Source: an uncultured Candidatus Saccharibacteria bacterium | GTDB lineage: Bacteria; Patescibacteriota; UBA1384; XYA2-FULL-43-10; 1-14-0-10-43-13 | Assembly (NCBI GenBank): GCA_964529405.1 | Contig: CAZGWE010000003.1 | Coordinates: 17,192-81,191, forward strand | DNA length: 64,000 bases | Direction: 5' to 3' | In this document: piece after piece, positions 1 through 64,000 of the stretch | Numbering within the stretch: the first letter of the stretch is position 1 | How the letters are laid out: each line of letters opens with the position of its first letter | Made by a program: the position numbers and the translations under genes | The notes under the pieces: generated by a model | The model's database searches: none | The model's input: the letters and a program-made list of their open reading frames with translations, nothing else | Told to the model about the DNA's origin: nothing

Positions 1-1395
1 AATTAAGTCCAGCTTATTGTTTTCTTCATCTTCTATCTTCGTTCGAGGCTCAATCGAGGAGAAGTAGAGATATCGGACACCTTGACTTTCCAGTGTCTGA
101 ATGCTGGGATATTCATACTCCTGCTTTATTTCCTTATAACTACCATAATTGACCCTTGCACCCTTTTCTATCAACCATCTGCCCCAAGCGCTGTTGCTGT
201 AAACCAGGGCATCTTTCGGCTCGATCAATCCGACCACGATATCCATCATCTGCCGGTCGTTTTTGGGCAAGGTGGAACCGGCGGCAAAATCCGTCAGCTG
301 CCATACCGTTAGTCTTTTGGTGATGCCCAGATTAACATTAACGATCATCAAAGCAATTGGGACAAAGATAATAATGGAATACTTTTCAAACGCCAATTTA
401 AGCATCTGGCTCAAGCCGAGAGCCGCCATAATTGCCACGGCGAATTCGAAGTAAAAATAGAAACGGCTGCCAAGAAAGATAATACCAAACCACTGCTTAA
501 AAGCTACCAATAAACTCAATACGGCAAATATTAGAAAAAGCCTTGATTTTTCGCTCTTTAGCCCCTGTTTCATTACAAAGACGGTACCGATGATTGCCAA
601 TAAATAAACTATTGACCGTCTCGGGTCAATGTCAAAGACATATCCTGGTAAAGATCTCTCCCCCTGCGACATTGAAGTCAATTTAAGTATGGTAAAAATT
701 CTCTGGAAAACGTCAGGGAAAAAACGCATCATGAGACCGAAGATAATTATTCCAAAAACACCCAAGCCCAGAGCGGCAATACGTTTTCTCCTGCTACCTG
801 TCGCCAACCAGTAAACCTCATAAATAGCAACCGTTAATCCCAGGATGCCGAACGGTATGGGATGGAAAAAAAGCAAAACTACGGCCAAAGGCAGCAGATA
901 GACCCACTTTTTTTTAATTAGAAGCAGATAGCAAAGTGAAAATATAACCCAACCAAAAGTTTCTGCCATAACGCCCATTCGCAAAGAATCATTAAGCCAC
1001 CGTGATGAAGCGGTCAGAAACATTGCCAGAATTGCTGCTCTATAATCTTTAAAAACCTCAAATGACAGGAGACCGGCTAATATAGCAACTAAAAACATAT
1101 TGAAACAGAGTGTAAATATAAATGTTCTCTCTAGCGAAAAATCAAACAAAAATTGCAGAACCCGATATTCAGCTACATAAGCGGCGGTAGAAAAGGGATA
1201 CAGGGAACTCTTAAAGTAATCGGCGAATCCATTTGTCATCAGACTTTTGGCCATCGAGGTATGGTTAACGACATCGTCTCCAATTGGAAAATCAGCCAAC
1301 CAGTAATATTGGAAAGCGGCATAAAATAAGTAAGCAACAAAAAAGATAAGGAGCAGTAAATAGATCTTCTTAGTCTGGCTAAAAGTGAACGGCAT
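1..1395 (-). CDS. polytopic integral membrane protein, 3' portion (gene runs off the left edge); possibly a GT-C-type glycosyltransferase
   Basis: Minus-strand ATG at 1393-1395 (MPFTFSQTKK...). I read every codon of this frame down to base 1 and found no stop (465 codons). It is absent from the ORF track only because it is truncated by the window edge. The translation is aromatic-rich hydrophobic helices throughout. Confidence 0.5.
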   Translation of the reverse strand, partial: MPFTFSQTKKIYLLLLIFFVAYLFYAAFQYYWLADFPIGDDVVNHTSMAKSLMTNGFADYFKSSLYPFSTAAYVAEYRVLQFLFDFSLERTFIFTLCFNMFLVAILAGLLSFEVFKDYRAAILAMFLTASSRWLNDSLRMGVMAETFGWVIFSLCYLLLIKKKWVYLLPLAVVLLFFHPIPFGILGLTVAIYEVYWLATGSRRKRIAALGLGVFGIIIFGLMMRFFPDVFQRIFTILKLTSMSQGERSLPGYVFDIDPRRSIVYLLAIIGTVFVMKQGLKSEKSRLFLIFAVLSLLVAFKQWFGIIFLGSRFYFYFEFAVAIMAALGLSQMLKLAFEKYSIIIFVPIALMIVNVNLGITKRLTVWQLTDFAAGSTLPKNDRQMMDIVVGLIEPKDALVYSNSAWGRWLIEKGARVNYGSYKEIKQEYEYPSIQTLESQGVRYLYFSSIEPRTKIEDEENNKLDLI

Positions 1396-1523
1396 ATTTC
1401 CCTCAAATAATAATAGTATTATAGCATTTCCTAAAGTTTATGAAAATCCCCGAACTCCAATAGGTTGACGACAGAAACACTTTTCTCTATATTTGGAAAA
1501 GACTAATCGATTGGGAGCACTCT

Positions 1524-2522
1524 ATGCTTAACGGTAAAACGATTTTAATCACCGGCGGTACCGGTTCTTTCGGTAAAAAATTTACCGAAAGAATCTTTGC
1601 CGAATATAAACCGAAAAAGATCATCATTTACTCCAGGGACGAGTATAAGCAGTACATAATGCGGCGCCAGTACGCCAAGTATGATGAGCGGTTGCGCTTT
1701 TTCATCGGCGATGTCCGGGACAAAGAAAGGCTTTGGCGGGCGCTCAACGGCGTTGACATTGTTATCCATGCCGCAGCGCTTAAACACGTGCCGGTGGCGG
1801 AGTATAATCCGCTCGAAGCAATTAAAACCAATATCCATGGCGCCGAGAATGTTATTGATGCCGCTCTGGATCGCAACGTCAAAAGGGTCGTTGCTCTCTC
1901 AACAGATAAGGCAGTTAATCCGATCAATCTTTATGGCGCCACCAAGCTGGTCTCCGATAAACTTTTTGTCTCGGCTAATGCTTACTCCGGCCGGAATGGC
2001 ACAGTCTTTTCAGTTGTCCGTTACGGCAATGTCGCCGGCAGCCGCGGTTCGGTTATTCCCTACTTTAAATCATTGATTGAGGCCGGCGAAAAAGTTATTC
2101 CCATTACCGATTTTAGGATGACCAGATTTTTAATTACTCTAAACCAGGGCGTTGATCTGGTTTTCCGGGCTTTAAGCGAAGCCAAGGGCGGCGAAATTTA
2201 TGTCGCTAAAATTCCCTCGATTAAAGTAGTAGATTTGGCCCGGGCCATGCATGAACAGGTCGAATTGAAAGAAATCGGTATCAGGGAAGGTGAAAAACTG
2301 CACGAAGTTATGATCACGGAAGAGGATTCCCGCTCCACCCACGACTATGGCGACCACTTTATTATCTACCCCAACCTGGATTGGTGGAAACCGGAAGCTC
2401 GCTGCAAGCCCGGCAGCCAAAAAGTTAAGGATGGTTTCCGCTACTCCTCCGATCTCAACGACCATTGGCTCGGCGTTGGTGGAATAGCCGAGTTCTTAAG
2501 AACCATTGAAATAGTCTATTGA
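1524..2522 (+). CDS. pseB: UDP-N-acetylglucosamine 4,6-dehydratase (inverting), PseB/FlaA1/CapD-like short-chain dehydratase
   Basis: N-terminal ILITGGTGSFGK Rossmann motif, ~330 aa, and the YGATK catalytic motif, typical of PseB/CapD-type polysaccharide biosynthesis dehydratases. The RBS-like GGGAGC lies upstream. Confidence 0.75.
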   Translation: MLNGKTILITGGTGSFGKKFTERIFAEYKPKKIIIYSRDEYKQYIMRRQYAKYDERLRFFIGDVRDKERLWRALNGVDIVIHAAALKHVPVAEYNPLEAIKTNIHGAENVIDAALDRNVKRVVALSTDKAVNPINLYGATKLVSDKLFVSANAYSGRNGTVFSVVRYGNVAGSRGSVIPYFKSLIEAGEKVIPITDFRMTRFLITLNQGVDLVFRALSEAKGGEIYVAKIPSIKVVDLARAMHEQVELKEIGIREGEKLHEVMITEEDSRSTHDYGDHFIIYPNLDWWKPEARCKPGSQKVKDGFRYSSDLNDHWLGVGGIAEFLRTIEIVY

Positions 2523-2531
2523 GGCATCGTT

Positions 2532-3692
2532 ATGTCTAATCTTATCCCTTATGGGAGACAGTGGATTGACCAGGACGATATTCAAGCCGTCACCACAGTT
2601 TTAAAAAGTGATTATCTGACCCAAGGTCCCAAAGTCGAAGAATTTGAAAAAGCTCTTTGCGACTACACGGGGGCAAAATTTTGCCTTGCTCTTTCTAACG
2701 GCACGGCCGCGCTGCATTTGGCTGTCGCTGCCATGAAGATCGAGAAAAGCATGGAGGGAATTACCTCGCCCATCACCTTCGCCGCCTCCGCCAACTGCCT
2801 GCTCTATAACGGTCTAAAACCGGTTTTTGCCGATATTGATCCTAAAACCTATACGATTAGCCCGGATGAAATTAAAAAGAAGATTACCGCAAAAACCAAG
2901 GTGATAATTCCGGTCGATTTTGCCGGCCAACCAGCCGAGATGGAACAGATCTCCAAGATTGCCAGAGAAAAGGATATCTGTGTCGTTGAAGATGCCGCCC
3001 ACGCCATTGGCTCGCGGTATAATGACGGAAATCATGTCGGTTCGTGTAAATATTCCGATATGACTATTTTTTCCTTCCATCCGGTTAAGACAATCACCAC
3101 CGGCGAGGGTGGAGCAATTACAACTAACAATAGAGAGCTATACAAACATTTGCTATTGTTACGTTCCCACGGTATTACTAAAGATCAGGCTAAACTTGAG
3201 CAAAATCCCGGCCCATGGTATTACGAAATGCAAACGCTCGGTTTTAACTATCGCCTAACCGACATCCAAGCCGCCCTGGGCATCAGCCAATTAAAAAGAC
3301 TTGATAAGTTTGTTGAAAAACGGCGGGAAATTATCCGAAAATACAACAAGGCTTTCAAAGACCTGCCCGATATGGTTGTCCCTTATGAAAAAGATGGCGT
3401 CTTCTCTGCTTTCCATCTCTATGTTTTGCAAATTGATTTTAAAAAAATCGGCACAAGCCGCGAAGAGATAATGGCCAAATTAAGAGAAAAAAATATCGGC
3501 ACGCAGGTTCACTATATCCCCGTTCACCTACAGCCATATTACAGAAACAACTTTGGCTACAAACCAGGCGATTATCCGATTGCTGAACAATATTATGAAA
3601 AAGCAATCAGCCTGCCGCTCTATCCAAAAATGTCTGACTCCGATGTCAAATACGTTATAGAAAATTTCAAACGCGTCTTAGGTGGAAAGTAA
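2532..3692 (+). CDS. pseC: DegT/DnrJ/EryC1-family PLP-dependent sugar aminotransferase (PseC-like)
   Basis: 386 aa. The N-terminus (IPYGRQWIDQDD...) and overall length fit UDP-4-keto-6-deoxy-sugar aminotransferases. It lies immediately downstream of the pseB-like gene with a 9-nt spacer. Confidence 0.75.
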   Translation: MSNLIPYGRQWIDQDDIQAVTTVLKSDYLTQGPKVEEFEKALCDYTGAKFCLALSNGTAALHLAVAAMKIEKSMEGITSPITFAASANCLLYNGLKPVFADIDPKTYTISPDEIKKKITAKTKVIIPVDFAGQPAEMEQISKIAREKDICVVEDAAHAIGSRYNDGNHVGSCKYSDMTIFSFHPVKTITTGEGGAITTNNRELYKHLLLLRSHGITKDQAKLEQNPGPWYYEMQTLGFNYRLTDIQAALGISQLKRLDKFVEKRREIIRKYNKAFKDLPDMVVPYEKDGVFSAFHLYVLQIDFKKIGTSREEIMAKLREKNIGTQVHYIPVHLQPYYRNNFGYKPGDYPIAEQYYEKAISLPLYPKMSDSDVKYVIENFKRVLGGK

Positions 3693-3717
3693 GGCATTAT
3701 CGCTTTAATAAAGGAAA

Positions 3718-4158
3718 GTGATGCCAACAATTTTTATCGGTGCCGACCATGGTGGCTATAAAATTAAAAAACAAGTCAAGCTGTGGCTAAACCAAAAGCT
3801 TATCCCGTTCAATGACCTCGGCGCTGATTCAGAAGATAGCTGCGACTATCCTATATTTGCCCAAAAGGTAGGGCGCGCGGTTGTTGAGAATCAGGGCAAG
3901 GGTATTTTGATCTGCCGAAGCGGCCAAGGCATGTCAATCGCCGCCAACAAGATTAAGGGAATTCGAGCATGCCTTGCTTGGAATCCGGAGGTCGCAATAA
4001 AATCCAGGGAGCACAATGATGCCAATGTTCTATGCTTGCCAGCCGACTATATTAGCAACGACGATAGCGTTAGTATTGTAAAGGCATGGCTTTCTACTCC
4101 ATTTTCTGATGAAATAAGACATATAAAGAGAATCCGGATGTTAGATGAAATAAATTAA
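3718..4158 (+). CDS. RpiB/LacA/LacB-family sugar-phosphate isomerase
   Basis: 146 aa; IGADHGGYKIK N-terminus and ICRSGQGMSIAANK motif characteristic of ribose-5-phosphate isomerase B family. Confidence 0.6.
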   Translation: MMPTIFIGADHGGYKIKKQVKLWLNQKLIPFNDLGADSEDSCDYPIFAQKVGRAVVENQGKGILICRSGQGMSIAANKIKGIRACLAWNPEVAIKSREHNDANVLCLPADYISNDDSVSIVKAWLSTPFSDEIRHIKRIRMLDEIN

Positions 4159-4203
4159 TTCAACTTTTTCTGACAAGCTCGTAAGCCCTGATCAAAAACA
4201 AAG

Positions 4204-5520
4204 ATGTTAAATTTAAAACAAAACGGCATTTTCTTTGCCCAAAAAAGCCATCAACGTTTTTTTGGACCGGCGATCGATCCGGAGATGAGATTGTTTTTGG
4301 TTAATCTTTTTTGGTCTTTTTTGGGCGGCGGCATTGCTTCAGCCGGCTTGCTTTTGGTTAATATTTTAGCCGGTCGCTACATGGGGCCGAGCGAATACGG
4401 TAAGTATAATCTGGTCTTCGTTTTAAGCCAGTTCTTTATCTTATTCGTTTTCTGGGGTTTGGATATTGCCAGTATTAAAGCGATCGCTGCGAGTAAAACC
4501 AGAGCCGAGAAGGGCAAAAATTTATCCAGTGCCTCTGTCTTTTTGGTCTTAACGCTTGGACTTCTTAGTTTGATCGCTTTTCTTGTTTATAAACCGGCGG
4601 CACAATACTTTGCCCTCGATCAGTCGCTTCTCTTCATTTTGCTCATTCTTTCAATCCCGTTGACTCTTAAAGCCATGTTCGATGGCTTTATTCGCGGCCT
4701 AAGACTATTCAAAGTCCAATTTGTCGCCAAAACTCTCGAGTGTTTTACCATCATCGCTCTCTTTGTTTTAATCTTTGTCGTTCTTGATAAAAGAACTTAC
4801 GAATTTTATATCTACGTGCTGATTGCCGGAGCTTTAGTCTCTGCTCTGATTAATTTCTCTAAAGTTAAAAAATACTTCGACGGCTTTGACAAAAAATGTT
4901 TGCAAGACCAGCTATCCCATGGTAAGTTTTACTTTATTGCTACCATTATCGGCACGCTCTTCACTTCACTTGATCGATTATTAGTTGCCAAATATTTAAG
5001 CTACTACGAGCTTGGCATCTATGGTGCCTATTATACTGCTTCTGTCACGCTCACCTACCAGCTAACCCAAATGTTTATCAATGTCTTCTTGCCCTCCATC
5101 GCTCATTTGGAAAACAAAACTTTTGTTAGAAAGATTGATAATATCTTTACTAGAGCCATAATCCCTATTTACTTGACTGTTTTAGTCCTTGTTTTTGTGG
5201 CGGTAAAACTGTTTGGCGCCAGGTTTGGCCTTATCTGGGGTTATGTGTTTGGTTTTAGCCTGCTCGCCACGCTTCAGCTAATACAGGGAATCTATAATAC
5301 AATTGTCCTAACACTGTCCAAAGATTTGTACAAACGATCATTGTTATTAGTAAACATCAGCAATGTCATAATTTTTTCTACTTATATTCCCCTTGTTTAC
5401 TTTAAGCTGATCTCCATCTCTTGGATTTTGGGCATTTTAATCTTAAGCATTACCTCCGCGATAACAATCCAGCGAACCTTTATTGGCATTTCAATCAACA
5501 GGTTTAACCAAAAAACCTGA
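4204..5520 (+). CDS. polysaccharide/oligosaccharide flippase (Wzx-like, MOP superfamily)
   Basis: 438 aa with ~12 predicted hydrophobic helices and no soluble domain; positioned inside a glycan biosynthesis cluster. Confidence 0.55.
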   Translation: MLNLKQNGIFFAQKSHQRFFGPAIDPEMRLFLVNLFWSFLGGGIASAGLLLVNILAGRYMGPSEYGKYNLVFVLSQFFILFVFWGLDIASIKAIAASKTRAEKGKNLSSASVFLVLTLGLLSLIAFLVYKPAAQYFALDQSLLFILLILSIPLTLKAMFDGFIRGLRLFKVQFVAKTLECFTIIALFVLIFVVLDKRTYEFYIYVLIAGALVSALINFSKVKKYFDGFDKKCLQDQLSHGKFYFIATIIGTLFTSLDRLLVAKYLSYYELGIYGAYYTASVTLTYQLTQMFINVFLPSIAHLENKTFVRKIDNIFTRAIIPIYLTVLVLVFVAVKLFGARFGLIWGYVFGFSLLATLQLIQGIYNTIVLTLSKDLYKRSLLLVNISNVIIFSTYIPLVYFKLISISWILGILILSITSAITIQRTFIGISINRFNQKT

Positions 5521-5549
5521 AACATTTGGACTTATCGTTCGCTCTCTAC

Positions 5550-6095
5550 TGAACCCACTCTATCGGCTGCAAGCCGATAGGTTCAGCACAGCGCTAAAGC
5601 ACCCTTGCTAATTGGCGTCGAGAATTGTAAAGGAATCACCGCGTTTGTCAGCATCTTCATCTTGATTCTCGATGTATTCCATGATCATTTCATCAGTAAT
5701 GTTTCCGGAGGATACGGCGCAGTAGCCTCTTCCCCACAGATGCTGTCCCCAAAACTGTTTGTTTAATTGAGGGAATTCCTGCAGTAGCTTTCTTGATGTT
5801 TTACCCTTGATATATTGTGAGATTTTGGAGATAGATATTTGCGGGGGATAAGAGATAAAGATGTGGATGTGATCCTTGCTTATATGACCGCGGATTATTT
5901 CAATGTTATGAGCGTCGCAGACTTCACGGATTAAATCCCTGACCCTGATGCCCACCTTATTGGTTAATATTGGTTTACGATATTTGGTCGCCCATATCAG
6001 ATGACACTTTATGTCAAATTGTGTATGAGAACCATTGCGATATATTTGCATAGCCAGAGTATACCATCTTGAAAGGATCGGCTAAAGCCGAGGGG
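5550..6095 (-). mobile_element. IS200-type (tnpA-only) insertion sequence with matching subterminal hairpins
   Basis: Imperfect palindrome TGAACC-CACT-CTATCGGCT-GCA-AGCCGATAG-GTTCA at 5550-5587 and a related hairpin GGATCGGCTAAAGCCGAGG at about 6074-6092 share the ATCGGCT/AGCCGA stem. They flank tnpA as expected for IS200/IS605 LE/RE. No tnpB is present. Confidence 0.6.
5608..6051 (-). CDS. tnpA: IS200/IS605-family transposase TnpA (Y1 HUH transposase)
   Basis: 147 aa; HIHIFISYPPQ HuH motif, KYRKPIL, and catalytic-Tyr-region SQYIKGKTSRKLL, typical of IS200 TnpA. Confidence 0.85.
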   Translation of the reverse strand: MQIYRNGSHTQFDIKCHLIWATKYRKPILTNKVGIRVRDLIREVCDAHNIEIIRGHISKDHIHIFISYPPQISISKISQYIKGKTSRKLLQEFPQLNKQFWGQHLWGRGYCAVSSGNITDEMIMEYIENQDEDADKRGDSFTILDAN

Positions 6096-6162
6096 TTTGT
6101 TCCCAAAGATTTGAAACCAACCATCACAGGTCGGTTCCAGCCCCTCTTTTATTTGGATTTTC

Positions 6163-7056
6163 TTGACAGCTAAAGGCCTTATCCGATTAAATGGTTCTAT
6201 GAACAAACTAGCCTTAGGCACGGTTCAATTTGGACTCGATTACGGCATCAACAACAAAGTCGGAAAAGTACCCGAGAGCGAGGTCTTTGCTATTTTGGAT
6301 TATGCCAAAAAAATTGGTATTAATACTTTGGATACTGCCTCGAGCTATGGCGAAAGCGAGAAAGTCCTTGGACAATACTTTGTCAAGAGAGGATCTGATA
6401 ATTTACAGATTGTCTCCAAATTCGCTGAAGCAGCGAATGTCTTATCTGACATTAAAACATCACTGCAAAACTTGAAGACAAACAGGCTTTACGCTTACCT
6501 GCTTCATCACTTTGAATCTCTGAAGCAACAACCCGACCTTTACAAAGAAATGGTTAAATTAAGAGAAGAAGGTTTAACGCAAAAGATTGGCTTCTCTCTC
6601 TATTATCCCCATGAACTACAATATTTACTGGATCGCTCCATCCCCTTTGATCTTGTTCAAGTGCCCTATAACATTTTCGATCAACGTTTCCTGCCCTACT
6701 TTGCCAAACTAAAAAAGGAAGGCAAAGAGATTCATGTCCGTTCAGCCTTTCTACAGGGATTAATTTTTAAAAATCCAAGCGATATACCCCCCTATCTGCA
6801 AGACATGAAGAAAAAACTTGAAAAACTACACCAACTTTCCTTGGAAAGTGAAATTCCTTTAGCAGCCATGGCTCTTAACTTCTGTACTAGCAACCCCTAT
6901 ATCGGCAAGGTAGTCATTGGCGTTGACAGCCTCAAGAATTTGCAGGATAATTTCTCTGATCTATCCCACCAGCAAGCCGTCGTCAACCTCATATCCGAAC
7001 TATTAGGACTTAGAGAAGATAATGAAGAACTAATTTTGCCAATCAACTGGAAATAG
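6163..7056 (+). CDS. aldo/keto reductase family oxidoreductase
   Basis: LALGTVQFGLDYG ... DTASSYGESE motifs of AKR superfamily; start uncertain (ATG 6163 or 6199). Confidence 0.7.
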   Translation: MTAKGLIRLNGSMNKLALGTVQFGLDYGINNKVGKVPESEVFAILDYAKKIGINTLDTASSYGESEKVLGQYFVKRGSDNLQIVSKFAEAANVLSDIKTSLQNLKTNRLYAYLLHHFESLKQQPDLYKEMVKLREEGLTQKIGFSLYYPHELQYLLDRSIPFDLVQVPYNIFDQRFLPYFAKLKKEGKEIHVRSAFLQGLIFKNPSDIPPYLQDMKKKLEKLHQLSLESEIPLAAMALNFCTSNPYIGKVVIGVDSLKNLQDNFSDLSHQQAVVNLISELLGLREDNEELILPINWK

Positions 7057-7072
7057 TCTTTGGATCTAAACT

Positions 7073-9157
7073 ATGGATATTATTGCAATTATTCAAGCCA
7101 GAGTCGGTTCGACCCGCTTACCTAATAAAGTTCTTTTACCATTGGGTGGCAAAACTGTACTCGAGCAGGTTGCGAGCCGAGTCGGCAGAAGCAAGCTTAT
7201 CAACAAGGTAATGGTCGCCACGACTACAAATAGTGACGATGACGCTATTGTTGAAATATTAGAAAAAGCTGGAATAGAGAGTTTCCGCGGCTCTGAAAAT
7301 GACCTTCTTGACCGCTATTACCAAGCAGCCAAACTTCATAAGCCAAAACATATAGTTAGAATCACGGCCGACTGTCCTCTAATTGATTCCGACGTCATTG
7401 ATGCAGTGATCAGTCTTCATCTTAAGGACAAAAATGATTATACTGCAAGCGCTTTCGTTGAAACCTTTCCGGATGGTCTTGATGTTGATGTAATGACCTT
7501 TAAGGCTCTTGAGGAAAGCTGGAAAAATGCCACCATTCCCTATCAAAGAGAGCACGTCACTCAATTCATCGCCAAAAATCCCCATCGGTTCAAAATAGGC
7601 AATCACTATCATACCGAGAACCTGTCTGATAAGCGATGGTGCATGGACGAACCCAATGATTATGCTTTCGTCGAGGCTGTTTACAGCGCGCTTGGGGCCG
7701 AGCGGGACTATTTCGGAATGGAAGATGTTTTGCGCTTCTTGTCGGCTAATCCAGATGTAGAAAAAATCAATCAAAACATCATCCGGAACGCCGGCATCTT
7801 AAAATCGACTGGCGCCGAGGCTGATTTGTTATTAGAAAGGAAAACGATGAGAACCGGACAAAATCTCTACAAGCGCGCCAAGGGCATTATTCCCGCCGGC
7901 ACGCAAATTCTTTCCAAGCGGCCGGAGCTGCACCTGCCAGGAGGCTGGCCCTCCTACTACAAGAAGGCCAAAGGCTGCGAAATCTGGGATATGGATGGCA
8001 AAAAATATGTTGATATGAGCTATATGGGTATTGGCGCCTGCGCTATCGGTTACGCCGACCCCGATATTGATAAAGCCGTTAAAAAAACTATCGACAACGG
8101 TATTGCCGCTACATTTAATTCACCAAAGGAACTCGAGCTGGCCGATATGCTTTTGGAGCTGCACCCATGGGCAGATATGGTTCGTTATGCTTGCGGCGGC
8201 GGCGAGATTATGGCTATTGCCATCAGAATTGCCCGGGCCAAATCCGGCAAGGACAAGGTGTTGTTTTGCGGCTATCACGGCTGGCACGATTGGTACTTAA
8301 GCTCCAACCTTGCTGACGATAAGGCGCTTGACGGCCACCTCTTACCCGGTCTGAAACCGCTCGGCGTACCACGCGCCTTAAAGGGTACGGCCATGCCATT
8401 TATGTACAACGATACCGAAGCTTTCTTGAAGTTAGCCAAGAAGCACAAAGGTGAAATCGGTGCTGTTGTCATTGAAGGTATGAGGAGTTATGAACCAGTA
8501 AAGGGTTTTTTGGAAACTATCAGAAAAGTAACCAAAGAGGAAAAAATTCCATTTATTATTGATGAAGTCTCATCAGGTTTTCGCTTGACCACCGGCGGCG
8601 CTCATATAAAGCTGGGCATTAAGCCAGATATGGCAGCCTTCGCTAAAGCTCTGGGTAACGGCTATCCAATTGCCGCCGTTATTGGCAAAAAAGAGGTCAT
8701 GGATGTGGTTGAGGACTGTTTTATTAGCTCAACCAACTGGTCAAATAATGTTGGCTTTGCTGCTGCTATCGCATCCTTGAAAAAGATGAAGGAGAAGCAC
8801 GTTGTCGACCATTTAATTAAGATGGGTAAAAAGGTGCAAGACGGCTGGGCAAAGATGGCTAAAAAAAACGGAGTTAATATTCACCTCTCCGGATTCTATG
8901 CCATTGGCCACTTTGATTTTGAATATGAAAATCCGCTAGTCTTAAAAACCCTCTTTACTCAAGAGATGTTAAAGCGAGGTTTCCTGGCAACCAACGCCTA
9001 CTACGCTTCGTATGCCCACAAAACCAAGCACATTAAAGCGTATTTAGAAAAGTGCGACGAGGTCTTTGCCATTGTTGCTGAAGCTATCAAATCAGGCAAG
9101 CCGGAAAGTTATTTAGAAGGGAATATCTGCCATGCCGGATTTAGAAGACTCACCTAG
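7073..9157 (+). CDS. bifunctional fusion: N-terminal acylneuraminate/CMP-sugar cytidylyltransferase-like (SpsF/PseF-like) domain + C-terminal class-III aminotransferase (glutamate-1-semialdehyde aminomutase-like)
   Basis: The N-terminus IIQARVGSTRLPNKVL ... ITADCPLID matches the CTP_transf_3 family. The C-terminal half (GWPSYYKKAKGCEIWDMDGKKYVDM ... GYHGWHDWY ... DEVSSGFR) matches HemL-like class-III PLP enzymes. Confidence 0.65.
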   Translation: MDIIAIIQARVGSTRLPNKVLLPLGGKTVLEQVASRVGRSKLINKVMVATTTNSDDDAIVEILEKAGIESFRGSENDLLDRYYQAAKLHKPKHIVRITADCPLIDSDVIDAVISLHLKDKNDYTASAFVETFPDGLDVDVMTFKALEESWKNATIPYQREHVTQFIAKNPHRFKIGNHYHTENLSDKRWCMDEPNDYAFVEAVYSALGAERDYFGMEDVLRFLSANPDVEKINQNIIRNAGILKSTGAEADLLLERKTMRTGQNLYKRAKGIIPAGTQILSKRPELHLPGGWPSYYKKAKGCEIWDMDGKKYVDMSYMGIGACAIGYADPDIDKAVKKTIDNGIAATFNSPKELELADMLLELHPWADMVRYACGGGEIMAIAIRIARAKSGKDKVLFCGYHGWHDWYLSSNLADDKALDGHLLPGLKPLGVPRALKGTAMPFMYNDTEAFLKLAKKHKGEIGAVVIEGMRSYEPVKGFLETIRKVTKEEKIPFIIDEVSSGFRLTTGGAHIKLGIKPDMAAFAKALGNGYPIAAVIGKKEVMDVVEDCFISSTNWSNNVGFAAAIASLKKMKEKHVVDHLIKMGKKVQDGWAKMAKKNGVNIHLSGFYAIGHFDFEYENPLVLKTLFTQEMLKRGFLATNAYYASYAHKTKHIKAYLEKCDEVFAIVAEAIKSGKPESYLEGNICHAGFRRLT

Positions 9158-9698
9158 CCAAATTAAAACCAAACTTAAGGCCGAATTTAAGACTGTTGGC
9201 ACTCGCCCAAAATCACCTCTCGAATCCTTTGACGGGATCGTTGTTCTGTCTGCCGAAGAGACAGATATCTCCGGCGAAAATAAGGAACGTCTTTTAGCCG
9301 GTCTTAACCTTATGGTCAAGATAAAAACGGGCGGCAATTTTATTTTCCTTGGCACCAAAATCCACAACGCCGGCGCAGAGAATTATATCTTGCAAAACCA
9401 CCCCGATATTGAGGCAAACTTTCCCGCTAAACGGAAAGAGGCCTCAACCAGAACGCAGATAAAGGACCTTTCAGCCTTTCTGCATAAAAAACCTCTCTCA
9501 AAGCTTTTGATAGTCTCGCAAGCCTATCACATACCGCGCATTGACCGTTACTGCCAAAGATATATGCCGGATCAATTATATGATGTCTCTCCGGTCGGCG
9601 ATATTAAATCATACGCCAAACAAGTTGAAGTCGAAATTAATAAGATCATCAAATACGCCGGCCAGGGGGACCTGGATCTTTTTCTAACGCACAATTAA
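9132..9698 (+). CDS. DUF218 (YdcF/SanA-like) domain protein
   Basis: 188 aa; IVVLSAEE ... SQAYHIPR resembles the DUF218 signature (xYHMxRA). Overlaps upstream gene by 26 nt. Confidence 0.35.
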   Translation: MPDLEDSPSQIKTKLKAEFKTVGTRPKSPLESFDGIVVLSAEETDISGENKERLLAGLNLMVKIKTGGNFIFLGTKIHNAGAENYILQNHPDIEANFPAKRKEASTRTQIKDLSAFLHKKPLSKLLIVSQAYHIPRIDRYCQRYMPDQLYDVSPVGDIKSYAKQVEVEINKIIKYAGQGDLDLFLTHN

Positions 9699-9713
9699 CT
9701 TGGAACGCAGCTT

Positions 9714-10628
9714 ATGGCAACAAAAAAACGCGGAACAAGGAGCGAACACAGAGGTCCGGTTATTGAAAATCATAAAGGGCATGAAATCATAGACTGCAAA
9801 GTGTGCAAATTCAAGCACGTCAATCCGATACCCACCGGCCAGGAGATCAATGATTTTTATGCCAGGTTCTACACCGACGAAAAGCCCAACTACTTCAAAG
9901 ATGCCGAGGAGGATCTGGAGTGGTGGCTGGCGGGATATAGGAACTATTACACTTTATTTGAAAAATATACCAAAGGTAGAAAGCTACTCGATATTGGTTC
10001 GGGGCCAGGCTACTTTCTAAAGTGCGGGGCTGATCGCGGCTGGGAGATTGTGGGCTTTGAACCTTCTAAACACGCTTACGATTATTCAACCAAGATGGGA
10101 CTCAAAGTCATCAATGATTATTTTAACATGGCTAAAGCCAAAGCGCTTGGTAAATTCGATGTTGTTTCATTAACCTTGGTTCTCGAACATCTGCCTAACC
10201 CTAAAAAATTGATCGAAGAAGCCAAGAGCATTTTAAACCCGGGGGGGTTACTTCTCATTCTATCGCCTAACGAATTTAACCCGCTTCAAAGGGCTGTAAT
10301 TAAGAGCAATAATTTAGAACCATGGTGGGTCTGCCCGCCGGAGCACATTAATTATTTTGATTTTCCATCTATCAAGAAATTAGTCAAATCCACCGGCCTT
10401 AAAATAGTAGATTCGCTGGCCACTTACCCCATGGAGCTCTTTCTGCTTAACGGCGAGATCTATATTAGCAACCGTGAGATAGGGCGAGGTTGCCATAAAA
10501 AACGAAAATCTTTTGAGATGAACCTCTACCAGCAAGACCCCGAGATCCTAAACAATCTCTACCGCAGCTTTGCCCGAAATAACATCGGCCGGGAATTTAT
10601 TATTATCGCCAAAAAAAATGAAAAATAA
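9714..10628 (+). CDS. class I SAM-dependent methyltransferase with N-terminal Cys-pair zinc-ribbon
   Basis: LLDIGSGPGYF (motif I), LEHLPNP, PGGLLLI motifs; CKVCKF Cys pair near N-terminus. Confidence 0.65.
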   Translation: MATKKRGTRSEHRGPVIENHKGHEIIDCKVCKFKHVNPIPTGQEINDFYARFYTDEKPNYFKDAEEDLEWWLAGYRNYYTLFEKYTKGRKLLDIGSGPGYFLKCGADRGWEIVGFEPSKHAYDYSTKMGLKVINDYFNMAKAKALGKFDVVSLTLVLEHLPNPKKLIEEAKSILNPGGLLLILSPNEFNPLQRAVIKSNNLEPWWVCPPEHINYFDFPSIKKLVKSTGLKIVDSLATYPMELFLLNGEIYISNREIGRGCHKKRKSFEMNLYQQDPEILNNLYRSFARNNIGREFIIIAKKNEK

Positions 10629-11820
10629 GAAGAACAAAATTCATGTCGCCGTGCAAACCAGCTCTATCAATTGGTCAGGTGGGAAGAATTTAGACGCGAA
10701 AATAATCAATGACCATCCGGTTGTATATTGGACAATTAAAAATATTATCGACCATATTCCAGATTCGTCGATCACTGTGGTTGCTCCAGAATTCGATAAA
10801 GACGGCTCCTTTAACACCCTGCCAACCGAGATCAACCACTCGATCTCCCTCTATTTCGGGTTTGACAATAGCCCGCTAGACAGGCTATTGTCAGCTTTTA
10901 ACCTTTTGGGGGACAATGACTATATCCTCCGTATCGACGGATTGAACTTTGGCTTTAATGGAAAAAAAGCTGTCGAGATGTATAAATACGCGCATGAACA
11001 TGAATTAGACTGCCTAAAATTTCCGGACGACTTCCCGATACACTTCACTTTAGATGTTTACCGGCTGGGAGCGCTAAGGCTTGTCAGGAAACTGCTTACA
11101 AAAAGTGATGACGTCTATAAGATCCATCCAAAGTATTATATGTTTATGCATCCGAATAAATTTAAAGTTGCGCATTATACAAATCTGCCGTCGTATCCAG
11201 ATATAAAATTACAAGAACTGCGACAGCTTTATCAATCGGTCTTTGAAATCCGGGAGGGAGATGTTGGCCGTCGAATCAAGACCGGAGATCAGCTTAACTT
11301 TCATTATGAATTAGCAAGTGAATATGTTGCTAAAAAGATGGATGTATTAGACATTGCCTGCGGAGAAGGTTATGGCACAGAAATATTGTCAAGGAGAGCA
11401 AAGCGCGTTATTGGCGCTGACTTAGATGATCCTGCCGTCAGGAAAGCCGCTAAGATACATCAGAATAAAAATCTGGAGTTCAGAATCGAAAATGCTCTCA
11501 GCACCTCATTTGATGACGAAAGCTTCGATATGATTACCAGTATGGAAACAATCGAACACATAAAAGAAGACATGAAGTACCTGAAAGAGATAAGGCGCAT
11601 CTTAAAGAAAGGCGGCTATTTCATCTTTAGCACTCCCCAAAACCGTCTCGGCCACGTTCCAATGAACAACGAGCACGTCCGCGAATACTCTTTGGAAAAA
11701 CTAAAAAAGATTGTCGGGCAGTATTTTACAATTGAAAAAATTATCGGCATCAAACAAGGACGGATTATTTTTTCCAATGACCCGCTTGGCACAAACACTA
11801 TTTTAGTCTGCCGAAAGTAA
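10618..11820 (+). CDS. bifunctional fusion: cytidylyltransferase-like (CMP-sugar synthetase-like) N-domain + class I SAM methyltransferase C-domain
   Basis: The N-terminus IHVAVQTSSINWSGGKNLDAKIINDHPVVYWTI fits the NeuA/CTP_transf_3 pattern. The C-terminus LDIACGEGYGTEIL ... METIEHI ... KKGGYFIFSTP is a Methyltransf_11-type domain. The start is taken at ATG 10618, 16 codons into the longer track ORF that begins at 10570. Confidence 0.55.
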   Translation: MKNKKNKIHVAVQTSSINWSGGKNLDAKIINDHPVVYWTIKNIIDHIPDSSITVVAPEFDKDGSFNTLPTEINHSISLYFGFDNSPLDRLLSAFNLLGDNDYILRIDGLNFGFNGKKAVEMYKYAHEHELDCLKFPDDFPIHFTLDVYRLGALRLVRKLLTKSDDVYKIHPKYYMFMHPNKFKVAHYTNLPSYPDIKLQELRQLYQSVFEIREGDVGRRIKTGDQLNFHYELASEYVAKKMDVLDIACGEGYGTEILSRRAKRVIGADLDDPAVRKAAKIHQNKNLEFRIENALSTSFDDESFDMITSMETIEHIKEDMKYLKEIRRILKKGGYFIFSTPQNRLGHVPMNNEHVREYSLEKLKKIVGQYFTIEKIIGIKQGRIIFSNDPLGTNTILVCRK

Positions 11821-11825
11821 AGTTA

Positions 11826-12953
11826 TTAATCCTCGAAATGACCGGTCGTTAATGGCTCTCGGGCTTTGATCGGTTTTCTAATCTTTCGACCTCGAAATAG
11901 ATGGAAGTTTTTTGGTTCGATTCCGCCCCAAGGACGCAAAGAGATAATTTTATCCTCTGTCACAATGTCGCCAGGCTTCATATCAGCAGCCGCATAAATA
12001 GAGCGTCTGGACCAACGGTCAAATATCTCATCACCTTTGTGCCCCGGCTTGGAAACCGGTTGTTTGATGCCGCCGCCGGAAAGCGCCGCTTCGGTGTTGC
12101 GAACCTCTTTAACAAAACGTTGAAATTCAGACACTTCCATTGAATTTGGGTCGTCATTACTACCACCCTCTCGCTCGTCGGTAATATGTTTTTCAATAAC
12201 GCATGCACCGAGCGCCACTGCCGCGATTGAAGCAGCGATATATGGGGGTTCGGAATGGTCAGAGTAGCCAACCGGTAATTTAAAAGCCTCTCTCAAAGTT
12301 GTGACGGCACGCAGGTTTAGATCAGAGAATTCCGGCGGATACATTGAAATGCAATGCATCAAAACGATCTGATTATTGCCAGCATCTCGGATAACTTTGA
12401 CAGCATGCGCCACCTCCTCCAAGTCAGCCATACCAGTAGAGAGAATAATCGGACGACCCTTCCCGGCAATATGAGTTAACAGAATATCATCAACGAGTTC
12501 ATAAGAACCAACTTTATAAGCACCGACATTAGCTTCGTCCAAGATATCAACCGCCTCTTTATCAAAGGGAGTCGAGAGGAAGATAATGCCAATCTTTTTG
12601 GCATAAACCGCAAGTTTATCTGTCCACTCGTACGGCATTTCAGCTGATTTAAAGAAACCGGAGAGCGTACCAACATTCTTGCCATTCCAATTATCAAAGA
12701 CTTCTACATCGGCGGCGATCTTATCGTGAGTTATGTGTTGAAATTTGACTACATCCGCACCTGCTTCTTTGGCTTTATCAATCAACTTGTAAGCATTGTT
12801 GATATCACCTCTATGGTTAGCGCCAACTTCCGCAATAATTAAAGTTGGCTGTCCATGACCGATAAGCCGGTCTCCAATTTTGATTGTCTCTAACGGTTCA
12901 AAATTCAGCTGTTTCGGTAAACTTTTATAAAATTTATCTCTTTCTTTGCCCAT
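11826..12953 (-). CDS. N-acetylneuraminate/pseudaminic acid synthase family (NeuB/PseI-like) with C-terminal SAF domain
   Basis: 375 aa; TLIIAEVGANHRGD, GADVVKFQ, ILSTGM, VGYSDHS motifs of NeuB TIM-barrel; C-terminal SAF-like tail. Confidence 0.8.
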   Translation of the reverse strand: MGKERDKFYKSLPKQLNFEPLETIKIGDRLIGHGQPTLIIAEVGANHRGDINNAYKLIDKAKEAGADVVKFQHITHDKIAADVEVFDNWNGKNVGTLSGFFKSAEMPYEWTDKLAVYAKKIGIIFLSTPFDKEAVDILDEANVGAYKVGSYELVDDILLTHIAGKGRPIILSTGMADLEEVAHAVKVIRDAGNNQIVLMHCISMYPPEFSDLNLRAVTTLREAFKLPVGYSDHSEPPYIAASIAAVALGACVIEKHITDEREGGSNDDPNSMEVSEFQRFVKEVRNTEAALSGGGIKQPVSKPGHKGDEIFDRWSRRSIYAAADMKPGDIVTEDKIISLRPWGGIEPKNFHLFRGRKIRKPIKAREPLTTGHFED

Positions 12954-13312
12954 ATTATCGAGCTCCCTTTTATCCGCTTATTCCCAATAATGATACTAAA
13001 TTTACTGATCATGGTCAATCTAATGTCAAATACCAATCGCGTACCGCGTAATGTGAAACTGCTCATACATTAGATAAACGTTTAACATTAATTGATACAA
13101 GCCGCGAGATATAGTTGTGCTGCGGCAATAAAAAAGGTATAGTTATCGCCAAGACTAGTACCGTAAGGAAGAGATCAATGGGTTCCGCCAACAGAAGAGT
13201 CGTAATCGAGTTGCAATGTTTGCAATTGTCCCGTTTTTGACTTAATATTAAGTACGTCCACCAGATTATTTATGGCACAAAGTTCTAACAAGTATCATTA
13301 GGCAATCTTATT

Positions 13313-14551
13313 ATGGGCAACACTAATAATAAAACCATACTTTTACTTGGCGCAGGAGCCGAACAACAGATCGCGATCGAGCTGGCAAAGGAGATGGGAT
13401 ATCGCGTGGTGGCTGCTGACGGCAATCCCAAAGCTCCCGGACTGGCTCTGGCCGATGTCGCCATTGCCGATGACATTAAAAATATTGAAAAGATGATTGA
13501 GGTCGGCAAAAAGCACAAAGTTGATGGGGTAATGACCCATGGGGTCGAAATCCCCCACATCATCTCTCGAATAGCCAAGGCCCTAAACTTACCGGGAATC
13601 GATCCGGAGATTGCCGACCGGACTACGTTTAAATCGGAGCGCATTAAGTATTTAAAAAGGGCCGGCATCAATGTCCCGGAATTTGTGGCTGTTAAGACCG
13701 TAAGCGAGGCTAAAAAGGCTGCTAAAAAGATCGGTTATCCGGTCGTAATCAAGCCGACGGATAACGCCGGTGCCAGGGGCGTAAAAGTTGTCAATAACGC
13801 CGCTGAACTCGAAAAGGCCTTTAACGAATCGCTTGGCTACTCCCATAACCGGGAGATTCTAATTGAACAACTGCTAAGCGGATTAGAGATCAGCACCGAG
13901 TCGTTGGTTTATAACGGCAAAATCTACACCACCGGCTTTGGGGATCGGAACTACTCAAGGAACATTGAATTTTATCCTTATTTTGTTGAGGATGGCCACA
14001 ATGTCCCCTCCGCCCTGCCGGCCGAAACCCAGAGAAAGATTATCTCCGAAGTCGAAAAGACAATCCGGGCCCTTGGTATTACCTGGGGCGTTGCTAAAGG
14101 CGATATCCTGGTAAACAAGAGCGATGACAAGGTTTATGTTCTTGAAATGGCCTCGCGGACCAGCGGAGGCTGGTTCTGCGCCGGCACCGTACCCCTGGCC
14201 ACCGGCGTCCACATTCTGAAACCCCTGATTAAAATGAGTGTTGGCGACCCTGTTGATGAAAACGACCTTAAACCAACCAAAGATCTGGCTGCCTGCCAAA
14301 GATATGTTATTCCAAGCCGTGACGGTACATTTATTAGAATTGAAGGTGTCAAAAAGGCCGGAAAGATGCCTGGAGTGGAGATGCTGGTGATATTCAAGCA
14401 ACCCAAGCGGGGCGAGTTAATCCACAAATCGACCAACCATTCGGAGAGGTTCGGCCAATTAATTGCTGTTGGCAAGGATGTGAAAGACGCCACCAAGAAG
14501 TGCGAAGAAGCCATCAGTTGTATCAGGGTGGTACTGGGTAAGGTTGAATAA
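13313..14551 (+). CDS. ATP-grasp domain enzyme (carboxylate-amine ligase-like)
   Basis: 412 aa; TILLLGAGAEQ pre-ATP-grasp, GYPVVIKPTDNAGARGV and LVLEMASR ATP-grasp motifs. Confidence 0.6.
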   Translation: MGNTNNKTILLLGAGAEQQIAIELAKEMGYRVVAADGNPKAPGLALADVAIADDIKNIEKMIEVGKKHKVDGVMTHGVEIPHIISRIAKALNLPGIDPEIADRTTFKSERIKYLKRAGINVPEFVAVKTVSEAKKAAKKIGYPVVIKPTDNAGARGVKVVNNAAELEKAFNESLGYSHNREILIEQLLSGLEISTESLVYNGKIYTTGFGDRNYSRNIEFYPYFVEDGHNVPSALPAETQRKIISEVEKTIRALGITWGVAKGDILVNKSDDKVYVLEMASRTSGGWFCAGTVPLATGVHILKPLIKMSVGDPVDENDLKPTKDLAACQRYVIPSRDGTFIRIEGVKKAGKMPGVEMLVIFKQPKRGELIHKSTNHSERFGQLIAVGKDVKDATKKCEEAISCIRVVLGKVE

Positions 14552-14573
14552 TATTACTTACAGGCTAGAATAA

Positions 14574-15458
14574 ATGGATTCAAGACAAAGAGAGAAGCTA
14601 AGAAAATATTTTGCCCAAGACCTTGGTTGGGGCTGGGCCAGAAATTATCAGGCGAAGAGAGTCTTTGATTTTCTGATTGAGGCTGCCGACTTCTGCCGAG
14701 GAGGAATTGTTCTCGATGCAGGCGCCGGACATCAACGTTACCGGCCATTTTTTGATCAATCACTCTATCTGTCCCAGGAACATGAAAGCGGTGTCAACTT
14801 TAAAGGCATGAACAATATCAACTACGACCTTATCAGTCCGGTTGATGTCAAAATACCACTTAAAGACAATTGTTTAGACGGAGTACTATCAACTTCTGTC
14901 ATTGAGCATATGGAGAATCCCCGAGAGTTCTGCAAGGAAGCTTATCGGGTGCTGAAACCGGGCGGCAAGCTGTTTATTAATGTGCCCTTCTCTATCATCG
15001 AGCACGAAAGACCATTCGATTTTACCCGGCCTACGCGCTACGCCTTGAAAAAATGGATGGAAGAGGCCGGTTTTAGTGATTTCCTGATTGAGCCATCGTC
15101 CTCCTGCACCGAAACAGTCTGCAATGTGCTGCCCATAACCGTTTACTGCGACTTTTTACAAACAGACCAGGGCTACAAAAAAAATTTGGCTGAAAATTTT
15201 GCCAGCTCTAAAAACATAATCGTAAAGCTATATTATACTTTCAGGGTTTTTGTGGCTGCTATCCTCTATCTAGCCACCAAAATACTAAGCTTTCTCTTAA
15301 AACTGTTAATTGACCGCGGACCATACGATAAGGCGCTGTTGCCGGTTGGCTGGATTGTTGTCGCCACTAAACAAGGCAAGATAACGCAAAATAGCAAAAC
15401 ACCGGATCGAAAAACTTTCTTGGCCAAGTTTGCCCTAGCCGATAAAAAGACAAGATGA
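14574..15458 (+). CDS. class I SAM-dependent methyltransferase with C-terminal membrane helix
   Basis: VLDAGAGHQ, IEHMENP, LKPGGKLFINVP motifs; hydrophobic C-terminal segment. Confidence 0.6.
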   Translation: MDSRQREKLRKYFAQDLGWGWARNYQAKRVFDFLIEAADFCRGGIVLDAGAGHQRYRPFFDQSLYLSQEHESGVNFKGMNNINYDLISPVDVKIPLKDNCLDGVLSTSVIEHMENPREFCKEAYRVLKPGGKLFINVPFSIIEHERPFDFTRPTRYALKKWMEEAGFSDFLIEPSSSCTETVCNVLPITVYCDFLQTDQGYKKNLAENFASSKNIIVKLYYTFRVFVAAILYLATKILSFLLKLLIDRGPYDKALLPVGWIVVATKQGKITQNSKTPDRKTFLAKFALADKKTR

Positions 15459-16438
15459 ATATTCAGAAACTCATCGAAAGCTATCTCGACATGGAGGCAT
15501 ATGGCAGCAATATTATTATCAAGGAATATTGCCGATTTCCCAAATGCCTTCCCTTGCCTTGCCATATGGAACATGGCTGGACTCCGATTCCCAATGCTCT
15601 GGTTACGGATTTAGTTATTGCCAGCAAGAAAAATATTATGCTGGTTTTCAGTGATCGGCGATTAAAATTTTGGCAAAAAGCCAGCAAGGTTCCGGTTTAT
15701 GTTATTGGCGCACCGTTCGTTCACTATCGCCGGATGGCCAACATTACCCCAAACCCAAAATCTCGAGGTACCATAGTTTTTCCAAGTCATTCAACGATCT
15801 TTTTGCAAAGCCAATACAATATCGATGAATACTGCAACAAACTGAAAAATCTACCCATGAAATTTCATCCAATTACTATCTGCTTACTCTACCCCGATAT
15901 CAAATTAGGTCGGGATAAGGAGTATCGAAAACGCGGCTTCAAGGTGGTCTCGGCTGGAAGAAAATTACGGGGCAGTAAAAAATTTCCGTTTAACTTTTAT
16001 AAAATTCTCGCCAACCACAAATATGCCACCTCAAACGAAATAGGCACATATACTTTTTATTCGATTGAGTTTGGCCTGCCATTCTTTCTGTCTGGCGATG
16101 AGCCAACAGTCGTTAACATTGGCGACAAAGATCCCAACAGCCATGGCAGTGGAAAAAATAGCGATTATGCCTTGGGCAAAAAGGTATTTGATTTATTCAA
16201 TGTTGGGACAAATGCCGTCATTACACCCGAGCAGCAGCAGCTAGTTAAAGACGAACTTGGCATAGAAAATCACATCGACCCCAAAAAGCTAAATAAGATA
16301 CTCTGGTCCAACACCAGAAATTTGCGTTATTGGCTAAAGTACGTACCAATGTACTGCCTGTTAACTTTTATTAAATTTGTCATCCCGCAAAATCTTGCTT
16401 ACTGGATTATTGAACGCAAGAACAAAAAGCCTGCTTGA
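15455..16438 (+). CDS. hypothetical protein (possible glycosyl/sialyl-transferase-like)
   Basis: 327-aa complete ORF with a 4-nt overlap with the upstream gene (operon-like). No motif I can name. Context only. Confidence 0.3.
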   Translation: MNIQKLIESYLDMEAYGSNIIIKEYCRFPKCLPLPCHMEHGWTPIPNALVTDLVIASKKNIMLVFSDRRLKFWQKASKVPVYVIGAPFVHYRRMANITPNPKSRGTIVFPSHSTIFLQSQYNIDEYCNKLKNLPMKFHPITICLLYPDIKLGRDKEYRKRGFKVVSAGRKLRGSKKFPFNFYKILANHKYATSNEIGTYTFYSIEFGLPFFLSGDEPTVVNIGDKDPNSHGSGKNSDYALGKKVFDLFNVGTNAVITPEQQQLVKDELGIENHIDPKKLNKILWSNTRNLRYWLKYVPMYCLLTFIKFVIPQNLAYWIIERKNKKPA

Positions 16439-16645
16439 CAGGAGTTAGCAAAAGCGCGATGTACTAAATCGGCTTGAACAATCTTATGGTTGTTGATTGC
16501 CGATTCGGCAATCAGTTCCCAACCCAAGCCGCCAGCAGATGCGCGATATTTGCATCACCGCTAATTAGATGGTATCTTGGGCAAAATAGATCAAAAAAAC
16601 AAAAACGTTTTATCAGCACATTAACCCAAGAGATAGAGATAAGAG

Positions 16646-19531
16646 ATGATGCCTTTCAGAGCGGAAAGTATCAAGCTGATATTTCGAGGAGGGGTTTTAG
16701 GATTATGGAGTTACTCTTCGTTTCTTTTTTTTTATGTTATTCTAAATCTTAATTACGTCCTGGCTGCCCTGTCCGGCCTGGTTGTTTATTGGCTCTTTGA
16801 CCTCCTGCTGTCGCAGCACGAACAACATTCTATCCAAAAGATTACATCTAAATTACTTTTAATACCGGCGGGTCTCTTTGTTGTCTGGGGGCTGGTCGGT
16901 CGTCTTAGCTTCTCCCCTGTTTTTGCCAACGCTCTGGTTGTCCTGCTGTTTTTAGCGGGCTATTTTGTCGGACCTGTTTATTACGAAGCCAGAAAAAAGG
17001 AAATCGACTTTCTGTTCTATCGTTACCGCTTTGTCTTAAACTACTGTCTGATTGGTTTTGGCTCAATTGTTTTAGAGTTAATAATCGCTACCACCCTAAA
17101 CCGATTTCTTAATCTCAACGTGATGCTTGGCAGCGTCATCGGCTTTATCTTTGGCGTTCTCTTCAGCTACATCCTTAATTCAAGGTTGAACTTTCAGGTA
17201 CCTAAGAAAAAGAGCGTCAAAACCTTTAAAATGTTTGCTCTCATCTCTCTTTTCAGTTATTCGCTTAGCATAATCCTGCTGCAATTGATCAGCAGCGTTA
17301 TGGACTTTGAATATTTCTATCTTCGCTTTTTAATTGCCGGTGTCCTCTTTGCCATCGGCTATACTTTACATCGCCGCTACACTTTTACCGACATTAAGTA
17401 TGTTGGCGTTGCCCTTTACCTCGACCCAAAAGAGAGCACCGACGATGTCTGGAACAAGATCCAGGATTACCCCGACTTCATCCACATCGACTTGGTTGAC
17501 CAGACCTATAACCCCAAATTCACGCCGGAGAACATTGATGTCAGCAAAGGTTACGACATCAAGTCTAAGTGGTTCGGCATCAAAACCATGACGCACGTTA
17601 TGTCCAAGTTCCCCTCCAAGTGGATCTCTGAAATTGCCGGCTTCTCCGACGTTATTATTGTCCACTATGAAATCGAAGAGAGTCTGAATGAGGTTATTGA
17701 AAGCATCAAAAAACTGAATAAGAAGGTTGGATTATCGATTCTCTACTCGACCGATATTGAATTAATCCGGCCATATCTCAAAGAAATGGACGTGGTTCAG
17801 GTCTTAGGTATTGCCCAACCGGGCATGTCCGGCCAGTTCTTGCAAAAAACCGCTCTGGAGCGATTGGTTAAACTCAATGCGATCAAGAAAGATTACAGTT
17901 TCGAGATTTGTTTTGACGGCGGTATCAAGCGCGAAAATATTGACAGCATCACCGCTAAATACGTCGTCTCGGCTTCCTCAATTTTGAACGCCAACGATCC
18001 GGTCAACGCCATCTTTGACTTAAAAACCAGCTCCCGCTACTTCTCGCAACGGGCATCGCTTAAAGATTTCCTCTCCAAGCGGATTTTAAACATAGGCGAG
18101 AACGAGCCTTCCATTGCCTCGATCAACATTGTCGGCTCATTTTCCGAAAAAGATGACCTCTCCGGCATCAGCGATATCGATATCGTTATCATTGCTGACG
18201 AACTCAACAAGGAAAAGTACGCCGATATCGTCAACCAGTTTAACCTGCTCAAGGAACAGATCGAGACCGACTACAGCTTGAGAGCCAAGATTAATGACAC
18301 CTTTGGCCCGCTCAAGTTTGACGACCGGTACGACGTCGTTCTGCACCTCATGATTTATGACACCAGGGGCCATCTTGACCACTGTGTCAAAAGCCCTTTC
18401 ACCGTCCTCGACTGGGAGAGAAGCCGGATGTATGCCAAGAAACCGATGAAAGAGATTATTGCCACCTTAAAACCCCAGCCCAACCAGCTGATGAGCTCGC
18501 GAAGAAGTCTTGACAGCTACTTGCGGGATCTGCGGCAGGGCAACATTACCTACCGCCAATATTCATTTAACGGATCAGAAAAAACACTGCAAGAGATTGC
18601 CAAGACCAAGAGAATGGCCGGCAAAGACAAGGTTGAATACGCCTTTCATATTATGAAGTTTATGATTTTGAATTTTATGAAGATCTACTCCGGCCAAAAT
18701 ATGCGCTTCTCCGAGGAGGTGATACAAAGTTTCTTCGGTCTGACCGATATGAACCGTAAATATCTGTCGCTTTTTAATGAATTGCACCGCAGAAAGTTGA
18801 ACAAAAGGACGGAGATCAGCGAGGAGGAGATCTGGCAATTACAGCTCTTCCTGCTGGAGTTTAAGATGGTTTTCGAAAAGGTCTTCCATCTGATGGGCAA
18901 AAGCGTCATTCTGATGCGCCACGCCCAAACCGAGTTAAACAAGAAAAAGGTCTTTCTGGGCCAACGGCATGATCCGGATATTATCACCGAGCCGATTAAG
19001 GACAAGATTGCCTCACTGTCCTCGTCTTTATCCGATATCGATATTGTTTACTCCTCTCCAATGCGGCGGGCACTGGAAACGGCCCGGCTGGTTAACAAAC
19101 CGCTCAAGCGCGAGATGGTGGTCAACTACGACATCAATGAGATAGACTATGGCGATATCGACGGCCAAGAGTTTGCTTATCTATTTAAAAATTATCCCGA
19201 TATTGTTAAAGCTTGGGAGAGGGGCGAGGATCCCAAGTTCCCCAACGGCGAAAATTACGCCGACCTTCTGGAGCGCCTGGACCGGTTCTGGCAATCGCTT
19301 CAAGAAAGAAATGACCGATGGTGCGGCAAGATCCTGGTTGTAACCCACAACGTCATCATGAGGGCAGTCGCCGGCCGGTCGCTGGGCATACCGCAGAAAT
19401 ATTGGCATAAAATCAACATTGACCATTTAGAAACCTTCGAACTTTTTATGGCCGGGAACGGTATTATACATTTGAATCTTGAGGGTGACCAGATCGCTAA
19501 AATATATTATAATATTTATACCAATGATTGA
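16646..19531 (+). CDS. four-part fusion: GtrA-like membrane N-domain + ribulose-phosphate-3-epimerase-like TIM barrel + Pol-beta-type nucleotidyltransferase + histidine phosphatase (PGM-family)
   Basis: N-terminal polytopic region; the RPE-like segment has IHIDLVDQTYNPKFT, QPGMSGQF and CFDGGIK; the NTase segment has GSFSEKDDLSGISDIDIVII; the histidine-phosphatase segment has ILMRHAQTELN (RHG motif) plus a conserved C-terminal His region. The exact start is uncertain. Confidence 0.5.
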   Translation: MMPFRAESIKLIFRGGVLGLWSYSSFLFFYVILNLNYVLAALSGLVVYWLFDLLLSQHEQHSIQKITSKLLLIPAGLFVVWGLVGRLSFSPVFANALVVLLFLAGYFVGPVYYEARKKEIDFLFYRYRFVLNYCLIGFGSIVLELIIATTLNRFLNLNVMLGSVIGFIFGVLFSYILNSRLNFQVPKKKSVKTFKMFALISLFSYSLSIILLQLISSVMDFEYFYLRFLIAGVLFAIGYTLHRRYTFTDIKYVGVALYLDPKESTDDVWNKIQDYPDFIHIDLVDQTYNPKFTPENIDVSKGYDIKSKWFGIKTMTHVMSKFPSKWISEIAGFSDVIIVHYEIEESLNEVIESIKKLNKKVGLSILYSTDIELIRPYLKEMDVVQVLGIAQPGMSGQFLQKTALERLVKLNAIKKDYSFEICFDGGIKRENIDSITAKYVVSASSILNANDPVNAIFDLKTSSRYFSQRASLKDFLSKRILNIGENEPSIASINIVGSFSEKDDLSGISDIDIVIIADELNKEKYADIVNQFNLLKEQIETDYSLRAKINDTFGPLKFDDRYDVVLHLMIYDTRGHLDHCVKSPFTVLDWERSRMYAKKPMKEIIATLKPQPNQLMSSRRSLDSYLRDLRQGNITYRQYSFNGSEKTLQEIAKTKRMAGKDKVEYAFHIMKFMILNFMKIYSGQNMRFSEEVIQSFFGLTDMNRKYLSLFNELHRRKLNKRTEISEEEIWQLQLFLLEFKMVFEKVFHLMGKSVILMRHAQTELNKKKVFLGQRHDPDIITEPIKDKIASLSSSLSDIDIVYSSPMRRALETARLVNKPLKREMVVNYDINEIDYGDIDGQEFAYLFKNYPDIVKAWERGEDPKFPNGENYADLLERLDRFWQSLQERNDRWCGKILVVTHNVIMRAVAGRSLGIPQKYWHKINIDHLETFELFMAGNGIIHLNLEGDQIAKIYYNIYTND

Positions 19532-20135
19532 GTATTTTATCGCCCTGACTCCCGAGCAACAGCTCTACAAAAAGATTGAATCGGTTAAGTCTTATGTTTT
19601 CGAGAACTTTGGCGACCAAGCTTATTTGCTTGACCCGCCCCACTCCACCCTCTGTGTCGGCACGACCGGTAATATCAAAGAAACTAACCGAGAGCTAGAA
19701 AAATTCACCGAGACAAACAAAAGGGTCGGTTTTGGAATAATCGATTGGCTCATCTTCGCCAATGACAAAGTGACAAAATCGTCATCACTGGTTTTGAGGT
19801 TTGATGAAAATTGCATCAAATCCCTTAGGCAGGTTCAAGCCGGAGTTCTGGATGCCGTCGCACCGTCGAGAAGCAAGGCGTGCGCAAAGAGGTATAAGAG
19901 CGTTAAATTTTCGCCAGTCGAGAAGCAAAATTTAATAAGCTTCGGCTTTCCCTATGCCGGCGAGATCTGGATCCCTCACATCGGCATCTGCGCTATGTCC
20001 GATGAACACATCGCCGATGTCAAGACAAAATTTGATATCAAAGACTTTAGCCAGCCAAGCTGTTTCGACCGGATTTCTTTATATAAACTTGAGAGCGAAA
20101 AACCAATATTAATTAATTCGTTTGATCTACTATGA
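19524..20135 (+). CDS. hypothetical protein, weak 2H-phosphoesterase-like features
   Basis: PHSTL and PHIGI resemble degenerate HxT/S motifs. The longer track ORF overlaps the upstream gene, so the start is taken at the internal MIEYF. Confidence 0.25.
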   Translation: MIEYFIALTPEQQLYKKIESVKSYVFENFGDQAYLLDPPHSTLCVGTTGNIKETNRELEKFTETNKRVGFGIIDWLIFANDKVTKSSSLVLRFDENCIKSLRQVQAGVLDAVAPSRSKACAKRYKSVKFSPVEKQNLISFGFPYAGEIWIPHIGICAMSDEHIADVKTKFDIKDFSQPSCFDRISLYKLESEKPILINSFDLL

Positions 20136-20836
20136 AACATCAATTGTTAAAAAAAATGGTCTGGCAAGCTAATCGGGCGCTATCTGGTTCCGGTTTGATT
20201 ATTTTAACCTGGGGCAATGCCAGCGCTTACGATCGTGAAGCGGGCGTAATTGCTATCAAACCAAGCGGTGTTTCTTACGCCGAGATGAAAGTTGACGATA
20301 TCGTCGTACTTGATATCGAGGGTAAAATTATTGATGGTAATAAAAAACCGAGCGTCGATACGCCAACGCATTTAGAAATTTACCGCAGCTTTCCAGCTAT
20401 TAACGGTATCGTCCACACCCACTCACTCCACGCCACCGCCTTCGCCCAGGCCGGCACACCGATTGAATGCCTCGGCACAACACACGCCGACCACTTTTAC
20501 GGCCGTATTCCGGTGGCCAGAAAGTTATTGAAAAGAGAAATGGACGCCTATGAAAAAAACACCGGCAAGGTCATCGTTGAATTATTCCGCCAAGAGCAAC
20601 TCGATCCGCTTCATGTTCCGGGCTGTCTGGTGGCCGGCCACGGCGTCTTTACCTGGGGCAAGAGTGCTGATGACGCAGTCAATAATGGGATTGTTGCCGA
20701 GTTTCTGGCTAAGGCGAATCTGGCAACTTGCACTATTAACAACAAGACAGTGAAACTGCCTAAGCACATTCTGGAAACCCATTTTTTAAGAAAACATGGT
20801 AAAAATAGCTATTATGGACAAGGAGAAAAGAAATGA
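20132..20836 (+). CDS. class II aldolase/adducin-family protein, L-ribulose-5-phosphate 4-epimerase (AraD)-like
   Basis: 234 aa; IKPSGV, VHTHS, GHGVFTWG motifs of AraD/FucA family; 4-nt overlaps on both sides (operon). Confidence 0.7.
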   Translation: MKHQLLKKMVWQANRALSGSGLIILTWGNASAYDREAGVIAIKPSGVSYAEMKVDDIVVLDIEGKIIDGNKKPSVDTPTHLEIYRSFPAINGIVHTHSLHATAFAQAGTPIECLGTTHADHFYGRIPVARKLLKREMDAYEKNTGKVIVELFRQEQLDPLHVPGCLVAGHGVFTWGKSADDAVNNGIVAEFLAKANLATCTINNKTVKLPKHILETHFLRKHGKNSYYGQGEKK

Positions 20837-21594
20837 TTAATTTGATTCCAATGGCCGGACTTGGCAACCGCTTTGCCGCCGCCGGCTATACCACCCCAAA
20901 AGCCTTAATTCCGATTTCCGGCAAACCGATGATTTTACGCGTAACTGAAATGATGCCCAAAGCCGATAAGTGGGTCTTTGTTTTGCGAAAGGAGCATGTC
21001 GACAAGTACCAAGTTGACGAGGCGATCAAGAAAGAGGTGCCCAACAGTGAATTTATTATTATCGATTACAACACCGAGGGCCAGCTTTCAACCTGCTTGT
21101 TAGCCGAAAAGTATATCAACAACGATGAGGAGCTGTTTATCGGCGCCTGCGACCACGGCTTTCTCTGGTCGGAGAAAAAGTTTAATTCGCTGCGCAAAAA
21201 ATATGACGTGGTACCCTGGGTTTTTACCAAACAGAAAACCCTCTCCGATAACCCGACCGCCTGGGGCTGGGTCAAAACCGATAAAGCGGACAACGTCTTA
21301 GGTGTCTCGGTCAAAACGCCTATCAGCGATACTCCCTTTGACGATTACGCTATCACCGCCGCTTTTTATTATCGCACCGGCAAGATTTTCCTTGATATCG
21401 CCAATAAAGTTATAGCCGATGATACCAGAATTAAAGGTGAATTTTATGCTGACACAACTATTGATTACGCCCCAAAGATGAATTACAAGACCAAAGCCTT
21501 TGTGGTTGATAAATATTTGAGTTGGGGCACCCCACGAGACTACGAAGAGTTCCTCTTCTGGCAAGAAGTATTTGGAAAAGTAAAGTTCATGTAA
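20833..21594 (+). CDS. sugar-phosphate nucleotidyltransferase (MobA/LicC-like NTP_transferase)
   Basis: The N-terminus LIPMAGLGNRFAAAGYTTPKALIPISGKPMI is a G-rich nucleotide-binding loop typical of sugar nucleotidyltransferases. Confidence 0.6.
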   Translation: MINLIPMAGLGNRFAAAGYTTPKALIPISGKPMILRVTEMMPKADKWVFVLRKEHVDKYQVDEAIKKEVPNSEFIIIDYNTEGQLSTCLLAEKYINNDEELFIGACDHGFLWSEKKFNSLRKKYDVVPWVFTKQKTLSDNPTAWGWVKTDKADNVLGVSVKTPISDTPFDDYAITAAFYYRTGKIFLDIANKVIADDTRIKGEFYADTTIDYAPKMNYKTKAFVVDKYLSWGTPRDYEEFLFWQEVFGKVKFM

Positions 21595-21648
21595 TCTTAT
21601 CTATCCCTCCCCTAGATTAGGGGAGGCTAGGTGAGGTAGAAGAGCCCT

Positions 21649-22059
21649 ATGAAACAGCTTTTTGTTAAGTATCGCCACTTTATCGTCTTCTCCCTGATCG
21701 GGGCATTTTGCGTTGTGATTGATTTTGTCTTTTACCTTCTCTTCCTAAAAATTTTTGACATCGTTGTTCTCTCTAAAATCTGCTCCTCAATCATCAGCGT
21801 CAGCGTAAACTACCTTTTAAACTCCCGCTTCAACTTTGACAATAAGCAAAAAGTCAGCACCAAATTCTATACTCAGTATTTAATTGTTTATGCTTTCCTG
21901 ATCGGCCTCAATGCCCTCTTTAATTCGGTTTTTCTTCAAACTACCGGCAGCATTAACCTCTCCTTCTGGCTAGCCGCCATAATCGCCGCTTTCACCAATT
22001 ACGCCGCCATCAAGATCTTCTTCAAGGTCATCAATAGATCATATCGCTTGCCAATCTGA
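21649..22059 (+). CDS. GtrA-family membrane protein
   Basis: 136 aa, 4 hydrophobic helices, YLLNSRFNF motif. Confidence 0.6.
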   Translation: MKQLFVKYRHFIVFSLIGAFCVVIDFVFYLLFLKIFDIVVLSKICSSIISVSVNYLLNSRFNFDNKQKVSTKFYTQYLIVYAFLIGLNALFNSVFLQTTGSINLSFWLAAIIAAFTNYAAIKIFFKVINRSYRLPI

Positions 22060-22243
22060 ATATATTTAGTCATTTGAGCAAAGTTCTAACCCGTTCGACA
22101 GACTCGGGACAACCTCCGCAAAGAATCCCTCGGCAAACTCAGGATAAGTTCTGTAGAGGGATTTTTTAGTAACCCAACAAAAAAGACGGCAACCCTAGCG
22201 GTCACCGCCCAACACACCCTCCCACTCTGGCTACTGAGGAACC

Positions 22244-23263
22244 TCAGTAGCTGATCGACAACAGGTCGCCGATCTCTGCGCGGAAGCGCAAAGCCGCGCC
22301 GACGAGCTTGCTCTCAATCTCACGGCTAGCCGTAAACACGGTGCCAGCTCGATGCCACATCTCTTTGGGCGAAACCGCGGCCGCGTTAGCCGTGAGCTGC
22401 TCGCCGAAGATATCAACCTCGAGTCGCACATTGCCGCCGGTCTGATCGAGCGCCCGGGCAATGGCTTGTGTGGGAGCAGTGTCCCACACCTTCCAGTCCG
22501 GTTGGCAGTTGAACGAGATATTCATCGGCTCAAGCGCCGTGAATGCCTCTAGCTTACCAACCGGCTCCACGAGAGAACGGAAGACTTGCAGCGCCTGCAA
22601 GCCCGCTCCACCTGTCGGTACCTGTACAGCGTCGATACCAAGCTCATACAGGAGTTCGGTGAAACGCTCATCGAAAAGGGACTGCGGGTAGTAGATCCGT
22701 CGGTTATACCGGATCTGTCCTTTCTGGCGGTCCCTGATCGGCCGCACACCCATGATGCGGACGCTACCTTCCTCTTCGGTGGCAAAGCACACCTGCCGCC
22801 CCTCGCTGATGAGAGCGAACTGGCCCAGCACGTGATATATCATACCCGCCACCGGAAGGAACGGCTCGTTAGGCGATTCCCGGCAAAGCTTGGTGATGAG
22901 AACGGTCGGCGATATGACCTGATCCGTTCTCACCGACTTCGCCAGGTCGCCACTCCCGTCGAGCGGATCGACCATGTAGATCTCCGTCGCCATCCGGCGA
23001 TCGGGCGAGTCCTGCTCCTCGGTGAAAGAGCCGGGGTAGCGCCCCGCGAGGCCTTCCACACCCGGAATGCCGCCATAGAGGAGGGCATGACTTGCGCTTA
23101 CGTCCACCTCTGTAACGACTTCGCCGAAGTTGGCTCCGGCAGTAACGAGCTTGATGCCCGTCTTCTTGCGCATCGCGGGCAGGATCACCGCCGCTACGAC
23201 GCGCGCGACCTGGGGGAACACCCATCTCTGCATCTCGTCAGTGTGAGATATACCTGCTAGCAT
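22244..23263 (-). CDS. inositol-monophosphatase/FBPase/CysQ-family (FIG superfamily) phosphatase
   Basis: MVDPLDGSGD (DPxDG metal site) and WDTAPTQAIA (WDxA) motifs; gene lies in a ~65% GC segment. Confidence 0.65.
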   Translation of the reverse strand: MLAGISHTDEMQRWVFPQVARVVAAVILPAMRKKTGIKLVTAGANFGEVVTEVDVSASHALLYGGIPGVEGLAGRYPGSFTEEQDSPDRRMATEIYMVDPLDGSGDLAKSVRTDQVISPTVLITKLCRESPNEPFLPVAGMIYHVLGQFALISEGRQVCFATEEEGSVRIMGVRPIRDRQKGQIRYNRRIYYPQSLFDERFTELLYELGIDAVQVPTGGAGLQALQVFRSLVEPVGKLEAFTALEPMNISFNCQPDWKVWDTAPTQAIARALDQTGGNVRLEVDIFGEQLTANAAAVSPKEMWHRAGTVFTASREIESKLVGAALRFRAEIGDLLSISY

Positions 23264-23420
23264 CTACTTTCCCTTCCACCGGCACGTTTGCCAGTCCTGC
23301 GTATTATACATTTATAGAATAATATGTCAACATCCCTTTCTTGATATACACAGTTAATTATGGTATGGTGGTGAGCTTAGCTAGACTATCAGACAGATAA
23401 GCTAAGCAGAGGGGGACAAC

Positions 23421-23921
23421 ATGCCGAAAACAATACAAATCCAGGACGTCACCGAGGAGAAGTTGAGATCCGGCAAACTGAGAAGACTGCTGCCGGAGAT
23501 CTACGATCTCAAGCGCGTAGTCGAGAACAACGTCTGGCATAAGAACCAGACGGTCTTCGACCACACCGTCGGAGTCTTCCAGGGCATGAGGGAGGTCTTG
23601 GACTTTCGCCTCAACGAAACTTTAAAGGCGCGGCTAGCCAGTACCCAGGTCGGCACGTTGTCTCGGTCTGAAGCCCTGCTTGCCGCCGCCCTGCTCCACG
23701 ACATTGCCAAACCGGTGACCTGGAAACGCGATGTCACCGGCATCACTTCGTGTCCCTGGCACGAGGAAATCGGTAGTACCATGGTACCCGCTTTCGCCGA
23801 TCGGCTCTGTCTCGATCTGATGGATGTGCAACACATCCAAAGCCTAATCAAGGGCCATGGCTTCGCCTATGGTACCTTCACCCTTATCTCCGACTTGCTT
23901 GACCTTTTAAAGGATTTTTGA
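23421..23921 (+). CDS. HD-domain phosphohydrolase
   Basis: H..H ... LLHDIAKP motif; ~55% GC. Confidence 0.55.
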   Translation: MPKTIQIQDVTEEKLRSGKLRRLLPEIYDLKRVVENNVWHKNQTVFDHTVGVFQGMREVLDFRLNETLKARLASTQVGTLSRSEALLAAALLHDIAKPVTWKRDVTGITSCPWHEEIGSTMVPAFADRLCLDLMDVQHIQSLIKGHGFAYGTFTLISDLLDLLKDF

Positions 23922-23933
23922 GAGAGTACCACT

Positions 23934-24920
23934 ATGATGTGGTTTAGCTTCATCGCACTCCTACTAATTGCTTCGTTTGCCTACTCTGCCATAGGCAAGA
24001 TTTTGGTCATTAAAAAAATCTTTACCTCAATAATGGTTGGCTTGAGCTTTTCGGGCTTGCTGGTCGGCACGCTGGCCAATTTTAACGCCGGCATCATCAG
24101 GCCGGTGGCTGTTACCGTCATTACTATCGGGCTAATTCTGGCTATAAGAAACATCAGAAAATCAGACAGCGCCAAAATTGATCCCTCTCTCTACGCTTTT
24201 CTGGCTGCGGTCGGCCTGACATTATTTATTCTCAATTATCCAACAAGAGTTTTTTTAGATAACAACACTTTGCTTTACAATATTCATTACTCCTACTTCT
24301 CCAATCTCTCCTCGGAAATGTTGACCGCTAACTATTTTAGCCGGTTAAGAGTGTCTGAGTTCGTACCTTACGAGTGGAGCATCTACCACTTTTTCAACTC
24401 CGGTGTGCAGGCATCAATCTCCGGCCTCATTCCCCGCCCCGGCCTCTTTTCTTATTTTTTCGCCCAGCTCTTCGTCGTTATTTTTATAATTTTAGCCCTG
24501 TTAGAAAACCTCTTCGATCTATTTGGTTTTAACGCAAGAACAGCGGCCGCCTCGGTCATCTGGTTAGCTTTTGGCTTTACCTTTTTTTCGAACGCCTTCG
24601 CCTGGAACCTGGCCACTACCGGCCCCCTCTCAGTCTTTGCGATGATCTTGCTCCTTATCTCGATTTACAAAAACAATACAAAAGAGTTCATTCTGTTTTC
24701 CTTAATACTGGGTGCCAGCGCCTTCCGCCTGCTGCCGCTAGCCATTGTTGCGTTTATCCTACTCTTTCTCTCCACTCTCCTGCCTGATTACAAGAAACCA
24801 AAAACAATATCGGCCACCTTTAAAAAACTTTTGCCCGATTACCCGACGCTGCTCTTCTATCTGCTCTTTCTAGCCTACAATGTCTCAACCATTATTTTTG
24901 GCTCTCTGCCGGCAAGGTAA
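23934..24920 (+). CDS. polytopic membrane protein, unknown function
   Basis: 328 aa, ~9 hydrophobic helices. Confidence 0.35.
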   Translation: MMWFSFIALLLIASFAYSAIGKILVIKKIFTSIMVGLSFSGLLVGTLANFNAGIIRPVAVTVITIGLILAIRNIRKSDSAKIDPSLYAFLAAVGLTLFILNYPTRVFLDNNTLLYNIHYSYFSNLSSEMLTANYFSRLRVSEFVPYEWSIYHFFNSGVQASISGLIPRPGLFSYFFAQLFVVIFIILALLENLFDLFGFNARTAAASVIWLAFGFTFFSNAFAWNLATTGPLSVFAMILLLISIYKNNTKEFILFSLILGASAFRLLPLAIVAFILLFLSTLLPDYKKPKTISATFKKLLPDYPTLLFYLLFLAYNVSTIIFGSLPAR

Positions 24921-24943
24921 GCTACCAAAAGGAACAAGACGCT

Positions 24944-25846
24944 ATGATCGACTTCCAATACAGCTTTCAAGATGATTGGTCATCGGGATTGGCCTTTTAC
25001 CGGACCATTGGTATCTTTATTCAGCGCTTTCTCCATCGGGGCGTCTTTTTGGAGGCCAACTTTAACAACTCAATGCATAAACCGATTGAAAATATACTCT
25101 CTAGCTGGTTTTTATTTATCTCGGCCATCTTTGCCTTCATCTTTCTTATCGATTGCCTGATCTGCTACTATAATAAAGCCGGACTAAAAAAAACCATCAA
25201 CATGGCTTCCCTCTTTCTGGTTGGCTTGTTAGGCTCTGCCGGCCTGGCCCGGATATTTCCCAAGATCGCAGTAGCCAAGCTGGTCCTGGTCACCGCACCC
25301 TATCTGCTCTTGAGCCTCGGCCTGCTTTATTTGGTCCAAAATCAGATAGCACCGAAATTTTTTTCCAATAAAGATGGCGCCGCCCGCCCATTGGTTAATC
25401 CCTTTATCTTCCTGATTCTGATGGTTTTGACAGGTTTTGCCATGCAGTTTCTAAGGTTGGGTCCGGCCGTTAAAATACCGGCGCTTTTTATACCCTACGA
25501 CATTCTGCTTTGGGGCATACTCGGTCTTTTTCTCTTTGTTCACTCGCACATTAAGATCAAACTTTTATACCAAACCCTCTTTGTTGTCATGCTGGTCTTT
25601 GTTTATGAAGTTCCTCTAAATTCGCTTTTAACGATCAAATCGCCGGCCCCGATTGATATTTCCCCGCTCCTAGCGTCTAACCTTAATCGTTCCGACTACC
25701 TTGACAGCCGGAGCGGCCTGTGCAAATTTGATTACGACGATCAGACTAAAACCGTTGTTTATGCGGCCGTTCTGGGTTGCGACCTCAAATACTCGGCGGC
25801 CAGGAAAGAATCTTTAAGCATTAACTTTTTGGCAAAAGACAAGTGA
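24944..25846 (+). CDS. polytopic membrane protein, unknown function
   Basis: 300 aa; hydrophobic helices; begins 23 nt after previous membrane ORF. Confidence 0.35.
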   Translation: MIDFQYSFQDDWSSGLAFYRTIGIFIQRFLHRGVFLEANFNNSMHKPIENILSSWFLFISAIFAFIFLIDCLICYYNKAGLKKTINMASLFLVGLLGSAGLARIFPKIAVAKLVLVTAPYLLLSLGLLYLVQNQIAPKFFSNKDGAARPLVNPFIFLILMVLTGFAMQFLRLGPAVKIPALFIPYDILLWGILGLFLFVHSHIKIKLLYQTLFVVMLVFVYEVPLNSLLTIKSPAPIDISPLLASNLNRSDYLDSRSGLCKFDYDDQTKTVVYAAVLGCDLKYSAARKESLSINFLAKDK

Positions 25847-26580
25847 ATATGAAAAAATACTCCATCATCGTTCCCTGTTACAATGAAGCCAAAAACATTC
25901 CCCTGATTTTAAAACGTTTCCAAACAGCTATCGGCAAACGCTCGGATACCGAACTTATTCTGGTCAACAATGGTTCTGTTGACGATTCAGACAAGGTCAT
26001 CTCTGCCAACCTGCCGCGCTTCACCTTTGCCAAATCGATCAAGGTGACCAAAAATATCGGCTACGGCCACGGTGTCCTGACCGGGCTCAAAGAGGCCAAT
26101 GGGCAGTTCCTTGGCTGGACCCATGCCGATATGCAAACCGACCCGGTTGATGTTTTGAAAGCGTTTGCAATTTTAGAGGGAGCCGACAAACCAGATAATA
26201 TTTTTATTAAAGGCAGAAGGGTCGGACGTCCGGTATTTGACCGCTTGTTTAGCCTTGGAATGGGTGTATACGCTTCATTAAAACTTAGAGTCAGATTTTA
26301 TGAGATCAACGCCCAACCGACCATCTTCTCAAAAAGATTTTTTAACTCCTGGCGCAACCCGCCCTCCGACTTTTCTCTCGACCTCTTTGCCTATTGGCAA
26401 GCCCAAAAAAACAATTTGCGAATTATCCGCTTTCCCGTCCTCTTTCCGGAAAGAAAGTTTGGCCAGTCGTCCTGGAACACCTCCTGGAAAAAACGAATAG
26501 CAATGATAAAAAGGTCAGCGGATTTTATCAAAAAGTTAAAAGAAAGGACAAAAAGTGAACTACATCGCCCACCGCGTTAA
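25843..26580 (+). CDS. GT2-family glycosyltransferase (polyprenyl-phosphate sugar synthase, DPM1/ArnC-like)
   Basis: YSIIVPCYNEAKNI, LVNNGSVDDS, GYGHGVLTG motifs. Confidence 0.7.
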   Translation: MNMKKYSIIVPCYNEAKNIPLILKRFQTAIGKRSDTELILVNNGSVDDSDKVISANLPRFTFAKSIKVTKNIGYGHGVLTGLKEANGQFLGWTHADMQTDPVDVLKAFAILEGADKPDNIFIKGRRVGRPVFDRLFSLGMGVYASLKLRVRFYEINAQPTIFSKRFFNSWRNPPSDFSLDLFAYWQAQKNNLRIIRFPVLFPERKFGQSSWNTSWKKRIAMIKRSADFIKKLKERTKSELHRPPR

Positions 26581-27148
26581 CACGATTGAAGAGTTAAAGA
26601 AAGTGCCCGGAGAGTATGGAGTCGAGATTGACCTGCGCGACCGCGACGACGGTAAAATCATTATGGTCCATGACCCCTTCACTCCGGGAGAGGATTTCGA
26701 GGAGTATCTTAAGCACTATCACCACGGTACCATGATTTTGAACATCAAGAGCGAGCGGATCGAGCACAAGGTTTTAGAACTTATCAAGAAAGCCGATGTT
26801 AAAGACTATTTCTTTTTGGACTCTTCATTTCCAATGATCTACCTCCTCTCCAACCAGGGTGAAAAAAATTTAGCCGTACGTTTTTCAGAATACGAAGGCT
26901 TGGATACTATATTAGCAGTCAAAGATCGAGTTAAGTGGATTTGGGTTGATTGCTTTACCAAACTACCCCTTGATGATAAAACGGTCAAAGCGCTCAAGGG
27001 AACCGGTCTGAAACTCTGCCTGGTCTCTCCGGAACTCCAGGGACGACCGGAAGATATCGAACCATACAAAAAGCAACTGAAAGACCTTGGCATCGCCTTT
27101 GACGCCATTTGCACTAAGATCTATAACATCGAAAAGTGGCAAGCCTGA
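26555..27148 (+). CDS. glycerophosphodiester phosphodiesterase-like (GDPD family) protein
   Basis: IAHRVN ... VEIDLRDRDDGKIIMVHD matches GDPD N-terminal signature. Confidence 0.5.
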   Translation: MNYIAHRVNTIEELKKVPGEYGVEIDLRDRDDGKIIMVHDPFTPGEDFEEYLKHYHHGTMILNIKSERIEHKVLELIKKADVKDYFFLDSSFPMIYLLSNQGEKNLAVRFSEYEGLDTILAVKDRVKWIWVDCFTKLPLDDKTVKALKGTGLKLCLVSPELQGRPEDIEPYKKQLKDLGIAFDAICTKIYNIEKWQA

Positions 27149-27162
27149 ACGAATATTTATTC

Positions 27163-28896
27163 TCACTTAACAGAAGCAATACTGTCTAAAGATAAATTTA
27201 ACGTGTCCGCTAACCGTTCTGTTGGAACTTGGCAAACTCCAATCATTTTGCTTCTTAGTTTTTCAGTAACGGACAGGTTGTTGCCAGGGCAAGATAATTG
27301 GCTCGGATTATAAGCAATATAAACATAGCCGAACTGGGTCACCTTTGACATGCTAAACTCTTTCTTGTGCGACATTAACGTCAACCCCTCTTCCGGTGAA
27401 TAAAGTAAAATGGGCCGCAAAAGATTAGCCGAGGCAAAGGGAAAGCTGATAGGAATTTTGTTCTCTTCCGGACTAATAAAAATAATCGGGGCTCGATCGC
27501 GAGGTAAAACAGAGTCCAATTCCGAATAAATTGCGGACGGCATTGTTTTTGATTCATTTAGATAGCCGTATTTATATTCAGCGAACAACTTCATGTTCTC
27601 ATTCGTTAATCCGTAAGTTGCAAGAATAATGATTAATCCGATTTTCCATTTTGCCAACTCGAATGGTTTTTGGCTGCAAATAACAGTTAGGGATAGAAGG
27701 AAAAAACCAAAGACTAGAGATAAATATACCGCCCAAGTGGCAGAAAACCAGTAGTGAATATAGACGAGATTCCTAAAAACGAAATGATATATAAAAGAAG
27801 GAACAAAAGCCAGCCAGATGGCCGCCATAACCGGACCAGATTTGTCATTGGTTGGCACTCTCCGATTTAATATGATCGCTAAAAAGAACAAGACCGCAGC
27901 AATGGCGCTTGCCGACACAGTAGCATATAAAATAGGCATAGACCAGCCTGCCAGAAATTGCCTTGCGGTGACAACTAAAAACGTGTCGGCAAGCGGTACC
28001 GAAGTTCTATCCTTACCCCTTAATAAAAAAATTTCCAGAAAGTAAGAATATCCTCGTAGGTTTGAGTACAAAGCAAACATAGCCAACACGGCCAGAACAC
28101 AACCAGCGATTAAAGATATAATATGTTTAAGTAGATATTTTGCAATAAGTATTTTTTCACGAAAATATGTACCCAGAACAACAGACAATAATACAATCGA
28201 AGCTATGCCAACACCTATTACGCTTAAATATTCAGAGAAACCGGCCAGAAAACCGATGACGGCAGTAATTACAAAACTTCCTTTACCGGCGAGGTAATTT
28301 GTTGCGCCACTCTTCTCTTTCAAGGCCATGGATATAACATATAGCCGGTTTAGACACCAGGCGGTAAGCACCAGAAAAACAACAAGAGACAGGGTTGGAG
28401 GAAAATAGCCGTCAATATTCCAAATCAATACCGGTTTGCTTGTCATAAAAAATAGGAGAACCAGATGAGTGATCCAAAATCCAAAAACAGGAAGCATCAT
28501 AAACGCCGATACTAACACAGCCAGCAAAATCACAACGTGGCCAATCACCTTTCCTAAAACAATCGGGTGCACCGATGATCCAAAGACGCGCTCTGCGCCA
28601 TAATGAAGCAAAAAAGCAAGCGGAGGCATAGAGAAATAATCCTGGTCTGATGCACTCCATTCCGGGACTTCCTGATCAATTGATCTGGATGGCACAACCG
28701 ATCTCGTAATAATACCTTCTCTTTGCCAATTCTCACTCGATATTACAACTTGCCCAAGCTGGTACTCAAAATGAGTAAATATTGGAGCTTTTGTAATTGG
28801 CAACCGTTGATATGTCAAAAAAGCAAACTCTACTGTCAACAACACTGCCAGGACAAGGTATCGGTTAAGCACAATCAATGATTTTAGTCGTTTCAT
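27163..28896 (-). CDS. large polytopic membrane protein, possible GT-C-type glycosyltransferase
   Basis: 577 aa, >12 hydrophobic helices, adjacent to a polyprenyl-P-sugar synthase-type GT2. Confidence 0.35.
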   Translation of the reverse strand: MKRLKSLIVLNRYLVLAVLLTVEFAFLTYQRLPITKAPIFTHFEYQLGQVVISSENWQREGIITRSVVPSRSIDQEVPEWSASDQDYFSMPPLAFLLHYGAERVFGSSVHPIVLGKVIGHVVILLAVLVSAFMMLPVFGFWITHLVLLFFMTSKPVLIWNIDGYFPPTLSLVVFLVLTAWCLNRLYVISMALKEKSGATNYLAGKGSFVITAVIGFLAGFSEYLSVIGVGIASIVLLSVVLGTYFREKILIAKYLLKHIISLIAGCVLAVLAMFALYSNLRGYSYFLEIFLLRGKDRTSVPLADTFLVVTARQFLAGWSMPILYATVSASAIAAVLFFLAIILNRRVPTNDKSGPVMAAIWLAFVPSFIYHFVFRNLVYIHYWFSATWAVYLSLVFGFFLLSLTVICSQKPFELAKWKIGLIIILATYGLTNENMKLFAEYKYGYLNESKTMPSAIYSELDSVLPRDRAPIIFISPEENKIPISFPFASANLLRPILLYSPEEGLTLMSHKKEFSMSKVTQFGYVYIAYNPSQLSCPGNNLSVTEKLRSKMIGVCQVPTERLADTLNLSLDSIASVK

Positions 28897-29069
28897 GCTT
28901 TAAGTTCCATGATTAATAGCTCATCTCATCGGTCAACGATAGCTTATCGGTATTATTACCGTTGTGCAAGGTTTGCCAGAGCTCAAAAATATAGCCAAAA
29001 TTGCTAATTATATTCGTAACGCCAAAACGGACACCACCTCCCGCCAATGCCCTTCGGTTGAAATCAACT

Positions 29070-31232
29070 TTACTTTATCTTGATAAGAATACTGTACGGA
29101 TCTTTATAAACCACGCCGCCGCCGCTATACTGCTTCATTAGGCCTAGATTTTGATAATCGTTATTATTAACCCACCAATCCCGCCTGGCTAAAACACCGC
29201 TAAACTTGGCGTAAGAGTACAAAAAGTACGCGGGTCTCTGAGCAACCTCATTGGCGCTATCTATCTCATCCTGAATTGACTGGTAAAGAATCGGATCATA
29301 TTTTTTTACCAGAACCATCTTTTCTTCCGGCTCCTTGATTACCTTTTTTTCCAAATTAAACACGGAAACCTTTGTCCCGCGAGTAATTACTAAATTTTTG
29401 TCTTCATCAATTTTTAACGTAGAAAGAATATTGTCCTCAACCTGCGACGGGTAATCGTTCACGATTTTACTAATCTCCTTCGAAAACTCTGCCTGGTTGT
29501 TAAATTTTGTCTTCTTATATATCGGGATAAAAGTTTTGTTTCCGCCATAGATGTAAGAGATATTGTGGTTGACCTGAGTTGAAAAGATAATACTGTCAGA
29601 TGGAAGTTCCTTTATTTTCTTGATCACGCCTTTTTCGGCCGGGACAACCTGGCCGCCCATAAAGACCGTTCCGATCATAGTCCCGGTGATACCGACCAGG
29701 AGCCCCAGCCAGAGGAGAGCAATAAATATTTTTGAATTAACGATAGACTTACCCCGCTCCTCCGTCTTGGCCAACAATACAATTATTATGAATATCATCG
29801 CCAGCATAATATGCGGCCAGGTCCGGTTTGGAAAGAGGTTTATCCCTATTCGCGGAAATATTTCGGCAATAAAGAGATAAACAAACAGGAAAACAGATGT
29901 TGGCAGCAGCAGCAAGAAAATACTTTTTTCGCCGTTCGGATTAGCCAAGAAACGCCTTTTACTGCAATAGAATAATCCCAAAACAATTATTAAGGCCGCT
30001 ATCATGTTAAGACCGTTATAGAGATAGTAGAGGACAGCGCTCAAGCCCGGCCACCGGATCACACCGTCATCGATATTTGTAAAACTATCCAGAAACCACC
30101 ATTTCCAATAAGGTCCCGCGATAAAATCCAGTATTTTAGCGTAAGACAGCTGAAAGATCTGCGCCGAAACAGCCGACCGTAATGCGTCTAAAAATTGGTT
30201 CATTAGCAATAGATAGGGTAAAATGATGACAAAAGACAGCTTTAGATTTGACCGGACAAACTTAATTGCCTCCCCCTTCCGGCTGATAATCCCCAAAATA
30301 AAAGCCACCAGTGAAGCAAGAAATAAGAATATGCCGAATTCATGAAATCTAAACGAAACGTACGAATAGATTAGGGCGATTGCGGTCAGAAGTATGCTTG
30401 ATTGTTTCACCGAAAGGTAGAGCAAATAAAATACCGGGAGACTGAAAAAGATAACAAATGTTTCCGGTCTGACGTTCTCGCTCATAATTACCAATATAGG
30501 CGAAGCAATAATCAGGTTATATGTTAAAAATGCCAGATGCCTGTTTTTAATTGTTTTGATCAAATCGAAAAGCACAATAGCAGTAAAATAATAAAGCAGC
30601 GGTATTAAGAATTTAGTGAAACCGACGTAATCAATCCCGGCAATGAACTTTGAGTAAACCATAAAGAGGGCAAATCCATTTCGCTGTCCAACTAGCCAGC
30701 TGCTGTCAAAACCTTTGTCTATTATATGACGATAGATATTATAGTACTGGAAGGCATCGATCTCATAAATATATGGATTGAATAACAACCTAATGCCAAA
30801 CAAAACAATCGGAACCAGTGCGAACAAGACCAACCTTTTGTTTTCAGAAGTTAATTTGAATGGCAAAAATTGTTCATTTTGACGGTTCTTTAAGGATGTC
30901 AGGAAGTTCAAACAGAACAATCCCAAGTTTAGACCAATCATAAATATATGGCTTTTGTACTCAGAATAATTTACAACCCCCCGAAAAGCCGTGTAGAAAA
31001 TATAAACTGTGGCAATAGAACTTGTTATATCCAGTGCAAATTTCGTACTCCAGCTAATTTGCTTTGCGCTCTTTCTTAGCAAAACGTCATTTAAGTTATT
31101 TCCCGGCAAGTAGTAGAGTAGCAACACTCCCGGAATGAATTTTAGAAACTCTATACCCGGGTAACGGCCAATAAAGATGACAATTATAAAGACCCCTAAG
31201 ACCAATAAATTTATTACTGTTTTTAGTTTCAC
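29070..31232 (-). CDS. large polytopic membrane protein with C-terminal soluble domain, possible GT-C-type glycosyltransferase
   Basis: 720 aa; N-terminal ~500 aa hydrophobic, C-terminal ~200 aa hydrophilic. Confidence 0.35.
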   Translation of the reverse strand: MKLKTVINLLVLGVFIIVIFIGRYPGIEFLKFIPGVLLLYYLPGNNLNDVLLRKSAKQISWSTKFALDITSSIATVYIFYTAFRGVVNYSEYKSHIFMIGLNLGLFCLNFLTSLKNRQNEQFLPFKLTSENKRLVLFALVPIVLFGIRLLFNPYIYEIDAFQYYNIYRHIIDKGFDSSWLVGQRNGFALFMVYSKFIAGIDYVGFTKFLIPLLYYFTAIVLFDLIKTIKNRHLAFLTYNLIIASPILVIMSENVRPETFVIFFSLPVFYLLYLSVKQSSILLTAIALIYSYVSFRFHEFGIFLFLASLVAFILGIISRKGEAIKFVRSNLKLSFVIILPYLLLMNQFLDALRSAVSAQIFQLSYAKILDFIAGPYWKWWFLDSFTNIDDGVIRWPGLSAVLYYLYNGLNMIAALIIVLGLFYCSKRRFLANPNGEKSIFLLLLPTSVFLFVYLFIAEIFPRIGINLFPNRTWPHIMLAMIFIIIVLLAKTEERGKSIVNSKIFIALLWLGLLVGITGTMIGTVFMGGQVVPAEKGVIKKIKELPSDSIIFSTQVNHNISYIYGGNKTFIPIYKKTKFNNQAEFSKEISKIVNDYPSQVEDNILSTLKIDEDKNLVITRGTKVSVFNLEKKVIKEPEEKMVLVKKYDPILYQSIQDEIDSANEVAQRPAYFLYSYAKFSGVLARRDWWVNNNDYQNLGLMKQYSGGGVVYKDPYSILIKIK

Positions 31233-31237
31233 AACTT

Positions 31238-32260
31238 TTAGAGAACCTTTCTAATTACTTGCCAATACAAATTGTTTATAGCATTAAACCAGTTTAGGGC
31301 TGGAATATCCATTTCTGAGAATTTTAAAGCAGTTGACCCGTATCGATCCATTAAAACCCGATCGGTAACTTTACGCCCCTTTTGGATTCTCCTCCGGCAA
31401 GCAACAAGGTGGGGCAGCAACTTAAGATAACCGAAGTAACTGCTAAGCTTCTTGGAGAACCACCCCTCTTTTAAAGAATATGCAATCATCGCCAATTCGG
31501 TAATAAGCCCAAGGGGTAGCAATAGTAAAAGCGTTCTACATTGAAAGTTTTTTGTCATAAAGGCCAAACGATTACGCTCAGCTAAGTACATTTTTTTCAT
31601 ATTGCGGGAAAAGCTGTATTTGTGCCAAACCAATGCGGCCGGTTCCAGTTTGATGTCATATCCAGCCATCCTGGCCCGCCAGAACAGGTCAACGTCTTCG
31701 TGATACATGAAGAATTCGCTGTCGAACAATCCGATCCGGTCGAGAATTGGCATCGGAATAAAAGCAGCTGCGCCGCTAGCCAATGCGATCGGTTTTTCTT
31801 TTGACAAGTTTGCCTGATAACCCTGGCGGTAACTACCGCAATAACTAAATCCCAGAATATGAACAACATTGCCGGCAGTGTTAATTAAATTGGTTTTCTG
31901 CCCATCGTGCAACAGAACTAAAGGCTGCAATATCTCCTTATCGTTTACTTTCTCCGACAATATCCGCAAGCACTTTAAGTCAATAACGGTGTCGGGATTT
32001 AAGAGCATTATATATTTAGCCCCAATCTTTTTTGCCTGCCTAATTCCAATATTATTCGCTTCAGCAAAACCGTAATTGCCCTTATTTTTAATCGCCAGTA
32101 CTTCCGGAAAATTTGATTCGATATATTCCAGCGAATCGTCAGTTGAGCAGTTATCCACAAATATCACCTTAAATTTCCCGCATTCAGACCTAAAAATGCT
32201 CCCTAAGCAGTCCGGGAGAAAGTTCCGACTATTAAAACCAACGATAATAATTGCGGTCAT
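31238..32260 (-). CDS. GT2-family glycosyltransferase (rhamnosyltransferase/WbbL-like)
   Basis: IIVGFNSRNFL, VDNCSTDDS, GNYGFAEANN, DxD-like HEDVD motifs. Confidence 0.7.
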   Translation of the reverse strand: MTAIIIVGFNSRNFLPDCLGSIFRSECGKFKVIFVDNCSTDDSLEYIESNFPEVLAIKNKGNYGFAEANNIGIRQAKKIGAKYIMLLNPDTVIDLKCLRILSEKVNDKEILQPLVLLHDGQKTNLINTAGNVVHILGFSYCGSYRQGYQANLSKEKPIALASGAAAFIPMPILDRIGLFDSEFFMYHEDVDLFWRARMAGYDIKLEPAALVWHKYSFSRNMKKMYLAERNRLAFMTKNFQCRTLLLLLPLGLITELAMIAYSLKEGWFSKKLSSYFGYLKLLPHLVACRRRIQKGRKVTDRVLMDRYGSTALKFSEMDIPALNWFNAINNLYWQVIRKVL

Positions 32261-32279
32261 AGTCGTTAGGCGTTAAGGG

Positions 32280-32621
32280 CTAGCTCTTTTCTTTTTTGTT
32301 GTGAAGAAGCTTGGAAATATTAACGGATAAATCTGTCAGCTCTTTATCAACGCTGTCAATTTTAACGTAAAGCCGAAAAGTAAGATAAAAAATTAAAATT
32401 AAGGCCAGAAAAAAAATGGTATCAATACCGCGCGATAAGCCCAAGAAACCGGCAATCTTGTCCGAGATTTTCGGATTGAGGACAAGAATAAGGGTTGCTG
32501 CCCATATTAACAACCAAAAAACAGCGGAGCTAGAGCTAATAGTTCTTTCCCTAAATCTAAGCATCGCCCGTGAAGATGCGAAAGCAATGAAAATTATCGT
32601 TAAAACTTTAATTACCGTCAC
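32280..32621 (-). CDS. small membrane protein (DUF2304-like)
   Basis: 113 aa, 3 helices, 4-nt overlap with upstream GT2; such proteins typically accompany GT2 genes. Confidence 0.35.
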   Translation of the reverse strand: MTVIKVLTIIFIAFASSRAMLRFRERTISSSSAVFWLLIWAATLILVLNPKISDKIAGFLGLSRGIDTIFFLALILIFYLTFRLYVKIDSVDKELTDLSVNISKLLHNKKEKS

Positions 32622-33310
32622 GACGCCAATTTCCTGATTAAGACTTTAAGACCGATCTTCCAGAAGTTCGAACTGCGCTGTCCCTTTTTCAACGAATATT
32701 CGGAGTAGATTAATTTCACTGCCACTTCCTGATAACAAAGATTATGCCGCTGAATTTCATCTATTATCTCCGAAGCATGCTCCATACCTCTTTGGCGAAT
32801 ATTTATCTTGTCCAGTGCTTTCAGGCCAATTGCACGCAAACCGTTATGAGTATCAGTTAGGGAGGTTTTGGAAACAATATTTGTAAACAGAACGCCTGCC
32901 TTTAATATCGCTTTCCTGAAAGCAGGCAGGGCTGTTTCGTTGGTTAAGAACCGCGACCCCAGGGCAATATCGCACTTTTCCTCAAGAACCGGTTCCATCA
33001 ACATTACCAGGTCTTTGGCTTGATGCTGCCCGTCTGCATCGAAAGTCGCCACGACTTGCGGCCGCACATTTTCCCTTAAATATTCAATTCCCGTCCTTAA
33101 AGCAGCCCCCTGTCCACGGTTTATGACATGGTTTATCACTTCAGCGCCAGCTCTGGCCGCAACTGCGGCCGTTTTGTCGGAACTACCATCATTTACAACC
33201 AGGATGTCGTTATAGCCCTCCGCTTGCAAAGATCTTATAACTCGGCCAATATGTTTTTCTTCATTGAAAGCCGGTATTAAGATGTAAATTTTTTTCCCTC
33301 GATGTTTCAT
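32618..33310 (-). CDS. GT2-family glycosyltransferase (dolichyl/polyprenyl-phosphate mannose synthase-like)
   Basis: IYILIPAFNEEKHI, VVNDGSSDKT, FDADGQH motifs. Confidence 0.75.
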   Translation of the reverse strand: MKHRGKKIYILIPAFNEEKHIGRVIRSLQAEGYNDILVVNDGSSDKTAAVAARAGAEVINHVINRGQGAALRTGIEYLRENVRPQVVATFDADGQHQAKDLVMLMEPVLEEKCDIALGSRFLTNETALPAFRKAILKAGVLFTNIVSKTSLTDTHNGLRAIGLKALDKINIRQRGMEHASEIIDEIQRHNLCYQEVAVKLIYSEYSLKKGQRSSNFWKIGLKVLIRKLAS

Positions 33311-33493
33311 ATAATCGTAAAGATCAACTGCCCTTAGGTAAGGATTAACATATACTATTGCAAAACCTCAATCGAACTAGTGTTAGCATTATTATAACCA
33401 GCAAAGTTTAATTTTGCAAAGAGCCGGTCGTTTAGCGTGTAACTCGTAATAATTAATACCTCTAACACACGCTTAAAATCAGGCGCTAAATAT

Positions 33494-34435
33494 TTAACGA
33501 TTGTCCAGGTATTCGCCCAGCATCTTCTGCCAAGATCTGACTTTAATAGCCAAGGCTTGTTCAATTTTTGATTTGTCTAAATATGAATAAGCCGGGCGCT
33601 TGGCTTTTTGGGGATACTGATTACTGGTAATCGGCTTGACTTCGATTTTGATATTAGATTGCTTAAATATTTCAACTGCAAAGTCATACCAGGAACAGGC
33701 ACCCGTGCCGGAGAAATGGTAAGTGCCGTAGGGTAACGTCGGACGTTGATCGGTTGCGAGGCCCGTTTCGGTTTTCGGTAACGTTAGACGTGGCCTCTCG
33801 ATGATACGGGCATCGTTACCGTAACCGCTAGACGCAATCCGATCTATCACTTCAACTAAATCCCCCGTGTAAGTTGGCGATCCGATTTGGTCATTGACAA
33901 CCGATAATTCATTACGCTCTTTGGCCAGGCGCAACATTGTCTCAACAAAATTTGTTCCCGGGTGGCCTTCCGGCAGTTCGCCAAACAACCAGGCAATGCG
34001 CAGAATGTAATATTTATCGCAGATTTTAGCCACGGCTTTTTCACCCTCATACTTTGTCATACCATAGACCGAGAGAGGGTTAGGCGTTTGGCGTTCGGAG
34101 TAGGGCGTATTTTGTTTGCCATCAAAAACATAATCGGTTGAGATGTAGATTAATGTTGCATCATTCGCCTTGGCTGCTTTGGCCACATTCTCCGTCCCGT
34201 AAACATTTATTCTGCGGCATAGCTCCTCGTTTTCTTCCGCCGCGTCAACTTTTGTATAAGCCGCACCATGGATGATAAATTTAGGTTCTTCTCGGCCAAT
34301 AACTTCATTGACAATCCCTGGATTAGTAATATCCATATCGTCGGAATCGGTCAGAATTAGTTTGCAGTTGGCGGATAGCAGTTGGCGGATTTTATAACCA
34401 AGCTGGCCCTTGGCACCAGTCACCAATATTTTCAT
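33494..34435 (-). CDS. rmlD: dTDP-4-dehydrorhamnose reductase (RmlD) carrying an in-frame ~30-aa insertion derived from a repeat element
   Basis: MKILVTGAKGQLG ... YISTDYVF ... YGMTKYEGE motifs of RmlD. There is an extra segment GNDARIIERPRLTLPKTETGLATDQRPTLPY immediately before the conserved GTYHFSG block. The start is taken at ATG 34435; the track ORF extends to a TTG at 34507. Confidence 0.75.
   Translation of the reverse strand: MKILVTGAKGQLGYKIRQLLSANCKLILTDSDDMDITNPGIVNEVIGREEPKFIIHGAAYTKVDAAEENEELCRRINVYGTENVAKAAKANDATLIYISTDYVFDGKQNTPYSERQTPNPLSVYGMTKYEGEKAVAKICDKYYILRIAWLFGELPEGHPGTNFVETMLRLAKERNELSVVNDQIGSPTYTGDLVEVIDRIASSGYGNDARIIERPRLTLPKTETGLATDQRPTLPYGTYHFSGTGACSWYDFAVEIFKQSNIKIEVKPITSNQYPQKAKRPAYSYLDKSKIEQALAIKVRSWQKMLGEYLDNR
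33752..33826. repeat. MITE-like repeat, copy A (inside rmlD coding sequence, in frame)
   Basis: GGTTGCGAGGCCCGTTTCG ... GATACGGGCATCGTTACCGTAACC; shares both ends with copies B and C. Confidence 0.7.
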
Positions 34436-34462
34436 AAAATTCCTCTTCGTCTTATGTTTAAG

Positions 34463-34553
34463 GGTTGCGAAGCCCGTTTCGTTTAGCGTTATTCGGCTAC
34501 GGTTCAAGATGAACGACGTAACCGCCTAACGATACGGGCATTGTTACCGTAGC
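34463..34553. repeat. MITE-like repeat, copy B (rmlD-rmlB intergenic)
   Basis: GGTTGCGAAGCCCGTTTCG ... GATACGGGCATTGTTACCGTAGCC. Confidence 0.7.
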
Positions 34554-34562
34554 CCATTGATA

Positions 34563-35609
34563 TTAGATCCCTATTTTTGCTTTGGAATCTTGGCTTTTGG
34601 CTTTATTAGCTGCTGCCCTTTGGCTGTCTAAATACTCTTTTGAAATAATTCGTTCCCACCATTCTCGATTGTCTTGATACCATTCGATTGTCTTCTTGAT
34701 CCCCTCATCAAAGGTCACAGAGGGCTGCCAGCCGAGCTCACGGCTTATTTTTGAGTGATCCATAGCATAACGCATATCGTGACCCTTGCGATCCTCAACA
34801 AAGGTTTTTAAGGAATCCGGTTTGTTTAATGCCTCGAGAATGGCGTCAGCCATATCAATGCCGTTTTTCTCTGCGTCTCCTCCAATACAGTAAGTTTCAC
34901 CGTCTTTGCCCTCATGTAATATCGCATCGATTGCGCCGGTATGGTCTGTTACAAACAAATAATCGCGAACGGCTTTTCCGGAGCCATAGATCGGCAGCGG
35001 TTTGTCTTGCATGGCGTTTGTAATAAACAGCGGGACCACCTTCTCGGGAAAATGATACGGACCATAGTTGTTGGTGCAGTTTGAGATTGTGACAGGCAAA
35101 GCATAAGTCTCGCTATAGGCCCTTACCAGATGGTCTGAGCTTGCTTTTGAGGCTGAATACGGAGACCTGGGTGAATAAGGAGTATTTTCGGTAAACTTTT
35201 CTTCCGGCTTGTCTAGTCTTAATGCGCCAAATACCTCATCGGTCGAGACATGATGAAACCGCTTAATGTTTTTGGCTCTTGCGGCATCTAGCAACACCTG
35301 CGTCCCGATTACATTGGTCTCGACAAAGATGGCTGGAGCGCTGATTGATCGGTCAACGTGCGACTCGGCCGCAAAGTGGACTACCCAATCGCAGCCCTCC
35401 ATAGCCTTTTCAACGATATCGCGGTCGCAAATATCGCCTTGAATAAAAGAGTAATTCGGATTGTCCTCGACGGATTTTAGATTCTCAAGATTCCCAGCGT
35501 ATGTTAGCTTGTCCAAATTAACAATCTTATAATCCGGATACTTCTCCATCATATAAAGTATGAAGTTCGAGCCGATAAAGCCGGCCCCGCCGGTGACTAA
35601 TAGTTTCAT
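34563..35609 (-). CDS. rmlB: dTDP-glucose 4,6-dehydratase
   Basis: MKLLVTGGAGFIGSNF, full-length match to RfbB/RmlB pattern (YSASKASSD, NNYGPYHFPEK). Confidence 0.9.
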   Translation of the reverse strand: MKLLVTGGAGFIGSNFILYMMEKYPDYKIVNLDKLTYAGNLENLKSVEDNPNYSFIQGDICDRDIVEKAMEGCDWVVHFAAESHVDRSISAPAIFVETNVIGTQVLLDAARAKNIKRFHHVSTDEVFGALRLDKPEEKFTENTPYSPRSPYSASKASSDHLVRAYSETYALPVTISNCTNNYGPYHFPEKVVPLFITNAMQDKPLPIYGSGKAVRDYLFVTDHTGAIDAILHEGKDGETYCIGGDAEKNGIDMADAILEALNKPDSLKTFVEDRKGHDMRYAMDHSKISRELGWQPSVTFDEGIKKTIEWYQDNREWWERIISKEYLDSQRAAANKAKSQDSKAKIGI

Positions 35610-35624
35610 ATGACCACCAGATTT

Positions 35625-36176
35625 TTAATATTCAAAATTTACATCACTGTCTTTAAGCAGCGGGGCGTTTCTGTCTTTATCCGATAGTATTGGTTCGGAA
35701 ACGCCCCAGTCAACACCGATCTCCGAATCATCAAAGCGAATGCCGCGGTCATGCTCGGCTGAATAATATTCGTCAACTTTGTATTGGAATTCAGTATCTG
35801 GCTCAAGCGTTAAGAAACCATGAGCAAAACCTTTGGGAATAAAGAATTGTTTTTTATTCTCTGCCGACAACTCAACAGATACCCATTTCTTGTATGTCGG
35901 AGAGTTCTTGCGCAGATCGACAGCCACATCCAGAACCGCGCCCTTGGTACAGCGAATCAATTTGGCTTGAGCCTTTGGCGCAAGCTGAAAGTGCAAACCT
36001 CGCAAGATTCCTCTGGCCGCGCTCATCGAGTGGTTGTCCTGGACGAAGTCAACCTCAATGCCAAGTTCGGCCAACTTCTTCTTGCTATAAGACTCAAAAA
36101 ACCAACCCCGCTCATCGCCAAAAACATCCGGTTCGATAATTTTAACGTCTTCAATTTTGGTTGAAACAATCTTCAT
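35625..36176 (-). CDS. rmlC: dTDP-4-dehydrorhamnose 3,5-epimerase
   Basis: 183 aa; FGDERGWFFE, RGLHFQ, HGF cupin motifs of RmlC. Confidence 0.85.
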   Translation of the reverse strand: MKIVSTKIEDVKIIEPDVFGDERGWFFESYSKKKLAELGIEVDFVQDNHSMSAARGILRGLHFQLAPKAQAKLIRCTKGAVLDVAVDLRKNSPTYKKWVSVELSAENKKQFFIPKGFAHGFLTLEPDTEFQYKVDEYYSAEHDRGIRFDDSEIGVDWGVSEPILSDKDRNAPLLKDSDVNFEY

Positions 36177-36198
36177 AACTCCCCTGACGAAATTATCA

Positions 36199-36282
36199 CC
36201 CCCTCACTAAATTACGAATTAGCAGTCCGAGTTTGATTCGTACTTTCGCGTTTTCGTGCAAATTCGCAATTTAGTGAGGGGG
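36199..36282. repeat. long imperfect palindrome (stem-loop) in rmlA-rmlC spacer
   Basis: CCCCCTCACTAAATT (36199-36213) is the reverse complement of AATTTAGTGAGGGGG (36268-36282); inner TACGAATT / AATTCGCA arms. Confidence 0.8.
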
Positions 36283-36291
36283 GCGAAGTTA

Positions 36292-37017
36292 TTATACTTG
36301 CGCCCTGGCTTTCTCTGCCATAATCTGGTTGGCCCGCAGCAGACTATCGAACGTGCCGGCATCTTCCCAAACACCCTCGATAATATTAACCTTCAGCTCT
36401 CGTTTTTTGAGATAAACATTATTTAGGTCGGTAATCTCGATCTCGCCCCTGGCAGAGGGCTTCAAATTTTTAGCGTATTCAATAACCCGATTGTCATAAG
36501 TATAAATGCCGACTACGGCATAATCGCTTTTTGGTGTGGACGGTTTCTCCTCGATTGATAAAACTTTCATGTTTTTGTCGAATTCGGCCACACCAAACCG
36601 TTCCGGATCATGGACTTTTTTAGCAAAAACCATGGCGCCTTTTTCGAAAGATTTGACATCGCGCGAAAAATCATGGTCAAAGATATTGTCGCCGAGAATC
36701 ATAGTAACACTATCTTTGCCGATAAAATCCTCCCCGACGATAAAAGCGTCAGCTAAACCGCGCGGCTCTTCCTGGATGACATAGCTGAATCTAGCCCCAA
36801 ACTCCTTGCCGGTTCCCAGCAAATTCAAGAAGTGGCCGGAGTAATCGGGGGCAATGATGATCAAAATATCTTTGATGCCGGCGTTAATCAATGTCTCGAT
36901 CGGATAATAGATCATCGGTTTATTGTAAACCGGCAACAACTGTTTAGAAGTGATCTTAGTCAAAGGCCTAAGCCTTGTCGCACGCCCCCCCGCCAGAACG
37001 ATACCTTTCATCTTCAT
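36292..37017 (-). CDS. rmlA: glucose-1-phosphate thymidylyltransferase (short form)
   Basis: GIVLAGGRATRLRPLT, EEPRGLADA motifs; 241 aa short-type RmlA. Confidence 0.85.
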   Translation of the reverse strand: MKMKGIVLAGGRATRLRPLTKITSKQLLPVYNKPMIYYPIETLINAGIKDILIIIAPDYSGHFLNLLGTGKEFGARFSYVIQEEPRGLADAFIVGEDFIGKDSVTMILGDNIFDHDFSRDVKSFEKGAMVFAKKVHDPERFGVAEFDKNMKVLSIEEKPSTPKSDYAVVGIYTYDNRVIEYAKNLKPSARGEIEITDLNNVYLKKRELKVNIIEGVWEDAGTFDSLLRANQIMAEKARAQV

Positions 37018-37080
37018 AACAACTCCTGTTATTACGATGCTAATCTACGAACAACATCCGAATGCCGCAAATGGGATCGA

Positions 37081-37122
37081 GCAATCAATATTCGCAGCAT
37101 TCGCATGTTAATTCGCAGCATT
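37081..37122. repeat. 21-bp direct tandem repeat x2 (ATTCGCAGCATTCGCATGTTA / ATTCGCAGCATTCGCATCGCT) between gtrA-like and rmlA
   Basis: Read directly; 19/21 identical; each unit contains ATTCGCA twice; same heptamer also in the 36199-36282 hairpin. Confidence 0.8.
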
Positions 37123-37566
37123 CGCATCGCTTGCGTTCGTTTTAAATGTCCACAATTTATTGGCGCCAAAATTCCAAAAGAAAACCAAAAACACGGCAAT
37201 CAGTTTGCCCACATTATAAGCAGATATCTCCCTTCCGGCAAGAGCCAGGCTCCGGTCTATCGCAGCAACATAAAAGTTAACGATTAACTCCGTTAACAAT
37301 AAACCGATGACGGAGACTATCGCGAATTGGCTGAATTTCTTGGCCTCCTGGCCCTCCGTATCATAACTGAAAGTCCAGCGCGAGTTCATATAGTAGCCGT
37401 TAACAGTCCCACCGATAAAACCGACCGCCACGGCTATCCACAATAGCCAACCCAACCACGTTTTAAGGATGTTTAGTAAGACCATATCAATCGCCGTACT
37501 GACGGCACCGACAACCCCGTATTTAACAATTTGGTTAATGATTGGCTGCTCTTGCTTCTTTACCAT
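37108..37566 (-). CDS. GtrA-family membrane protein
   Basis: VKYGVVGAVSTAIDM ... NSRWTF ... NKLWTFK GtrA pattern; 4 helices. Confidence 0.6.
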   Translation of the reverse strand: MVKKQEQPIINQIVKYGVVGAVSTAIDMVLLNILKTWLGWLLWIAVAVGFIGGTVNGYYMNSRWTFSYDTEGQEAKKFSQFAIVSVIGLLLTELIVNFYVAAIDRSLALAGREISAYNVGKLIAVFLVFFWNFGANKLWTFKTNASDANAAN

Positions 37567-37716
37567 AGAACCTCGCTCGGTTAAAAATATATTGTCTTGA
37601 TTATACAATAAAAATCACTTTTTTTATATCCGTGTTGACGATGTGCCAAGTCATCTTGTAGAATGAGTGGGAAATTAGGATTTAGACATTCCCCGTCTTA
37701 CGGGGCAGGAGGCATC

Positions 37717-38364
37717 ATGCTGAACGTAGATATCGAAAAGATTTTACCCGTGACGGAGGCAAGAGATTCGCTCAACAAGATTGTTGAAGAGGTCAGCAGT
37801 AGCGACGAAATGTATGTTCTAACCGTCAACGGCAAACCGAATGCCGTTGTGGTAGGCGTACAACACTTGGAAAAGCTGACTGGCAACTCCCGTGATGATC
37901 TTATGGCTAAAGCCGGCATCGCCGCCGCAACCGGTAGCCAGACCGATGATGCAACTAACGCCAAAATAGGAAACACATCCGCAGATGATACCGCTAACAA
38001 TCTCAACACTAAGCCGGTTGAATCCTTGCCGACCGATTCAACGCCAAGCCAACCTCTGGTTGGCCAAGACGCAAGCGGCACCGAATCCCCTCTGCCGACT
38101 ATGCCGGCGGGCGAAAATGCCGCTCCGACCGATACGGCCCAAACAACCCAACCGGGACAGCAGCAAGACCCCGAGGCGGCAGTGCCTCTGAACGGTGAAC
38201 CGGCGGACGCCTCTCCGATGACAACCGGCCAAAGCATTACTCCGGAGACAGATCCGTTTGCCACTCCCGGCCCCAACGATATTTTTGAACAAACCAATTC
38301 CCAAAGTCAAAATCCGCCTCAAAGTAACGGAAACCAGCCAACCAGCAATCCCCCGGCTGTCTAA
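37717..38364 (+). CDS. Phd/YefM-type antitoxin-like domain fused to a long low-complexity P/T/Q/S-rich tail
   Basis: The N-terminus ILPVTEARDSLNKIVEEVSSSDEMYVLTVNGKPNAVVVGVQHLEKL fits the Phd/YefM fold signature. About 150 further residues are compositionally biased (55% GC DNA). Confidence 0.45.
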   Translation: MLNVDIEKILPVTEARDSLNKIVEEVSSSDEMYVLTVNGKPNAVVVGVQHLEKLTGNSRDDLMAKAGIAAATGSQTDDATNAKIGNTSADDTANNLNTKPVESLPTDSTPSQPLVGQDASGTESPLPTMPAGENAAPTDTAQTTQPGQQQDPEAAVPLNGEPADASPMTTGQSITPETDPFATPGPNDIFEQTNSQSQNPPQSNGNQPTSNPPAV

Positions 38365-38382
38365 TTATGGAGTAAGTGGAAC

Positions 38383-38652
38383 ATGCTAAATATGACCAGC
38401 AGAGAAAGCGAAGAGACAACCAAAAAAGATAACGCCCGATGGCTGGTCAAGGTTGACCAGGAGTTGTGCGCCGGATGCGGAACTTGCACTTATTATGCCA
38501 AAAAAATCTTCGGCCTCAGCGACGACGGAGTAGCGACAGTTAAAAAAAACACCCAGGCAAACGACTTGCAAGCAGTCATTAAAGCAGCCGAGAACTGTCC
38601 CAACGGCGCTATCATCATCGAGGATACCCAAACCGGTAAGAGCTATTCATAA
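38383..38652 (+). CDS. small single-cluster [Fe-S] ferredoxin
   Basis: CAGCGTC ... CP motif; 89 aa. Confidence 0.6.
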   Translation: MLNMTSRESEETTKKDNARWLVKVDQELCAGCGTCTYYAKKIFGLSDDGVATVKKNTQANDLQAVIKAAENCPNGAIIIEDTQTGKSYS

Positions 38653-38680
38653 AGCATAAAGCAAAAGATAGCTACCAAAC

Positions 38681-38722
38681 AAAAGAATAGCCCTGCCAAA
38701 CGGCGGGCTATTCTTTTTTAAT
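38681..38722. terminator. bidirectional rho-independent terminator between convergent ferredoxin and sod genes
   Basis: GAATAGCCCTGCC-AAAC-GGCGGGCTATTC stem-loop followed by TTTTTT on + strand and A-run on the other side. Confidence 0.6.
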
Positions 38723-38740
38723 TTTTGTTTTGTTGAAGAG

Positions 38741-39388
38741 TTACTCCTCGTACAGTTTTTCAACCTGTGGCCAGTTGACCACATTCCAGAAATTCTTGAT
38801 ATATTCGGCTCTGCGGTTTTGATATTTTAGGTAGTAGGCGTGCTCCCAAACGTCAATCAATAGTAACGGCGTGTCTCCTTGCGAAAGCGGACTATCCTGG
38901 TTGGGCAGAGAGTAAACTTTGAGTTTTCCATTTCTATCCTTAACAAACCAGGCCCAACCGCTACCAAAGTGATCGACGGCTTTTTGGCTCATCTCTTCCT
39001 TAAACTGGTCAAACCCGCCAAATGTTTCGCGGATCGCTTCTAAAAGTTTTCCGCCCGGTTCTCCCCCGCCGGTGCTTCCTTTTACTGTTGTCATGATCGG
39101 CCAAAACACGGAGTGGTTTAGATGTCCTCCGCCCTGGTTCTTTACAGAATCACGGATATCTTCCGGAACCTGCCGAAGGTCCTTCAACAGTTCCTCGACC
39201 GGTTTTTTATAAAGCTCAGGATATTTTTCCAAGGCGGCATTCAGTTTATCAACGTAAGCCTTGTGATGCTTATCATGGTGAACCCTCATCGTTTCTTCGT
39301 CGATATAGGGTAATAGTGCATCATAAGGATAGGGCAAATCTGGTAGCTTGTGTTCGTTCCGCTTTGCAGCGGAGTCGATTTGATTCAT
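38741..39388 (-). CDS. sod: Fe/Mn superoxide dismutase
   Basis: LPYPYDAL, HHDKHH, DVWEHAYYL motifs. Confidence 0.9.
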   Translation of the reverse strand: MNQIDSAAKRNEHKLPDLPYPYDALLPYIDEETMRVHHDKHHKAYVDKLNAALEKYPELYKKPVEELLKDLRQVPEDIRDSVKNQGGGHLNHSVFWPIMTTVKGSTGGGEPGGKLLEAIRETFGGFDQFKEEMSQKAVDHFGSGWAWFVKDRNGKLKVYSLPNQDSPLSQGDTPLLLIDVWEHAYYLKYQNRRAEYIKNFWNVVNWPQVEKLYEE

Positions 39389-39524
39389 ACATCCTCCTCT
39401 CCTCCTTGGTTAATTTAAGGTTTGCGCCTTAGATATCCTGCAGCTTAACAAAGGCAATCGGTTGCCAATCATGCAGTTTTCGACTTAGCATTTATCAGTG
39501 ATCGAGATTCAATCACTGATAGAG

Positions 39525-40136
39525 CTAGATTTTCCCGACCAAATCCATTCCCGTCTTCAAAGCGTCCTCTCCCGGATGCCAGTTGGCCGGACAGGCTTCC
39601 GCGCCGCCGTGCTCCCGCACAAATTTGGCCGCTTGGAGCTTGCGCAATAATTCTGAGGTATTCCGGCCAATGTTGTTGTCATTGACTTCATAAGACCGGA
39701 TAATGCCCTCCGGGTCAACAATAAAGCTACCACGCAAATCAATGCCCTCACCATCAAGATAAACGCCCAATTTTCTGGATAACGCGGCAGCAGGATCGGC
39801 AACCATGGGAAATTCAATTTTTTTAATTGCCGGAGAAGCGTCATGCCAGGCTTTATGAACATAAACCGTATCGGTACTGATGCTCAAAATCTCTGCTCCC
39901 TCTTTTTTAAATTTGTCGTAGTGCGCGGCTGCGTCTGTAAGTTCCGTTGGGCAAACAAAAGTGAAATCGGCGGGATAAAAAACTAAAACCAGCCATTTGC
40001 CCTTATAACTGGAAAGTTTGATCCTTCGTTGCTTCCCGGCCTGATAGGCCTCCAATTCGATGTCGGGAATTTTTTTACCGACCAGCGGAACCGGCTGTTC
40101 GTTAAATTCCTCAAAGCCGTAATCCTCTTCTGCCAT
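39525..40136 (-). CDS. peroxiredoxin (AhpC/TSA family)
   Basis: FYPADFTFVCPTE peroxidatic Cys motif; start taken at MAEEDY. Confidence 0.85.
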   Translation of the reverse strand: MAEEDYGFEEFNEQPVPLVGKKIPDIELEAYQAGKQRRIKLSSYKGKWLVLVFYPADFTFVCPTELTDAAAHYDKFKKEGAEILSISTDTVYVHKAWHDASPAIKKIEFPMVADPAAALSRKLGVYLDGEGIDLRGSFIVDPEGIIRSYEVNDNNIGRNTSELLRKLQAAKFVREHGGAEACPANWHPGEDALKTGMDLVGKI

Positions 40137-40236
40137 CGTGACCTCCCGTTTCATTTTAGAAAGAAATGTTTCAAGCGTACTTATTTATTTCACCTACAAA
40201 TTAACACTTTTAATATTAATAAACATTGTGATTTTT

Positions 40237-40455
40237 TTAATGGGCAAAAACCATCTCTGCGTCTGCAAAGCCGCTTAAAAGTTCAAACTCGGCCCGATCG
40301 GTGCCGCACACGGGACACGACCAGCCTTTATGAATTCCGTCAAAGGGAGTACCGGGAAAAACAAAGTTTTTAGGGTCCCCGTCCCTTGGATCATAAATAT
40401 AACCGCAAGGCCCGCAAATATACTCGGGAAAACCCGCTCGCTTTAAAACTTCCAT
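40237..40455 (-). CDS. rubredoxin
   Basis: CGPCGYIYDP ... WSCPVCG two CxxCG knuckles. Confidence 0.8.
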   Translation of the reverse strand: MEVLKRAGFPEYICGPCGYIYDPRDGDPKNFVFPGTPFDGIHKGWSCPVCGTDRAEFELLSGFADAEMVFAH

Positions 40456-40582
40456 AATCTCCTTTCTTGGGACCTGCACCCCCCGCACACATAAATTCCC
40501 GAATTTGGGCTGTGCTCCAGAAAGGCATCCAGCACCACGATTCCCCGCCCGGGGAATTTACGGCGCTTTTTCCGCAATCCTG

Positions 40583-41041
40583 TCATTGGGATTTAACGGT
40601 ACTGCCAGCTTGGGTCTTTTTGCTAATCTTTTTTTTCTTATTCTCTACGCACTTCTGGCACAAACCATAAACATTGCATTCGATCTGGTCAATCTGTCCC
40701 AGATAACCAAGCTGTTCGGCAATCGCTCCGCCAACTTGCCAGATGTCATGGACAAAAGAACAATGACGGCAAATAAAGTGGTAGTGGCATTTATTATTTC
40801 CATCAAAACGACACTTGCCTTCACCCATATTCAATTGGATAATAAAACCGTTGGCAACCAAATACTTAAGATTGCGATAGACCGTGCCCAAACTGATAGT
40901 CGGCAGGCTTTTTTTGATTTTGTCGTAAACCTCTTCTGCCGTAGGGTGGTGGTCCGCGCCGCGCAAATGTTCAAGTATTAACAAGCGCTGGCTGGTCAAA
41001 CGGTCACCTTGTGCTTTGATCTTTGCTTTTATTTTGTCCAT
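40583..41041 (-). CDS. Fur-family metalloregulator (PerR-like by context)
   Basis: LTSQRLLILEHL, HPTAEEVY, HYHFICRHC ... CQKC motifs. Confidence 0.75.
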   Translation of the reverse strand: MDKIKAKIKAQGDRLTSQRLLILEHLRGADHHPTAEEVYDKIKKSLPTISLGTVYRNLKYLVANGFIIQLNMGEGKCRFDGNNKCHYHFICRHCSFVHDIWQVGGAIAEQLGYLGQIDQIECNVYGLCQKCVENKKKKISKKTQAGSTVKSQ

Positions 41042-41158
41042 CTCGATTAACCAAATTAATGTTACCTCTCCGAACTATTAACTCCCGTCCTAATATTTAG
41101 CGCCTAACAATAACCGATGCGTAATAATAATGAATGGGTATTGATAGTCAGAAACTAA

Positions 41159-41181
41159 TGATAAGATAGCGCTATCAATAA
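41159..41181. promoter_or_regulatory. candidate Fur/PerR-type operator upstream of the first fur-family gene
   Basis: TGATAAGATAGCGCTATCAATAA has a perfect 12-nt palindromic core GATAGCGCTATC (41165-41176) with flanking TGATA/AATAA arms. It lies ~120 nt upstream of the minus-strand start at 41041. Confidence 0.3.
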
Positions 41182-41263
41182 CAACTGTCAATAACCCGCT
41201 GTGGATAAGTCATTTTTTTGGAAGAAATGGCAATATCGGGACATTCCTCGCAATCTGTCAGGC

Positions 41264-41303
41264 AACAAAAAAACGGGGAAACCGGTATATGCCGTGCCCG
41301 TTT
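41264..41303 (-). terminator. rho-independent terminator downstream of second rubredoxin
   Basis: Minus-strand AAACGGG-loop-CCCGTTT stem followed by TTTTTGTT. Confidence 0.5.
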
Positions 41304-41345
41304 ATGGCTATCGAATGTAGTTATTAGACAGGCTCTAAGAGAATG

Positions 41346-41579
41346 CTATCCTTCCACTTTTGATCCCTCTAAACCGGTAGTGTTTTGATAGTACTCGTTT
41401 TCAGGCTCAAATTCTGCTTTTGTCACGCCGCACAACGGACACAACCAGTCGTCTGGAATATCCTCGAATGCTGTGCCAGCTGGAATGCCGCCCTCCGGGT
41501 CCCCCTCGGCCGGATCATAAACATAACCGCAGGGCGGACATAAATAACGCTTTGAAGTTTTGTCCTTAGATATAATCAT
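41346..41579 (-). CDS. rubredoxin (with C-terminal extension)
   Basis: [10 protein letters not shown] ... WLCPLCG motifs. Confidence 0.8.
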
Positions 41580-41773
41580 TCTCTCTAAAAAGTTAAGCTG
41601 ATTAATTACAGTTTAAAATCCTAATTGCTAATTTCTAAATCTCTTCGAGAGCCTGAGGACTCCTCAGAGCCTCGAACGGCCTAAACAGATTCTAATGTTC
41701 AAATGTCAAAACGTTTTGAGATTATTTTTTGCATTTTGATATTCTTTAGGATTTAGGATTTCGTGCTTAGGAT

Positions 41774-41813
41774 TTATTGGTATTTGCAACACATGTGTTG
41801 CAAATACCAATAA
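41774..41813. repeat. perfect 40-bp palindrome TTATTGGTATTTGCAACACATGTGTTGCAAATACCAATAA
   Basis: Read directly; centre between 41793/41794. It extends to 42 bp with one flanking pair and overlaps the stop codon and last 13 codons of the Fur paralogue. Confidence 0.9.
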
Positions 41814-42223
41814 ACATAGTACTCAACCTGCTTGATTTTGCCCATACTTTTCAGATCTTTGGCAATGCGGCGGCTGGCCTGCCAGATGTCGTAAATCTTA
41901 ACGCACTCAGTGCAGATGAAGTGCCCGTGATACTGAGTGTTGGCATCATATCGGCTCTTGCCGTCATTTGCCACCACTTGGATAATAAAGCCATTATCAA
42001 CCGAATATTTTAAATTGCGATAGACGGTTGAAATATTGATTTTAGGTAAATCCTTTTTAACTGCCTCGAATATGTCCTCTGCCGTCGGATGGTTGCTAAC
42101 ACTCCGCAGATATTGAAGTATCAAGGTACGCTGTTTGGTCAAACGATTTCCGGTATTGTTGACGATCTCTTTGATATCCAAGACATCGTCTGCACACATT
42201 TCTTCCACCATATTTACCCTCAC
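41774..42223 (-). CDS. Fur-family metalloregulator paralogue (PerR/Fur-like), atypical C-terminus
   Basis: LTKQRTLILQYL, HPTAEDIF, HGHFICTEC motifs. The last 13 codons are encoded by a perfect palindrome, and the second CxxC pair is replaced by MCC. Confidence 0.7.
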   Translation of the reverse strand: MRVNMVEEMCADDVLDIKEIVNNTGNRLTKQRTLILQYLRSVSNHPTAEDIFEAVKKDLPKINISTVYRNLKYSVDNGFIIQVVANDGKSRYDANTQYHGHFICTECVKIYDIWQASRRIAKDLKSMGKIKQVEYYVYWYLQHMCCKYQ

Positions 42224-42615
42224 TATTGCTATTAAGTTGCATTAACAATGCACCGCTTATTGCAAATTAGTGTCAATAATTAATCAGTGGATAACTTACT
42301 TACCAGACAGAACGTAAACCTGGACAGTATTTTTTTCAAAATAATGGTTAGTATGGAAAAGTTGTCTCTTGGCTGGAGCTTGCGCTGTCCTCGCCCCCGT
42401 TCTGATTAGCTATGGCAAAGTAGTAAATTAAAGCATAAATCAACCCGCCGATGATTACATAAAGCAGAATCCACTGCCAAAGCGGACGCTTCCCATAGCC
42501 TCGATTTTTATTGTCTTCTTCTTGATAATTTTCAGATATTTGTACTCCTTTTGCCTTTTATAGCTCAAATGCAAATACAATCAAATGCCGCTAATCAATG
42601 ATTAACAGCAATTCT

Positions 42616-42705
42616 TGGCGGAGAGGGTGGGATTTGAACCCACGAGGAGCTTGCACCCCTGGCTGTTTTCAAGACAGCTGCACTAGACCGCTATGCGACC
42701 TCTCC
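42616..42705 (-). tRNA. tRNA-Ser (anticodon UGA)
   Basis: On the minus strand this folds as a cloverleaf. The acceptor stem is GGAGAGG/CCUCUCC, the D-stem has 3 bp, and the anticodon stem GCUGU/ACAGC carries the loop CUUGAAA. There is a long variable arm, a T-arm GUGGG-UUCAAAU-CCCAC, and the 3' CCA is encoded. Confidence 0.85.
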
Positions 42706-43112
42706 AGATCTATCAAATTCTAACATTTTTGAGCTCATTTTACAACCTTGAAGCGCATAGTAAAACATAATATGATGGAGAAGAAAATGAAGTTAACCAG
42801 CTAACAACTTGATCGATTGTCAGATATTTTAAGTAACCTTAGTTTGATTTTCTTTGCTTCGTTAGTTGTACCACTTCTCATTGATTCTGGTGATAAAATT
42901 TCGATTATTAAATTTTTGTTTGGACTACTAATTAGTATCTACTTCTGGACAATAAGCCTGATCTTTGTCAAAAGGAGTAAAAATGGATAATTTAATTCTT
43001 TTCTATTTAACCGGCGCCATCCTTTTGCTGATAACAATATTATTATTTTGGCCATATATTCACGGCCGAAGCGAAGATTCAAAAAAAAACAGATAAAAAG
43101 AAAAAGAGATAG

Positions 43113-43862
43113 ATGCCCATTCCACAGTTCAATGAAAAATTTAATTCAGAGAACTCGATAAAAGCCTTGGAGATGTTACTCAATAACAACAAAGTCTCCG
43201 ATATTTCTGAACTGCCAAAAGCACCAACAAACTGTATTTTTAGTCCTCTAACCAAGATTAGGCCAGCTATCGAAGAAAAAGTTGGGCTTAAAAGAGGTCC
43301 GGGCATTATCGAACCAATTCTAATTTCGGATAATATCGCTACCTACTGCAACTTTGTCGGTTTTGGGGCGCCAATGTGGTCTTGGATCTTTGAGCAACTA
43401 ATCGCTTATGGCATCAAAAATTTTATCTATGTTGGCGTCTTCGGCAAAGTTAATTCAAAATACGACAATGAATCGATTTACGTTGTAGAAAAAGCCTTGA
43501 GAGACGAGGGTGTCTCTTATCACTATTTGAAAGATGATGATAAGTGGTCGTACCCAAATAATGAACTAACCCAAAAACTGATCAATAATGGAGCCAAGCC
43601 AATTTCAATATGGACCACTGACTGCATGTTTAGGCAGACCTTTGCTGAAATTGATTATGCTTGCCAAAATGATATTGCCGGCTTTGAGATGGAGTGCTCC
43701 GCCCTCTTCGCTGTCGCCAAGGAAAAAGGCGTCAAAATCGCTTCTCTGCAAGTTGTCAGCGATTACTATTTGGATGACAAACACACTTCGATTTTTAACA
43801 CAGAACCATGCATTAACAATCTCAACAAAGCAATCGAATTAGCTCTCAAAGTATTGCGATAG
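43113..43862 (+). CDS. PNP/UDP-family (phosphorylase family 1) nucleoside phosphorylase/nucleosidase-like protein with atypical N-terminus
   Basis: The C-terminal GFEMECSALFAVAKEKGVKIASLQVVSDYY block matches the EME...SD motif region of the PNP/UDP/MTAN family. The N-terminal ~100 aa do not show the usual phosphate-binding start. Confidence 0.5.
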   Translation: MPIPQFNEKFNSENSIKALEMLLNNNKVSDISELPKAPTNCIFSPLTKIRPAIEEKVGLKRGPGIIEPILISDNIATYCNFVGFGAPMWSWIFEQLIAYGIKNFIYVGVFGKVNSKYDNESIYVVEKALRDEGVSYHYLKDDDKWSYPNNELTQKLINNGAKPISIWTTDCMFRQTFAEIDYACQNDIAGFEMECSALFAVAKEKGVKIASLQVVSDYYLDDKHTSIFNTEPCINNLNKAIELALKVLR

Positions 43863-44012
43863 TTTGGTCTCTAACTTTCGGAAGAATGTGTCGATCGACG
43901 TAAATCTCCGAAACAAAAAATATTTTTTGTCAGATTCTTTGTTTAATTTAAGATTTATAGGCTTGCCATCGCCAACATTGACAGCCAGTAACCGTAGCAG
44001 TACCATTGAATC

Positions 44013-44462
44013 ATGAAGAAAGAAATAACAAACAATGACATAATTGCGGCAATAGAAAAAATCGATCACAAGGTTGATCAAGTTAAGGGCGAGCTAAAAA
44101 GTGACATAATTGCGGCAACAAAAAAGACGGATGACAAAGTCGATCAGGTTAGAGGTGAGCTCAAACAGGACATCACTGATATCAAAGCGTCGCTAGCGAG
44201 TTCAACCGATACTCTCAAGTTGGACATTACCGATATTAAAAAGGGATTTACAGATCTGGCTCAAACTGCCATCAACAGTTTTACTCACATTGAAAGACGG
44301 CTTGAAAAAGTAGAAACCAACACGACATGGATGCGAAATATCTTAGAGCAAAACACCGGAACATTACTGCGCTTGGACCAAGAGCGTCTTTTTACCATCA
44401 ACCATGTCAATCGGTTGGAAAACGAAATTAAACAAATCAAAGCCCAATTAAAGATCTCTTAG
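44013..44462 (+). CDS. coiled-coil protein with internal tandem 22-23-aa repeats
   Basis: DIIAAIEKIDHKVDQVKGELKSD / DIIAATKKTDDKVDQVRGELKQD / DITDIKASL... heptad-like repeats; corresponding ~66-bp DNA tandem repeat at 44037-44171. Confidence 0.4.
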   Translation: MKKEITNNDIIAAIEKIDHKVDQVKGELKSDIIAATKKTDDKVDQVRGELKQDITDIKASLASSTDTLKLDITDIKKGFTDLAQTAINSFTHIERRLEKVETNTTWMRNILEQNTGTLLRLDQERLFTINHVNRLENEIKQIKAQLKIS

Positions 44463-44464
44463 AG

Positions 44465-44935
44465 ATGAAACGTTTTGAAATCTATGGCTTTGCTTTTCAG
44501 AAAAGCAATATTAGTTCAATTACTCTCTATCAATTAAAGAACATTGATTGTTGCTATCTGGTTTGGGGCACGAGTTCGATCGAGACTTATCTCGATTTTT
44601 TGTTGCAGCATCAACCTGCGCATATCTTAGGGCTCGGAGCTTATACCGGCAAAGATCAAGACAAAATTCGCATCGAGCAAACTTGCACCAATAAGTTTCG
44701 TAATGGTTTTATCGAGGGTAATTCACTCGAGACCATTCAAATTAATCCCTATCTTAAATCCAATCCGACATCAAAGTTTGCCAAAGGCATCGGCAACTCT
44801 TACTGCAACTATATATCTTATCGAATCACAAAATTGATCGAGACCGGTGAACTAAAATCTCGATACACTTTCTTGCACCTGCCAAAATCTTTCAACCTGT
44901 ATCTAGCAGTTCAAAGCATTGATCAAATGATCTAG
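44465..44935 (+). CDS. pyrrolidone-carboxylate peptidase-like (peptidase C15-like) protein
   Basis: GIGNSYCNYISY resembles the catalytic-Cys block (G.S.xAGxYxCN) of Pcp; 156 aa is short for the family. Confidence 0.4.
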   Translation: MKRFEIYGFAFQKSNISSITLYQLKNIDCCYLVWGTSSIETYLDFLLQHQPAHILGLGAYTGKDQDKIRIEQTCTNKFRNGFIEGNSLETIQINPYLKSNPTSKFAKGIGNSYCNYISYRITKLIETGELKSRYTFLHLPKSFNLYLAVQSIDQMI

Positions 44936-44968
44936 AATTTCGTCGATCGACGAGAATCGGTGAATAAA

Positions 44969-45682
44969 TTATCCCCTAGCTACCACCACTCCCCAAACCT
45001 TCTTAGCACCCGCTTCTTTTAACACCTTGGCGCACTCGTTTAGAGTCGAAAGAGTTGTAGCCACGTCGTCAACCAATAAAATCGTTTTGCCTTCAATAGA
45101 TTCAGCATCGGCAATTCTAAAAGCATCAGTGATGTTGGTCCGGCGTTTGGTACCAGAGAGCTTGGCCTGTGGATCAGTATATCTGGTTCTCTCCAGCGCC
45201 AGACTGCCATGAAGCTCCAGTTCATTCGAAAGATAGCGAGCCAGTAATTCAGCTTGGTTAAAGCCTCTCTCCTTCTCCTTTCGGGGATGCAGCGGCACCG
45301 GCACAACCCACAACAGATCGCCCCGGGGTAGTTTGTATCTTAATCTCTGACAAATTAATTCACCCAGCATCGGCGCCAGTTCCGCTAATCCGCCATACTT
45401 GAGTTCGTGAATCATCTCCTTGGTCGGACCCTGATCATAACGGGCTGAGACGATTAATCCGTCGAGCGATAAATTAAGGCGGCGCTTGCAATTTTGGCAA
45501 AATTCACCATAGCGGTTTATTCGTCCGCACTCCGGACAGGTTGGTGTTTGGATCCTTTCGATCCGGCCGGCGCAATCAAAACAGAGATAAACTCCCTCCA
45601 AGCCGCAACCGACACAGACTTTAGGAAAAAAGATGTCGAGAAAAAGATCCTTGGTTTGTGTTAATAAAGTCTTGGATTGCAT
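44969..45682 (-). CDS. comF: ComF-family protein (phosphoribosyltransferase domain with N-terminal Cys4 zinc finger)
   Basis: CVGCG ... CFDC ... CPECG Cys clusters plus C-terminal ILLVDDVATTLSTL PRTase motif. Confidence 0.75.
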   Translation of the reverse strand: MQSKTLLTQTKDLFLDIFFPKVCVGCGLEGVYLCFDCAGRIERIQTPTCPECGRINRYGEFCQNCKRRLNLSLDGLIVSARYDQGPTKEMIHELKYGGLAELAPMLGELICQRLRYKLPRGDLLWVVPVPLHPRKEKERGFNQAELLARYLSNELELHGSLALERTRYTDPQAKLSGTKRRTNITDAFRIADAESIEGKTILLVDDVATTLSTLNECAKVLKEAGAKKVWGVVVARG

Positions 45683-45708
45683 AATAATCTATTCGTTCAT
45701 CGTTTAAT

Positions 45709-45802
45709 GGTTACGAAGCCAGTATCGTCAAAAGTCTGTCGGTCACGGCCTAAGAAACCAAAAGACATAACCGCTCAACGATACCGGCTTCGTTACCGTA
45801 AC
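45709..45802. repeat. MITE-like repeat, copy C (comF-hsp20 intergenic)
   Basis: GGTTACGAAGCC ... GATACCGGCTTCGTTACCGTAACC. The 3' end is an inverted copy of the 5' end (TIR GGTTACGAAGCC / GGCTTCG-TTACC-GTAACC). Confidence 0.65.
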
Positions 45803-45878
45803 CGTTTTACATTGTACTTCCAATTCTTTATTGACTATTATCCAGTAATTTAACTATAATGGATATAGTACACAAAGC

Positions 45879-46346
45879 ATGAAGCGCAGAACAACGCGAC
45901 AGGTATCCGAATGTTTCATGTTCCATGAATATAAAGGAGGGACGGTGCAAGAGGGAAATTTGCACGACGACTGGCTCTCTGAGACATCAGAGGGTGAACT
46001 TGCTATAGATGTTTGCCATGATGCGCACAACATCTATATTCTTGCACCTGTCGCTGGTGTCAAGGCTTCTGATGTTGACGTTTCCATTACCGACGAAGTT
46101 GTTACTATTCGCGGCCAACGCAAACCAAACCATGACGTCCCGGAGGAAAAGCACTTCACTCAAGAGTGCTACTGGGGACTTTTTTCTCGCTCCTATGTTT
46201 TGCCCATGGCCGTTAACTCCGAGGAAGCTAAGGCAACCCTTAAGGATGGCCTATTAAAAATTGTCATTCCAAAAGATGCCAAGGTTAAAACAAAAGTTCT
46301 AGAGATCATGGAAGAAGAACCAACATCCCTAATCAAAGAAAAATAA
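45879..46346 (+). CDS. Hsp20/alpha-crystallin family small heat-shock protein
   Basis: AIDVCHDAHNIYILAPVAGV ... VSITDEVVTIRGQRK ... LKDGLLKIVIPK alpha-crystallin domain; start may be internal Met at 45921. Confidence 0.7.
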   Translation: MKRRTTRQVSECFMFHEYKGGTVQEGNLHDDWLSETSEGELAIDVCHDAHNIYILAPVAGVKASDVDVSITDEVVTIRGQRKPNHDVPEEKHFTQECYWGLFSRSYVLPMAVNSEEAKATLKDGLLKIVIPKDAKVKTKVLEIMEEEPTSLIKEK

Positions 46347-46364
46347 TTGTTATGGAATTTTGCA

Positions 46365-47246
46365 ATGAAAAAAATACGTAAAGCCGTCGTTCCTGCTGCG
46401 GGGTACGGAACAAGATTTTTGCCCGCTTCAAAAGCTATGCCGAAAGAAATGCTGCCAATTGTTGACAAACCGGTTATCCAATATGTCGTCGAGGAGCTGG
46501 CTGAGGCTGGGATAGAGCAGATTATCATTGTTACCGGTTGGCACAAGAGAGCGATTGAAGACCATTTTGACCGCCATCTGGAGCTTGAGCACAAACTCGA
46601 GACAGCCGGAAAAGAAGCGCAGTTAAAAACGATCCGCGACTTATCGAACCTGGCAGAATTTGTTTATGTCAGGCAGAAAGAAGCGCGCGGCAACGGCGAC
46701 GCGATTTTAACGGCCAAGAATATCATCGGCAACGAGCCTTTTGTTGTGCTTTGGGGCGATGACTTTATTGTGGCTGAACCGTCCCGCACCAGACAGCTGA
46801 TCGAGGCTTACAACAAATACGGCACGACCATCGCCGCCGGCATCCGGACCAGCAAACCCGAAGATTATAAACGTTACGGCTACGTCAAGGGCGAAGAGAT
46901 CGAACCCGGCATCATCAAAATCTCCGAATTGGTCGAAAAACCGGGACCGAAAAATCCCCCCTCCAATCTGGCCGTCGTCTCCGGTTTTGTTTTCCCGCCG
47001 GAGATCTTTAATGCCCTGGAATACTATGAAACCGAAATCGGCCAGGAACTGGTCTGGGTTGACGGCGTCAATGTGCTTCGAGATCAGGGCCAGGATGCTT
47101 ATGCCACTGAAATCAAGAGCGGCAAATATTATGACTGCGGCAACATTACAGAGTATTTGAAAACCAATGTTGAGATGGCTTTGCGCCGCGACGATATTAA
47201 TGGCGAATTCAAAAAATTCATCAAAGAAACAGCACGGGGATTGTAA
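46365..47246 (+). CDS. galU: UTP--glucose-1-phosphate uridylyltransferase
   Basis: KAVVPAAGYGTRFLPASKAMPKEMLPIVDKPVIQY and VVLWGDD motifs. Confidence 0.85.
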   Translation: MKKIRKAVVPAAGYGTRFLPASKAMPKEMLPIVDKPVIQYVVEELAEAGIEQIIIVTGWHKRAIEDHFDRHLELEHKLETAGKEAQLKTIRDLSNLAEFVYVRQKEARGNGDAILTAKNIIGNEPFVVLWGDDFIVAEPSRTRQLIEAYNKYGTTIAAGIRTSKPEDYKRYGYVKGEEIEPGIIKISELVEKPGPKNPPSNLAVVSGFVFPPEIFNALEYYETEIGQELVWVDGVNVLRDQGQDAYATEIKSGKYYDCGNITEYLKTNVEMALRRDDINGEFKKFIKETARGL

Positions 47247-47339
47247 GTTTATAAAGTTATTAAAGTTTGTAAGGTTTATAAAGTTCGTAAAGTAAAACAG
47301 TAATTACCATTGAACTTTATAAACTTAAGGCGGAGGGAC

Positions 47340-48722
47340 ATGTCCTCTTTTAAACAGGTTTGGAAAATCAGTAAATATATCGCCTGCGCGATTATTTTTT
47401 CGATTGCCCTCTCCGGTTGCACCCTGACGGGCAAAAAGCAGACAACCGATGCCGATGCCAAAAAAATCGTCGTCTGGAGTTTTGAAGAGGAGGACGTCTG
47501 GAAGCAGGTTATTAAAGATTTTCAGAACCAGGCCAAAGATTACGCCATCACCTATGAAAAGCAAACTTTTGATGCCAATTATGAAAACCGGGTTTTGAAT
47601 TCTATGCTGGCCGGCCAGGGTCCCGATGTCTGGGCTATGCCGAATGACTGGGTTTATCGCCACAAAGAAAAGCTCTATCCGATGCCAGACTCCCTAGCCA
47701 AAACGGTCAATTTGGACAACCAATACGTGCCCTCGGTCAAACAATCAGTTTTATTTGATAACAAAATTTATGCCCTAACTCCCTCGGTTGAACCACTGAT
47801 GGTTTTTTACAATTATAAAATGTTTGATTCCCGGCTGGCCGAACTGAAAAAATCAACCAAAGACAAGACGGAAACCGACAAATACAATTCGCTGCTTAAA
47901 GAAGTACCAAAAACCTGGACCGATTTTGCCGAAGCGGCTAATTTCCTGACGATTAAAAACGGCGAGAACATAACCACTTCGGGGGTCGTCCTGGGCACGG
48001 CCAATATTGCCAACGCCAGCGACATTCTCTATTTTCTGATGGCACAGAACGAAACCGACATCCTGACCGCGGATTATTCTCTGGCCACCTTTAACCTGCC
48101 CAAAAACACCGCCACCGGAGAAAACGATACTCCCGGACAAAGGGCGCTGGAGTTTTACGCCTCCTTTGCCGATCCTAATTCCCAAAATTACACCTGGAGC
48201 GATTCGCTCGGCAACGATCTGGAAGCGTTTGGCGCCGGCAAGGCTGCTATGATCCTGGGTTACTCCAGCCTTCAAAATTACCTGGCGCAAAAGTATCCGA
48301 ATTTGCAATACAAAAAAGCCTTTATGCCCCAGGTTGACCAGGATTCGGAAAAAATTACCGATTTTGCCCGTTTCACCGCTTTCGGCGTTAACCGGCTGTC
48401 CAAAAATCCGGGGGCGGCATGGACATTAGTCAATACGCTCGGCACAAAAAGCTCCAACGCTTTCAGTTCTGCCACCAAAACATATACCTCCAAAAAACAG
48501 CAGGGTATCAACACGTCCATCACCAAAAGAACTGGCAACAGTCCGGAGAAGACGGCCGTGGCCATTGCCAAAACGCTAGTCAAAGGCCGTTATCCGATCG
48601 AATTCGACCGTTACATCAGAGCAGCCGCCGAAAATGTTAACGATGGCAACCAAGACCCGAAGTCGGCTCTCGACCTTGCCGCCAGCACCATTACTGAATT
48701 ACTAAGAAAGAAGGACTGGTAA
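47340..48722 (+). CDS. extracellular solute-binding lipoprotein (ABC-type SBP family 1-like) without adjacent permease genes
   Basis: Signal peptide with lipobox IALSGC and a ~440-aa periplasmic-binding-protein-like body (WSFEEEDVWKQVIKDF...). The RBS GGAGGGA lies upstream. Confidence 0.6.
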   Translation: MSSFKQVWKISKYIACAIIFSIALSGCTLTGKKQTTDADAKKIVVWSFEEEDVWKQVIKDFQNQAKDYAITYEKQTFDANYENRVLNSMLAGQGPDVWAMPNDWVYRHKEKLYPMPDSLAKTVNLDNQYVPSVKQSVLFDNKIYALTPSVEPLMVFYNYKMFDSRLAELKKSTKDKTETDKYNSLLKEVPKTWTDFAEAANFLTIKNGENITTSGVVLGTANIANASDILYFLMAQNETDILTADYSLATFNLPKNTATGENDTPGQRALEFYASFADPNSQNYTWSDSLGNDLEAFGAGKAAMILGYSSLQNYLAQKYPNLQYKKAFMPQVDQDSEKITDFARFTAFGVNRLSKNPGAAWTLVNTLGTKSSNAFSSATKTYTSKKQQGINTSITKRTGNSPEKTAVAIAKTLVKGRYPIEFDRYIRAAAENVNDGNQDPKSALDLAASTITELLRKKDW

Positions 48723-48742
48723 AGTTAGCCAAAGATATTTTT

Positions 48743-49096
48743 ATGCTCAATAATCAACGCTACGCAATAATATTTCCAAAAGCCCTGGCTGCCGACGACA
48801 AGCTTAAGGTCGGCGTGCCGGTCAAAAACGGCCAGGAAACTTACACCGGTTCCAAGAGCAACCCCATTTATCAGCAATATATGTCCGACCTCTACTCCTT
48901 TGCCATTATTCTCGGCGCCTCTTTAGCCACCCTAATGATTGTTTACGCCGGATATAAATATATGACCTCGCAGGGTAATCAAACCGCTCTCAATGATGCC
49001 AAAGAGGTCCTGACCGGAGCACTGCTCGGTTTAGCCATACTTCTGCTGATTCGAGTCATTTTAAATTTTCTAGCCATGCCCGATGTGACGAGTTAA
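48743..49096 (+). CDS. small two-helix membrane protein, VirB2/TrbC-like (T4SS-pilin-like) candidate
   Basis: 117 aa with the pattern helix1 (AIILGASLATLMIVYAGYKYMT), short polar loop (SQGNQTALNDAKEV), helix2 (LTGALLGLAILLLIRVIL). It has the same architecture as three other modules in this locus. Confidence 0.4.
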   Translation: MLNNQRYAIIFPKALAADDKLKVGVPVKNGQETYTGSKSNPIYQQYMSDLYSFAIILGASLATLMIVYAGYKYMTSQGNQTALNDAKEVLTGALLGLAILLLIRVILNFLAMPDVTS

Positions 49097-49100
49097 TACT

Positions 49101-52100
49101 ATGTTCCACCTAAAGAACCTTCGGAAATTTACCCGCCTCTCCGTCTTTGCCGGAGCATCTTTGCTGCTGTTTTTTATTGTTGCCTTCAGTTATAATAATT
49201 TTTTTGCCGGCGCCGATACGGAAATTTCAGTCTATTGCCGCAACAACACCGTCATTAACCCCAATTGCGACGAAGACCACTTCGTTGTTTTTAATATTCA
49301 AAAATATTTGACCGACCCCGAGGCAATCAAAAAAGTCGCGGCCTTGGACGGATACCTTTTAGACAACGGCAGAGACGCCAAAATGCCGGTCGGGCTAGAA
49401 CCCGATGAAATTGACGACATTTACGATCAGAACGGCAAACAGGTCGGCGACGGCTACAAGGCCTGGTCGGCTGTCAAAAGGCTCTACCAGACAGTTGCTT
49501 CAGCCGCTGCCCGGGACAAAAACTCGGTCAACCAGGGTTTGGCCAACCGTTCCATCCAGGAGATAGACCGCCGGATAAGCACGAGCTTGGCCAGCTACCA
49601 GCAAAGCGGTGACAAATTTGTCGTTTACAATGTCTCTAAACACATTAGAAAAAAGGCTGACCGGGAAGCTTTGGCCGCTTTTCTGAAGGCAAACGACATT
49701 GGTTTTATCAGCTATGACACAAACGCCGATATTGCCAATCTCTATCCGACTATCAGCGATTCCATTATTGGTGATATTAAGCTCGACAGCCTCAATCTGG
49801 CTGTTTGGAAAAATATTGCCACCCTTTACAAAGCGGTTAACGCCAGCGCCAAAACGCGGCCCGCTGAAGCCGAAAACGATATCGGCCAATCCCGCATGTC
49901 TTACGACGCAATCAACGCCAAAACCGCCGGGTACAAGCCTTCGACCAGCGGCTACGAACGCGTCACCGAAAACGGCCAAGAATATTTCCTCATCGGCAAC
50001 TATTCAAAGTGGCTCTCAAAAGATGATTTGAAACAAATCCAGGAAAATGATGCTCTCTTTGCCGGCAAAACGATCCGCAACGCCTTTACCGGCCAATTTA
50101 TCAAGCTGCCCGTTAGTATCAACCCCGAAAGCGACATTTCATCCGGGCATACGCCACTGACAAATTCTATCGCCGGAAAGGTCGTTTCAATTTACCAGGT
50201 CGTCTTCAATGCCGGCGAAGCCACCGATAAGGATGTTGACGACTCGAAGGCCTCTATCGAGAGTTTGGGCCGGTTTATCAGCGATTACTATGCGCAGAGG
50301 GGATGCGATAACGCCAACTACTCTTTCGGCCTTAGCGGCAGCAATGTTATGATTTGCGACTTTTCCAAGAAACTTAGCAAGAGCTCTTACATGGCAATCA
50401 ACCAGCTGGTTGTCCATATCAAACAGGTTGCAGGCAAAGAACTGCCGATTGTCGCCGTCAACGATAATTCAATCAAATCCGATTCTGTCACCATCCCCAG
50501 GGTCTATGGCGCCGGCAACGTCGTCATTTACGACAACAACGACAAGAAGGGTTGGCAAGCGGTCGTTGAACTTTACCGCTATATTTTCAACAATGCCCGC
50601 GACGATCAGGCAGAATTGAAAAGCGATGTCGCTGCCTCCATTAACACTATTGAAGATAGTGCAAAAAACCCGCCGGTTTATGTTCTTCTCGGCACCGGCA
50701 AAGGCAATAAATGCGAACAGGGAGACAGCCACTGCCAGCTCCAGGTTTTTAAGAGTTTCGCTTCATGCAAAAATTTAAAACAGGGCGATGACCAAAATAT
50801 AACGGTTGATGATATGTCATGTATCATTAGTAATCCTGGCGACAACAATGGCGAGTATTTTGAACCGAAAGAAAATTCCAAAGCCCGCAACCTACTCAAA
50901 GCCGTTCTGGCAGCAACCACAAATGCCGATGATAAAGTAATAATCCAAGCGTTTCTTGACGATTATGAGTCGCAGTTTCTTGGCGAGAGTAGCGACGGCA
51001 ATGTTAGACTCGCTGCACCGAAGCTATTGAAACAAACTAGCCCTGACGGGCTGAGCGGATTCCAGAATTACGGCGCTAATGTACCGCTCAAATATAATAT
51101 CGATATAAATGAATCTCTCACTAGAAAATTGGCTGCGTCTGGGAATGATTATAAACTCGGAATATCTGCCTATGTCAGCAATGGCTCAAATGCTGACGGC
51201 AGGCTCATTGGAGTATCAGAAGCAAAAAACAGTGGAGAAATTATTTGGAATGCAAACGCCTCGAGTGACCCTGATCTTAAATCTTACGTTGAAATTGGCA
51301 AGCATAAATTTACAACAGTACTTTTTGCTTATGATCAGACGGTAGGACTACCGTCTTCCGGCGATCAAGCCGTAGAACCCGACAATGTATATAGTAAGCT
51401 CGGGTATGACTTCGAAATTGTCGGTCCCAATGGTGAACGCGACCCCTCGCAGGTACTCAGCGACAATCCAGATTCATGTACCGGCGGGAAGATTTCTATC
51501 GTTGCTCCCAGTATTGTCAAGCCGGCAAACACCGCCAACATTACCGCAAATGTAACGCCGCCAAAAGTCAGCCGATCAGACGGAGCTACAGACATCTTTG
51601 AAATCTCTATCTCTATTAACAAGTCTCCTCTCGGCACAAAACCGGAAGATTTGCCAAAACCGGAGACAGTTACTAACTGGTCTCTAAAAACCAGGGGCGA
51701 TTTCAGCAATAGTACACAAACTCCTCAAAAAGTCTCAATAGACGACGCTCACGCCTGGCCCAATCCAACGTCTGATGAGGGTATCCATTACATTAAAGTT
51801 CAAACATTTACGGTTATAGACGGAGCAAAATATTGTACTGGCGTCGCCTACAAAGCAATCACCTTAGACAAAGCAGCTCCAGAAGATAAGTGTAGATTAG
51901 TTGGCGGCAAAAAGGTCTGCGATGGCGATGAAGAAGCCGGGGCGCCCTCCCGACCGGCTTTGCCGGCTGGCGAGGGTTCATCCATTGGAACGCTCCCTGA
52001 TTTAGTTAACCGGATTATCGATATTTTCTTCTCTGTCATCGGAGCCCTGGCCGTGCTTGGTAATGTCATTGGTGGTATTATGTACCTGACAGCCGGAGGA

Positions 52101-52235
52101 GATAGCGGCAAGGCCGAGAAGGCCAAAAAAGCGGTTCTTTACTCCTCCATCGCAGTCATTATCGCCGTTACGGCCTACGTCATCTTGCATGCGTCCGTCG
52201 GAACCATTAATCAGATTATTACCGGGAGAAAATGA
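49101..52235 (+). CDS. large secreted/surface protein (1044 aa) with N-terminal signal-anchor and C-terminal VirB2/TrbC-like pilin-like two-helix module
   Basis: The N-terminus LSVFAGASLLLFFIVAF is hydrophobic. About 930 aa are hydrophilic with several Cys pairs. The C-terminus IIDIFFSVIGALAVLGNVIGGIMYLTAGGDSGKAEKAKKAVLYSSIAVIIAVTAYVIL aligns by eye with the flanking small proteins (shared YLTAAG / G-D/N-x-x-K-A-E/A-K-K core). Confidence 0.55.
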   Translation: MFHLKNLRKFTRLSVFAGASLLLFFIVAFSYNNFFAGADTEISVYCRNNTVINPNCDEDHFVVFNIQKYLTDPEAIKKVAALDGYLLDNGRDAKMPVGLEPDEIDDIYDQNGKQVGDGYKAWSAVKRLYQTVASAAARDKNSVNQGLANRSIQEIDRRISTSLASYQQSGDKFVVYNVSKHIRKKADREALAAFLKANDIGFISYDTNADIANLYPTISDSIIGDIKLDSLNLAVWKNIATLYKAVNASAKTRPAEAENDIGQSRMSYDAINAKTAGYKPSTSGYERVTENGQEYFLIGNYSKWLSKDDLKQIQENDALFAGKTIRNAFTGQFIKLPVSINPESDISSGHTPLTNSIAGKVVSIYQVVFNAGEATDKDVDDSKASIESLGRFISDYYAQRGCDNANYSFGLSGSNVMICDFSKKLSKSSYMAINQLVVHIKQVAGKELPIVAVNDNSIKSDSVTIPRVYGAGNVVIYDNNDKKGWQAVVELYRYIFNNARDDQAELKSDVAASINTIEDSAKNPPVYVLLGTGKGNKCEQGDSHCQLQVFKSFASCKNLKQGDDQNITVDDMSCIISNPGDNNGEYFEPKENSKARNLLKAVLAATTNADDKVIIQAFLDDYESQFLGESSDGNVRLAAPKLLKQTSPDGLSGFQNYGANVPLKYNIDINESLTRKLAASGNDYKLGISAYVSNGSNADGRLIGVSEAKNSGEIIWNANASSDPDLKSYVEIGKHKFTTVLFAYDQTVGLPSSGDQAVEPDNVYSKLGYDFEIVGPNGERDPSQVLSDNPDSCTGGKISIVAPSIVKPANTANITANVTPPKVSRSDGATDIFEISISINKSPLGTKPEDLPKPETVTNWSLKTRGDFSNSTQTPQKVSIDDAHAWPNPTSDEGIHYIKVQTFTVIDGAKYCTGVAYKAITLDKAAPEDKCRLVGGKKVCDGDEEAGAPSRPALPAGEGSSIGTLPDLVNRIIDIFFSVIGALAVLGNVIGGIMYLTAGGDSGKAEKAKKAVLYSSIAVIIAVTAYVILHASVGTINQIITGRK

Positions 52236-52558
52236 GCAGCCGTTTAATCGAAAAAATATTTGCAGCCAAAACACCGACAACAATCTGGAATGGTGGTTCC
52301 TTTAACGGTGCCGATCCCAACAAAGGCTTGGGCGATATCAAGAACTTTATTGACGACACTGTAACAGTTGCGTTAAATGCTGCCATTGTGGTAGCATTGT
52401 TAATGATATTATATGCATCATTTCAATATGCGATGTCCTACGGGGACGAGAACAAGGCAGAGACTGCTAAAAAAACTCTCATCTGGTCGATCGTAGGATT
52501 AGCTGTCGTTGCCGTAGCTCGAACTGCAGTTAGCCTGCTTAAAAAAGAATTGAGCTAG
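52232..52558 (+). CDS. small two-helix membrane protein, VirB2/TrbC-like (T4SS-pilin-like) candidate
   Basis: 108 aa; VALNAAIVVALLMILYASFQYAMSYGDENKAETAKKTLIWSIVGLAVVAVA; 4-nt overlap with upstream large gene. Confidence 0.4.
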   Translation: MSSRLIEKIFAAKTPTTIWNGGSFNGADPNKGLGDIKNFIDDTVTVALNAAIVVALLMILYASFQYAMSYGDENKAETAKKTLIWSIVGLAVVAVARTAVSLLKKELS

Positions 52559-52641
52559 AGCTGGGGCAATCTTCGAACGAAGCGAGAACTTCGCGGGTTT
52601 TTCACTATCGTTCGAAGAAACAACTTAAAAGAGGAGGAGAA

Positions 52642-52968
52642 ATGAACTTAGTAGAAAGAGCGTTCGCAGAATTGTCCGGCAGCGGTACTAGTATTTCAAT
52701 AAACCCTGATACTGACACTGCCCCAACAAGCATTCAAGATTTCATTTTCAGTGCGATAAGTAATGTTATCATTCCAATCGCAGGCGCAATTGCCGTCCTT
52801 TATTTAATCTACTCAGGCATTCTTTATCTTACTGCCGCTGGTAATCCGGACGCAGCTAAGAAGGGACAGCAGGGTGTTGTTAATGCTATTATCGGTATAA
52901 TAATTATTGCTCTATCTTATGTAATCATTAAAGCAGTTTCTGGCACAGTCGGCGGAACAACAATTTAA
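52642..52968 (+). CDS. small two-helix membrane protein, VirB2/TrbC-like (T4SS-pilin-like) candidate
   Basis: 108 aa; IPIAGAIAVLYLIYSGILYLTAAGNPDAAKKGQQGVVNAIIGIIIIALSYVII; RBS AAGAGGAGGAG upstream. Confidence 0.4.
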   Translation: MNLVERAFAELSGSGTSISINPDTDTAPTSIQDFIFSAISNVIIPIAGAIAVLYLIYSGILYLTAAGNPDAAKKGQQGVVNAIIGIIIIALSYVIIKAVSGTVGGTTI

Positions 52969-52978
52969 ATATAAATCA

Positions 52979-53025
52979 AAGCCGCCTTATTTCTAGAAAT
53001 AGATTTAGGAGCGGCTTTTTTTGTT
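52979..53025. terminator. rho-independent terminator (likely bidirectional) between pilin-like operon and pilB
   Basis: AAAGCCGCC ... GGAGCGGCTTTTTTTGTTTG; stem GCCGC/GCGGC with T-run. Confidence 0.5.
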
Positions 53026-53035
53026 TGACATGACT

Positions 53036-54700
53036 TTAGCTCTTCGTTACTCGCCAGACCTCTTCAACCGTCGTTTCGCCCTTGAGGGCCTTAATCAGGC
53101 CGTCCTGCTCCATCGTCACTATACCCTGGGCTACGGCCGCTCTTTCAAATTCCGTAATAGAGGCTGTTTTGGCCAGCAAACCCTCGATCGAGCTGTCGGG
53201 CACCAAAACTTCGATCACCACCTCGCGGCCGGAGTAGCCGGACTTGGTGCACTTGTCGCAACCCTTGCCGCGGTGCAAAAGAGGAGCGGCGCTATCAAGC
53301 AATTTAATAACATCCGGGCTAAGCCTCTTCTTGATCGGTTCCATTAACCGCTTTACCTCCTGCCAGATCTCCGGCCTCGGCGCGTATTGCTCTCTGCAGT
53401 TGGCGCAAACTTTTCTAACCAGGCGCTGGGCCATAACCAGATTAATCGAACCGGAAAGAAGATAAGGTTTGACGCCCATCTCCAGCAAACGGGCAAAGAC
53501 AGCCGGGGCCGAGTTGGCGTGGATGGTCGAAACAAGCAGGTGGCCCGTCAGAGCCGCCTGTACCGCTATTTCGGCCGTCTCGACATCGCGTATCTCGCCA
53601 ACCATTAAAACATCGGGGTCTTGGCGCAGGGAGGCTCTAAGGCCATCGGCAAACTTGTACCCGGCGGCGTTATCCACTTGGCTCTGTTCAATACCCTCAA
53701 TCCGGTATTCAACCGGGTCTTCTAAAGTGATGATTTTAATGCCCGGCTTATTTAGCGCCATTAAAATAGCATAAAGAGTCGATGATTTGCCGCTGCCGGT
53801 CGGACCGGAAGTCAAAATCATACCGTGGGGCTTGGAGATTGCTTCTCTGATCGCTGCCAAGGCTTCGTCCCGGAAGCCCAATTTATCGAGGGCCAAAATT
53901 GATTTAGCCTGGCCCAAAATCCGAATGACGATTGACTCGCCGAAAGAAGACGGCATAATCGATATGCGCAAATCAATCGTTTCATTATCAAGCTCTTTAA
54001 CTGAAAAGCGGCCGTCCTGGGGCTGGCTGGCGATATCCATACGCAGCTTTGCCAAGTATTTAATTCTGGAAATCAGCTGCTTATATCGGGGTAGAGGCAG
54101 CTTGACCACATCCTGTAAAACGCCGTCAACCCGGTATCGAACCAAAAACTCCTTCTCCTCCGGTTCCAGGTGGATATCGGAGGCTTTTGTCTTAAGAGCG
54201 CCGATAATTATGACGTCCAAAAGCTGGGTGACGCTCACTTTTTTGGCCGCGATACCGACCGAACCCAAATCGCTGATATTAATATCAAAATCTTCCTCTT
54301 TCGGCGCCACATCGCTGTTATCCTGCATTTTGGCCGCTTCCCTTTTTAACGTCTCGTAAAAAGTGATGCCGTAGAGAAAACTTGTCTGGGAAATAACGGA
54401 GATAACAAACTCCACACCCACGGTCTGGCTGTGGCGCTTCAAAAAGTCCATCGTGGCCGGGTCGGCGGGATGGACCACTCCCACCCGGACCGAGCGGCCA
54501 AGTTTGAGGTAAGGAATAACCCGGAATTGGATCGCCAAATTTTCCGGAATAGCGTCAATCACTTCTTTGGTTATGGGATAAGAGGTCAGATTGATATAGG
54601 GTAGGTTGAGCTTGTTTGCCAGCTCCCGGGTGTGATGCTCCTCCTGCTCCCGATTCAAGTGGTAAATTGTTTTTGTGATATCGGTCATAATAATTAGCAC
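53036..54700 (-). CDS. pilB: type II secretion/type IV pilus assembly ATPase (GspE/PilB family)
   Basis: Walker A LTSGPTGSGKSSTLYA, Asp box, Walker B LMVGEIRD, His box, tetracysteine CANC ... CDKC; two N-terminal T2SSE_N-like domains; 554 aa. Confidence 0.85.
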   Translation of the reverse strand: MLIIMTDITKTIYHLNREQEEHHTRELANKLNLPYINLTSYPITKEVIDAIPENLAIQFRVIPYLKLGRSVRVGVVHPADPATMDFLKRHSQTVGVEFVISVISQTSFLYGITFYETLKREAAKMQDNSDVAPKEEDFDINISDLGSVGIAAKKVSVTQLLDVIIIGALKTKASDIHLEPEEKEFLVRYRVDGVLQDVVKLPLPRYKQLISRIKYLAKLRMDIASQPQDGRFSVKELDNETIDLRISIMPSSFGESIVIRILGQAKSILALDKLGFRDEALAAIREAISKPHGMILTSGPTGSGKSSTLYAILMALNKPGIKIITLEDPVEYRIEGIEQSQVDNAAGYKFADGLRASLRQDPDVLMVGEIRDVETAEIAVQAALTGHLLVSTIHANSAPAVFARLLEMGVKPYLLSGSINLVMAQRLVRKVCANCREQYAPRPEIWQEVKRLMEPIKKRLSPDVIKLLDSAAPLLHRGKGCDKCTKSGYSGREVVIEVLVPDSSIEGLLAKTASITEFERAAVAQGIVTMEQDGLIKALKGETTVEEVWRVTKS

Positions 54701-54709
54701 TTAATTGAT

Positions 54710-54799
54710 TGGCGGAAGCGAGAGGATTCGAACCTCTGAGCCGATTGCTCGACTAACGGTTTTCGAGACCGCCACATTCGACCGCTCTGTCACGCTTCC
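54710..54799 (-). tRNA. tRNA-Ser (anticodon CGA)
   Basis: Minus-strand cloverleaf with acceptor stem GGAAGCG/CGCUUCC, anticodon stem GCGGU/ACCGU and loop CUCGAAA. It has a long variable arm, a T-arm AGAGG-UUCGAAU-CCUCU, and an encoded CCA. Confidence 0.75.
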
Positions 54800-54828
54800 C
54801 CTATTCTATCACATTCGTCCCGACCGCA

Positions 54829-55704
54829 TTAACCACCTTTTTTTCTGATGGTAATGTTTACCCCGCTTTTCTTCTCCTGTTTTTTTAGGCGCCTGTCCAT
54901 AATACGGGAGACAAAATCTTTCTTTCCAGGTTTTTCCGCCTCAACTTCATGGACAATTTCTTCGACATCAACTTTGGCCACTTCTTTTGATTCCTCTTTG
55001 CGAATTTTAATATTTTTATTGACATACCATTGCTGGGAGATAATAAACAAATTGGTCACAATCCAGTAGAGAGCAAGCGCCGCCGGCACGGTCCGGCCGA
55101 TAAAAAGCGTCATAACCGGAAAGATATAAGTCATCTGTTTCATCATCATAGCAGTCATGTCCTGCTCGCCTGCTTTGCCAGTGTTAATCTGGGGCGGCAT
55201 CATCAATAGGGAAAGAACCAGCTGGGTCAGACCGGCGATAATCGGCAAAACCCACAAATCCGGCTTGGAGAGGTCGATACCCCATAAAAAGGTATTAACG
55301 CTCTCCGGATGGGGCACGAAAGAGTAAAGCAAAGAAAAACGCGAAGTATCCAGGCCGTTACGAAAGACCTGGTATAAAACAAGAATGATCGGCAGCTGGA
55401 TCAATTGGGGCAGGCAGGAACCGAAGGGCGAGACGCCTTCCTCTTTGTACAGGTTCATTAGAGCTTTGGCCTGCTCCTGCTGGTCTTTGATTTCGGCCCG
55501 GAGTTTATTGATTTTCGGCTGCAATAATTGAAGACGCATTTGAGCCCTGGCCGCTTTGAGCGAGCTGGGCAAAAGAATAATTCTGATTAAGACGGTTAGA
55601 AGAATTATCGCCCAGCCAATCGAGTGGCCCGGCACCAGCCAAGCCAAAAAAATCAATAGGTTATAGAGAGGCTGATATAAAAGCACTTTTAAAAGGTTCT
55701 TCAT
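54829..55704 (-). CDS. yidC: membrane protein insertase YidC (short form)
   Basis: 291 aa; VLIRIILLPSSLK, PFGSCLPQLIQLPI YidC/Oxa1 motifs. Confidence 0.85.
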   Translation of the reverse strand: MKNLLKVLLYQPLYNLLIFLAWLVPGHSIGWAIILLTVLIRIILLPSSLKAARAQMRLQLLQPKINKLRAEIKDQQEQAKALMNLYKEEGVSPFGSCLPQLIQLPIILVLYQVFRNGLDTSRFSLLYSFVPHPESVNTFLWGIDLSKPDLWVLPIIAGLTQLVLSLLMMPPQINTGKAGEQDMTAMMMKQMTYIFPVMTLFIGRTVPAALALYWIVTNLFIISQQWYVNKNIKIRKEESKEVAKVDVEEIVHEVEAEKPGKKDFVSRIMDRRLKKQEKKSGVNITIRKKGG

Positions 55705-55747
55705 AGGATATCCAGATTAATTTTTTATGTTTTGTCCGCAACAAATG

Positions 55748-55842
55748 TCAGATAACGCAATTGATAATAGACAGTGGAAGATAGAAGCCGGATATTGAAA
55801 TTGGAAGATTTAATTATTTGAAATTTGGATTTGAGATTTATT
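55748..55842. repeat. origin-proximal repeat family, copy 1 (yidC-yidD spacer)
   Basis: TCAGATAACGCAATTGATAATAGACAGTGGAAGATAGAAGCCGGATATTGAAATTGGAAG ... ATTTGGATTTGAGATTTAT; ~93% identical to copy 2. Confidence 0.8.
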
Positions 55843-56065
55843 TAACAGGATCCATTCCCCCTTTTGAAAAAGGGTTGCACCGCAAGACTCGCCAAAACGC
55901 TAACCAGCCTCCATAAATCAGACCGTGCTTTATAATGGCTTGCCGGCCATACTCGGAGCAGTGGGGTTGATACCTGCAATAGCCACCCCGACGTTCGAAC
56001 CAACCCGAGTCCAAAGACAACGTCCGCTGATAAATTTCTATTAGTTTAATGACCAACTGTTTCAT
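55838..56065 (-). CDS. yidD: membrane protein insertion efficiency factor YidD
   Basis: 75 aa; CRYQPHCSEYGRQAIIKHG ... LRCNPFS. Confidence 0.8.
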   Translation of the reverse strand: MKQLVIKLIEIYQRTLSLDSGWFERRGGYCRYQPHCSEYGRQAIIKHGLIYGGWLAFWRVLRCNPFSKGGMDPVK

Positions 56066-56074
56066 TATTTATTT

Positions 56075-56185
56075 TTGATGATAGACAGTAGAAGATGGAA
56101 GATAGAATTTGAGGTTGGATGATGGAAATTGGAGTCTAGCTTCTAATCTCCAGTTTCTATTGTCTATCATCAATTATCTGAAGGC
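56075..56185. repeat. origin-proximal repeat family, rearranged hairpin-forming copy 3 (yidD-rnpA spacer)
   Basis: TGATGATAGACAGTAGAAGATGGAAGATAGAA ... GGAAATTGGAG resembles the core. The right end CTATTGTCTATCATCAATTATCTGAA is the inverted start of the element, so the two ends form a 16-bp stem. Confidence 0.6.
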
Positions 56186-56524
56186 CTTGGCTCTTGTAAG
56201 TGCTTCTCGAAGCTGTTCTTTGATCTCATCAAGTTGATATGGATATTTGAAATTACTCTTTACAATAACAACAATATCCAAGCCCGGTTTGACTAATGGC
56301 AGTATTTCCCGCGTTACCACTCTCAATCTCCTCTTAAGCGCATTTCTGCGGGTTGAGCGTTTATCAACCTTGTTGCTGATGACAAAACCAAACCGGGCCG
56401 GTGAAAGTGCCCCGGGTTTTTGGCTTACCCGCACGGACAAATTATTAACAAAAACGGGACGGGAGTTCTTGAAGACTTTCTGAAAATCCCGGCCTTTCTG
56501 CAATCTGTTTTCTCTCCTAAGCAT
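56174..56524 (-). CDS. rnpA: ribonuclease P protein component
   Basis: RLQKGRDFQKVF ... FGFVISNKVDKRSTRRNALKRRLR motifs; start taken at ATG 56522-56524 (track ORF extends to 56605). Confidence 0.8.
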   Translation of the reverse strand: MLRRENRLQKGRDFQKVFKNSRPVFVNNLSVRVSQKPGALSPARFGFVISNKVDKRSTRRNALKRRLRVVTREILPLVKPGLDIVVIVKSNFKYPYQLDEIKEQLREALTRAKAFR

Positions 56525-56647
56525 ATCGTCTCTCCCTACGTTCAATAGTAACACATGGTCTCTTCGATTACTATCCAACTTAAGCTGCTTAAGCCATAAT
56601 AACAAAAAAGAGCCGGGTAGCTCAGATTTTATTTAAACCAAGCAAAA

Positions 56648-56782
56648 TCAGGCCGCGATGACTTTTCGTCCCTTGGTCCGGCGCCGTCTTAAAACATTTC
56701 GGCCATCCAAGGTCAGCATTCTCTTTAGAAAACCGTGGATTCTTTGCCGTCTTCGCTTGTTAGGTTGAAAAGTTCTCTTCAT
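56648..56782 (-). CDS. rpmH: 50S ribosomal protein L34
   Basis: 44 aa [44 protein letters not shown], found by hand-translating the minus strand; it is below the ORF-track size cutoff. Confidence 0.9.
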
Positions 56783-56888
56783 TTCTAAGCTAGAATACAC
56801 TAATTTCGCGCTTGCGTCAAGCTGCTGATTTAAGTGATTTAGGTTATCTCATAGCGAATGCCCCGTCCAACGCCCCATTGACGTACCC

Positions 56889-56897
56889 TGTGGATAA
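56889..56897. promoter_or_regulatory. consensus DnaA box TGTGGATAA in dnaA promoter region
   Basis: Exact 9-mer match ~45 nt upstream of dnaA start. Confidence 0.5.
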
Positions 56898-56942
56898 CTT
56901 GGTATATTTTTGGTACAACTATTGCAGGGAGAACAAACGCCA

Positions 56943-58343
56943 ATGGATAAAAACGAAATATGGAAAAACGTCTTAGGCGAGCTGGAGGTCAGCATCTCTA
57001 AGCCGAACTTCGAAACCTGGTTTAGAAACACATTTCTGATTGATTACAAGAAAGGCTATTTTACAATCGGAGTGCCAACAATATTTATAGAAGACTGGCT
57101 TAGAAAGAAGCATTTGCGCGAGATACTACAAGCCTTACAGAAACAGGTTGACGACCAGGTACTGGGCATTAAATTCAAAATAGCTTCGCCTTCTCCCGAA
57201 CAAAGAATCTCTCTTGATAAAACTAAAGTTATCCACAAGCCTGTGGATAAACCCGCCGGACAAACAGCCTCAACCGGTGTCCAATTATTGCCTAAAAACA
57301 TCACCTTGAATGACGATTATAAATTTACCAATTTTATCGTCGGCCAATCAAACCAACTGGCCCATGCGGCTTCCCTGGCTGTTGCCAGCAAACCCGGCAC
57401 TATGTATAATCCGCTTTATATCTACGGCAACTCCGGATTGGGTAAAACCCATCTGATGCAAGCCATCGGCCACTCATACCTCGAAAATTATCCGGGCAAA
57501 AATGTTCTTTACGTGACGTCTGAAACATTCATTAACGAATTTATCAACGCTGTCGAAGCTGGACACGGCAAGGCCAAGAATTTCAAAGACCATTACCGCA
57601 ATGTTGATATCCTATTAATAGACGACATCCAGTTTCTCTCCAATAAAGAATCAACGCAGGAAGAATTCTTCCACACTTTTAACCATCTTCATCAAAATAA
57701 GAAGCAAGTAGTGCTTACCTCCGACCGGCCGCCCAAAGACATTAAGGGCTTGGAAGTCAGGCTAAAAACCCGTTTTGAAGGCGGCATGGTAGCCGATGTT
57801 ACCACACCGGATTTTGAAACAAGGGTGGCTATACTCAAACAAAAAGCCAAAAAGCTGAATATTGTTTTTAAAGAAGAAAAAATTGACGAAGTCCTGCATT
57901 TGATCGCCGAAAATATCCAATCTTCAATCAGGGAACTTGAGGGAACATTTACCAAAATTATTGCCACTTGCAACCTTGAGGGGAGTACGATCAACAAAGA
58001 CCGGGTTGCCTCCATTCTAAGCGGTATAATCCAAAAGAAAAAACAGGTTGTCACTCCGGAGTTAATTCTGCGGGAAGTCCATAAATTTTATCAGATTCCG
58101 CTCGAAGACATCCTGGGCAAAAAACGTACCAAGGAGATAGTTCTGCCGAGACAAATCACGATGTACCTGCTGCGCCATGAAGCTAATATGTCCTATCCGG
58201 AGATCGGCAAAAAAATCGGCGGCAAGGACCATTCAACCATTATCCACGGCTGCGAAAAGATTGAAGCCGATATTTCGGACAACCAGAGGATAAAAGAAGA
58301 CCTGGCTGTTTTGAAAGAAAAGATATACGCCATGGTACGATAA
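56943..58343 (+). CDS. dnaA: chromosomal replication initiator protein DnaA
   Basis: EIWKNVLGELEVSISKPNFETWF N-domain, GNSGLGKTHL Walker A, LLIDDIQF Walker B, C-terminal DNA-binding helix-turn-helix; start at ATG 56943. Confidence 0.95.
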   Translation: MDKNEIWKNVLGELEVSISKPNFETWFRNTFLIDYKKGYFTIGVPTIFIEDWLRKKHLREILQALQKQVDDQVLGIKFKIASPSPEQRISLDKTKVIHKPVDKPAGQTASTGVQLLPKNITLNDDYKFTNFIVGQSNQLAHAASLAVASKPGTMYNPLYIYGNSGLGKTHLMQAIGHSYLENYPGKNVLYVTSETFINEFINAVEAGHGKAKNFKDHYRNVDILLIDDIQFLSNKESTQEEFFHTFNHLHQNKKQVVLTSDRPPKDIKGLEVRLKTRFEGGMVADVTTPDFETRVAILKQKAKKLNIVFKEEKIDEVLHLIAENIQSSIRELEGTFTKIIATCNLEGSTINKDRVASILSGIIQKKKQVVTPELILREVHKFYQIPLEDILGKKRTKEIVLPRQITMYLLRHEANMSYPEIGKKIGGKDHSTIIHGCEKIEADISDNQRIKEDLAVLKEKIYAMVR

Positions 58344-58973
58344 ATCATAAAGCGTGAGATACTATTCATAGGCCGTTAGATATTTCACCTTAAAAATTAT
58401 ATGGCTTACTTATCCCCAACTTTTCAAGGCTAAATCGGGAATTAAACAAGTTAATATATTTAGTAATACTAATAGTAAGCGCTGTGGATTATGGGGAAAA
58501 GTTAAATTAAGTAATTTGAAACTTGAAATTTGAAACTTTTATTTGGGGATAAGATGGTGGATGAAGCGGTGATAAGGTGTGGATGAAACGGGGATAAGTT
58601 AAAAAATGCCAAAATCCGAATGCCAAATATCAGATAACGCAATTGATAATAGACAGTGGAAGATAGAAGCCGGATCTTGAAATTGGAAGTTTGAATTATT
58701 TGCCATTTGGATTTGGGATTTATAAATAATTTATCCACAACCAAAACGGCCTAAACGCCTTTTTTCCCCGGCTAAAATATCGCAAATAAAAATTATAATC
58801 CCAAATACAACAATTTAGCTAAATTTTTTCCCCGTTATCCACAGGTAACAAAAAAGATGGGGATAAATATTGTTTAATTGCTAAATTGTTTGCATAGCTA
58901 AAGATAAGCTTTGTTTCAAGAATGCTATTATCTTAAGATAACAATTTAACAATTGGTCGACGAAAGGAGACTC
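58344..58973. promoter_or_regulatory. candidate chromosomal replication origin (oriC) with DnaA-box cluster
   Basis: Two perfect TTATCCACA boxes (58731-58739, 58826-58834). Near-consensus boxes: TGTGGATTA 58483, GGGGATAAG x3, GTGGATGAA x2, GTGATAAGG. Position is dnaA-dnaN. AT-rich tracts present. Confidence 0.6.
58630..58723. repeat. origin-proximal repeat family, copy 2 (inside dnaA-dnaN oriC region)
   Basis: Near-identical to copy 1; ends 8 nt before a perfect DnaA box. Confidence 0.8.
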
Positions 58974-60080
58974 GTGAAAGTAACAATCCTACAATCGAAT
59001 TTTGCCAAAGGCTTAAACCAGGTTTCGCGCGTTGTTGGAAACAGGACAACCCTGCCGGTTCTGTCCAATATTTTAATTTCAGCCAAAAAAGGCCATATCA
59101 CGCTCTCCGCCACCGATCTGGAAATCGGAGTAACGACAAAAATACCTGGCAAGGTTGACAAGGAGGGCGACCTGACCGTCCCCGCCCGTCTTCTTTCGGA
59201 CTTTGTCTTAAATAACAGCGATGAAACAATCGAAGTTACGGCCGAAGAAACCAAGATGAAACTCAAATCGGAGAGGTTTGAGGCCAATATCGGCGGCATC
59301 TCGGCCGAGGAGTTTCCAACTATACCGAACACAAATCAGGAGTCGTTTTGTTCAATCAAGAAGGAAGACTTTATTGAAGCGCTTAAAAAGGTGGCAATCG
59401 CCCCGGCTCACGACGAGACAAGGCCGGTCTTGGCCGGTATTTATTTTCAGTTTGAGGCTAAAAATCTGGTTTTAGCCGCGACTGATTCGTATCGCCTGGC
59501 TGAAAATAGGCTGGAGTTGGAAAAGGAGGCCGGCGAAAAGAAGATGATCGTTCCCACCAAGACCGTGACCGAAGTTTTGCGTCTGGCCGGCGGGGCGGAG
59601 GGTTTATCCGAAATTAAGCTGTCTTCGACTGAAAATCAGGTCTCGTTCATCATCGGCGAAACAGAAGTAGTCTCGCGCGTCATTGAAGGCGCTTTTCCCA
59701 ATTATAGCCAAATTATTCCCGCTTCATCCAAAATTACAGCTGTCGCCAGCCGGGCCGAACTTGTCTCGGCAGTTAAAATGGCCTCCCTTTTTGCTAAAGA
59801 CGCCGCCAATAATATTAAGATTACGGTGGCGCCAAAAGAGCTTTTAATCAGTTCGGCCATGGCCCAGGCCGGCGGCGCTTCGGCCAAAGTCAAAGCTTCG
59901 GTTAAAGGCGAGGAAGTCTCTATCTCATTTAACGCCCGCTACATCCTCGAGATGCTGCAGGTTGTTTCTTCCGATGAAATCACTTTAAAATTTAACGACA
60001 GCGCCTCCTCCGGCTTGATCGAATCGGCCAAGGACAAAGGCTTTATCTACCTGGTTATGCCGTTGAGGATGGAGAATTAA
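58974..60080 (+). CDS. dnaN: DNA polymerase III beta sliding clamp
   Basis: Three-domain clamp pattern. GTG start at 58974 is preceded by RBS AAAGGAG; the track uses TTG at 58953. Confidence 0.9.
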   Translation: MKVTILQSNFAKGLNQVSRVVGNRTTLPVLSNILISAKKGHITLSATDLEIGVTTKIPGKVDKEGDLTVPARLLSDFVLNNSDETIEVTAEETKMKLKSERFEANIGGISAEEFPTIPNTNQESFCSIKKEDFIEALKKVAIAPAHDETRPVLAGIYFQFEAKNLVLAATDSYRLAENRLELEKEAGEKKMIVPTKTVTEVLRLAGGAEGLSEIKLSSTENQVSFIIGETEVVSRVIEGAFPNYSQIIPASSKITAVASRAELVSAVKMASLFAKDAANNIKITVAPKELLISSAMAQAGGASAKVKASVKGEEVSISFNARYILEMLQVVSSDEITLKFNDSASSGLIESAKDKGFIYLVMPLRMEN

Positions 60081-60108
60081 GTAGCTTAGGTTACCCGGGT
60101 CGCTTAGA

Positions 60109-61143
60109 ATGCTTAAAAATCTGTCACTTGAAAACTTTCGCAGCCACCAACATTTTGAACTTGAATTGGAACCAAACACGGTTCTAGTAGGCAGGAATGG
60201 CGCCGGCAAAAGCAATATCTTAGAATCAATTGTCCTCTTGTCGCACTGCCGGTCTTACCGCGAAGACCGCAAGGCCAACCTGATTAACAACGGTTCCGAA
60301 TTTGCCCGGGTAACCGGAGACGACCTTGAGCTTTTCCTGTCCAAAAATCCCCAATTCTATATGAAAGCGAGAAAGGGCGGCGTCTTTAAACGCTTGACGG
60401 AATTCGTGGGCATTTTGCCGTCGGTTGTCTTCTCGCCGGAAACTCTGGCCATTATCACCGGTTCGCCCAAAGAGAGAAGGAGGCTTCTTGATATTCTGAT
60501 CAGTCAAACCAGCCGGGAATATCTTAGGGCGCTGGTGGAATACGAAAAAATCAGGCGCCAGCGCAACAGCTTGCTTAAAGCAATCAGGGAGAAGCGCGGC
60601 GCTGTTACGGAGCTTGGTTACTGGAACGGCCAGCTTGTGGAATCAGGCGGCAAAATCATCATGGAGCGGGAAAAAGCCGTTGCTTTTATTAATAATTCCC
60701 TGCCTGAATTTTATCAAAAAATTGCCGGGGACGAATCCAGCCGGTTGAAGCTGGTTTATTTAAAGAGCAGCGATAATCTGGAAAAAGATCTGGAAAGAAT
60801 CGTTACCAGGGAGATCTGCGAAGAGAGGACGCTGATCGGTCCGCACAAAGACGATTTGCGTTTTGATTTGAATGGCTTTAATATGCAAAACTTTGCTTCC
60901 CGGGGTGAAATCAAGTCGGCTGTCCTGGCCCTTAAACTTTCGGAGGTTGGTTATCTCGAAGTGGCCGGAGCTGGCGTCAAACCTATCCTCTTAGTTGACG
61001 ATGTCTTTTCCGAGTTTGATCCTGTTCGCCGCGGACATCTGGGCGATTTGATCTTAAATTATCAGACTTTAATCACCACCGCAGAGAAGGAGCAGCTGTC
61101 AAAGGAGCTGCTCAAAAAGGCGAAGGTGGTGGAACTTAAATAA
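60109..61143 (+). CDS. recF: DNA replication and repair protein RecF
   Basis: LENFRSHQ ... GRNGAGKSNILESI Walker A, LLVDDVFSEFD Walker B/signature. Confidence 0.9.
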   Translation: MLKNLSLENFRSHQHFELELEPNTVLVGRNGAGKSNILESIVLLSHCRSYREDRKANLINNGSEFARVTGDDLELFLSKNPQFYMKARKGGVFKRLTEFVGILPSVVFSPETLAIITGSPKERRRLLDILISQTSREYLRALVEYEKIRRQRNSLLKAIREKRGAVTELGYWNGQLVESGGKIIMEREKAVAFINNSLPEFYQKIAGDESSRLKLVYLKSSDNLEKDLERIVTREICEERTLIGPHKDDLRFDLNGFNMQNFASRGEIKSAVLALKLSEVGYLEVAGAGVKPILLVDDVFSEFDPVRRGHLGDLILNYQTLITTAEKEQLSKELLKKAKVVELK

Positions 61144-61174
61144 CTTGGGCTGCTTACGTTGCTCGGAGGTCATT

Positions 61175-61444
61175 ATGAAACAATTAAACGAATTTTTATG
61201 GTCAAGCCTTGGCAAGAAGGGCCTCCGCAAGGAAGCAGAAGCCTCTTACGTTTGCTTTGTAGCAGCCGAGTGGGGCAAGGGCCGTTTTGGCGCCACATCT
61301 TTTTCCAGAGGGATTTTGAAGCTTTCCGTCGGCTCCTCTGCCGCCGCCCAGGAGGTGCAGATGGAGACGGAAAAACTGACCGATTTTGTCAACTCGAAAA
61401 TCGGCAAAAAAATAGTCAAAAGAGTACGGATACTTGTCGGTTAA
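61175..61444 (+). CDS. DUF721-like small protein (possible DciA-type helicase-loader homologue)
   Basis: ~90 aa, basic, immediately after recF where DUF721 genes characteristically sit. No strong motif was read, so the call rests on context and size. Confidence 0.3.
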   Translation: MKQLNEFLWSSLGKKGLRKEAEASYVCFVAAEWGKGRFGATSFSRGILKLSVGSSAAAQEVQMETEKLTDFVNSKIGKKIVKRVRILVG

Positions 61445-63996
61445 AATCCGATGTGCGTGAATGATACGGTTTGGGGATTGTCCCACAATCCGGCCCGAGT
61501 GCCGGCCGGGTTATCCGGCGATCCGGAAGCGCAGATGCCGTTGGCGGCAAAGTATCCCTCCCCCATTTTCTTACAAACGTTATCGTCAACCAGCTGGTTC
61601 CAGTAGGCCACATCTTCGGCCCGGCCGGTCATAATTTGGTTGGGGATGACATCGCGGTAGAGCGGGTTGTACTGCATTTGTAATAAGTCGCCGATAAGCT
61701 GGCGGGCACGGGTTTGGGCCGCCAAAATTGTATTTTGTTGATGGGTAACAATGTTCAGGCCGTCCCAGGTCGGGATGCCGGTCGAATTGACAGCATCCCT
61801 GGCCTTTTGGTCATCGGAGGCGTTATTACCGGTCGAGTAAAAACCGTCGGCCGTGCATCTGACGTCAGTCCGGTAAACCCCAAACAGATTCATATAGAGA
61901 ATCATGCCCAATTGGACATAAATCATCCAGGGCTGGATACCCGTTTTGGCGATCATGCCGAGGGCTTTCATTGCCATGGGCACGCCGACGCTGATGGCAA
62001 TACCGGCCATCATTTGGGTTGTGCCCGGTGCCAGATTGAGGGAGTCGTCAACGGAAGCAAATGATTTACTGAAAAGCTTGTCGATAATGGTCGTGACGGC
62101 AAAGGTAACGACGGCGACTTTAGCCGTGTCAAGATTGCTTTCAAGTTTCTGCTGCTGGTCAGATGCTTGCTGCAGGCCCAATCCGTTGGCATCGATTGAT
62201 TTACCGGTCTCAATATTTTTAAACGTGCCGTCGGCTTGTTTGATATAAGTGCCGGTACTGACGGTCACCTTTCCGCCGGTTTTGACGACGCCGTTTAGGT
62301 TTTGGACATTATCCCAGGCAGCCCGAATGGCGCCGGCATTAAATGCGTCTCGGGCGGCTTGGGCTTTCCGCATTTGGTCGTATAAACTGTAAGCCTGATA
62401 AATGGTACCGGCCGGAATGTGAAGTTGTTTGTCGGCCCAATTAAAGACAAGACGTTTTAATTCGTTGGTGGCTGCTCTTTGGAGTGTCGGCGCATGAAGT
62501 TTGCCCTTGGCACCGGCGTAGTAGCCATCGGTGATATTATTTCCACTCATACCCCAGTTGCCCGTGCTAACACCGACAAGTATAGCGTCGATCGTGCCCT
62601 CCGGCAATTTGAAGTCGATGGCGTTGGATACAAATTCGCTAAATTTAGTCTTAAAGAAAGCAAACGATTTGTCGCGATTGGAGAGAAAATCATCCAGCTC
62701 GCCCGGCCGGTTAAGATTGACAATGTGGTCGATTGCCAATGCCCACTCGGCGGCATCGCTGATTTTGTGAATATCGGTGCCAAAGAGTTTGCCGTTTTCG
62801 GCGCCGTTTAAGAGATATGTGCCAAGCGCCTTTAGTTTAGTCTCGCCATTACCCTTGATCAGATCCCAGGCAAAGCCCGGGTAAACATTTTTATCCATTT
62901 TCCAGAGGGTGGCATCCATCAGGCGGTATTCGAGCGCTTCGCGAAAATTGGCCCGGGTTTCCTTTTTGCCCTGTTCCTCCGCCTGGCGCATGGCTTTTAA
63001 TTGCGCCTGGTCGTAAACGGCCTGCTCACAGGCGGTTTGCTCGGCCGTCGGGGTTGCTGTTGTTTCAGCTGCCGGATCATAACTCTGACAAGCCCGGCTG
63101 GCAATAATGCCCCTGTTGGTTGCTTCTTTTGACTCTAACTGCACCCTTTGAGCTTGGACTTTGGCAACCATTTCGGCATCGGAAACCTGGATGCCCGTGT
63201 TATGTCTCATCGCATAGCGCTCTCCGGCAGCGATATTATCCGGGGTGCGGGCGGCGCCGGTACCGGCGTTGTGATTGCGGACAATTTGCTGTATCGGATC
63301 ATCGCTGCCGGCAACCGGCCCATGAATTGTACTGCCAAAAGGCCGGGCCTGTTCGCCGGGGACAGTCACGGCGGCATCGGTGACGAGAGGATATTGGGCC
63401 GCAACCGCGCCGTAACTTTCCGAATCGGCGTCACCGACAATGGCGAACTTAATGTCGGCATAAGAAACCTGCAATCCGGACGGCAGCTGATCCTCCTGTC
63501 CTGTCTCATTAATGAAGCGGTTCATCGCATAGGAGAGTCCGGCGATTTCGAGATAACGCAAATCGCCGTTAAAGACAAGCTCGTTGATATCGCCGGCCGG
63601 CATAATGAGCGTCCCGTGCGTCGCCGTACTAATAGCCGAACCGATACGGTTTGAAATGATTGTTTTAACCGAGCCAAGCTGGCTTAGGGCTTGTTTGATC
63701 TTGGACTCATTGCTGCCGCCGTCGTTACGGCGATTGCTTTCGCAATTTTCTATTGCCCGGCTTATATTTTGGTCCATGTTGGCACTTTGGCCGTTCATAA
63801 AAGGTTGATAATTGTCAGGATCGGCGCAAAAGAGCTTGCGTTCCTCGACTTTTTGGTCGATGCAATTGTTGATCGCTCTTTCTCTGAGCATCGATCTTAA
63901 AGTCTCGTTTTTGGATTGGTTGTACTGCAATTTGTCTTTGTCGCTCATAGAATCAAGAAAGTTAGCCGAGCAGCCGGCTCTAAAATCTGCCCGCAT
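61441..63996 (-). CDS. large (>850 aa) unknown protein with C-proximal transmembrane helix pair; may start beyond right edge
   Basis: Complete ORF in the track with its first ATG at 63994-63996, and the frame is still open at the window edge. It is mostly hydrophilic, Ala/Gly/Asn/Gln-rich. Hydrophobic segments VAVVTFAVTTII and MMAGIAISVGVPMAMKALGMI ... WMIYVQLGMILYMNLFGVY lie about 250 aa before the C-terminus. Confidence 0.45.
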   Translation of the reverse strand: MRADFRAGCSANFLDSMSDKDKLQYNQSKNETLRSMLRERAINNCIDQKVEERKLFCADPDNYQPFMNGQSANMDQNISRAIENCESNRRNDGGSNESKIKQALSQLGSVKTIISNRIGSAISTATHGTLIMPAGDINELVFNGDLRYLEIAGLSYAMNRFINETGQEDQLPSGLQVSYADIKFAIVGDADSESYGAVAAQYPLVTDAAVTVPGEQARPFGSTIHGPVAGSDDPIQQIVRNHNAGTGAARTPDNIAAGERYAMRHNTGIQVSDAEMVAKVQAQRVQLESKEATNRGIIASRACQSYDPAAETTATPTAEQTACEQAVYDQAQLKAMRQAEEQGKKETRANFREALEYRLMDATLWKMDKNVYPGFAWDLIKGNGETKLKALGTYLLNGAENGKLFGTDIHKISDAAEWALAIDHIVNLNRPGELDDFLSNRDKSFAFFKTKFSEFVSNAIDFKLPEGTIDAILVGVSTGNWGMSGNNITDGYYAGAKGKLHAPTLQRAATNELKRLVFNWADKQLHIPAGTIYQAYSLYDQMRKAQAARDAFNAGAIRAAWDNVQNLNGVVKTGGKVTVSTGTYIKQADGTFKNIETGKSIDANGLGLQQASDQQQKLESNLDTAKVAVVTFAVTTIIDKLFSKSFASVDDSLNLAPGTTQMMAGIAISVGVPMAMKALGMIAKTGIQPWMIYVQLGMILYMNLFGVYRTDVRCTADGFYSTGNNASDDQKARDAVNSTGIPTWDGLNIVTHQQNTILAAQTRARQLIGDLLQMQYNPLYRDVIPNQIMTGRAEDVAYWNQLVDDNVCKKMGEGYFAANGICASGSPDNPAGTRAGLWDNPQTVSFTHIGF

Positions 63997-64000
63997 AGCA

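Follow-up and report, generated by a model that had tools for sequence, protein, structure and literature searches.

The window, by which the whole 64,000-nt stretch of DNA analysed here is meant, carries two minus-strand genes of the Fur family, hereafter fur1 and fur2, both associated with rubredoxin genes. The gene order fur2-rub2-fur1-rub1-prx-sod corresponds to a tandem duplicate, whereas the relatives have a single fur-rubredoxin-peroxiredoxin-SOD unit; the named relatives belong to Patescibacteria, and the DNA thus probably comes from a candidate-phyla-radiation bacterium. The product of fur2 is recognised by the Pfam family PF01475 (FUR) with 86.3 bits against a cut-off of 23.1, and its best solved relative is PerR of B. 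subtilis (6.4e-22). The cut-off of the NCBIfam PerR equivalog, 180, is reached by fur2 neither as it is nor after the repair of its reading frame described below, so that the gene is designated as PerR-like only. In the NCBI record the fur2 protein (P0001) starts at 42199. The features on which the following argument is built are listed here with the evidence for each.

40583-41041, minus strand: paralogue fur1, with an intact second CxxC motif and a homologous site without palindrome (translation, alignment).
41346-41579, minus strand: rubredoxin gene downstream of fur2, in conserved fur-rubredoxin synteny (family search, gene order of the relatives).
41774-42223, minus strand: fur2 ORF as now read, PerR-like member of the Fur family, ending in ...YWYLQHMCCKYQ and a stop (translation, family searches).
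41773-41814, no strand: perfect 42-bp palindrome, TTTATTGGTATTTGCAACACA and TGTGTTGCAAATACCAATAAA on either side of the axis (arm 21 nt against a shuffle maximum of 12; fold z -5.65 and -7.1).
41794-41814, minus strand: 5' arm in gene orientation, made of the conserved codons (V)Y-G-I-C-N-T plus an extra T (codon alignment).
41773-41793, minus strand: 3' arm in gene orientation, made of the second Cys codon (Cys2) and the ancestral-frame tail codons V-A-N-T-N-K (codon alignment, tail consensus).
41809-41810, minus strand: surplus T within TAT-T-GGT, assignable to either T of the pair (frame shifted by +1 against all relatives; only bulge removed).
41767-41808, minus strand: C-terminus in its ancestral +1 frame, GICNTCVANTNKS, where the Zn(Cys)4 site has its second CxxC (three-frame translation, PerR alignment).
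42257-42279, minus strand: operator-like inverted repeat over the -35 of the fur2 promoter, TTATTGACACTAATTTGCAATAA on the gene strand, with a degenerate right half (comparison of orthologous promoters).

The segment 41773-41814 is a maximal perfect palindrome of 42 bp, whose 21-nt arms meet without spacer at an axis between 41793 and 41794; the 40-mer described in the earlier note (41774-41813) lies inside it. As stated there, an exact palindrome forms the 3' end of fur2, and the minus-strand ORF ends in ...VEYYVYWYLQHMCCKYQ with its stop codon within the palindrome. The rarity that had been attributed to it is also borne out: in 100 dinucleotide-preserving shuffles the longest arm was 12 nt, against 21 nt in the real sequence, and the runner-up among the spacer-less perfect palindromes of the 64-kb window has 9-nt arms and is the sole other one with arms of at least 8 nt. 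The length of the palindrome far exceeds chance. As a single strand, it is predicted to fold with -26.3 kcal/mol as RNA (z -5.65) and with -18.9 kcal/mol as DNA (z -7.1).

Fur-family proteins build their structural Zn(Cys)4 site from two CxxC motifs about 40 residues apart. In the translated fur2 the first of these (CTEC) is present and the second is missing. At the corresponding site, [YF]-G-x-C-x-x-C was found in 11 of the 11 homologues from the first search, in all five of the closest relatives (56-63% identical to fur2) and in 18 of 18 members of the wider family; frame 0 of fur2 does not contain it, and GICNTC is present in the +1 frame. The codons locate the cause. The close relatives, at 51-63% identity, read V/A-Y-G-x-C-x-x-C at this site with no extra base, the sequence being GTT TAT GGT TTG TGC CAG AAG TGC in fur1 and GTG TAC GGT GTC TGT CAG AGT TGT in the orthologue L001; fur2 reads GTT TAT T GGT ATT TGC AAC ACA TGT, with a surplus T between the conserved Tyr and Gly codons. 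Three-frame translation over the palindrome gives ...FIGICNTCVANTNKS and a stop in the +1 frame, and fur2 minus the surplus T continues into VYGICNTCVANTNKS, with the ancestral-frame stop TAA at 41767-41769, seven codons past Cys2. After Val-Tyr, the frameshift replaces G-I-C-N-T-C-V-A-N-T-N-K-S by W-Y-L-Q-H-M-C-C-K-Y-Q. The new tail still has a His and two Cys. When aligned with B. subtilis PerR (2fe3, E = 6.4e-22), the repaired end places VYGICNTC over IYGVCQEC, whose cysteines are C136 and C139, and the best PerR model score rises from 88.9 bits for the gene as it is to 98.3 bits for the repaired one (+9.4).

Judged from these alignments, the odd C-terminus of fur2 is the result of a one-nucleotide frameshift and holds no foreign sequence, the ancestral end being still legible inside the palindrome. 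The earlier note had supposed that the palindrome overwrote the original C-terminus. The end is indeed no longer the original one and the palindrome is involved in this, but it was not overwritten: it is still encoded in the +1 frame, displaced by one T, and inverted copying seems to have rewritten no more than a few non-conserved tail codons past the second Cys. No relative carries the frameshifted C-terminus, and there is no instance of relatives sharing it without palindromic DNA, which had been named as the observation that would refute the earlier reading. The paralogue, which had been described as ending in ...VENKKKK, actually runs 14 residues further. Programmed ribosomal frameshifting was considered and rejected from the sequence: UAU-U offers a +1 shift neither a slippery context nor a stop codon, and the shifts promoted by a stem further downstream would be of the -1 type, leading to the wrong frame.

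The surplus T is linked to the symmetry of the site. Without it, a 32-bp perfect core (16-nt arms) is flanked by TTTAT and AATAAA, which add 5 bp past a one-base bulge; with it, the arms grow from 16 to 21 nt and the palindrome becomes perfect, the T pairing with the unpaired A of AATAAA. Over a 90-nt span that includes the site, 271 distinct single-base insertions are possible and only 1 of them yields 21-nt arms, so that an indel arising at random, be it by mutation or by faulty sequencing, would amount to a coincidence of about 0.4%. Among 335 single-base indels, arms of at least 20 nt result exclusively from the T insertion (21 nt) and from the deletion of the bulged A (20 nt). As in quasipalindrome mutations, the change sits in an imperfect inverted repeat that is already there when the T is removed, this pre-mutation state being judged from relatives at 51-63% identity only; moreover, the new base is exactly the one for which the opposite arm is the template, and complementarity is raised by it. 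The surplus T looks templated by the opposite arm, as quasipalindrome template switching expects.

The arms themselves can be compared with the gene tails of the family, for which the consensus past the second Cys is C-x-x-C-[LV]-x-N-K. The tail reads TGT TTG GGG AAT AAA TAA in the orthologue L095, TGT CTT GGC AAT AAA in L096 and TGC GTA GAG AAT AAG in fur1; that of fur2, TGT GTT GCA AAT ACC AAT AAA, is ~6 nt longer than these three. Read as its reverse complement, GTTGCAAATACC in the 3' arm is identical to the conserved upstream GGTATTTGCAAC, which holds the Gly-Ile-Cys codons, and L096 carries an identical GGTATTTGCAA in its 5'-arm codons. An insertion and a cluster of differences confined to one arm, and equal to the reverse complement of neighbouring sequence, are what the four-point model of template switching describes, with the tail length of L001 as a caveat. 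The L001 tail has the same length as that of fur2 and the ACC and AAA codons in common with it, which is a caveat for the ~6-nt insertion. The outer TTTAT and AATAAA correspond to the Val-Tyr and Asn-Lys codons and are complementary by happenstance.

A course of events compatible with these features would begin with weak self-complementarity in the ancestral codons, ATTTGC (Ile-Cys) facing GGCAAT (Gly-Asn) and TTTAT (Val-Tyr) facing AATAAA (Asn-Lys). The nascent strand may then have folded back during replication at the natural ACATGT centre (Thr-Cys2), and the Gly-Ile-Cys-Asn codons would have been copied, as their reverse complement, into the unconstrained tail past Cys2. The outcome of this step would have been a gain of ~6 nt in frame, leaving a 32-bp perfect core, the TTTAT/AATAAA flanks and a one-base bulge. 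Later on, the AA of the ancestral AATAAA, located in the 3' arm, would have served as template for a T gained by the 5' arm. The site would thereby have become the perfect 42 bp; through this one T, the frame would also have shifted past Val-Tyr and the structural Zn(Cys)4 site would have lost its second CxxC. For this last step, the change in the sequence is observed, while its mechanism is what we infer from it. Ancestral states and the order of events are likewise deduced from distant relatives, because the collections searched (GTDB representatives, metagenome contigs and protein searches) contain no relative closer than ~60% identity; no close fur2 orthologue was found in the GTDB species representatives (best 42%) or in the metagenome contigs (best 38%). 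On these grounds, we consider it reasonably probable that the palindrome is a lineage-specific product of quasipalindrome template switching which crippled a duplicated PerR-like gene, and that it is neither a functional site nor a foreign insert.

The complementarity of the two arms was also scored in 51 distinct Fur-family loci, using 15-nt arms at the homologous centre, which falls between the codons for x2 and Cys2 and where the background is 4.0 +/- 2.2 Watson-Crick pairs of 15. The number of such pairs is 15 in fur2, 9 in L001, 8 in L096, 4 in fur1, 3 in L097 and 0 in L095; with its 9 Watson-Crick and 3 GU pairs, L001 ranks first of 51. The perfect palindrome is missing from these four orthologues and from the paralogue fur1, and on this comparison it is specific to the lineage of fur2. 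For a 42-bp palindrome to be perfect at ~40% protein divergence, it would have to have arisen recently or to be actively maintained, and the present data fit both alike. Between fur2 and L001, two stem positions differ on both sides. The complementarity in L001 and L096 may stem from an older, decayed stem, from independent events seeded by codon complementarity, or from chance; given the L001 tail length, its codons in common with fur2 and its top complementarity, an older hairpin, possibly selected, is conceivable. The idea of a conserved hairpin looks promising at the L001 rank of 1/51 and is weakened by the 0/15 of L095 and the 3/15 of L097.

Several other explanations have to be weighed against template switching, one of which concerns the reality of the T in sequencing reads. 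The fur1 protein (P0017) is also recorded in two Logan assemblies, from the runs SRR4343428 and SRR4343430, and their contigs match the window with 100% identity along 5,628 and 3,324 nt. Each contig starts at 41808 (reading GGTATTTGCAACACA, then the axis, then TGTG...), exactly 15 nt from the axis. This is the point where a de Bruijn graph with k=31 necessarily folds back on itself once a perfect palindrome reaches 32 bp or more. As both contigs break 15 nt from the axis, the palindrome core was present in the raw reads of independent libraries; the contigs end one base before the extra T, so that the core is covered and the T is not. Upstream, the contig holding the next gene starts at the tRNA-Ser gene, and no record was found of the two small ORFs between this gene and fur2; the exact P0001 product had no match in the contig index, and the P0001 cluster has one member. 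A Logan contig with the 5' part of fur2 should end in ...GTTTAT(T)GGTATTTGCAACACATGTGTTGCAAATACC. The T, and hence the frameshift and the perfect pairing of the outer 10 bp, could be an artefact of sequencing, library preparation or polishing, or a minority variant, in which case the gene would be intact and the site would consist of a 32-bp core and a bulged outer stem. This would agree with the single NCBI contig being the only record that carries the T, with the independent Logan contigs finishing one base short of it, and with a proneness of polymerases to switch templates at hairpins both in vivo and in vitro, as the mechanism described in PMC7202029 would imply. However, we regard it as unlikely. 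The T-containing junction needs 9-54 k-mers (k = 15 to 55) that are unobtainable from the T-less sequence, reverse complements included, and because the T-less sequence cannot supply them, a de Bruijn assembler could not invent the T; furthermore, the window is tiled with long, intact ORFs in which no general indel noise was seen, and the site is a TT dinucleotide with no homopolymer run.

If the T is real, the stem could still owe its perfection to selection rather than to template switching alone. A possible, albeit doubtful, reading is that selection keeps the hairpin at the perR-rubredoxin junction perfect, as RNA or DNA, and tolerates the frameshift as a side effect; the hairpin might then stabilise the 3' end of an mRNA, be a site of RNase III-type processing or act as a transcriptional pause that uncouples the expression of regulator and effector, all of these being similarly tentative. 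Its high predicted stability as RNA (-26.3 kcal/mol, z -5.65) is in favour of such a role, as are its placement between the regulator and a rubredoxin gene that is apparently co-transcribed (the spacer has no operator or strong promoter), the raised complementarity at the homologous centre in two of four orthologues (9 Watson-Crick and 3 GU pairs in L001, 8 Watson-Crick pairs in L096), the two double-sided differences between fur2 and L001, and a further hairpin at 39493-39521, immediately past the prx stop. Yet the scores of L095 and L097 are 0/15 and 3/15, the paralogue is also without hairpin, and in the ancestral frame the whole stem is inside the ORF, where ribosomes would melt it. The terminator scan was silent; a Rho-independent terminator was rejected for want of a U-tract and of a terminator call on either strand, leaving the terminator or RNA element proposed in the earlier note unsupported. 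In Rfam, no match above noise was found, only generic miRNA-precursor matches at 20-24 bits against gathering scores of 50-117. Since template switching by itself only ever increases complementarity, selection is unnecessary to explain it. A bolder combination, in which the stem would be a selected regulatory element of the CPR lineage (an RNA processing or stability hairpin, or cruciform-forming DNA) in the last codons of the PerR-like gene, with template switching between the arms maintaining the stem and at the same time switching the regulator from on to off, is quite unlikely; if true, fur2 would be a regulator gene that is in or out of frame depending on its own 3' structure.

A role as a protein-binding operator, situated at the fur2 end ahead of the rubredoxin gene and recognised e.g. 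by one of the two PerR-like regulators, is very improbable. In the orthologous promoters, the conserved Fur-type box of the group is TTATTGA-N9-TCAATAA, with the 7-1-7 core TGACAATNATTATCA; the promoter box TTATTGACA-N5-TTATCAATAA overlaps the -35; L001, L096 and L097 have it in conserved form, and the copy in the fur2 promoter is degenerate. Inverted repeats of the form TTATTG...CAATAA are enriched in the window (3 found against 0.23 expected), one of them in the fur2 promoter, and the palindrome arm has the 8-mer ATTTGCAA in common with the right half of the promoter box. This enrichment, however, traces to the -35 region of the promoters and the Fur-type box and not to the palindrome, in which the outer hexamers are separated by N28 instead of the N11 of the box; a 7-1-7 box cannot be centred on the axis of the palindrome, whose symmetry is even, and no core match was found. 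Moreover, its TTATTGG corresponds to the Val-Tyr-Gly codons and the inserted T, TTGCAAAT shows no enrichment with 5 occurrences against 6.3 expected, and the sequence of the site is not conserved in the relatives. The suggestion that it might be an operator for the regulator itself fails on the mismatch with the box conserved in orthologous fur promoters. The earlier note had also raised the remnant of a mobile-element end; barely credible, too, is such an origin as the end or remnant of a mobile or repetitive element, whether REP/MITE-like, an integron attC site or a hairpin-recognising transposon end. It is true that the adjoining spacer, with 194 nt, is unusually long for a fur-rubredoxin pair and is bounded by 26-nt inverted repeats of 77% identity (41616-41641 and 41750-41775), the second of which overlaps the first 3 nt of the palindrome. 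Nevertheless, the codons of both arms can be matched one by one with homologous codons at the 3' end of the gene itself. In the 64 kb of the window, no other copy of a half-site was found with up to 3 mismatches, nor a second copy of the inverted repeat flanking the spacer or of its internal GC-rich hairpin. An exact match of the 30-nt core is absent from the metagenome contigs, and blastn of the palindrome and spacer against plasmid and phage collections gave no match, so that the search for further copies or half-sites proposed in the earlier note found none in the window, and none of the exact core in these contigs. On inspection, attC was rejected, there being no RYYYAAC/GTTRRRY core sites, extrahelical bases or integron context.

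Quasipalindrome template switching, the reading preferred here, is known mainly from phage T4, E. coli and yeast reporter systems. In such mutations quasipalindromes are corrected to perfect inverted repeats, causing frameshifts, as in the E. coli thyA hotspot and the lacZ QP5/QP6 reporters (PMC7202029); according to the account given there, the model of Ripley (1982) was first proposed to explain frameshifts. The case of fur2 is alike in its imperfect repeat, in a change templated by the opposite arm, in the perfection of the repeat and in the coding frameshift, and unlike in being deduced from a metagenome-derived genome and distant relatives instead of an observed event; with 42 bp and no spacer, it is also longer than the 18-bp reporter quasipalindrome (PMC7202029). 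Template switching has been described to make perfect stems in single events (PMC8794818) and to correct imperfect inverted repeats to perfect ones in Proteobacteria (PMC5941160), and it has been formalised in the four-point model (PMC5453318). With the stems of these three studies, that of fur2 shares one-arm changes and a short insertion equal to the reverse complement of sequence nearby, as well as a perfection reached without stepwise compensatory substitutions. The stems described there are mostly in RNA genes, non-coding DNA and short bacterial repeats, whereas both arms are protein-coding in fur2 and, unlike in those studies, the last event destroys a metal-binding motif. Long perfect inverted repeats of which both arms are translated are also known from the mitochondrial coding palindromes of Nematomorpha, but these are many, measure up to 284 bp and leave the genes intact, while fur2 has a single one of 42 bp with a frameshift (PMC6649704). 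Rho-independent terminators and intercistronic stabilisers resemble the fur2 stem as stable stem-loops at a gene 3' end within an operon; the latter differs in having no U-tract, in being an AT-rich stem of 21 bp that is essentially loopless, in its position within the ancestral ORF and in its absence from the orthologues. With Fur/PerR boxes (7-1-7) the palindrome has in common an AT-rich dyad beside a Fur-family gene and the TTATTG/CAATAA hexamers of the fur2 promoter box, but spacing and symmetry are wrong, no 7-1-7 core match exists and the sequence is dictated by codons. Read as a product of template switching, the fur2 palindrome is a natural instance of a known mutational mechanism and reveals no new kind of element.

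For the regulator itself, the consequence can be gauged from other members of its family. In B. subtilis Zur, the single mutants C95S, C98S, C132S and C135S lost repressor activity partly or fully and did not form a stable Zn structure. By analogy with other Fur-family proteins, and since the frameshifted protein is without the second CxxC, fur2 is probably a crippled or inactive copy. Its inactivation would have been tolerated thanks to the adjoining tandem duplicate, fur1 with its rubredoxin gene. A relaxed constraint on fur2 fits with the tandem duplication, with the replacement of the conserved Cys of E-C-N by Tyr (E-Y-Y) and with the degenerate right half of the promoter box. The database protein P0001 has the frameshifted C-terminus and is to be treated as a probable pseudogene or variant. 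More broadly, for long perfect palindromes at gene ends all three frames should be checked before a function is proposed. If the T is confirmed in reads, the locus would provide a clean natural example of quasipalindrome template switching in an uncultivated bacterium, in which this mechanism would have built a long coding palindrome and knocked out the metal-binding motif of a stress regulator.

At the codon position that corresponds by homology to the axis of the perfect 42-bp palindrome that ends fur2, the PerR-like Fur-family gene, above-background self-complementarity was found in the orthologues at the relative loci L001 (9 Watson-Crick and 3 G-U pairs over 15-nt arms) and L096 (8 Watson-Crick pairs of 15), and none above background was present at this position in two other orthologues. 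The two stretches are:

L001 2529-2558, self-complementary stretch
L096 ~4373-4402, self-complementary stretch

Just upstream of the palindrome, the fur2 codons TAC TAT (window 41816-41821, minus strand) place Tyr-Tyr where nearly all relatives conserve Cys-Asn; a conserved cysteine has thereby been lost, independently of the frameshift. The replaced residues belong to an E-C-N motif immediately upstream of V-Y-G.

The spacer between fur2 and the rubredoxin gene (window 41580-41773) measures 194 nt, compared to 14-130 nt in relatives, and contains the following elements, with ATCCTAA repeats accompanying the inverted repeats:

41616-41641 / 41750-41775, bounding inverted repeats (26 nt, 77%)
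41644-41676, internal GC-rich hairpin

No second copy of the spacer was found in the window and no match in Rfam, plasmids or phages; it may derive from a small insertion that has decayed, or may be a structured leader.

The surrounding genes and elements were located as follows:

40237-42223, minus strand, tandemly duplicated fur-rubredoxin module (fur2-rub2-fur1-rub1)
39493-39521, hairpin with a 10-bp stem directly 3' of the peroxiredoxin stop codon
~38660-38700, canonical terminator (stem and T-run) 3' of the SOD gene
42348-42540, minus strand, small membrane-protein-like ORF (...RPLWQWILLYVIIGGLIYALIYYFAIANQ...)
42616-42705, tRNA-Ser(TGA)

The duplicated module precedes the peroxiredoxin and SOD genes, and the positions of the hairpin and the terminator suggest a single operon containing an internal hairpin. 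Relatives L001, L097 and L098 carry one fur-rubredoxin module, whereas the window carries two, and the single-copy relatives resemble fur2/rub2 more closely than fur1/rub1. A good AAAGGAG ribosome-binding site precedes the small ORF, but none of ATG, GTG and TTG occurs where the start codon would be expected; the ORF may encode a small protein that has escaped annotation and begins at an unusual codon. An independent Logan contig (L101) breaks exactly at the start of tRNA-Ser(TGA), which suggests that the tRNA sequence is repeated elsewhere in that metagenome.

Promoters of the PerR-like gene group share a conserved 23-bp inverted repeat, TTATTGACA-N5-TTATCAATAA, which overlaps the -35 element and has the Fur-type 7-1-7 core TGACAATNATTATCA. 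In the fur2 promoter copy the right half is degenerate (ATTATC to ATTTGC). Promoter copies, and a third TTATTG-N11-CAATAA repeat with spacing identical to the fur2 promoter box, occur at:

42257-42279, 23-bp promoter repeat in the window
L001 ~2070-2092, 23-bp promoter repeat
L096 ~3934-3956, 23-bp promoter repeat
L097 ~3563-3585, 23-bp promoter repeat
55505-55527, third inverted repeat of the form TTATTG-N11-CAATAA, TTATTGATTTTCGGCTGCAATAA, within the minus-strand ORF 54829..55704

The 23-bp promoter repeat is probably the autoregulatory operator.

Follow-up and report, generated by a model that had tools for sequence, protein, structure and literature searches.

A Berkelbacteria-like version of the VirB2-like pilin arrays of Patescibacteria, with a candidate adhesin on one pilin class

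Gene block and family assignment

The 64 kb window (the whole stretch of DNA that was analysed) contains a compact gene block at 47340-52968, in which four small two-helix modules, one of them attached to a very large secreted protein, lie next to a predicted solute-binding protein (SBP) lipoprotein. This raises the question of what such modules build and whether their arrangement is a new one. We read the block, with moderate confidence, as a Berkelbacteria-like version of the Patescibacteria VirB2-like pilin array that would form a heteromeric, pilin-based surface structure displaying an adhesin.

All genes of the block lie on the forward strand. The SBP gene (47340-48722, 460 aa), which starts with ATG at 47340 behind GGAGGG and encodes the lipobox LSGC, is followed by the genes for the class-1 small pilin (48743-49096, 117 aa), the class-2 protein (49101-52235, 1044 aa) with a C-terminal pilin module, and the class-3 (52232-52558, 108 aa) and class-4 (52642-52968, 108 aa) small pilins. 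The SBP and class-1 genes lie 20 nt apart and the class-1 and class-2 genes 4 nt apart; the class-2 and class-3 genes overlap by 4 nt (ATGA), and 83 nt separate the class-3 and class-4 genes. This bears out the tight spacing described in the first-pass annotation; the ORF list also reproduces its coordinates for the three small ORFs and the 1044-aa ORF exactly. The class-2 protein consists of a Sec-type signal peptide (49101-49214, aa 1-38, with a hydrophobic segment at aa 9-33 and predicted cleavage between AGA and D), an ectodomain without Pfam domain (49215-51977) and the pilin module (51978-52235), whose two helices are joined by the loop GGDSGKAEKAKK.

All four modules exceed the gathering score of the Pfam family PF18895 (T4SS_pilin; 26.6 bits), with 31.5, 39.0 (aa 964-1029), 40.1 and 40.6 bits for classes 1 to 4, respectively. 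These scores are far beyond chance, and the precomputed annotation of the four proteins (P0001-P0004) agrees with the assignment. For PF04956 (TrbC/VirB2; gathering score 27.9 bits), the class-3 pilin falls slightly under the threshold (25.7 bits, E = 1.3e-5), the class-4 pilin gives E = 0.12, the class-1 pilin and the class-2 module have no match at all, and the gathering score is reached by none of the four. Weak matches of all four modules to NF045849 (Mycoplasma ICE "pilin-like conjugal transfer") stay below the curated cut-off. The VirB2/TrbC-like character first proposed from the sequence is supported by PF18895 in every module and approached by PF04956 in one.

Direct reading of the sequences confirmed the architecture that had been described as common to the modules, namely two hydrophobic helices with a polar loop of 10-14 aa between them. 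The conserved motif of helix 1 is also present, in a form one residue shorter than its earlier spelling Y-x-x-(T/S)-(A/S)-x-G: the invariant part is Y-x4-G, inside Y-x-(T/M)-(S/A/T)-x-G-(D/N). A type IV prepilin leader (class III signal peptide, short and basic, with G before F/M-x-x-x-E) is absent from the four proteins, as had been noted. A mini-leader motif of 9-11 aa, ending in A-x-A, is common to the N-termini of the small pilins (...KALAA in class 1; MNLVERAFA in class 4). No hydrophobic (Sec) leader was found on them, and the 1044-aa protein is the only one with a Sec signal peptide.

The AF2 model of the class-4 pilin is a hairpin (H31-63/H69-105) with a core pLDDT above 90. Fold searches return only generic hairpins, ATP synthase subunit c among them, the family profile has no match among solved conjugative pilins (best E = 0.66), and tblastn against plasmids found nothing. 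Because the profile, fold and plasmid searches gave no specific match, the evidence for homology to bona fide pilus-forming VirB2 is at the Pfam level. It is hardly credible that the modules are phage holins or that the locus belongs to a mobile conjugative element, even though holins are typically small proteins with two TM segments and PF18895 is known in conjugative elements too. The modules have no holin or phage matches in PHROG, the window holds no relaxase, integrase or T4SS genes, and the chromosomal, origin-proximal position is conserved in many species. Together with the empty plasmid search, this effectively refutes such an identity.

Positional orthology across relatives

Genomes of 16 GTDB species and the majority of 79 metagenome loci show the order SBP-c1-c2-c3-c4, so that the synteny suggested as a check on the first reading does hold. 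The relatives of the locus are labelled Patescibacteria or Berkelbacteria. Within the array the paralogues share only 18-33% identity, while each class resembles its counterparts elsewhere: in comparison with other genomes, the class-1 pilin shares 54-56% identity with position-1 pilins, the class-3 pilin 44-49% with position-3 pilins, and the class-4 pilin, the best-conserved class and frequently duplicated in relatives, 46-64% with position-4/5 pilins. The class-2 module is orthologous to position-2 modules elsewhere. Class-specific tail motifs are kept in each class, for example VGVPV...Y-T-G in the class-1 pilin.

A redundant, interchangeable set of paralogues kept for antigenic or host-range variation, as suggested for such arrays (PMC12102498), would fit the low identity among paralogues, which is also reported there, as well as the hypervariable class-2 ectodomain and the occasional duplication of class 4. 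We nevertheless regard it as very improbable, for in 51 of 59 cases a module has its closest match in another genome, nearly always at the same position, and not among the paralogues of its own genome. These same-position matches, together with the tail motifs peculiar to each class and the fixed gene order, point to old, subfunctionalised pilin classes. Sequence variation is concentrated in a single class, class 2.

The class-2 protein

In the N-terminal half of the class-2 ectodomain (about 920-930 aa), a weak repeat of roughly 115 aa occurs about four times, with z-scores up to 5.4; the C-terminal part is predicted to be beta-rich. No adhesin or other Pfam domain is recognisable in the ectodomain by HMM search. 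Among 1.84 billion representatives only three relatives of the ectodomain were found, and all three end in a pilin module. A single-sequence AF2 model of the ectodomain is poor and unusable (pLDDT 35); a custom HMM places the pilin module at aa 960-1040.

The length of the class-2 protein ranges from 99 to 1204 aa across relatives. A hydrophobic N-terminal segment is present in all 21 pilin-module proteins with an N-terminal extension of at least 60 aa (20 were flagged as signal peptide-like; that of L011, narrowly under the threshold, was judged to be a signal peptide by eye), and short forms have no such segment, with one exception, the 101-aa pilin of L007. Since every long class-2 form carries a signal peptide, which the short forms, with that exception, lack, the N-terminus should face outward. 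The density of K and R, 0.168 in the inter-helix loop and 0.056 in the N-tail, speaks for the same orientation. In another lineage, a pilin module is fused to six PKD domains. The signal peptides of the long forms, the basic loop and the PKD-repeat fusion all lend support to the earlier proposal of a pilin-anchored, displayed ectodomain, which is probably a fast-evolving surface domain for touching the host cell. In the L001 locus, an additional secreted protein with a weak Ig-like signal was also observed. This signal, the PKD fusion, the wide size range of class 2 and the few, exclusively pilin-fused relatives of the ectodomain count in favour of the adhesin reading.

Natural single-chain fusions join the ectodomain with c2 and c3 (L019 and L020) or with c2 and c4 (L018), and such tandem-module fusions (c2+c3, c2+c4) recur in metagenomes. 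They would count in favour of a side-by-side assembly of the modules.

Gene neighbourhood and the SBP lipoprotein

Upstream of the block lie ComFC (44969-45682, reverse strand), HSP20 (45879-46346, forward strand) and a GalU-like nucleotidyltransferase (46347-47246, forward strand), all in conserved synteny; we treat them as context of the pilin system and claim no membership for them. On the other side, yidC, rnpA and rpmH are located between the array and dnaA (56910-58343). The terminator-like hairpins that had been said to bracket the block stand on one side. The hairpin at 52979-53025, where the pilin block and pilB converge, qualifies as a good bidirectional intrinsic terminator (-21.9 kcal/mol, z = -5.3, then T7). 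The hairpin 5' of the SBP gene (47273-47327, forward strand) is an AT-rich inverted repeat with a fold z of -3.5 and three copies of GTTTATAAAGTT, two direct and one inverted. It was rejected as a terminator, for it has no U tract and related loci do not retain the GTTTATAAAGTT motif; a regulatory role is possible. A small GC hairpin with a T-run between the class-3 and class-4 genes (52578-52600, forward strand; fold not significant, z = -1.5) is followed by the strong Shine-Dalgarno sequence GAGGAGGAG and may act as an attenuator or transcript-processing site.

The PilB/GspE-type ATPase (53036-54700, reverse strand; PF00437, 405 bits; MshEN and T2SSE domains) is convergent with the array. 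A search of the flanks for genes like VirB4, VirB6 and VirD4, which the first reading had led one to look for, was negative both in the 64 kb window and, in the relatives, up to 10 kb from the array. A hybrid machine, in which the solitary PilB-type ATPase and not a VirB4 T4SS powers subunit extraction and assembly, could be considered: PilB follows the array directly in nearly every related locus, also where PilB identity has dropped to 43% and the neighbours have changed (L079, L087), neither PilC, PilM nor PilT is found beside it, and the equivalent slot in Southlakia epibionticum holds T4SS machinery. This is nonetheless a doubtful reading, decidedly unlikely in our view, given that PilB lies on the opposite strand behind a terminator, shows the full PilB/GspE architecture expected of an ordinary type IV pilus motor, and is absent beside the SBP-pilin block in L078 and L082. 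Furthermore, the pilins have no class III signal peptides, and synteny in the origin-proximal region is conserved generally.

The SBP of the window matches NF053763 (GanS) in its N-terminal region only (E = 7.7e-10) and has no Pfam match, while its orthologues at 56-60% identity carry PF01547/PF13416 (SBP_bac_1-like). Wherever a related locus offers sufficient sequence, the SBP gene directly precedes the pilin genes, and the SBP and pilin genes abut or overlap across these loci. The linkage is kept at 26-30% SBP identity, including L078 (26%), where the genomic context is unrelated. The SBP had been called an orphan, which is correct in that neither the window nor the related loci contain a gene for a permease or ATPase partner; it is not an accidental neighbour, since no other partner is linked to the array as faithfully. 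The SBP gene is the conserved first gene and a member of the pilin locus.

This very tight and ancient coupling also suits a membrane-resident complex without a fibre, in which the modules would be oligomerising membrane anchors, the class-2 ectodomain a membrane-anchored surface protein, and the whole, with the SBP, a platform at the cell surface that receives or takes up molecules from the host. Four-TM tandem-module fusions would fit an in-membrane bundle as well as a fibre, T4SS machinery is not nearby, and fold searches do not separate the module from generic hairpins. However, the PF18895, PF04956 and NF045849 matches all indicate conjugation-type pilins, the positionally equivalent array of S. 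epibionticum is inside a T4SS gene cluster, and the SBP has no permease or ATPase partner in the window. We hold this alternative to be possible and on the unlikely side.

Proposed model of the array

According to the preferred reading of a pilin array, 47340-52968 would be one transcription unit that encodes the SBP together with four pilin classes, ancient and not interchangeable, in the fixed order c1-c2-c3-c4. Each module would span the cell membrane as a two-helix hairpin whose termini both face outward and whose basic loop lies on the cytoplasmic side, like VirB2 and TraA. Short N-tails (no more than 55 aa) would pass the membrane without a Sec signal, the conserved 9-11-aa mini-leader being used instead; where the short tail of class 2 is swapped for a 920-aa ectodomain, a cleavable Sec signal peptide would be needed, and it is present. 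We infer that the modules co-assemble into a single heteromeric structure on the cell surface, for which a short fibre or conduit of the VirB2 type is the likeliest form, with class 4 as the bulk (candidate major) subunit and classes 1-3 as low-copy subunits. A VirB4-type T4SS, with its genes at another place in the genome, would carry out the assembly. The hypervariable class-2 ectodomain, displayed outward, would be the host-contact or adhesin element, and the SBP may be an obligatory extracytoplasmic accessory factor, either a chaperone or assembly factor or a ligand sensor.

Comparison with known systems

Patescibacteria VirB2-like pilin arrays comprise 2-11 PF18895/PF04956 genes, in tandem or with one non-pilin gene between them (PMC12102498), and the four consecutive pilin-module genes here are within this range. 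Published arrays are frequently near dnaA/rnpA/rpmH (Quinonero-Coronel et al. 2025, PMC12102498), and pilin genes are near virB4 in 1135 of 1948 assemblies, so proximity to virB4 is not obligatory (PMC12102498). The present locus shares with them the PF18895 family (with or without weak PF04956 matches), the tandem divergent paralogues and the position near dnaA. It differs in having four fixed, positionally orthologous classes, whereas the published reading is variation for host range. A VirB2-type pilus has not yet been shown for any Patescibacterium and has been named as a possibility (PMC12857230).

The array of S. epibionticum, SEML1_0014-0019, is essential (Wang et al. 2023, PMC10633639). 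It lies next to dnaA inside a T4SS gene cluster, and its neighbours Hsp20, ComF and tRNA-Ser are common to both arrays. In the present locus, by contrast, VirB4, VirB6 and PrgI do not adjoin, an SBP lipoprotein leads the array, and one class has a 920-aa ectodomain, whereas the pilins of S. epibionticum are 103-185 aa long. Tandem VirB2-like arrays close to dnaA have been published before (PMC12102498, PMC10633639), so the core of the array is not new. We did not find described the conserved SBP-c1-c2-c3-c4 order, the size-variable class 2, the natural fusions, the SBP linkage or the mini-leader.

Compared with VirB2/TrbC/TraA, the likeness lies in the two-helix hairpin, the similar size, the basic connecting loop, the sub-threshold PF04956 match and the same inferred topology. 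On the other hand, the small subunits here have no long Sec leader, the searches matched the modules to solved pilins neither in sequence nor specifically in fold, the host is monoderm, unlike those of Gram-negative T4SS, and the VirB machinery is not adjacent. To our knowledge, no VirB2 that carries a large fused ectodomain occurs in nature. The Mycoplasma ICE/pLS20 families NF045849, NF045848 and NF045890 give weak HMM matches, all below curated cut-offs; NF045848 and NF045890 are longer proteins made of a pilin-like module and additional sequence. These families sit on mobile elements, whereas the locus here is chromosomal and origin-proximal. Type IV (T4P) pilins have a single N-terminal hydrophobic helix and not two C-terminal helices as here. 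Finally, VirB5 on T-pili, large minor pilins and PilY1/PilC on type IV pili follow the same logic, in which a low-copy subunit brings the binding domain; all of these are unrelated proteins, however, and the adhesin candidate here is covalently fused to a copy of the putative polymerising module itself.

Gene organization and pilin modules of the array

The array starts with the gene of a lipoprotein solute-binding protein (SBP; 47340-48722, 460 aa), whose ATG lies behind GGAGGG and whose lipoprotein signal ends in LSGC. It is followed by four genes containing pilin modules, classified by array position: class 1 (48743-49096, 117 aa), class 2 (49101-52235, 1044 aa, with the module in the last ~80 residues), class 3 (52232-52558, 108 aa), and class 4 (52642-52968, 108 aa). 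Going from SBP to class 4, the first two gaps measure 20 and 4 nt, the next pair of genes overlaps by 4 nt, and the last gap is 83 nt. These ORFs lie exactly at the coordinates reported by the first-pass annotation, whose observation needed only minor corrections. The common architecture it described, two hydrophobic helices flanking a K/A/E-rich polar loop (10-14 residues), is indeed present in the three small proteins and the C-terminus of the large one. With regard to the terminators proposed on both sides of the block, 52979-53025 is a strong bidirectional terminator that separates the class-4 gene from PilB, whereas the hairpin at 47273-47327 is AT-rich and has no U tract. It is made up of three copies of a 12-nt motif, GTTTATAAAGTT (two direct and one inverted), located 5' of the SBP gene (47247-47327). 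Relatives have other short AT-rich repeats at this site, and a conserved operator was ruled out because the motif is absent from them.

Profile HMM searches assigned all four modules to the T4SS_pilin family (PF18895; 31.5, 39.0, 40.1, and 40.6 bits, gathering threshold 26.6), in line with the VirB2/TrbC-like nature first suggested for them. The third protein (52232-52558) also scored 25.7 bits against TrbC/VirB2 (PF04956), just below the threshold of 27.9, and sub-threshold matches to the "pilin-like conjugal transfer protein" family of Mycoplasma ICE were obtained from NCBIfam. The AlphaFold model of the class-4 pilin, based on 64 aligned sequences, is a hairpin predicted with confidence (helices 31-63 and 69-105, core pLDDT >90). 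A search of PDB sequences with the pilin family profile gave nothing significant and recovered no solved pilin. The modules might instead represent holins or parts of a mobile element; the chance of this appears negligible, as the PHROGs search found neither a holin nor any other phage match, for which reason the holin/phage reading was dropped, and tblastn against plasmids gave zero matches.

Topology and the N-terminal mini-leader

A hydrophobic N-terminal segment is present in each of the 21 pilin-module proteins whose N-extension has at least 60 residues, and was flagged as signal peptide-like in 20 of them; the segment of the remaining protein (from related locus L011) is barely sub-threshold and signal peptide-like by eye. 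Proteins with shorter tails lack such a segment, except for a 101-aa pilin in another locus (L007). In 120 small pilins, the K+R density is threefold higher in the loop than in the N-tail (0.168 vs 0.056), and the N-tail is net negative. It is known that the N-terminus of VirB2 and TraA is outside and the loop is in the cytoplasm. Since homologous modules must share one topology, the signal peptides of the long forms and the basic loop suggest that these modules also have an outward N-terminus and a cytoplasmic loop, which would make the 920-aa domain of the class-2 protein extracellular and tethered to its pilin module.

Approximately 90% of the 120 small PF18895 pilins (P0005-P0121 and the window copies) have no Sec-type hydrophobic leader. 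A strongly conserved N-terminal motif of 9-11 aa, M-N-[LW]-[IV]-[ED]-[KR]-[AV]-[YFL]-A-[AQ], was observed in the small pilins and is represented in the window by MNLVERAFA in class 4 (52642-52671), LIEKIFAA in class 3 (52232-52270), and IFPKALAA in class 1 (48743-48796). In a few members of the family, a classical signal peptide ends at the A-x-A↓Q position of this mini-leader, and one homologue (P0089) contains both the signal peptide and the motif. Possibly, the mini-leader marks a site of processing or serves as a tag for recognition.

Four pilin classes in a fixed order

GTDB species genomes were scanned with the SBP (16 loci) and metagenomes with the pilin profile (79 loci), and all loci were annotated by a pilin-module HMM built from 120 small homologues. 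Database labels of the relatives are Patescibacteria or Candidatus Berkelbacteria. Synteny, which the first-pass annotation had proposed as a check, proved to be conserved wherever the sequence suffices: ComFC/HSP20-GalU-SBP-pilins/PilB-yidC-rnpA-dnaA. In the window, yidC, rnpA, rpmH, dnaA, dnaN, and recF are located just downstream, and the array locus is therefore origin-proximal.

Among 59 modules from 15 non-redundant loci, 51 were nearer to a module of another genome than to a paralogue of their own genome, and the closest partner almost always occupied the same array position. Exceptions to positional orthology come from recent duplication of the last class. Thus, judged from these sequences, the array consists of four old pilin classes in a fixed order and not of an interchangeable variant pool. 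A redundant pilin set kept for variation seems highly improbable, given the age of the four classes, their fixed order, and the specific tail motif that each of them carries. Class 4 is a candidate bulk subunit because conservation is highest in this class, duplicates of it are frequent, and its gene has a strong ribosome-binding site of its own.

Fusions between classes were also detected. Single-chain proteins combine an ectodomain with class-2 and class-3 modules in two loci (L019:11748-14078 and L020:12023-14380) and with class-2 and class-4 modules in another (L018:8739-10220), and two-module proteins recur in many metagenome loci, with class-2+3 or class-2+4 modules behind a single ectodomain also in L094, L041, L039, L037, L070, L069, L056, and L030. 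Such fusions would be four-TM proteins. As they are expected only when the partners lie side by side, they imply that the fused classes would be neighbors, oriented alike, in a single assembly.

The class-2 subunit and its ectodomain

The position-2 module is orthologous across genomes, although the size of the protein varies from 99 to 1204 aa. Occasional enlargement is also seen in classes 1 and 3. Among 265 pilin-module ORFs in metagenome loci, 55 have at least 200 aa and 19 at least 600 aa. A word-indexed search for homologues of the 1044-aa protein returned the self-match alone, and an exhaustive HMMER search of 1.84 billion cluster representatives identified only three relatives of the ectodomain (1170, 1180, and 1502 aa), all of which end in a pilin module. 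This shows that the fusion is real and that the ectodomain is fast-evolving. No Pfam domain was found in the ectodomain and its BLAST self-comparison gave no match; targeted alignment provided weak support for four repeats of ~115 residues each. Single-sequence AlphaFold prediction of the 1044-aa protein resulted in an unusable model (pLDDT 35).

Further examination revealed a ten-gene pilin-module array without SBP in an unrelated lineage (L098). In one of its proteins (L098:7802-9922), six PKD domains follow a pilin module at the N-terminus; the adjacent gene encodes a 1002-aa PKD-repeat protein (L098:4708-7716). By analogy, this PKD fusion supports an adhesin-type role for extensions on pilin modules. 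In one relative, an extra 456-aa secreted protein with a weak Big_1 (Ig-like) signal is encoded between the class-1 and class-2 genes (L001:4018-5388).

SBP and PilB as array neighbors

The SBP and its orthologues form a tight group with 142 matches, the best 120 of which are all at least 44% identical, and the orthologues contain PF01547/PF13416. The SBP gene adjoins or overlaps the first pilin gene, and homologues with only 26-30% identity are still located directly 5' of pilin arrays (L078:8419-10821, L079:6770-10309, L082:6942-10330, and L087:3504-7801), even amid otherwise different neighbors in L078 (subtilases, bactofilin, and H+-pyrophosphatase). The SBP had initially been described as an orphan. 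Neither an ABC permease nor an ATPase for it was found in the window, which agrees with that description, but the linkage surviving to 26-30% identity, together with the missing ABC partner, argues that it is a component of the pilin module. A non-filamentous membrane complex, of which the SBP would equally be a part, is a rather unlikely alternative to a fibre.

Between the pilin array and yidC/dnaA, the slot is taken by PilB (53036-54700, minus strand), a full-length ATPase with MshEN and T2SSE domains, which is solitary (PilC, PilM, and PilT are not beside it in the window). Its adjacency to the array is widespread; L079 and L087, where PilB is 43% identical, still have it, and L078 and L082 lack it. 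A functional link between PilB and the array is a minority possibility. Assembly driven by PilB is very unlikely, since the gene is convergent with the array and lies behind the terminator.

Several additional features were observed in the window. The minus-strand region 61441-64000 encodes the last 850 aa of a giant protein extending past the window end (~2,760-2,800 aa in L001 and L023). This protein is conserved downstream of dnaN-recF-dciA, lacks Pfam domains, and shows hydrophobic segments close to the C-terminus. A sugar-metabolism cluster contains two unusual fusions: a 694-aa cytidylyltransferase-class-III aminotransferase (7073-9157) and a 961-aa protein combining GtrA, ribulose-phosphate 3-epimerase, nucleotidyltransferase, and histidine phosphatase (16646-19531). 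Within a glycosyltransferase/rhamnose-biosynthesis cluster, the minus strand encodes two large polytopic membrane proteins (27163-28896 and 29070-31232; at least 10 predicted TM segments, no Pfam match), which may act as glycan polymerases or transferases. The G+C content is locally raised at 22001-24000 (0.55 vs ~0.44), where a 339-aa ORF without Pfam match is located (22244-23263, minus strand).

Possible function of the array

For Patescibacteria, physical contact with host cells is indispensable. We consider it somewhat probable that the array is this lineage's version of the Patescibacteria VirB2-like array, in which the four classes would polymerize into a heteromeric surface fibre or conduit, the class-2 protein would display its hypervariable domain as an adhesin for host contact, and the SBP would be an accessory factor, with an assembly motor presumed. 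Conjugative pili are similar in width to a tube of 8.6 nm. A tube of this width, 61 nm long and bridging epibiont and host, was observed by cryo-ET in another Patescibacterium (PMC11880426), and by analogy it is a lead only for the array product.

A more specific combination appears distinctly unlikely as a whole: an SBP-led, self-contained VirB2-type heteropolymer of four classes, detached from the T4SS cluster, with a class-2 display scaffold, an N-terminal tag read outside the cell, and possible PilB drive. One class would then be an evolvable scaffold for swappable host-recognition domains of 0 to ~1100 aa, including PKD repeats in other lineages, and tandem fusion with the following subunit could occur. 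The small-subunit tag (M-N-L-I-E-K-A-Y-A, 9-11 aa) would be recognized extracellularly, perhaps by the SBP as a pilin chaperone or usher, and the solitary PilB, not VirB4, may drive assembly.

The architecture had been considered undescribed. The pilin array itself has already been published, but we did not find the pilin-fused giant ectodomain in open-access texts, nor the fixed four-class organization, the fusions of two modules in tandem, a conserved partnership of the SBP with the array, or the 9-11-aa mini-leader. The ectodomain and tandem fusions are probably implicit in domain-architecture databases. The Patescibacteria VirB2-like array is essential in the sole species tested. For finding out what such an array builds, the locus offers several handles: a fixed set of four subunit classes, tandem fusions indicating which subunits adjoin one another, and a single hypervariable class as the obvious candidate for host recognition. 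Moreover, the conserved lipoprotein and the N-terminal tag may reveal how monoderm pilins of VirB2-like type are handled. If the class-2 ectodomain sets host range, cross-genome comparison could pair uncultured epibionts with their hosts.

Comparison with published pilin arrays

Quinonero-Coronel et al. 2025 (PMC12102498) searched 3,035 Patescibacteria genomes for PF18895 and PF04956. VirB4 was found in 2,417 of the 3,035 assemblies, and the pilins were away from virB4 in ~40% of those containing both pilin genes and virB4. No Berkelbacteria entries are present in the examined part of the supplement of this T4SS paper. The first-pass annotation had suggested looking for secretion genes in the flanks; none of VirB4, VirB6, and VirD4 is encoded in the 64 kb window, nor, in relatives, at up to 10 kb from the array. 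Considering the survey figures, it is plausible that the T4SS would be encoded at a distance from the array.

In Southlakia epibionticum, a pilin array inside the T4SS cluster is essential (Wang et al. 2023, PMC10633639). According to the gene table, it comprises six pilins of 103-185 aa (SEML1_0014-0019), followed by Hsp20, ComF, and tRNA-Ser, a few genes from dnaA. SEML1_0023 was ruled out as an SBP counterpart because it is an STT3-like glycosyltransferase. The window array shares the neighbors ComFC (44969-45682), HSP20 (45879-46346), and tRNA-Ser (54710-54799), which makes it very probable that it corresponds in position to the essential S. epibionticum array. However, the slot that contains VirB4, VirB6, and PrgI in S. 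epibionticum is filled by PilB alone in the window.

Follow-up and report, generated by a model that had tools for sequence, protein, structure and literature searches.

The 64-kb stretch of Saccharibacteria DNA analysed here (the window) carries four pilin genes of the VirB2/TrbC type, and the second of them, at 49101-52235 on the forward strand, is one unbroken ORF that starts with ATG and encodes 1044 amino acids (table 1). Four position-specific classes of pilin paralogues, which we call A, LONG, B and C, lie next to oriC in this subclade of Saccharibacteria. From the upstream lipoprotein gene through class C the packing is operon-like, with gaps of 20, 4, -4 and 83 nt; the start of class B overlaps the stop of the long pilin by 4 nt, and GAGGAGGAG precedes the class C ATG as a Shine-Dalgarno sequence. 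Class A orthologues occupy the equivalent position in the related loci L001, L004, L005, L006 and others. Class C is the most conserved pilin (58-67% identity to its orthologues), and we infer that it is a candidate for the major subunit. Orthologues of the lipoprotein, annotated as PF01547, are always found directly upstream of the array; we treat it as a context gene with a possible functional link to the pilins.

Table 1. Features of the pilin array, with the domain layout of the long pilin
Feature	Position	Strand	Basis
SBP_bac_1-like lipoprotein, immediately upstream of the array	47310..48722	+	Weak GanS match; lipobox LSGC
Small pilin class A, 117 aa	48743..49096	+	PF18895, 31.5 bits; 4 nt before the long pilin start
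Long (modular) VirB2-like pilin gene, 1044 aa	49101..52235	+	Intact ORF; C-terminal PF18895; same architecture in three homologues
Sec signal peptide, residues 1-38, predicted cut after AGA	49101..49214	+	Basic n-region, hydrophobic 13-30
Repeats R1-R5, residues 42-626, five tandem copies of ~120 aa, alpha/beta	49224..50978	+	Without known relative
Membrane-proximal all-beta region, residues 627-925, tandem FN3/Ig-like sandwiches	50979..51875	+	AF2, Foldseek
Cys-loop (C931-C940) and disordered G/P/S-rich linker, residues 926-964	51876..51992	+	Sequence, pLDDT
T4SS_pilin (VirB2/TrbC-like) helical hairpin, residues 965-1044, then stop codon	51993..52235	+	PF18895; AF2 helices
Small pilin class B, 108 aa	52232..52558	+	PF18895, 40.1 bits; weak TrbC (PF04956) match
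Small pilin class C, 108 aa	52642..52968	+	PF18895, 40.6 bits; strong Shine-Dalgarno

No VirB4, VirB6, PrgI or other core gene of a type IV secretion system (T4SS) was found among the large ORFs of the window with Pfam, and Rfam and tRNA scans of this region gave no relevant match. After recF comes a large conserved ORF that has no Pfam match and runs off the end of the window, at the place where Southlakia epibionticum ML1 has its T4SS; a scan of GTDB genomes with this ORF gave no match. The possibility that the pilins work with the neighbouring PilB ATPase was also considered and rejected, since the array is missing from PilB loci that are more distant, and in ML1 it lies by the T4SS instead.

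The ORF and every sequence feature quoted in a preliminary description of it are present in the translation. Hydropathy gives three hydrophobic segments, one N-terminal (~13-30) and two C-terminal (~967-997 and ~1010-1037). At the N-terminus a basic n-region precedes an h-region of 17 aa and the site AGA, which is followed by D, and an A-x-A site followed by D or E is kept in most long-pilin homologues. These suggest that the segment is probably a cleavable Sec signal peptide, so that of the signal-anchor described earlier the signal holds and the anchor probably does not. All 12 cysteines lie within the ectodomain (46/56, 402/419, 538/545, 556/574, 793/912 and 931/940), and in five of the six consecutive pairs the two lie no more than 20 residues apart (p ~0.002, permutation), in agreement with the close spacing remarked on before. 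The strings in question are CRNNTVINPNC (46-56), CEQGDSHC (538-545), SCKNLKQGDDQNITVDDMSC (555-574), CTGGK (at 793), KYCTG (910-914) and KCRLVGGKKVC (930-940). Two of the pairs, C402/C419 and C556/C574, are invariant across the four-member family that shares this ectodomain. With its signal peptide, paired cysteines, FN3/Ig-like beta-sandwiches and flexible stalk, the long pilin is almost certainly extracellular.

The earlier statement that the protein has no recognisable domains has to be given up, since residues 964-1029 match the Pfam family PF18895 (T4SS_pilin) with 39 bits, against a gathering score of 26.6 (E 8.5e-10); the same domain is above the cut-off in the three ectodomain-family homologues. 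AF2 places the helices of the hairpin at 965-997 and 1002-1040, with the basic loop TAGGDSGKAEKAKK (basic stretch GKAEKAKK) between the two hydrophobic helices. Immediately before this two-helix module stands the G/P/S-rich linker, as described, with the sequence EEAGAPSRPALPAGEGSSIGT at residues 944-964. The model has pLDDT below 50 over residues 926-975, and the length of the linker differs among homologues, one of which (P0003) has an acidic insertion of ~170 aa. In a neighbour-joining tree the long-pilin domains form one clade, apart from classes A, B and C. Hairpin identity within the four-member family is 34-46%, which is not clearly above that of the ectodomain and is below that of the small pilins; a strict constraint at a subunit interface might not predict a hairpin conserved so weakly.

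Scans of the long pilin against Pfam and NCBIfam (E up to 0.1) returned no family besides the pilin domain. The earlier reading that it has no enzyme motif is borne out, as neither database reports an enzyme family and no hydrolase motif was found either, and a cytoplasmic enzyme can be rejected because there is no family match and a signal peptide is present. An LPXTG adhesin is rejected as well, since there is no LPXTG motif and the protein ends in a two-helix pilin hairpin, and so is a type IV pilin, since the signal is an ordinary Sec-type one with an A-x-A site and no type IV pilin family was found in Pfam or NCBIfam. The 120 best-scoring PF18895 proteins are 91-202 aa long, and the small-protein pattern of about 90-200 aa with leader and hairpin does not describe a protein of 1044 aa; we have therefore filed the long pilin as a modular variant rather than a typical member. 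Its C-terminal module of VirB2/TrbC type and its second place in the four-class array identify it, from sequence and gene order, as a pilin fusion and not an orphan adhesin.

The ~120-aa repeat of the ectodomain has no sequence relative, no Pfam match and, in a Foldseek search of the PDB, no structural relative; it adds a domain fold, modelled with confidence, that the PDB lacks. Alignment of the repeat profile with hhalign to the L006 long pilin and to an extra gene of 456 aa in L001 gave no match. AF2 gave a weak full-length model (pLDDT 58.5, pTM 0.36), usable for secondary structure only. In it, region 627-925 is all-beta at low to moderate pLDDT, and Foldseek relates this part of the low-confidence model, at E ~1e-4 and low TM-score, to RbmA, to FN3 pairs of cytokine receptors and to arrestin; matches of the full-length model are generic FN3/Ig pairs. 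Such beta-sandwich matches are like those of surface proteins. The structure prediction and Foldseek search that had been proposed for the ectodomain yielded FN3/Ig-like sandwiches in a weak model, and repeats with no PDB relative. The motif W..G.HY.I[KR]..TF of the all-beta region recurs in the long pilins of L006 and L013.

In a full HMMER search of 1.84 billion cluster-representative proteins, the ectodomain was found in only three other clusters, and all three homologues have retained the signal peptide, the repeats and the pilin at the C-terminus. Word-index searches that used either the whole protein or a profile of the four sequences recovered only the long pilin itself. The gene order around the homologues is ComF, HSP20, GalU, SBP, pilin A, LONG, pilins B/C, PilB, YidC, RnpA and DnaA. 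Position 2 is taken by a long pilin, 402-1502 aa in length, in each array of sufficient sequence among the related loci, which are metagenomic and genome loci with a PilB at least 54% identical. The same array is found in 13 related loci and there are 13 distinct long pilins, of which all the complete ones have a signal peptide. PF18895 is the sole Pfam match in the eight that were scanned, with a score above the gathering score in five and below it in L015 and L017. The ectodomains range from ~300 to ~1400 aa and fall into at least six groups that are unrelated by BLAST. Even within the window's own family the ectodomain shows 29-36% identity, compared with 39-81% (most 52-81%) for the neighbouring genes, and the long pilin is the fastest-evolving gene of its locus. 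Related genomes thus keep the C-terminal module while the ectodomain is hypervariable, a positive outcome for a check put forward with the preliminary description. Neither of the findings that it named as fatal turned up: the protein is not homologous to any cytoplasmic enzyme, and its N-terminus resembles a signal.

The best reading of these data, to which we give about an even chance, is that the protein is a modular pilin of the VirB2-like kind, a minor or tip subunit with a hypervariable domain for host contact. A Sec signal peptide would export a rod-like, putatively disulfide-braced ectodomain of ~900 residues, arranged from the outside towards the membrane as five repeats, FN3/Ig-like sandwiches, flexible G/P/S linker and hairpin. 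The hairpin would be retained in the membrane with its N-terminus out, its basic loop cytoplasmic and its C-terminus out, which is the topology of VirB2 pilins. The small pilins would form the shaft of a VirB2-like pilus or channel, and the long pilin would enter it as a rare or terminal subunit, since a filament of this kind has no room for an arm of 100 kDa on each of its subunits. A host-recognition domain would then be shown at the tip or base of the pilus structure, and the long pilin would do the job of the separate tip protein (VirB5) or separate adhesins of other T4SSs. The long pilin is a good candidate for host-cell recognition by these ultrasmall Saccharibacteria. The host- or partner-binding adhesin of the preliminary description stands in so far as the protein is extracellular, evolves fast and fits a contact protein; the pilin fusion had been overlooked, and binding is putative. 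Because no known binding domain matches the ectodomain, the case for an adhesin is one of architecture and evolutionary rate. A further proposal, that these are the first "modular" VirB2-type pilins, in which a covalent N-terminal adhesin on a dedicated pilin class of a T4SS pilus or stub in monoderm Saccharibacteria acts as an interchangeable, hypervariable ectodomain that sets the host range of the epibiont and is built, in this lineage, from the 120-aa repeat, is more tentative, and we think it somewhat doubtful.

The main rival, unlikely in our view although by no means negligible, is a membrane-anchored fibrillar adhesin or surface-coat protein whose hairpin does no more than anchor it in the membrane, without ever polymerising, and whose rod-like ectodomain, some tens of nm long by estimate, crosses the cell wall and touches the host directly. 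The layout is indeed like that of Gram-positive fibrillar adhesins, with a beta-sandwich stalk, distal repeats and variable length; the hairpin is no more conserved than the ectodomain, and the window has no T4SS core genes. A mere anchor, however, would need one transmembrane helix, and it would not account for a pilin profile above the gathering score in five of eight long pilins, for a single clade of long-pilin domains, or for a gene that is always placed between small pilin genes, with translational coupling. It is quite improbable that the protein instead serves the pilin system as a structural or assembly factor and does not bind hosts, for example a priming or capping subunit, a wall-spanning scaffold, or a wall-binding or remodelling module that replaces the VirB1/VirB8-type components that many Patescibacteria lack. 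The fixed position and operon-like linkage with pilins, the absence of VirB1 from most Patescibacteria with VirB2 homologues, and a repeat module of no assigned function would all suit such a factor; yet an internal part of the machine should be conserved, and here the ectodomain is unrecognisable between close relatives, its length runs from ~300 to ~1400 aa, and it has neither hydrolase motif nor Pfam match. A false fusion of surface-protein and pilin genes by mis-assembly, a frameshifted pseudogene or annotation, to which the short lengths of the best-scoring PF18895 proteins and the occurrence of the exact protein in only one NCBI contig and one Logan contig might point, is in practice refuted by the 13 long pilins: each is a single ORF with signal peptide and C-terminal pilin, and this fused layout recurs in assemblies that are independent of one another and come from different samples and from lineages far apart.

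Ultrasmall Patescibacteria have to find and hold host cells, and their T4SS, which is essential, lacks a relaxase and comes with unusual pilin arrays. A pilin class that always bears a large, fast-diversifying extracellular domain is a testable candidate for host specificity, and under the reading as a minor or tip pilin it would also offer a handle (antibody, tag or ectodomain swap) for locating the putative pilus.

Arrays of VirB2-like pilins are typical of the T4SSs of Patescibacteria and lie near dnaA; that of S. epibionticum ML1, beside Hsp20 and ComF, is essential for epibiotic growth (PMC12102498; PMC10633639 and its supplement). The arrays of ML1 (SEML1_0014-0019) and Nanosynbacter lyticus TM7x resemble that of the window in consisting of tandem divergent paralogues with PF18895 and in lying near dnaA and oriC, and the ML1 array further shares with it the Hsp20 and ComF neighbours. 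The known arrays have small members, however (381-417 bp for the ML1 genes with known coordinates), whereas the long pilin has an ectodomain of ~930 aa with a Sec signal peptide, and T4SS core genes are not adjacent to the array within the window. We found no mention of such pilin fusions in the literature, and reviews record no visualised pilus of a PF18895 protein in Patescibacteria. Monoderm T4SSs do use VirB2-like proteins (bioRxiv 10.64898/2025.12.18.695078), and no separate adhesin has been detected at the T4SS loci of Patescibacteria or, likewise, in monoderm systems. The MMCAP2_0566 and pLS20_p028 families and the PrgF-type VirB2-like proteins of Gram-positive plasmids show a weak profile likeness in the hairpin; the long pilin scores 15-18 bits against the profiles of the first two, far below the cut-offs of 40-150. 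In these the hairpin is N-terminal, the C-terminal part has ~200-260 aa and a giant N-terminal ectodomain is lacking. According to reviews, VirB5 sits at the tip of the pilus and starts its assembly, and the VirB5/TraC tip proteins and PrgB-type adhesins are alike in proposed role, namely contact with the target cell at or beside the T4SS conduit. The long pilin has no sequence, Pfam or NCBIfam similarity to VirB5-type families, and its putative contact domain is covalently joined to a pilin, whereas VirB5 is a separate soluble protein. In modular type IV pilins, such as PilB and PilC of Streptococcus sanguinis or TcpB/CofB, a bulky or adhesive domain is grafted on a pilin that serves as minor or tip subunit; in type IV pilins a class III signal peptide and the pilin module stand at the N-terminus, and the extra domain follows at the C-terminus. 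These likewise are pilins with an extra domain encoded among ordinary pilin genes. They belong to an unrelated superfamily and machine, and the order is reversed in the long pilin, with its C-terminal VirB2-type hairpin and N-terminal extra domain; the idea of the "modular pilin" thereby reaches from type IV pili to VirB2-type pilins.

The ORF under study is single and unbroken (1044 codons, ATG start), and its translation contains all of the peptide strings quoted in the preliminary description. That description had seen no recognisable domains; however, the C-terminal two-helix module matches Pfam PF18895 (T4SS_pilin, VirB2/TrbC-like) with 39 bits (gathering score 26.6), while enzyme families are indeed absent from the Pfam and NCBIfam results. 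Hydropathy places hydrophobic segments at about residues 13-30, 967-997 and 1010-1037; the helical hairpin of the pilin spans residues 965-1040 and has a basic loop, GKAEKAKK. The N-terminal segment, taken earlier for a signal-anchor, has the build of a Sec signal peptide that can be cleaved, being rich in K/R at residues 5-12, with a hydrophobic core of 17 residues and a site of AGA followed by D; a permanent signal-anchor is improbable. An A-x-A site followed by D or E recurs in most long-pilin homologues, and judging from the sequence the signal peptide is probably cleaved after AGA. The paired cysteines and the G/P/S-rich linker noted earlier are both borne out. All 12 cysteines (46/56, 402/419, 538/545, 556/574, 793/912 and 931/940) fall between the N-terminal and C-terminal hydrophobic segments, all but one of the six consecutive pairs are spaced by no more than 20 residues (p about 0.002, 20,000 random placements), and C402, C419, C556 and C574 are invariant in the alignment of four known family members. 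The linker lies at 944-964, where disorder is predicted (pLDDT <50 for 926-975).

Self-comparison shows five tandem copies (R1-R5) of a unit of ~120 aa in residues 42-626 (R1 vs R2-R4, z 4.1-5.5). The 18 copies from four family members align with the pattern Y..(gap)..F.V.N.SK.L ... LP ... W.....Y..I...A ... S...I, in which F11 and Y81 are nearly invariant. With this alignment as input, the AlphaFold2 model of a single repeat is confident (pLDDT 93.1, pTM 0.88), with a beta-hairpin, one helix, a pair of strands, another, short helix and a long pair of antiparallel helices. Foldseek found no PDB match to the model at E <=1e-3, and nothing above noise emerged when all 18 copies were scanned against Pfam or PDB sequences were searched with a profile; as modelled and judged against the PDB, the repeat fold is without detectable relative. 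Residues 627-925 are all-beta in the full-length model, which is weak overall (mean pLDDT 58.5); for this model Foldseek returned tandem FN3/Ig-type sandwiches (RbmA, cytokine receptors, arrestin; E about 1e-4), which fit a stalk role yet are non-specific.

The long pilin is the second gene of a four-pilin array (see the table) with operon-like spacing: 20 nt separate the upstream lipoprotein gene from pilin A and 4 nt separate pilin A from the long gene, whose stop overlaps the start of pilin B by 4 nt, and 83 nt lie between pilin B and pilin C, which is preceded by a strong Shine-Dalgarno sequence. A terminator-like hairpin located between pilin B and this ribosome-binding site may permit differential expression of class C, a candidate major pilin. 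Upstream of the array are a ComF-like gene (-), HSP20, a GalU-like nucleotidyltransferase and an SBP_bac_1-like lipoprotein; downstream and convergent are a PilB/GspE ATPase, tRNA-Ser, YidC and RnpA, then DnaA, DnaN and RecF, and the pilin locus therefore adjoins the replication origin. The lipoprotein (lipobox LSGC) is directly upstream of the array in every related locus, and no ABC permease or ATPase gene stands beside it, which suggests that its role is tied to the array and not to a transporter. In one related locus (L001), an extra gene with a weak Big_1 Ig-like match, absent from the window, lies between pilin A and the long pilin. VirB4, VirB6 and PrgI have no matches within the 64-kb window. 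A large ORF after recF, which has one TM-like segment and no Pfam match and extends past the window end, has conserved counterparts at this place in related loci (one of >=1015 aa in locus L009 is 42% identical); because it occupies the place of the T4SS genes of Southlakia epibionticum ML1, it may be the first T4SS-associated gene.

Pilin array and other features of the window (L001, a related locus, is numbered separately)
Feature	Position	Strand	Length	Remark
Surface-glycan cluster	1524-21600
High-G+C gene	22244-23263	-
Antitoxin fusion	37663-38364	+
Putative oxidative-stress set	38741-42223
SBP_bac_1-like lipoprotein	47310-48722	+
Class A small pilin	48743-49096		117 aa	PF18895; first of four
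Long pilin	49101-52235	+	1044 aa	PF18895; second of four
Class B small pilin	52232-52558		108 aa	PF18895; third of four
Terminator-like hairpin	52578-52594	+
Class C small pilin	52642-52968		108 aa	PF18895; fourth of four
ORF after recF	61441-64000	-	>851 aa visible
Extra gene in L001	4688-6058	+	456 aa

Elsewhere in the window, the glycan cluster resembles nonulosonic-acid biosynthesis (PseB-like dehydratase, DegT aminotransferase, NeuB, cytidylyltransferase-aminotransferase fusion, ATP-grasp ligase, two methyltransferases, flippase) and includes a 961-aa GtrA/ribulose-phosphate epimerase/nucleotidyltransferase/histidine-phosphatase fusion. The gene of locally high G+C (0.55 vs about 0.44) bears an inositol-monophosphatase-like DPLDGSGD motif, has no Pfam match at 1e-3 and may have been horizontally acquired. 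Another protein joins a Phd/YefM antitoxin domain to a P/T/Q/S-rich low-complexity tail of ~150 residues, and the translations of the putative oxidative-stress set resemble an Fe/Mn superoxide dismutase, a peroxiredoxin and two Fur/PerR regulators.

The long-pilin ectodomain is nearly an orphan, since three further clusters (P0003, P0004 and P0005; 29-34% identity) were all that a full HMMER search recovered from 1.84 billion proteins, each representing a cluster. All three keep the signal peptide, repeats, beta region, linker and C-terminal PF18895, and their loci share the gene order from ComF/HSP20 through PilB/YidC/DnaA. A GTDB genome scan with PilB found a contig of an "uncultured Candidatus Saccharibacteria bacterium" with a 59% identical PilB and the same array, where position 2 is a 915-aa protein whose likeness to the window protein is limited to the pilin domain plus the final beta-sandwich motif (hhalign probability 98.6 over 144 columns), the remainder being unrelated. 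In a metagenome survey (PilB-profile scan, ORF calling, then hmmsearch with a pilin HMM), the array was found in every close relative (PilB >=54% identical) with enough downstream sequence, each with a long pilin at position 2 (402, 413, 450, 567, 668, >=732, 832, 915, 1044, 1170, 1180 and 1502 aa); no pilins were found near PilB loci of about 40% identity. Each long pilin that is complete begins with a signal peptide, and the eight scanned have no Pfam match other than PF18895. By BLAST the ectodomains split into at least six mutually unrelated groups, whereas in an NJ tree of the last 80 residues all long-pilin domains fall in one clade, apart from those of classes A, B and C; this is the variable ectodomain with a kept C-terminal module that the preliminary description had proposed to look for. 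Read most simply, the fusion happened once, long ago, and the ectodomain then diverged to an extreme degree or was replaced. Among members of the window's family, no part of the locus has diverged more than the ectodomain (29-36% identity vs 39-81% for neighbouring genes, or 52-81% once two pilin comparisons with locus L005 are set aside), and the divergence is even along its domains.

The window protein is thus a modular VirB2-type pilin rather than an "orphan adhesin": a secreted, cysteine-paired modular ectodomain is covalently joined through a disordered linker to a VirB2-type hairpin, its gene belongs to a conserved four-class pilin operon, and its repeat fold lacks a PDB relative. The ectodomain is hypervariable, and this conservation pattern, as read from sequence, marks the long pilin as a candidate determinant of Saccharibacteria host specificity. 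The N-terminal arm would be exported by Sec and its signal peptide then cut, and the hairpin would insert with both termini outside and the loop inside, as in VirB2. The small pilins, without hydrophobic signal peptides, would make up the bulk of a pilus or channel, which the long pilin would enter as a rare or terminal subunit, because an arm of ~100 kDa could not be fitted onto every subunit, and there display a lineage-specific host-contact domain. We give this scheme as a whole about an even chance. Its main rival, rather unlikely, takes the hairpin as a mere membrane anchor of a wall-spanning fibrillar adhesin. A structural or assembly role with host binding absent is quite improbable. 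An artefact is essentially excluded, because three syntenic homologues have the same fused architecture and the fusion therefore does not stem from assembly. As for the small pilins, classes B and C lack a hydrophobic signal peptide in the window and in their orthologues (L001, L004, L005, L006) and have in common an N-terminal motif of 9-13 residues, M-x-[LI]-[IV]-[EQ]-[KR]-x-[FYLM]-A-[A]; for class A, some genomes encode a full signal peptide, whereas the window and L001 have the short motif alone. These N-termini may cross the membrane by YidC-type insertion or with the help of a dedicated leader.

PF18895/VirB2-like pilins are a hallmark of Patescibacteria T4SSs, which are kin to monoderm conjugation systems, usually lack a relaxase and are often near dnaA, and in whose loci no adhesins were detected (PMC12102498). 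A 2025 review regards the possible pilus of monoderm T4SSs as an open question (PMC12857230), and in a 2025 preprint VirB2-like pili are argued to be a general feature of Gram-positive T4SSs (bioRxiv 10.64898/2025.12.18.695078); none of the papers found in our literature search mentions VirB2-like pilins with large ectodomains. Epibiotic growth of S. epibionticum ML1, a cultivated relative, requires both its T4SS genes and six small pilins (SEML1_0014-0019), and the array of these pilins, like the window array, adjoins Hsp20 and ComF (PMC10633639 and supplement). In the protein database, the best-scoring 120 members of the family have lengths of 91-202 aa, whereas the long pilin here has 1044 aa.
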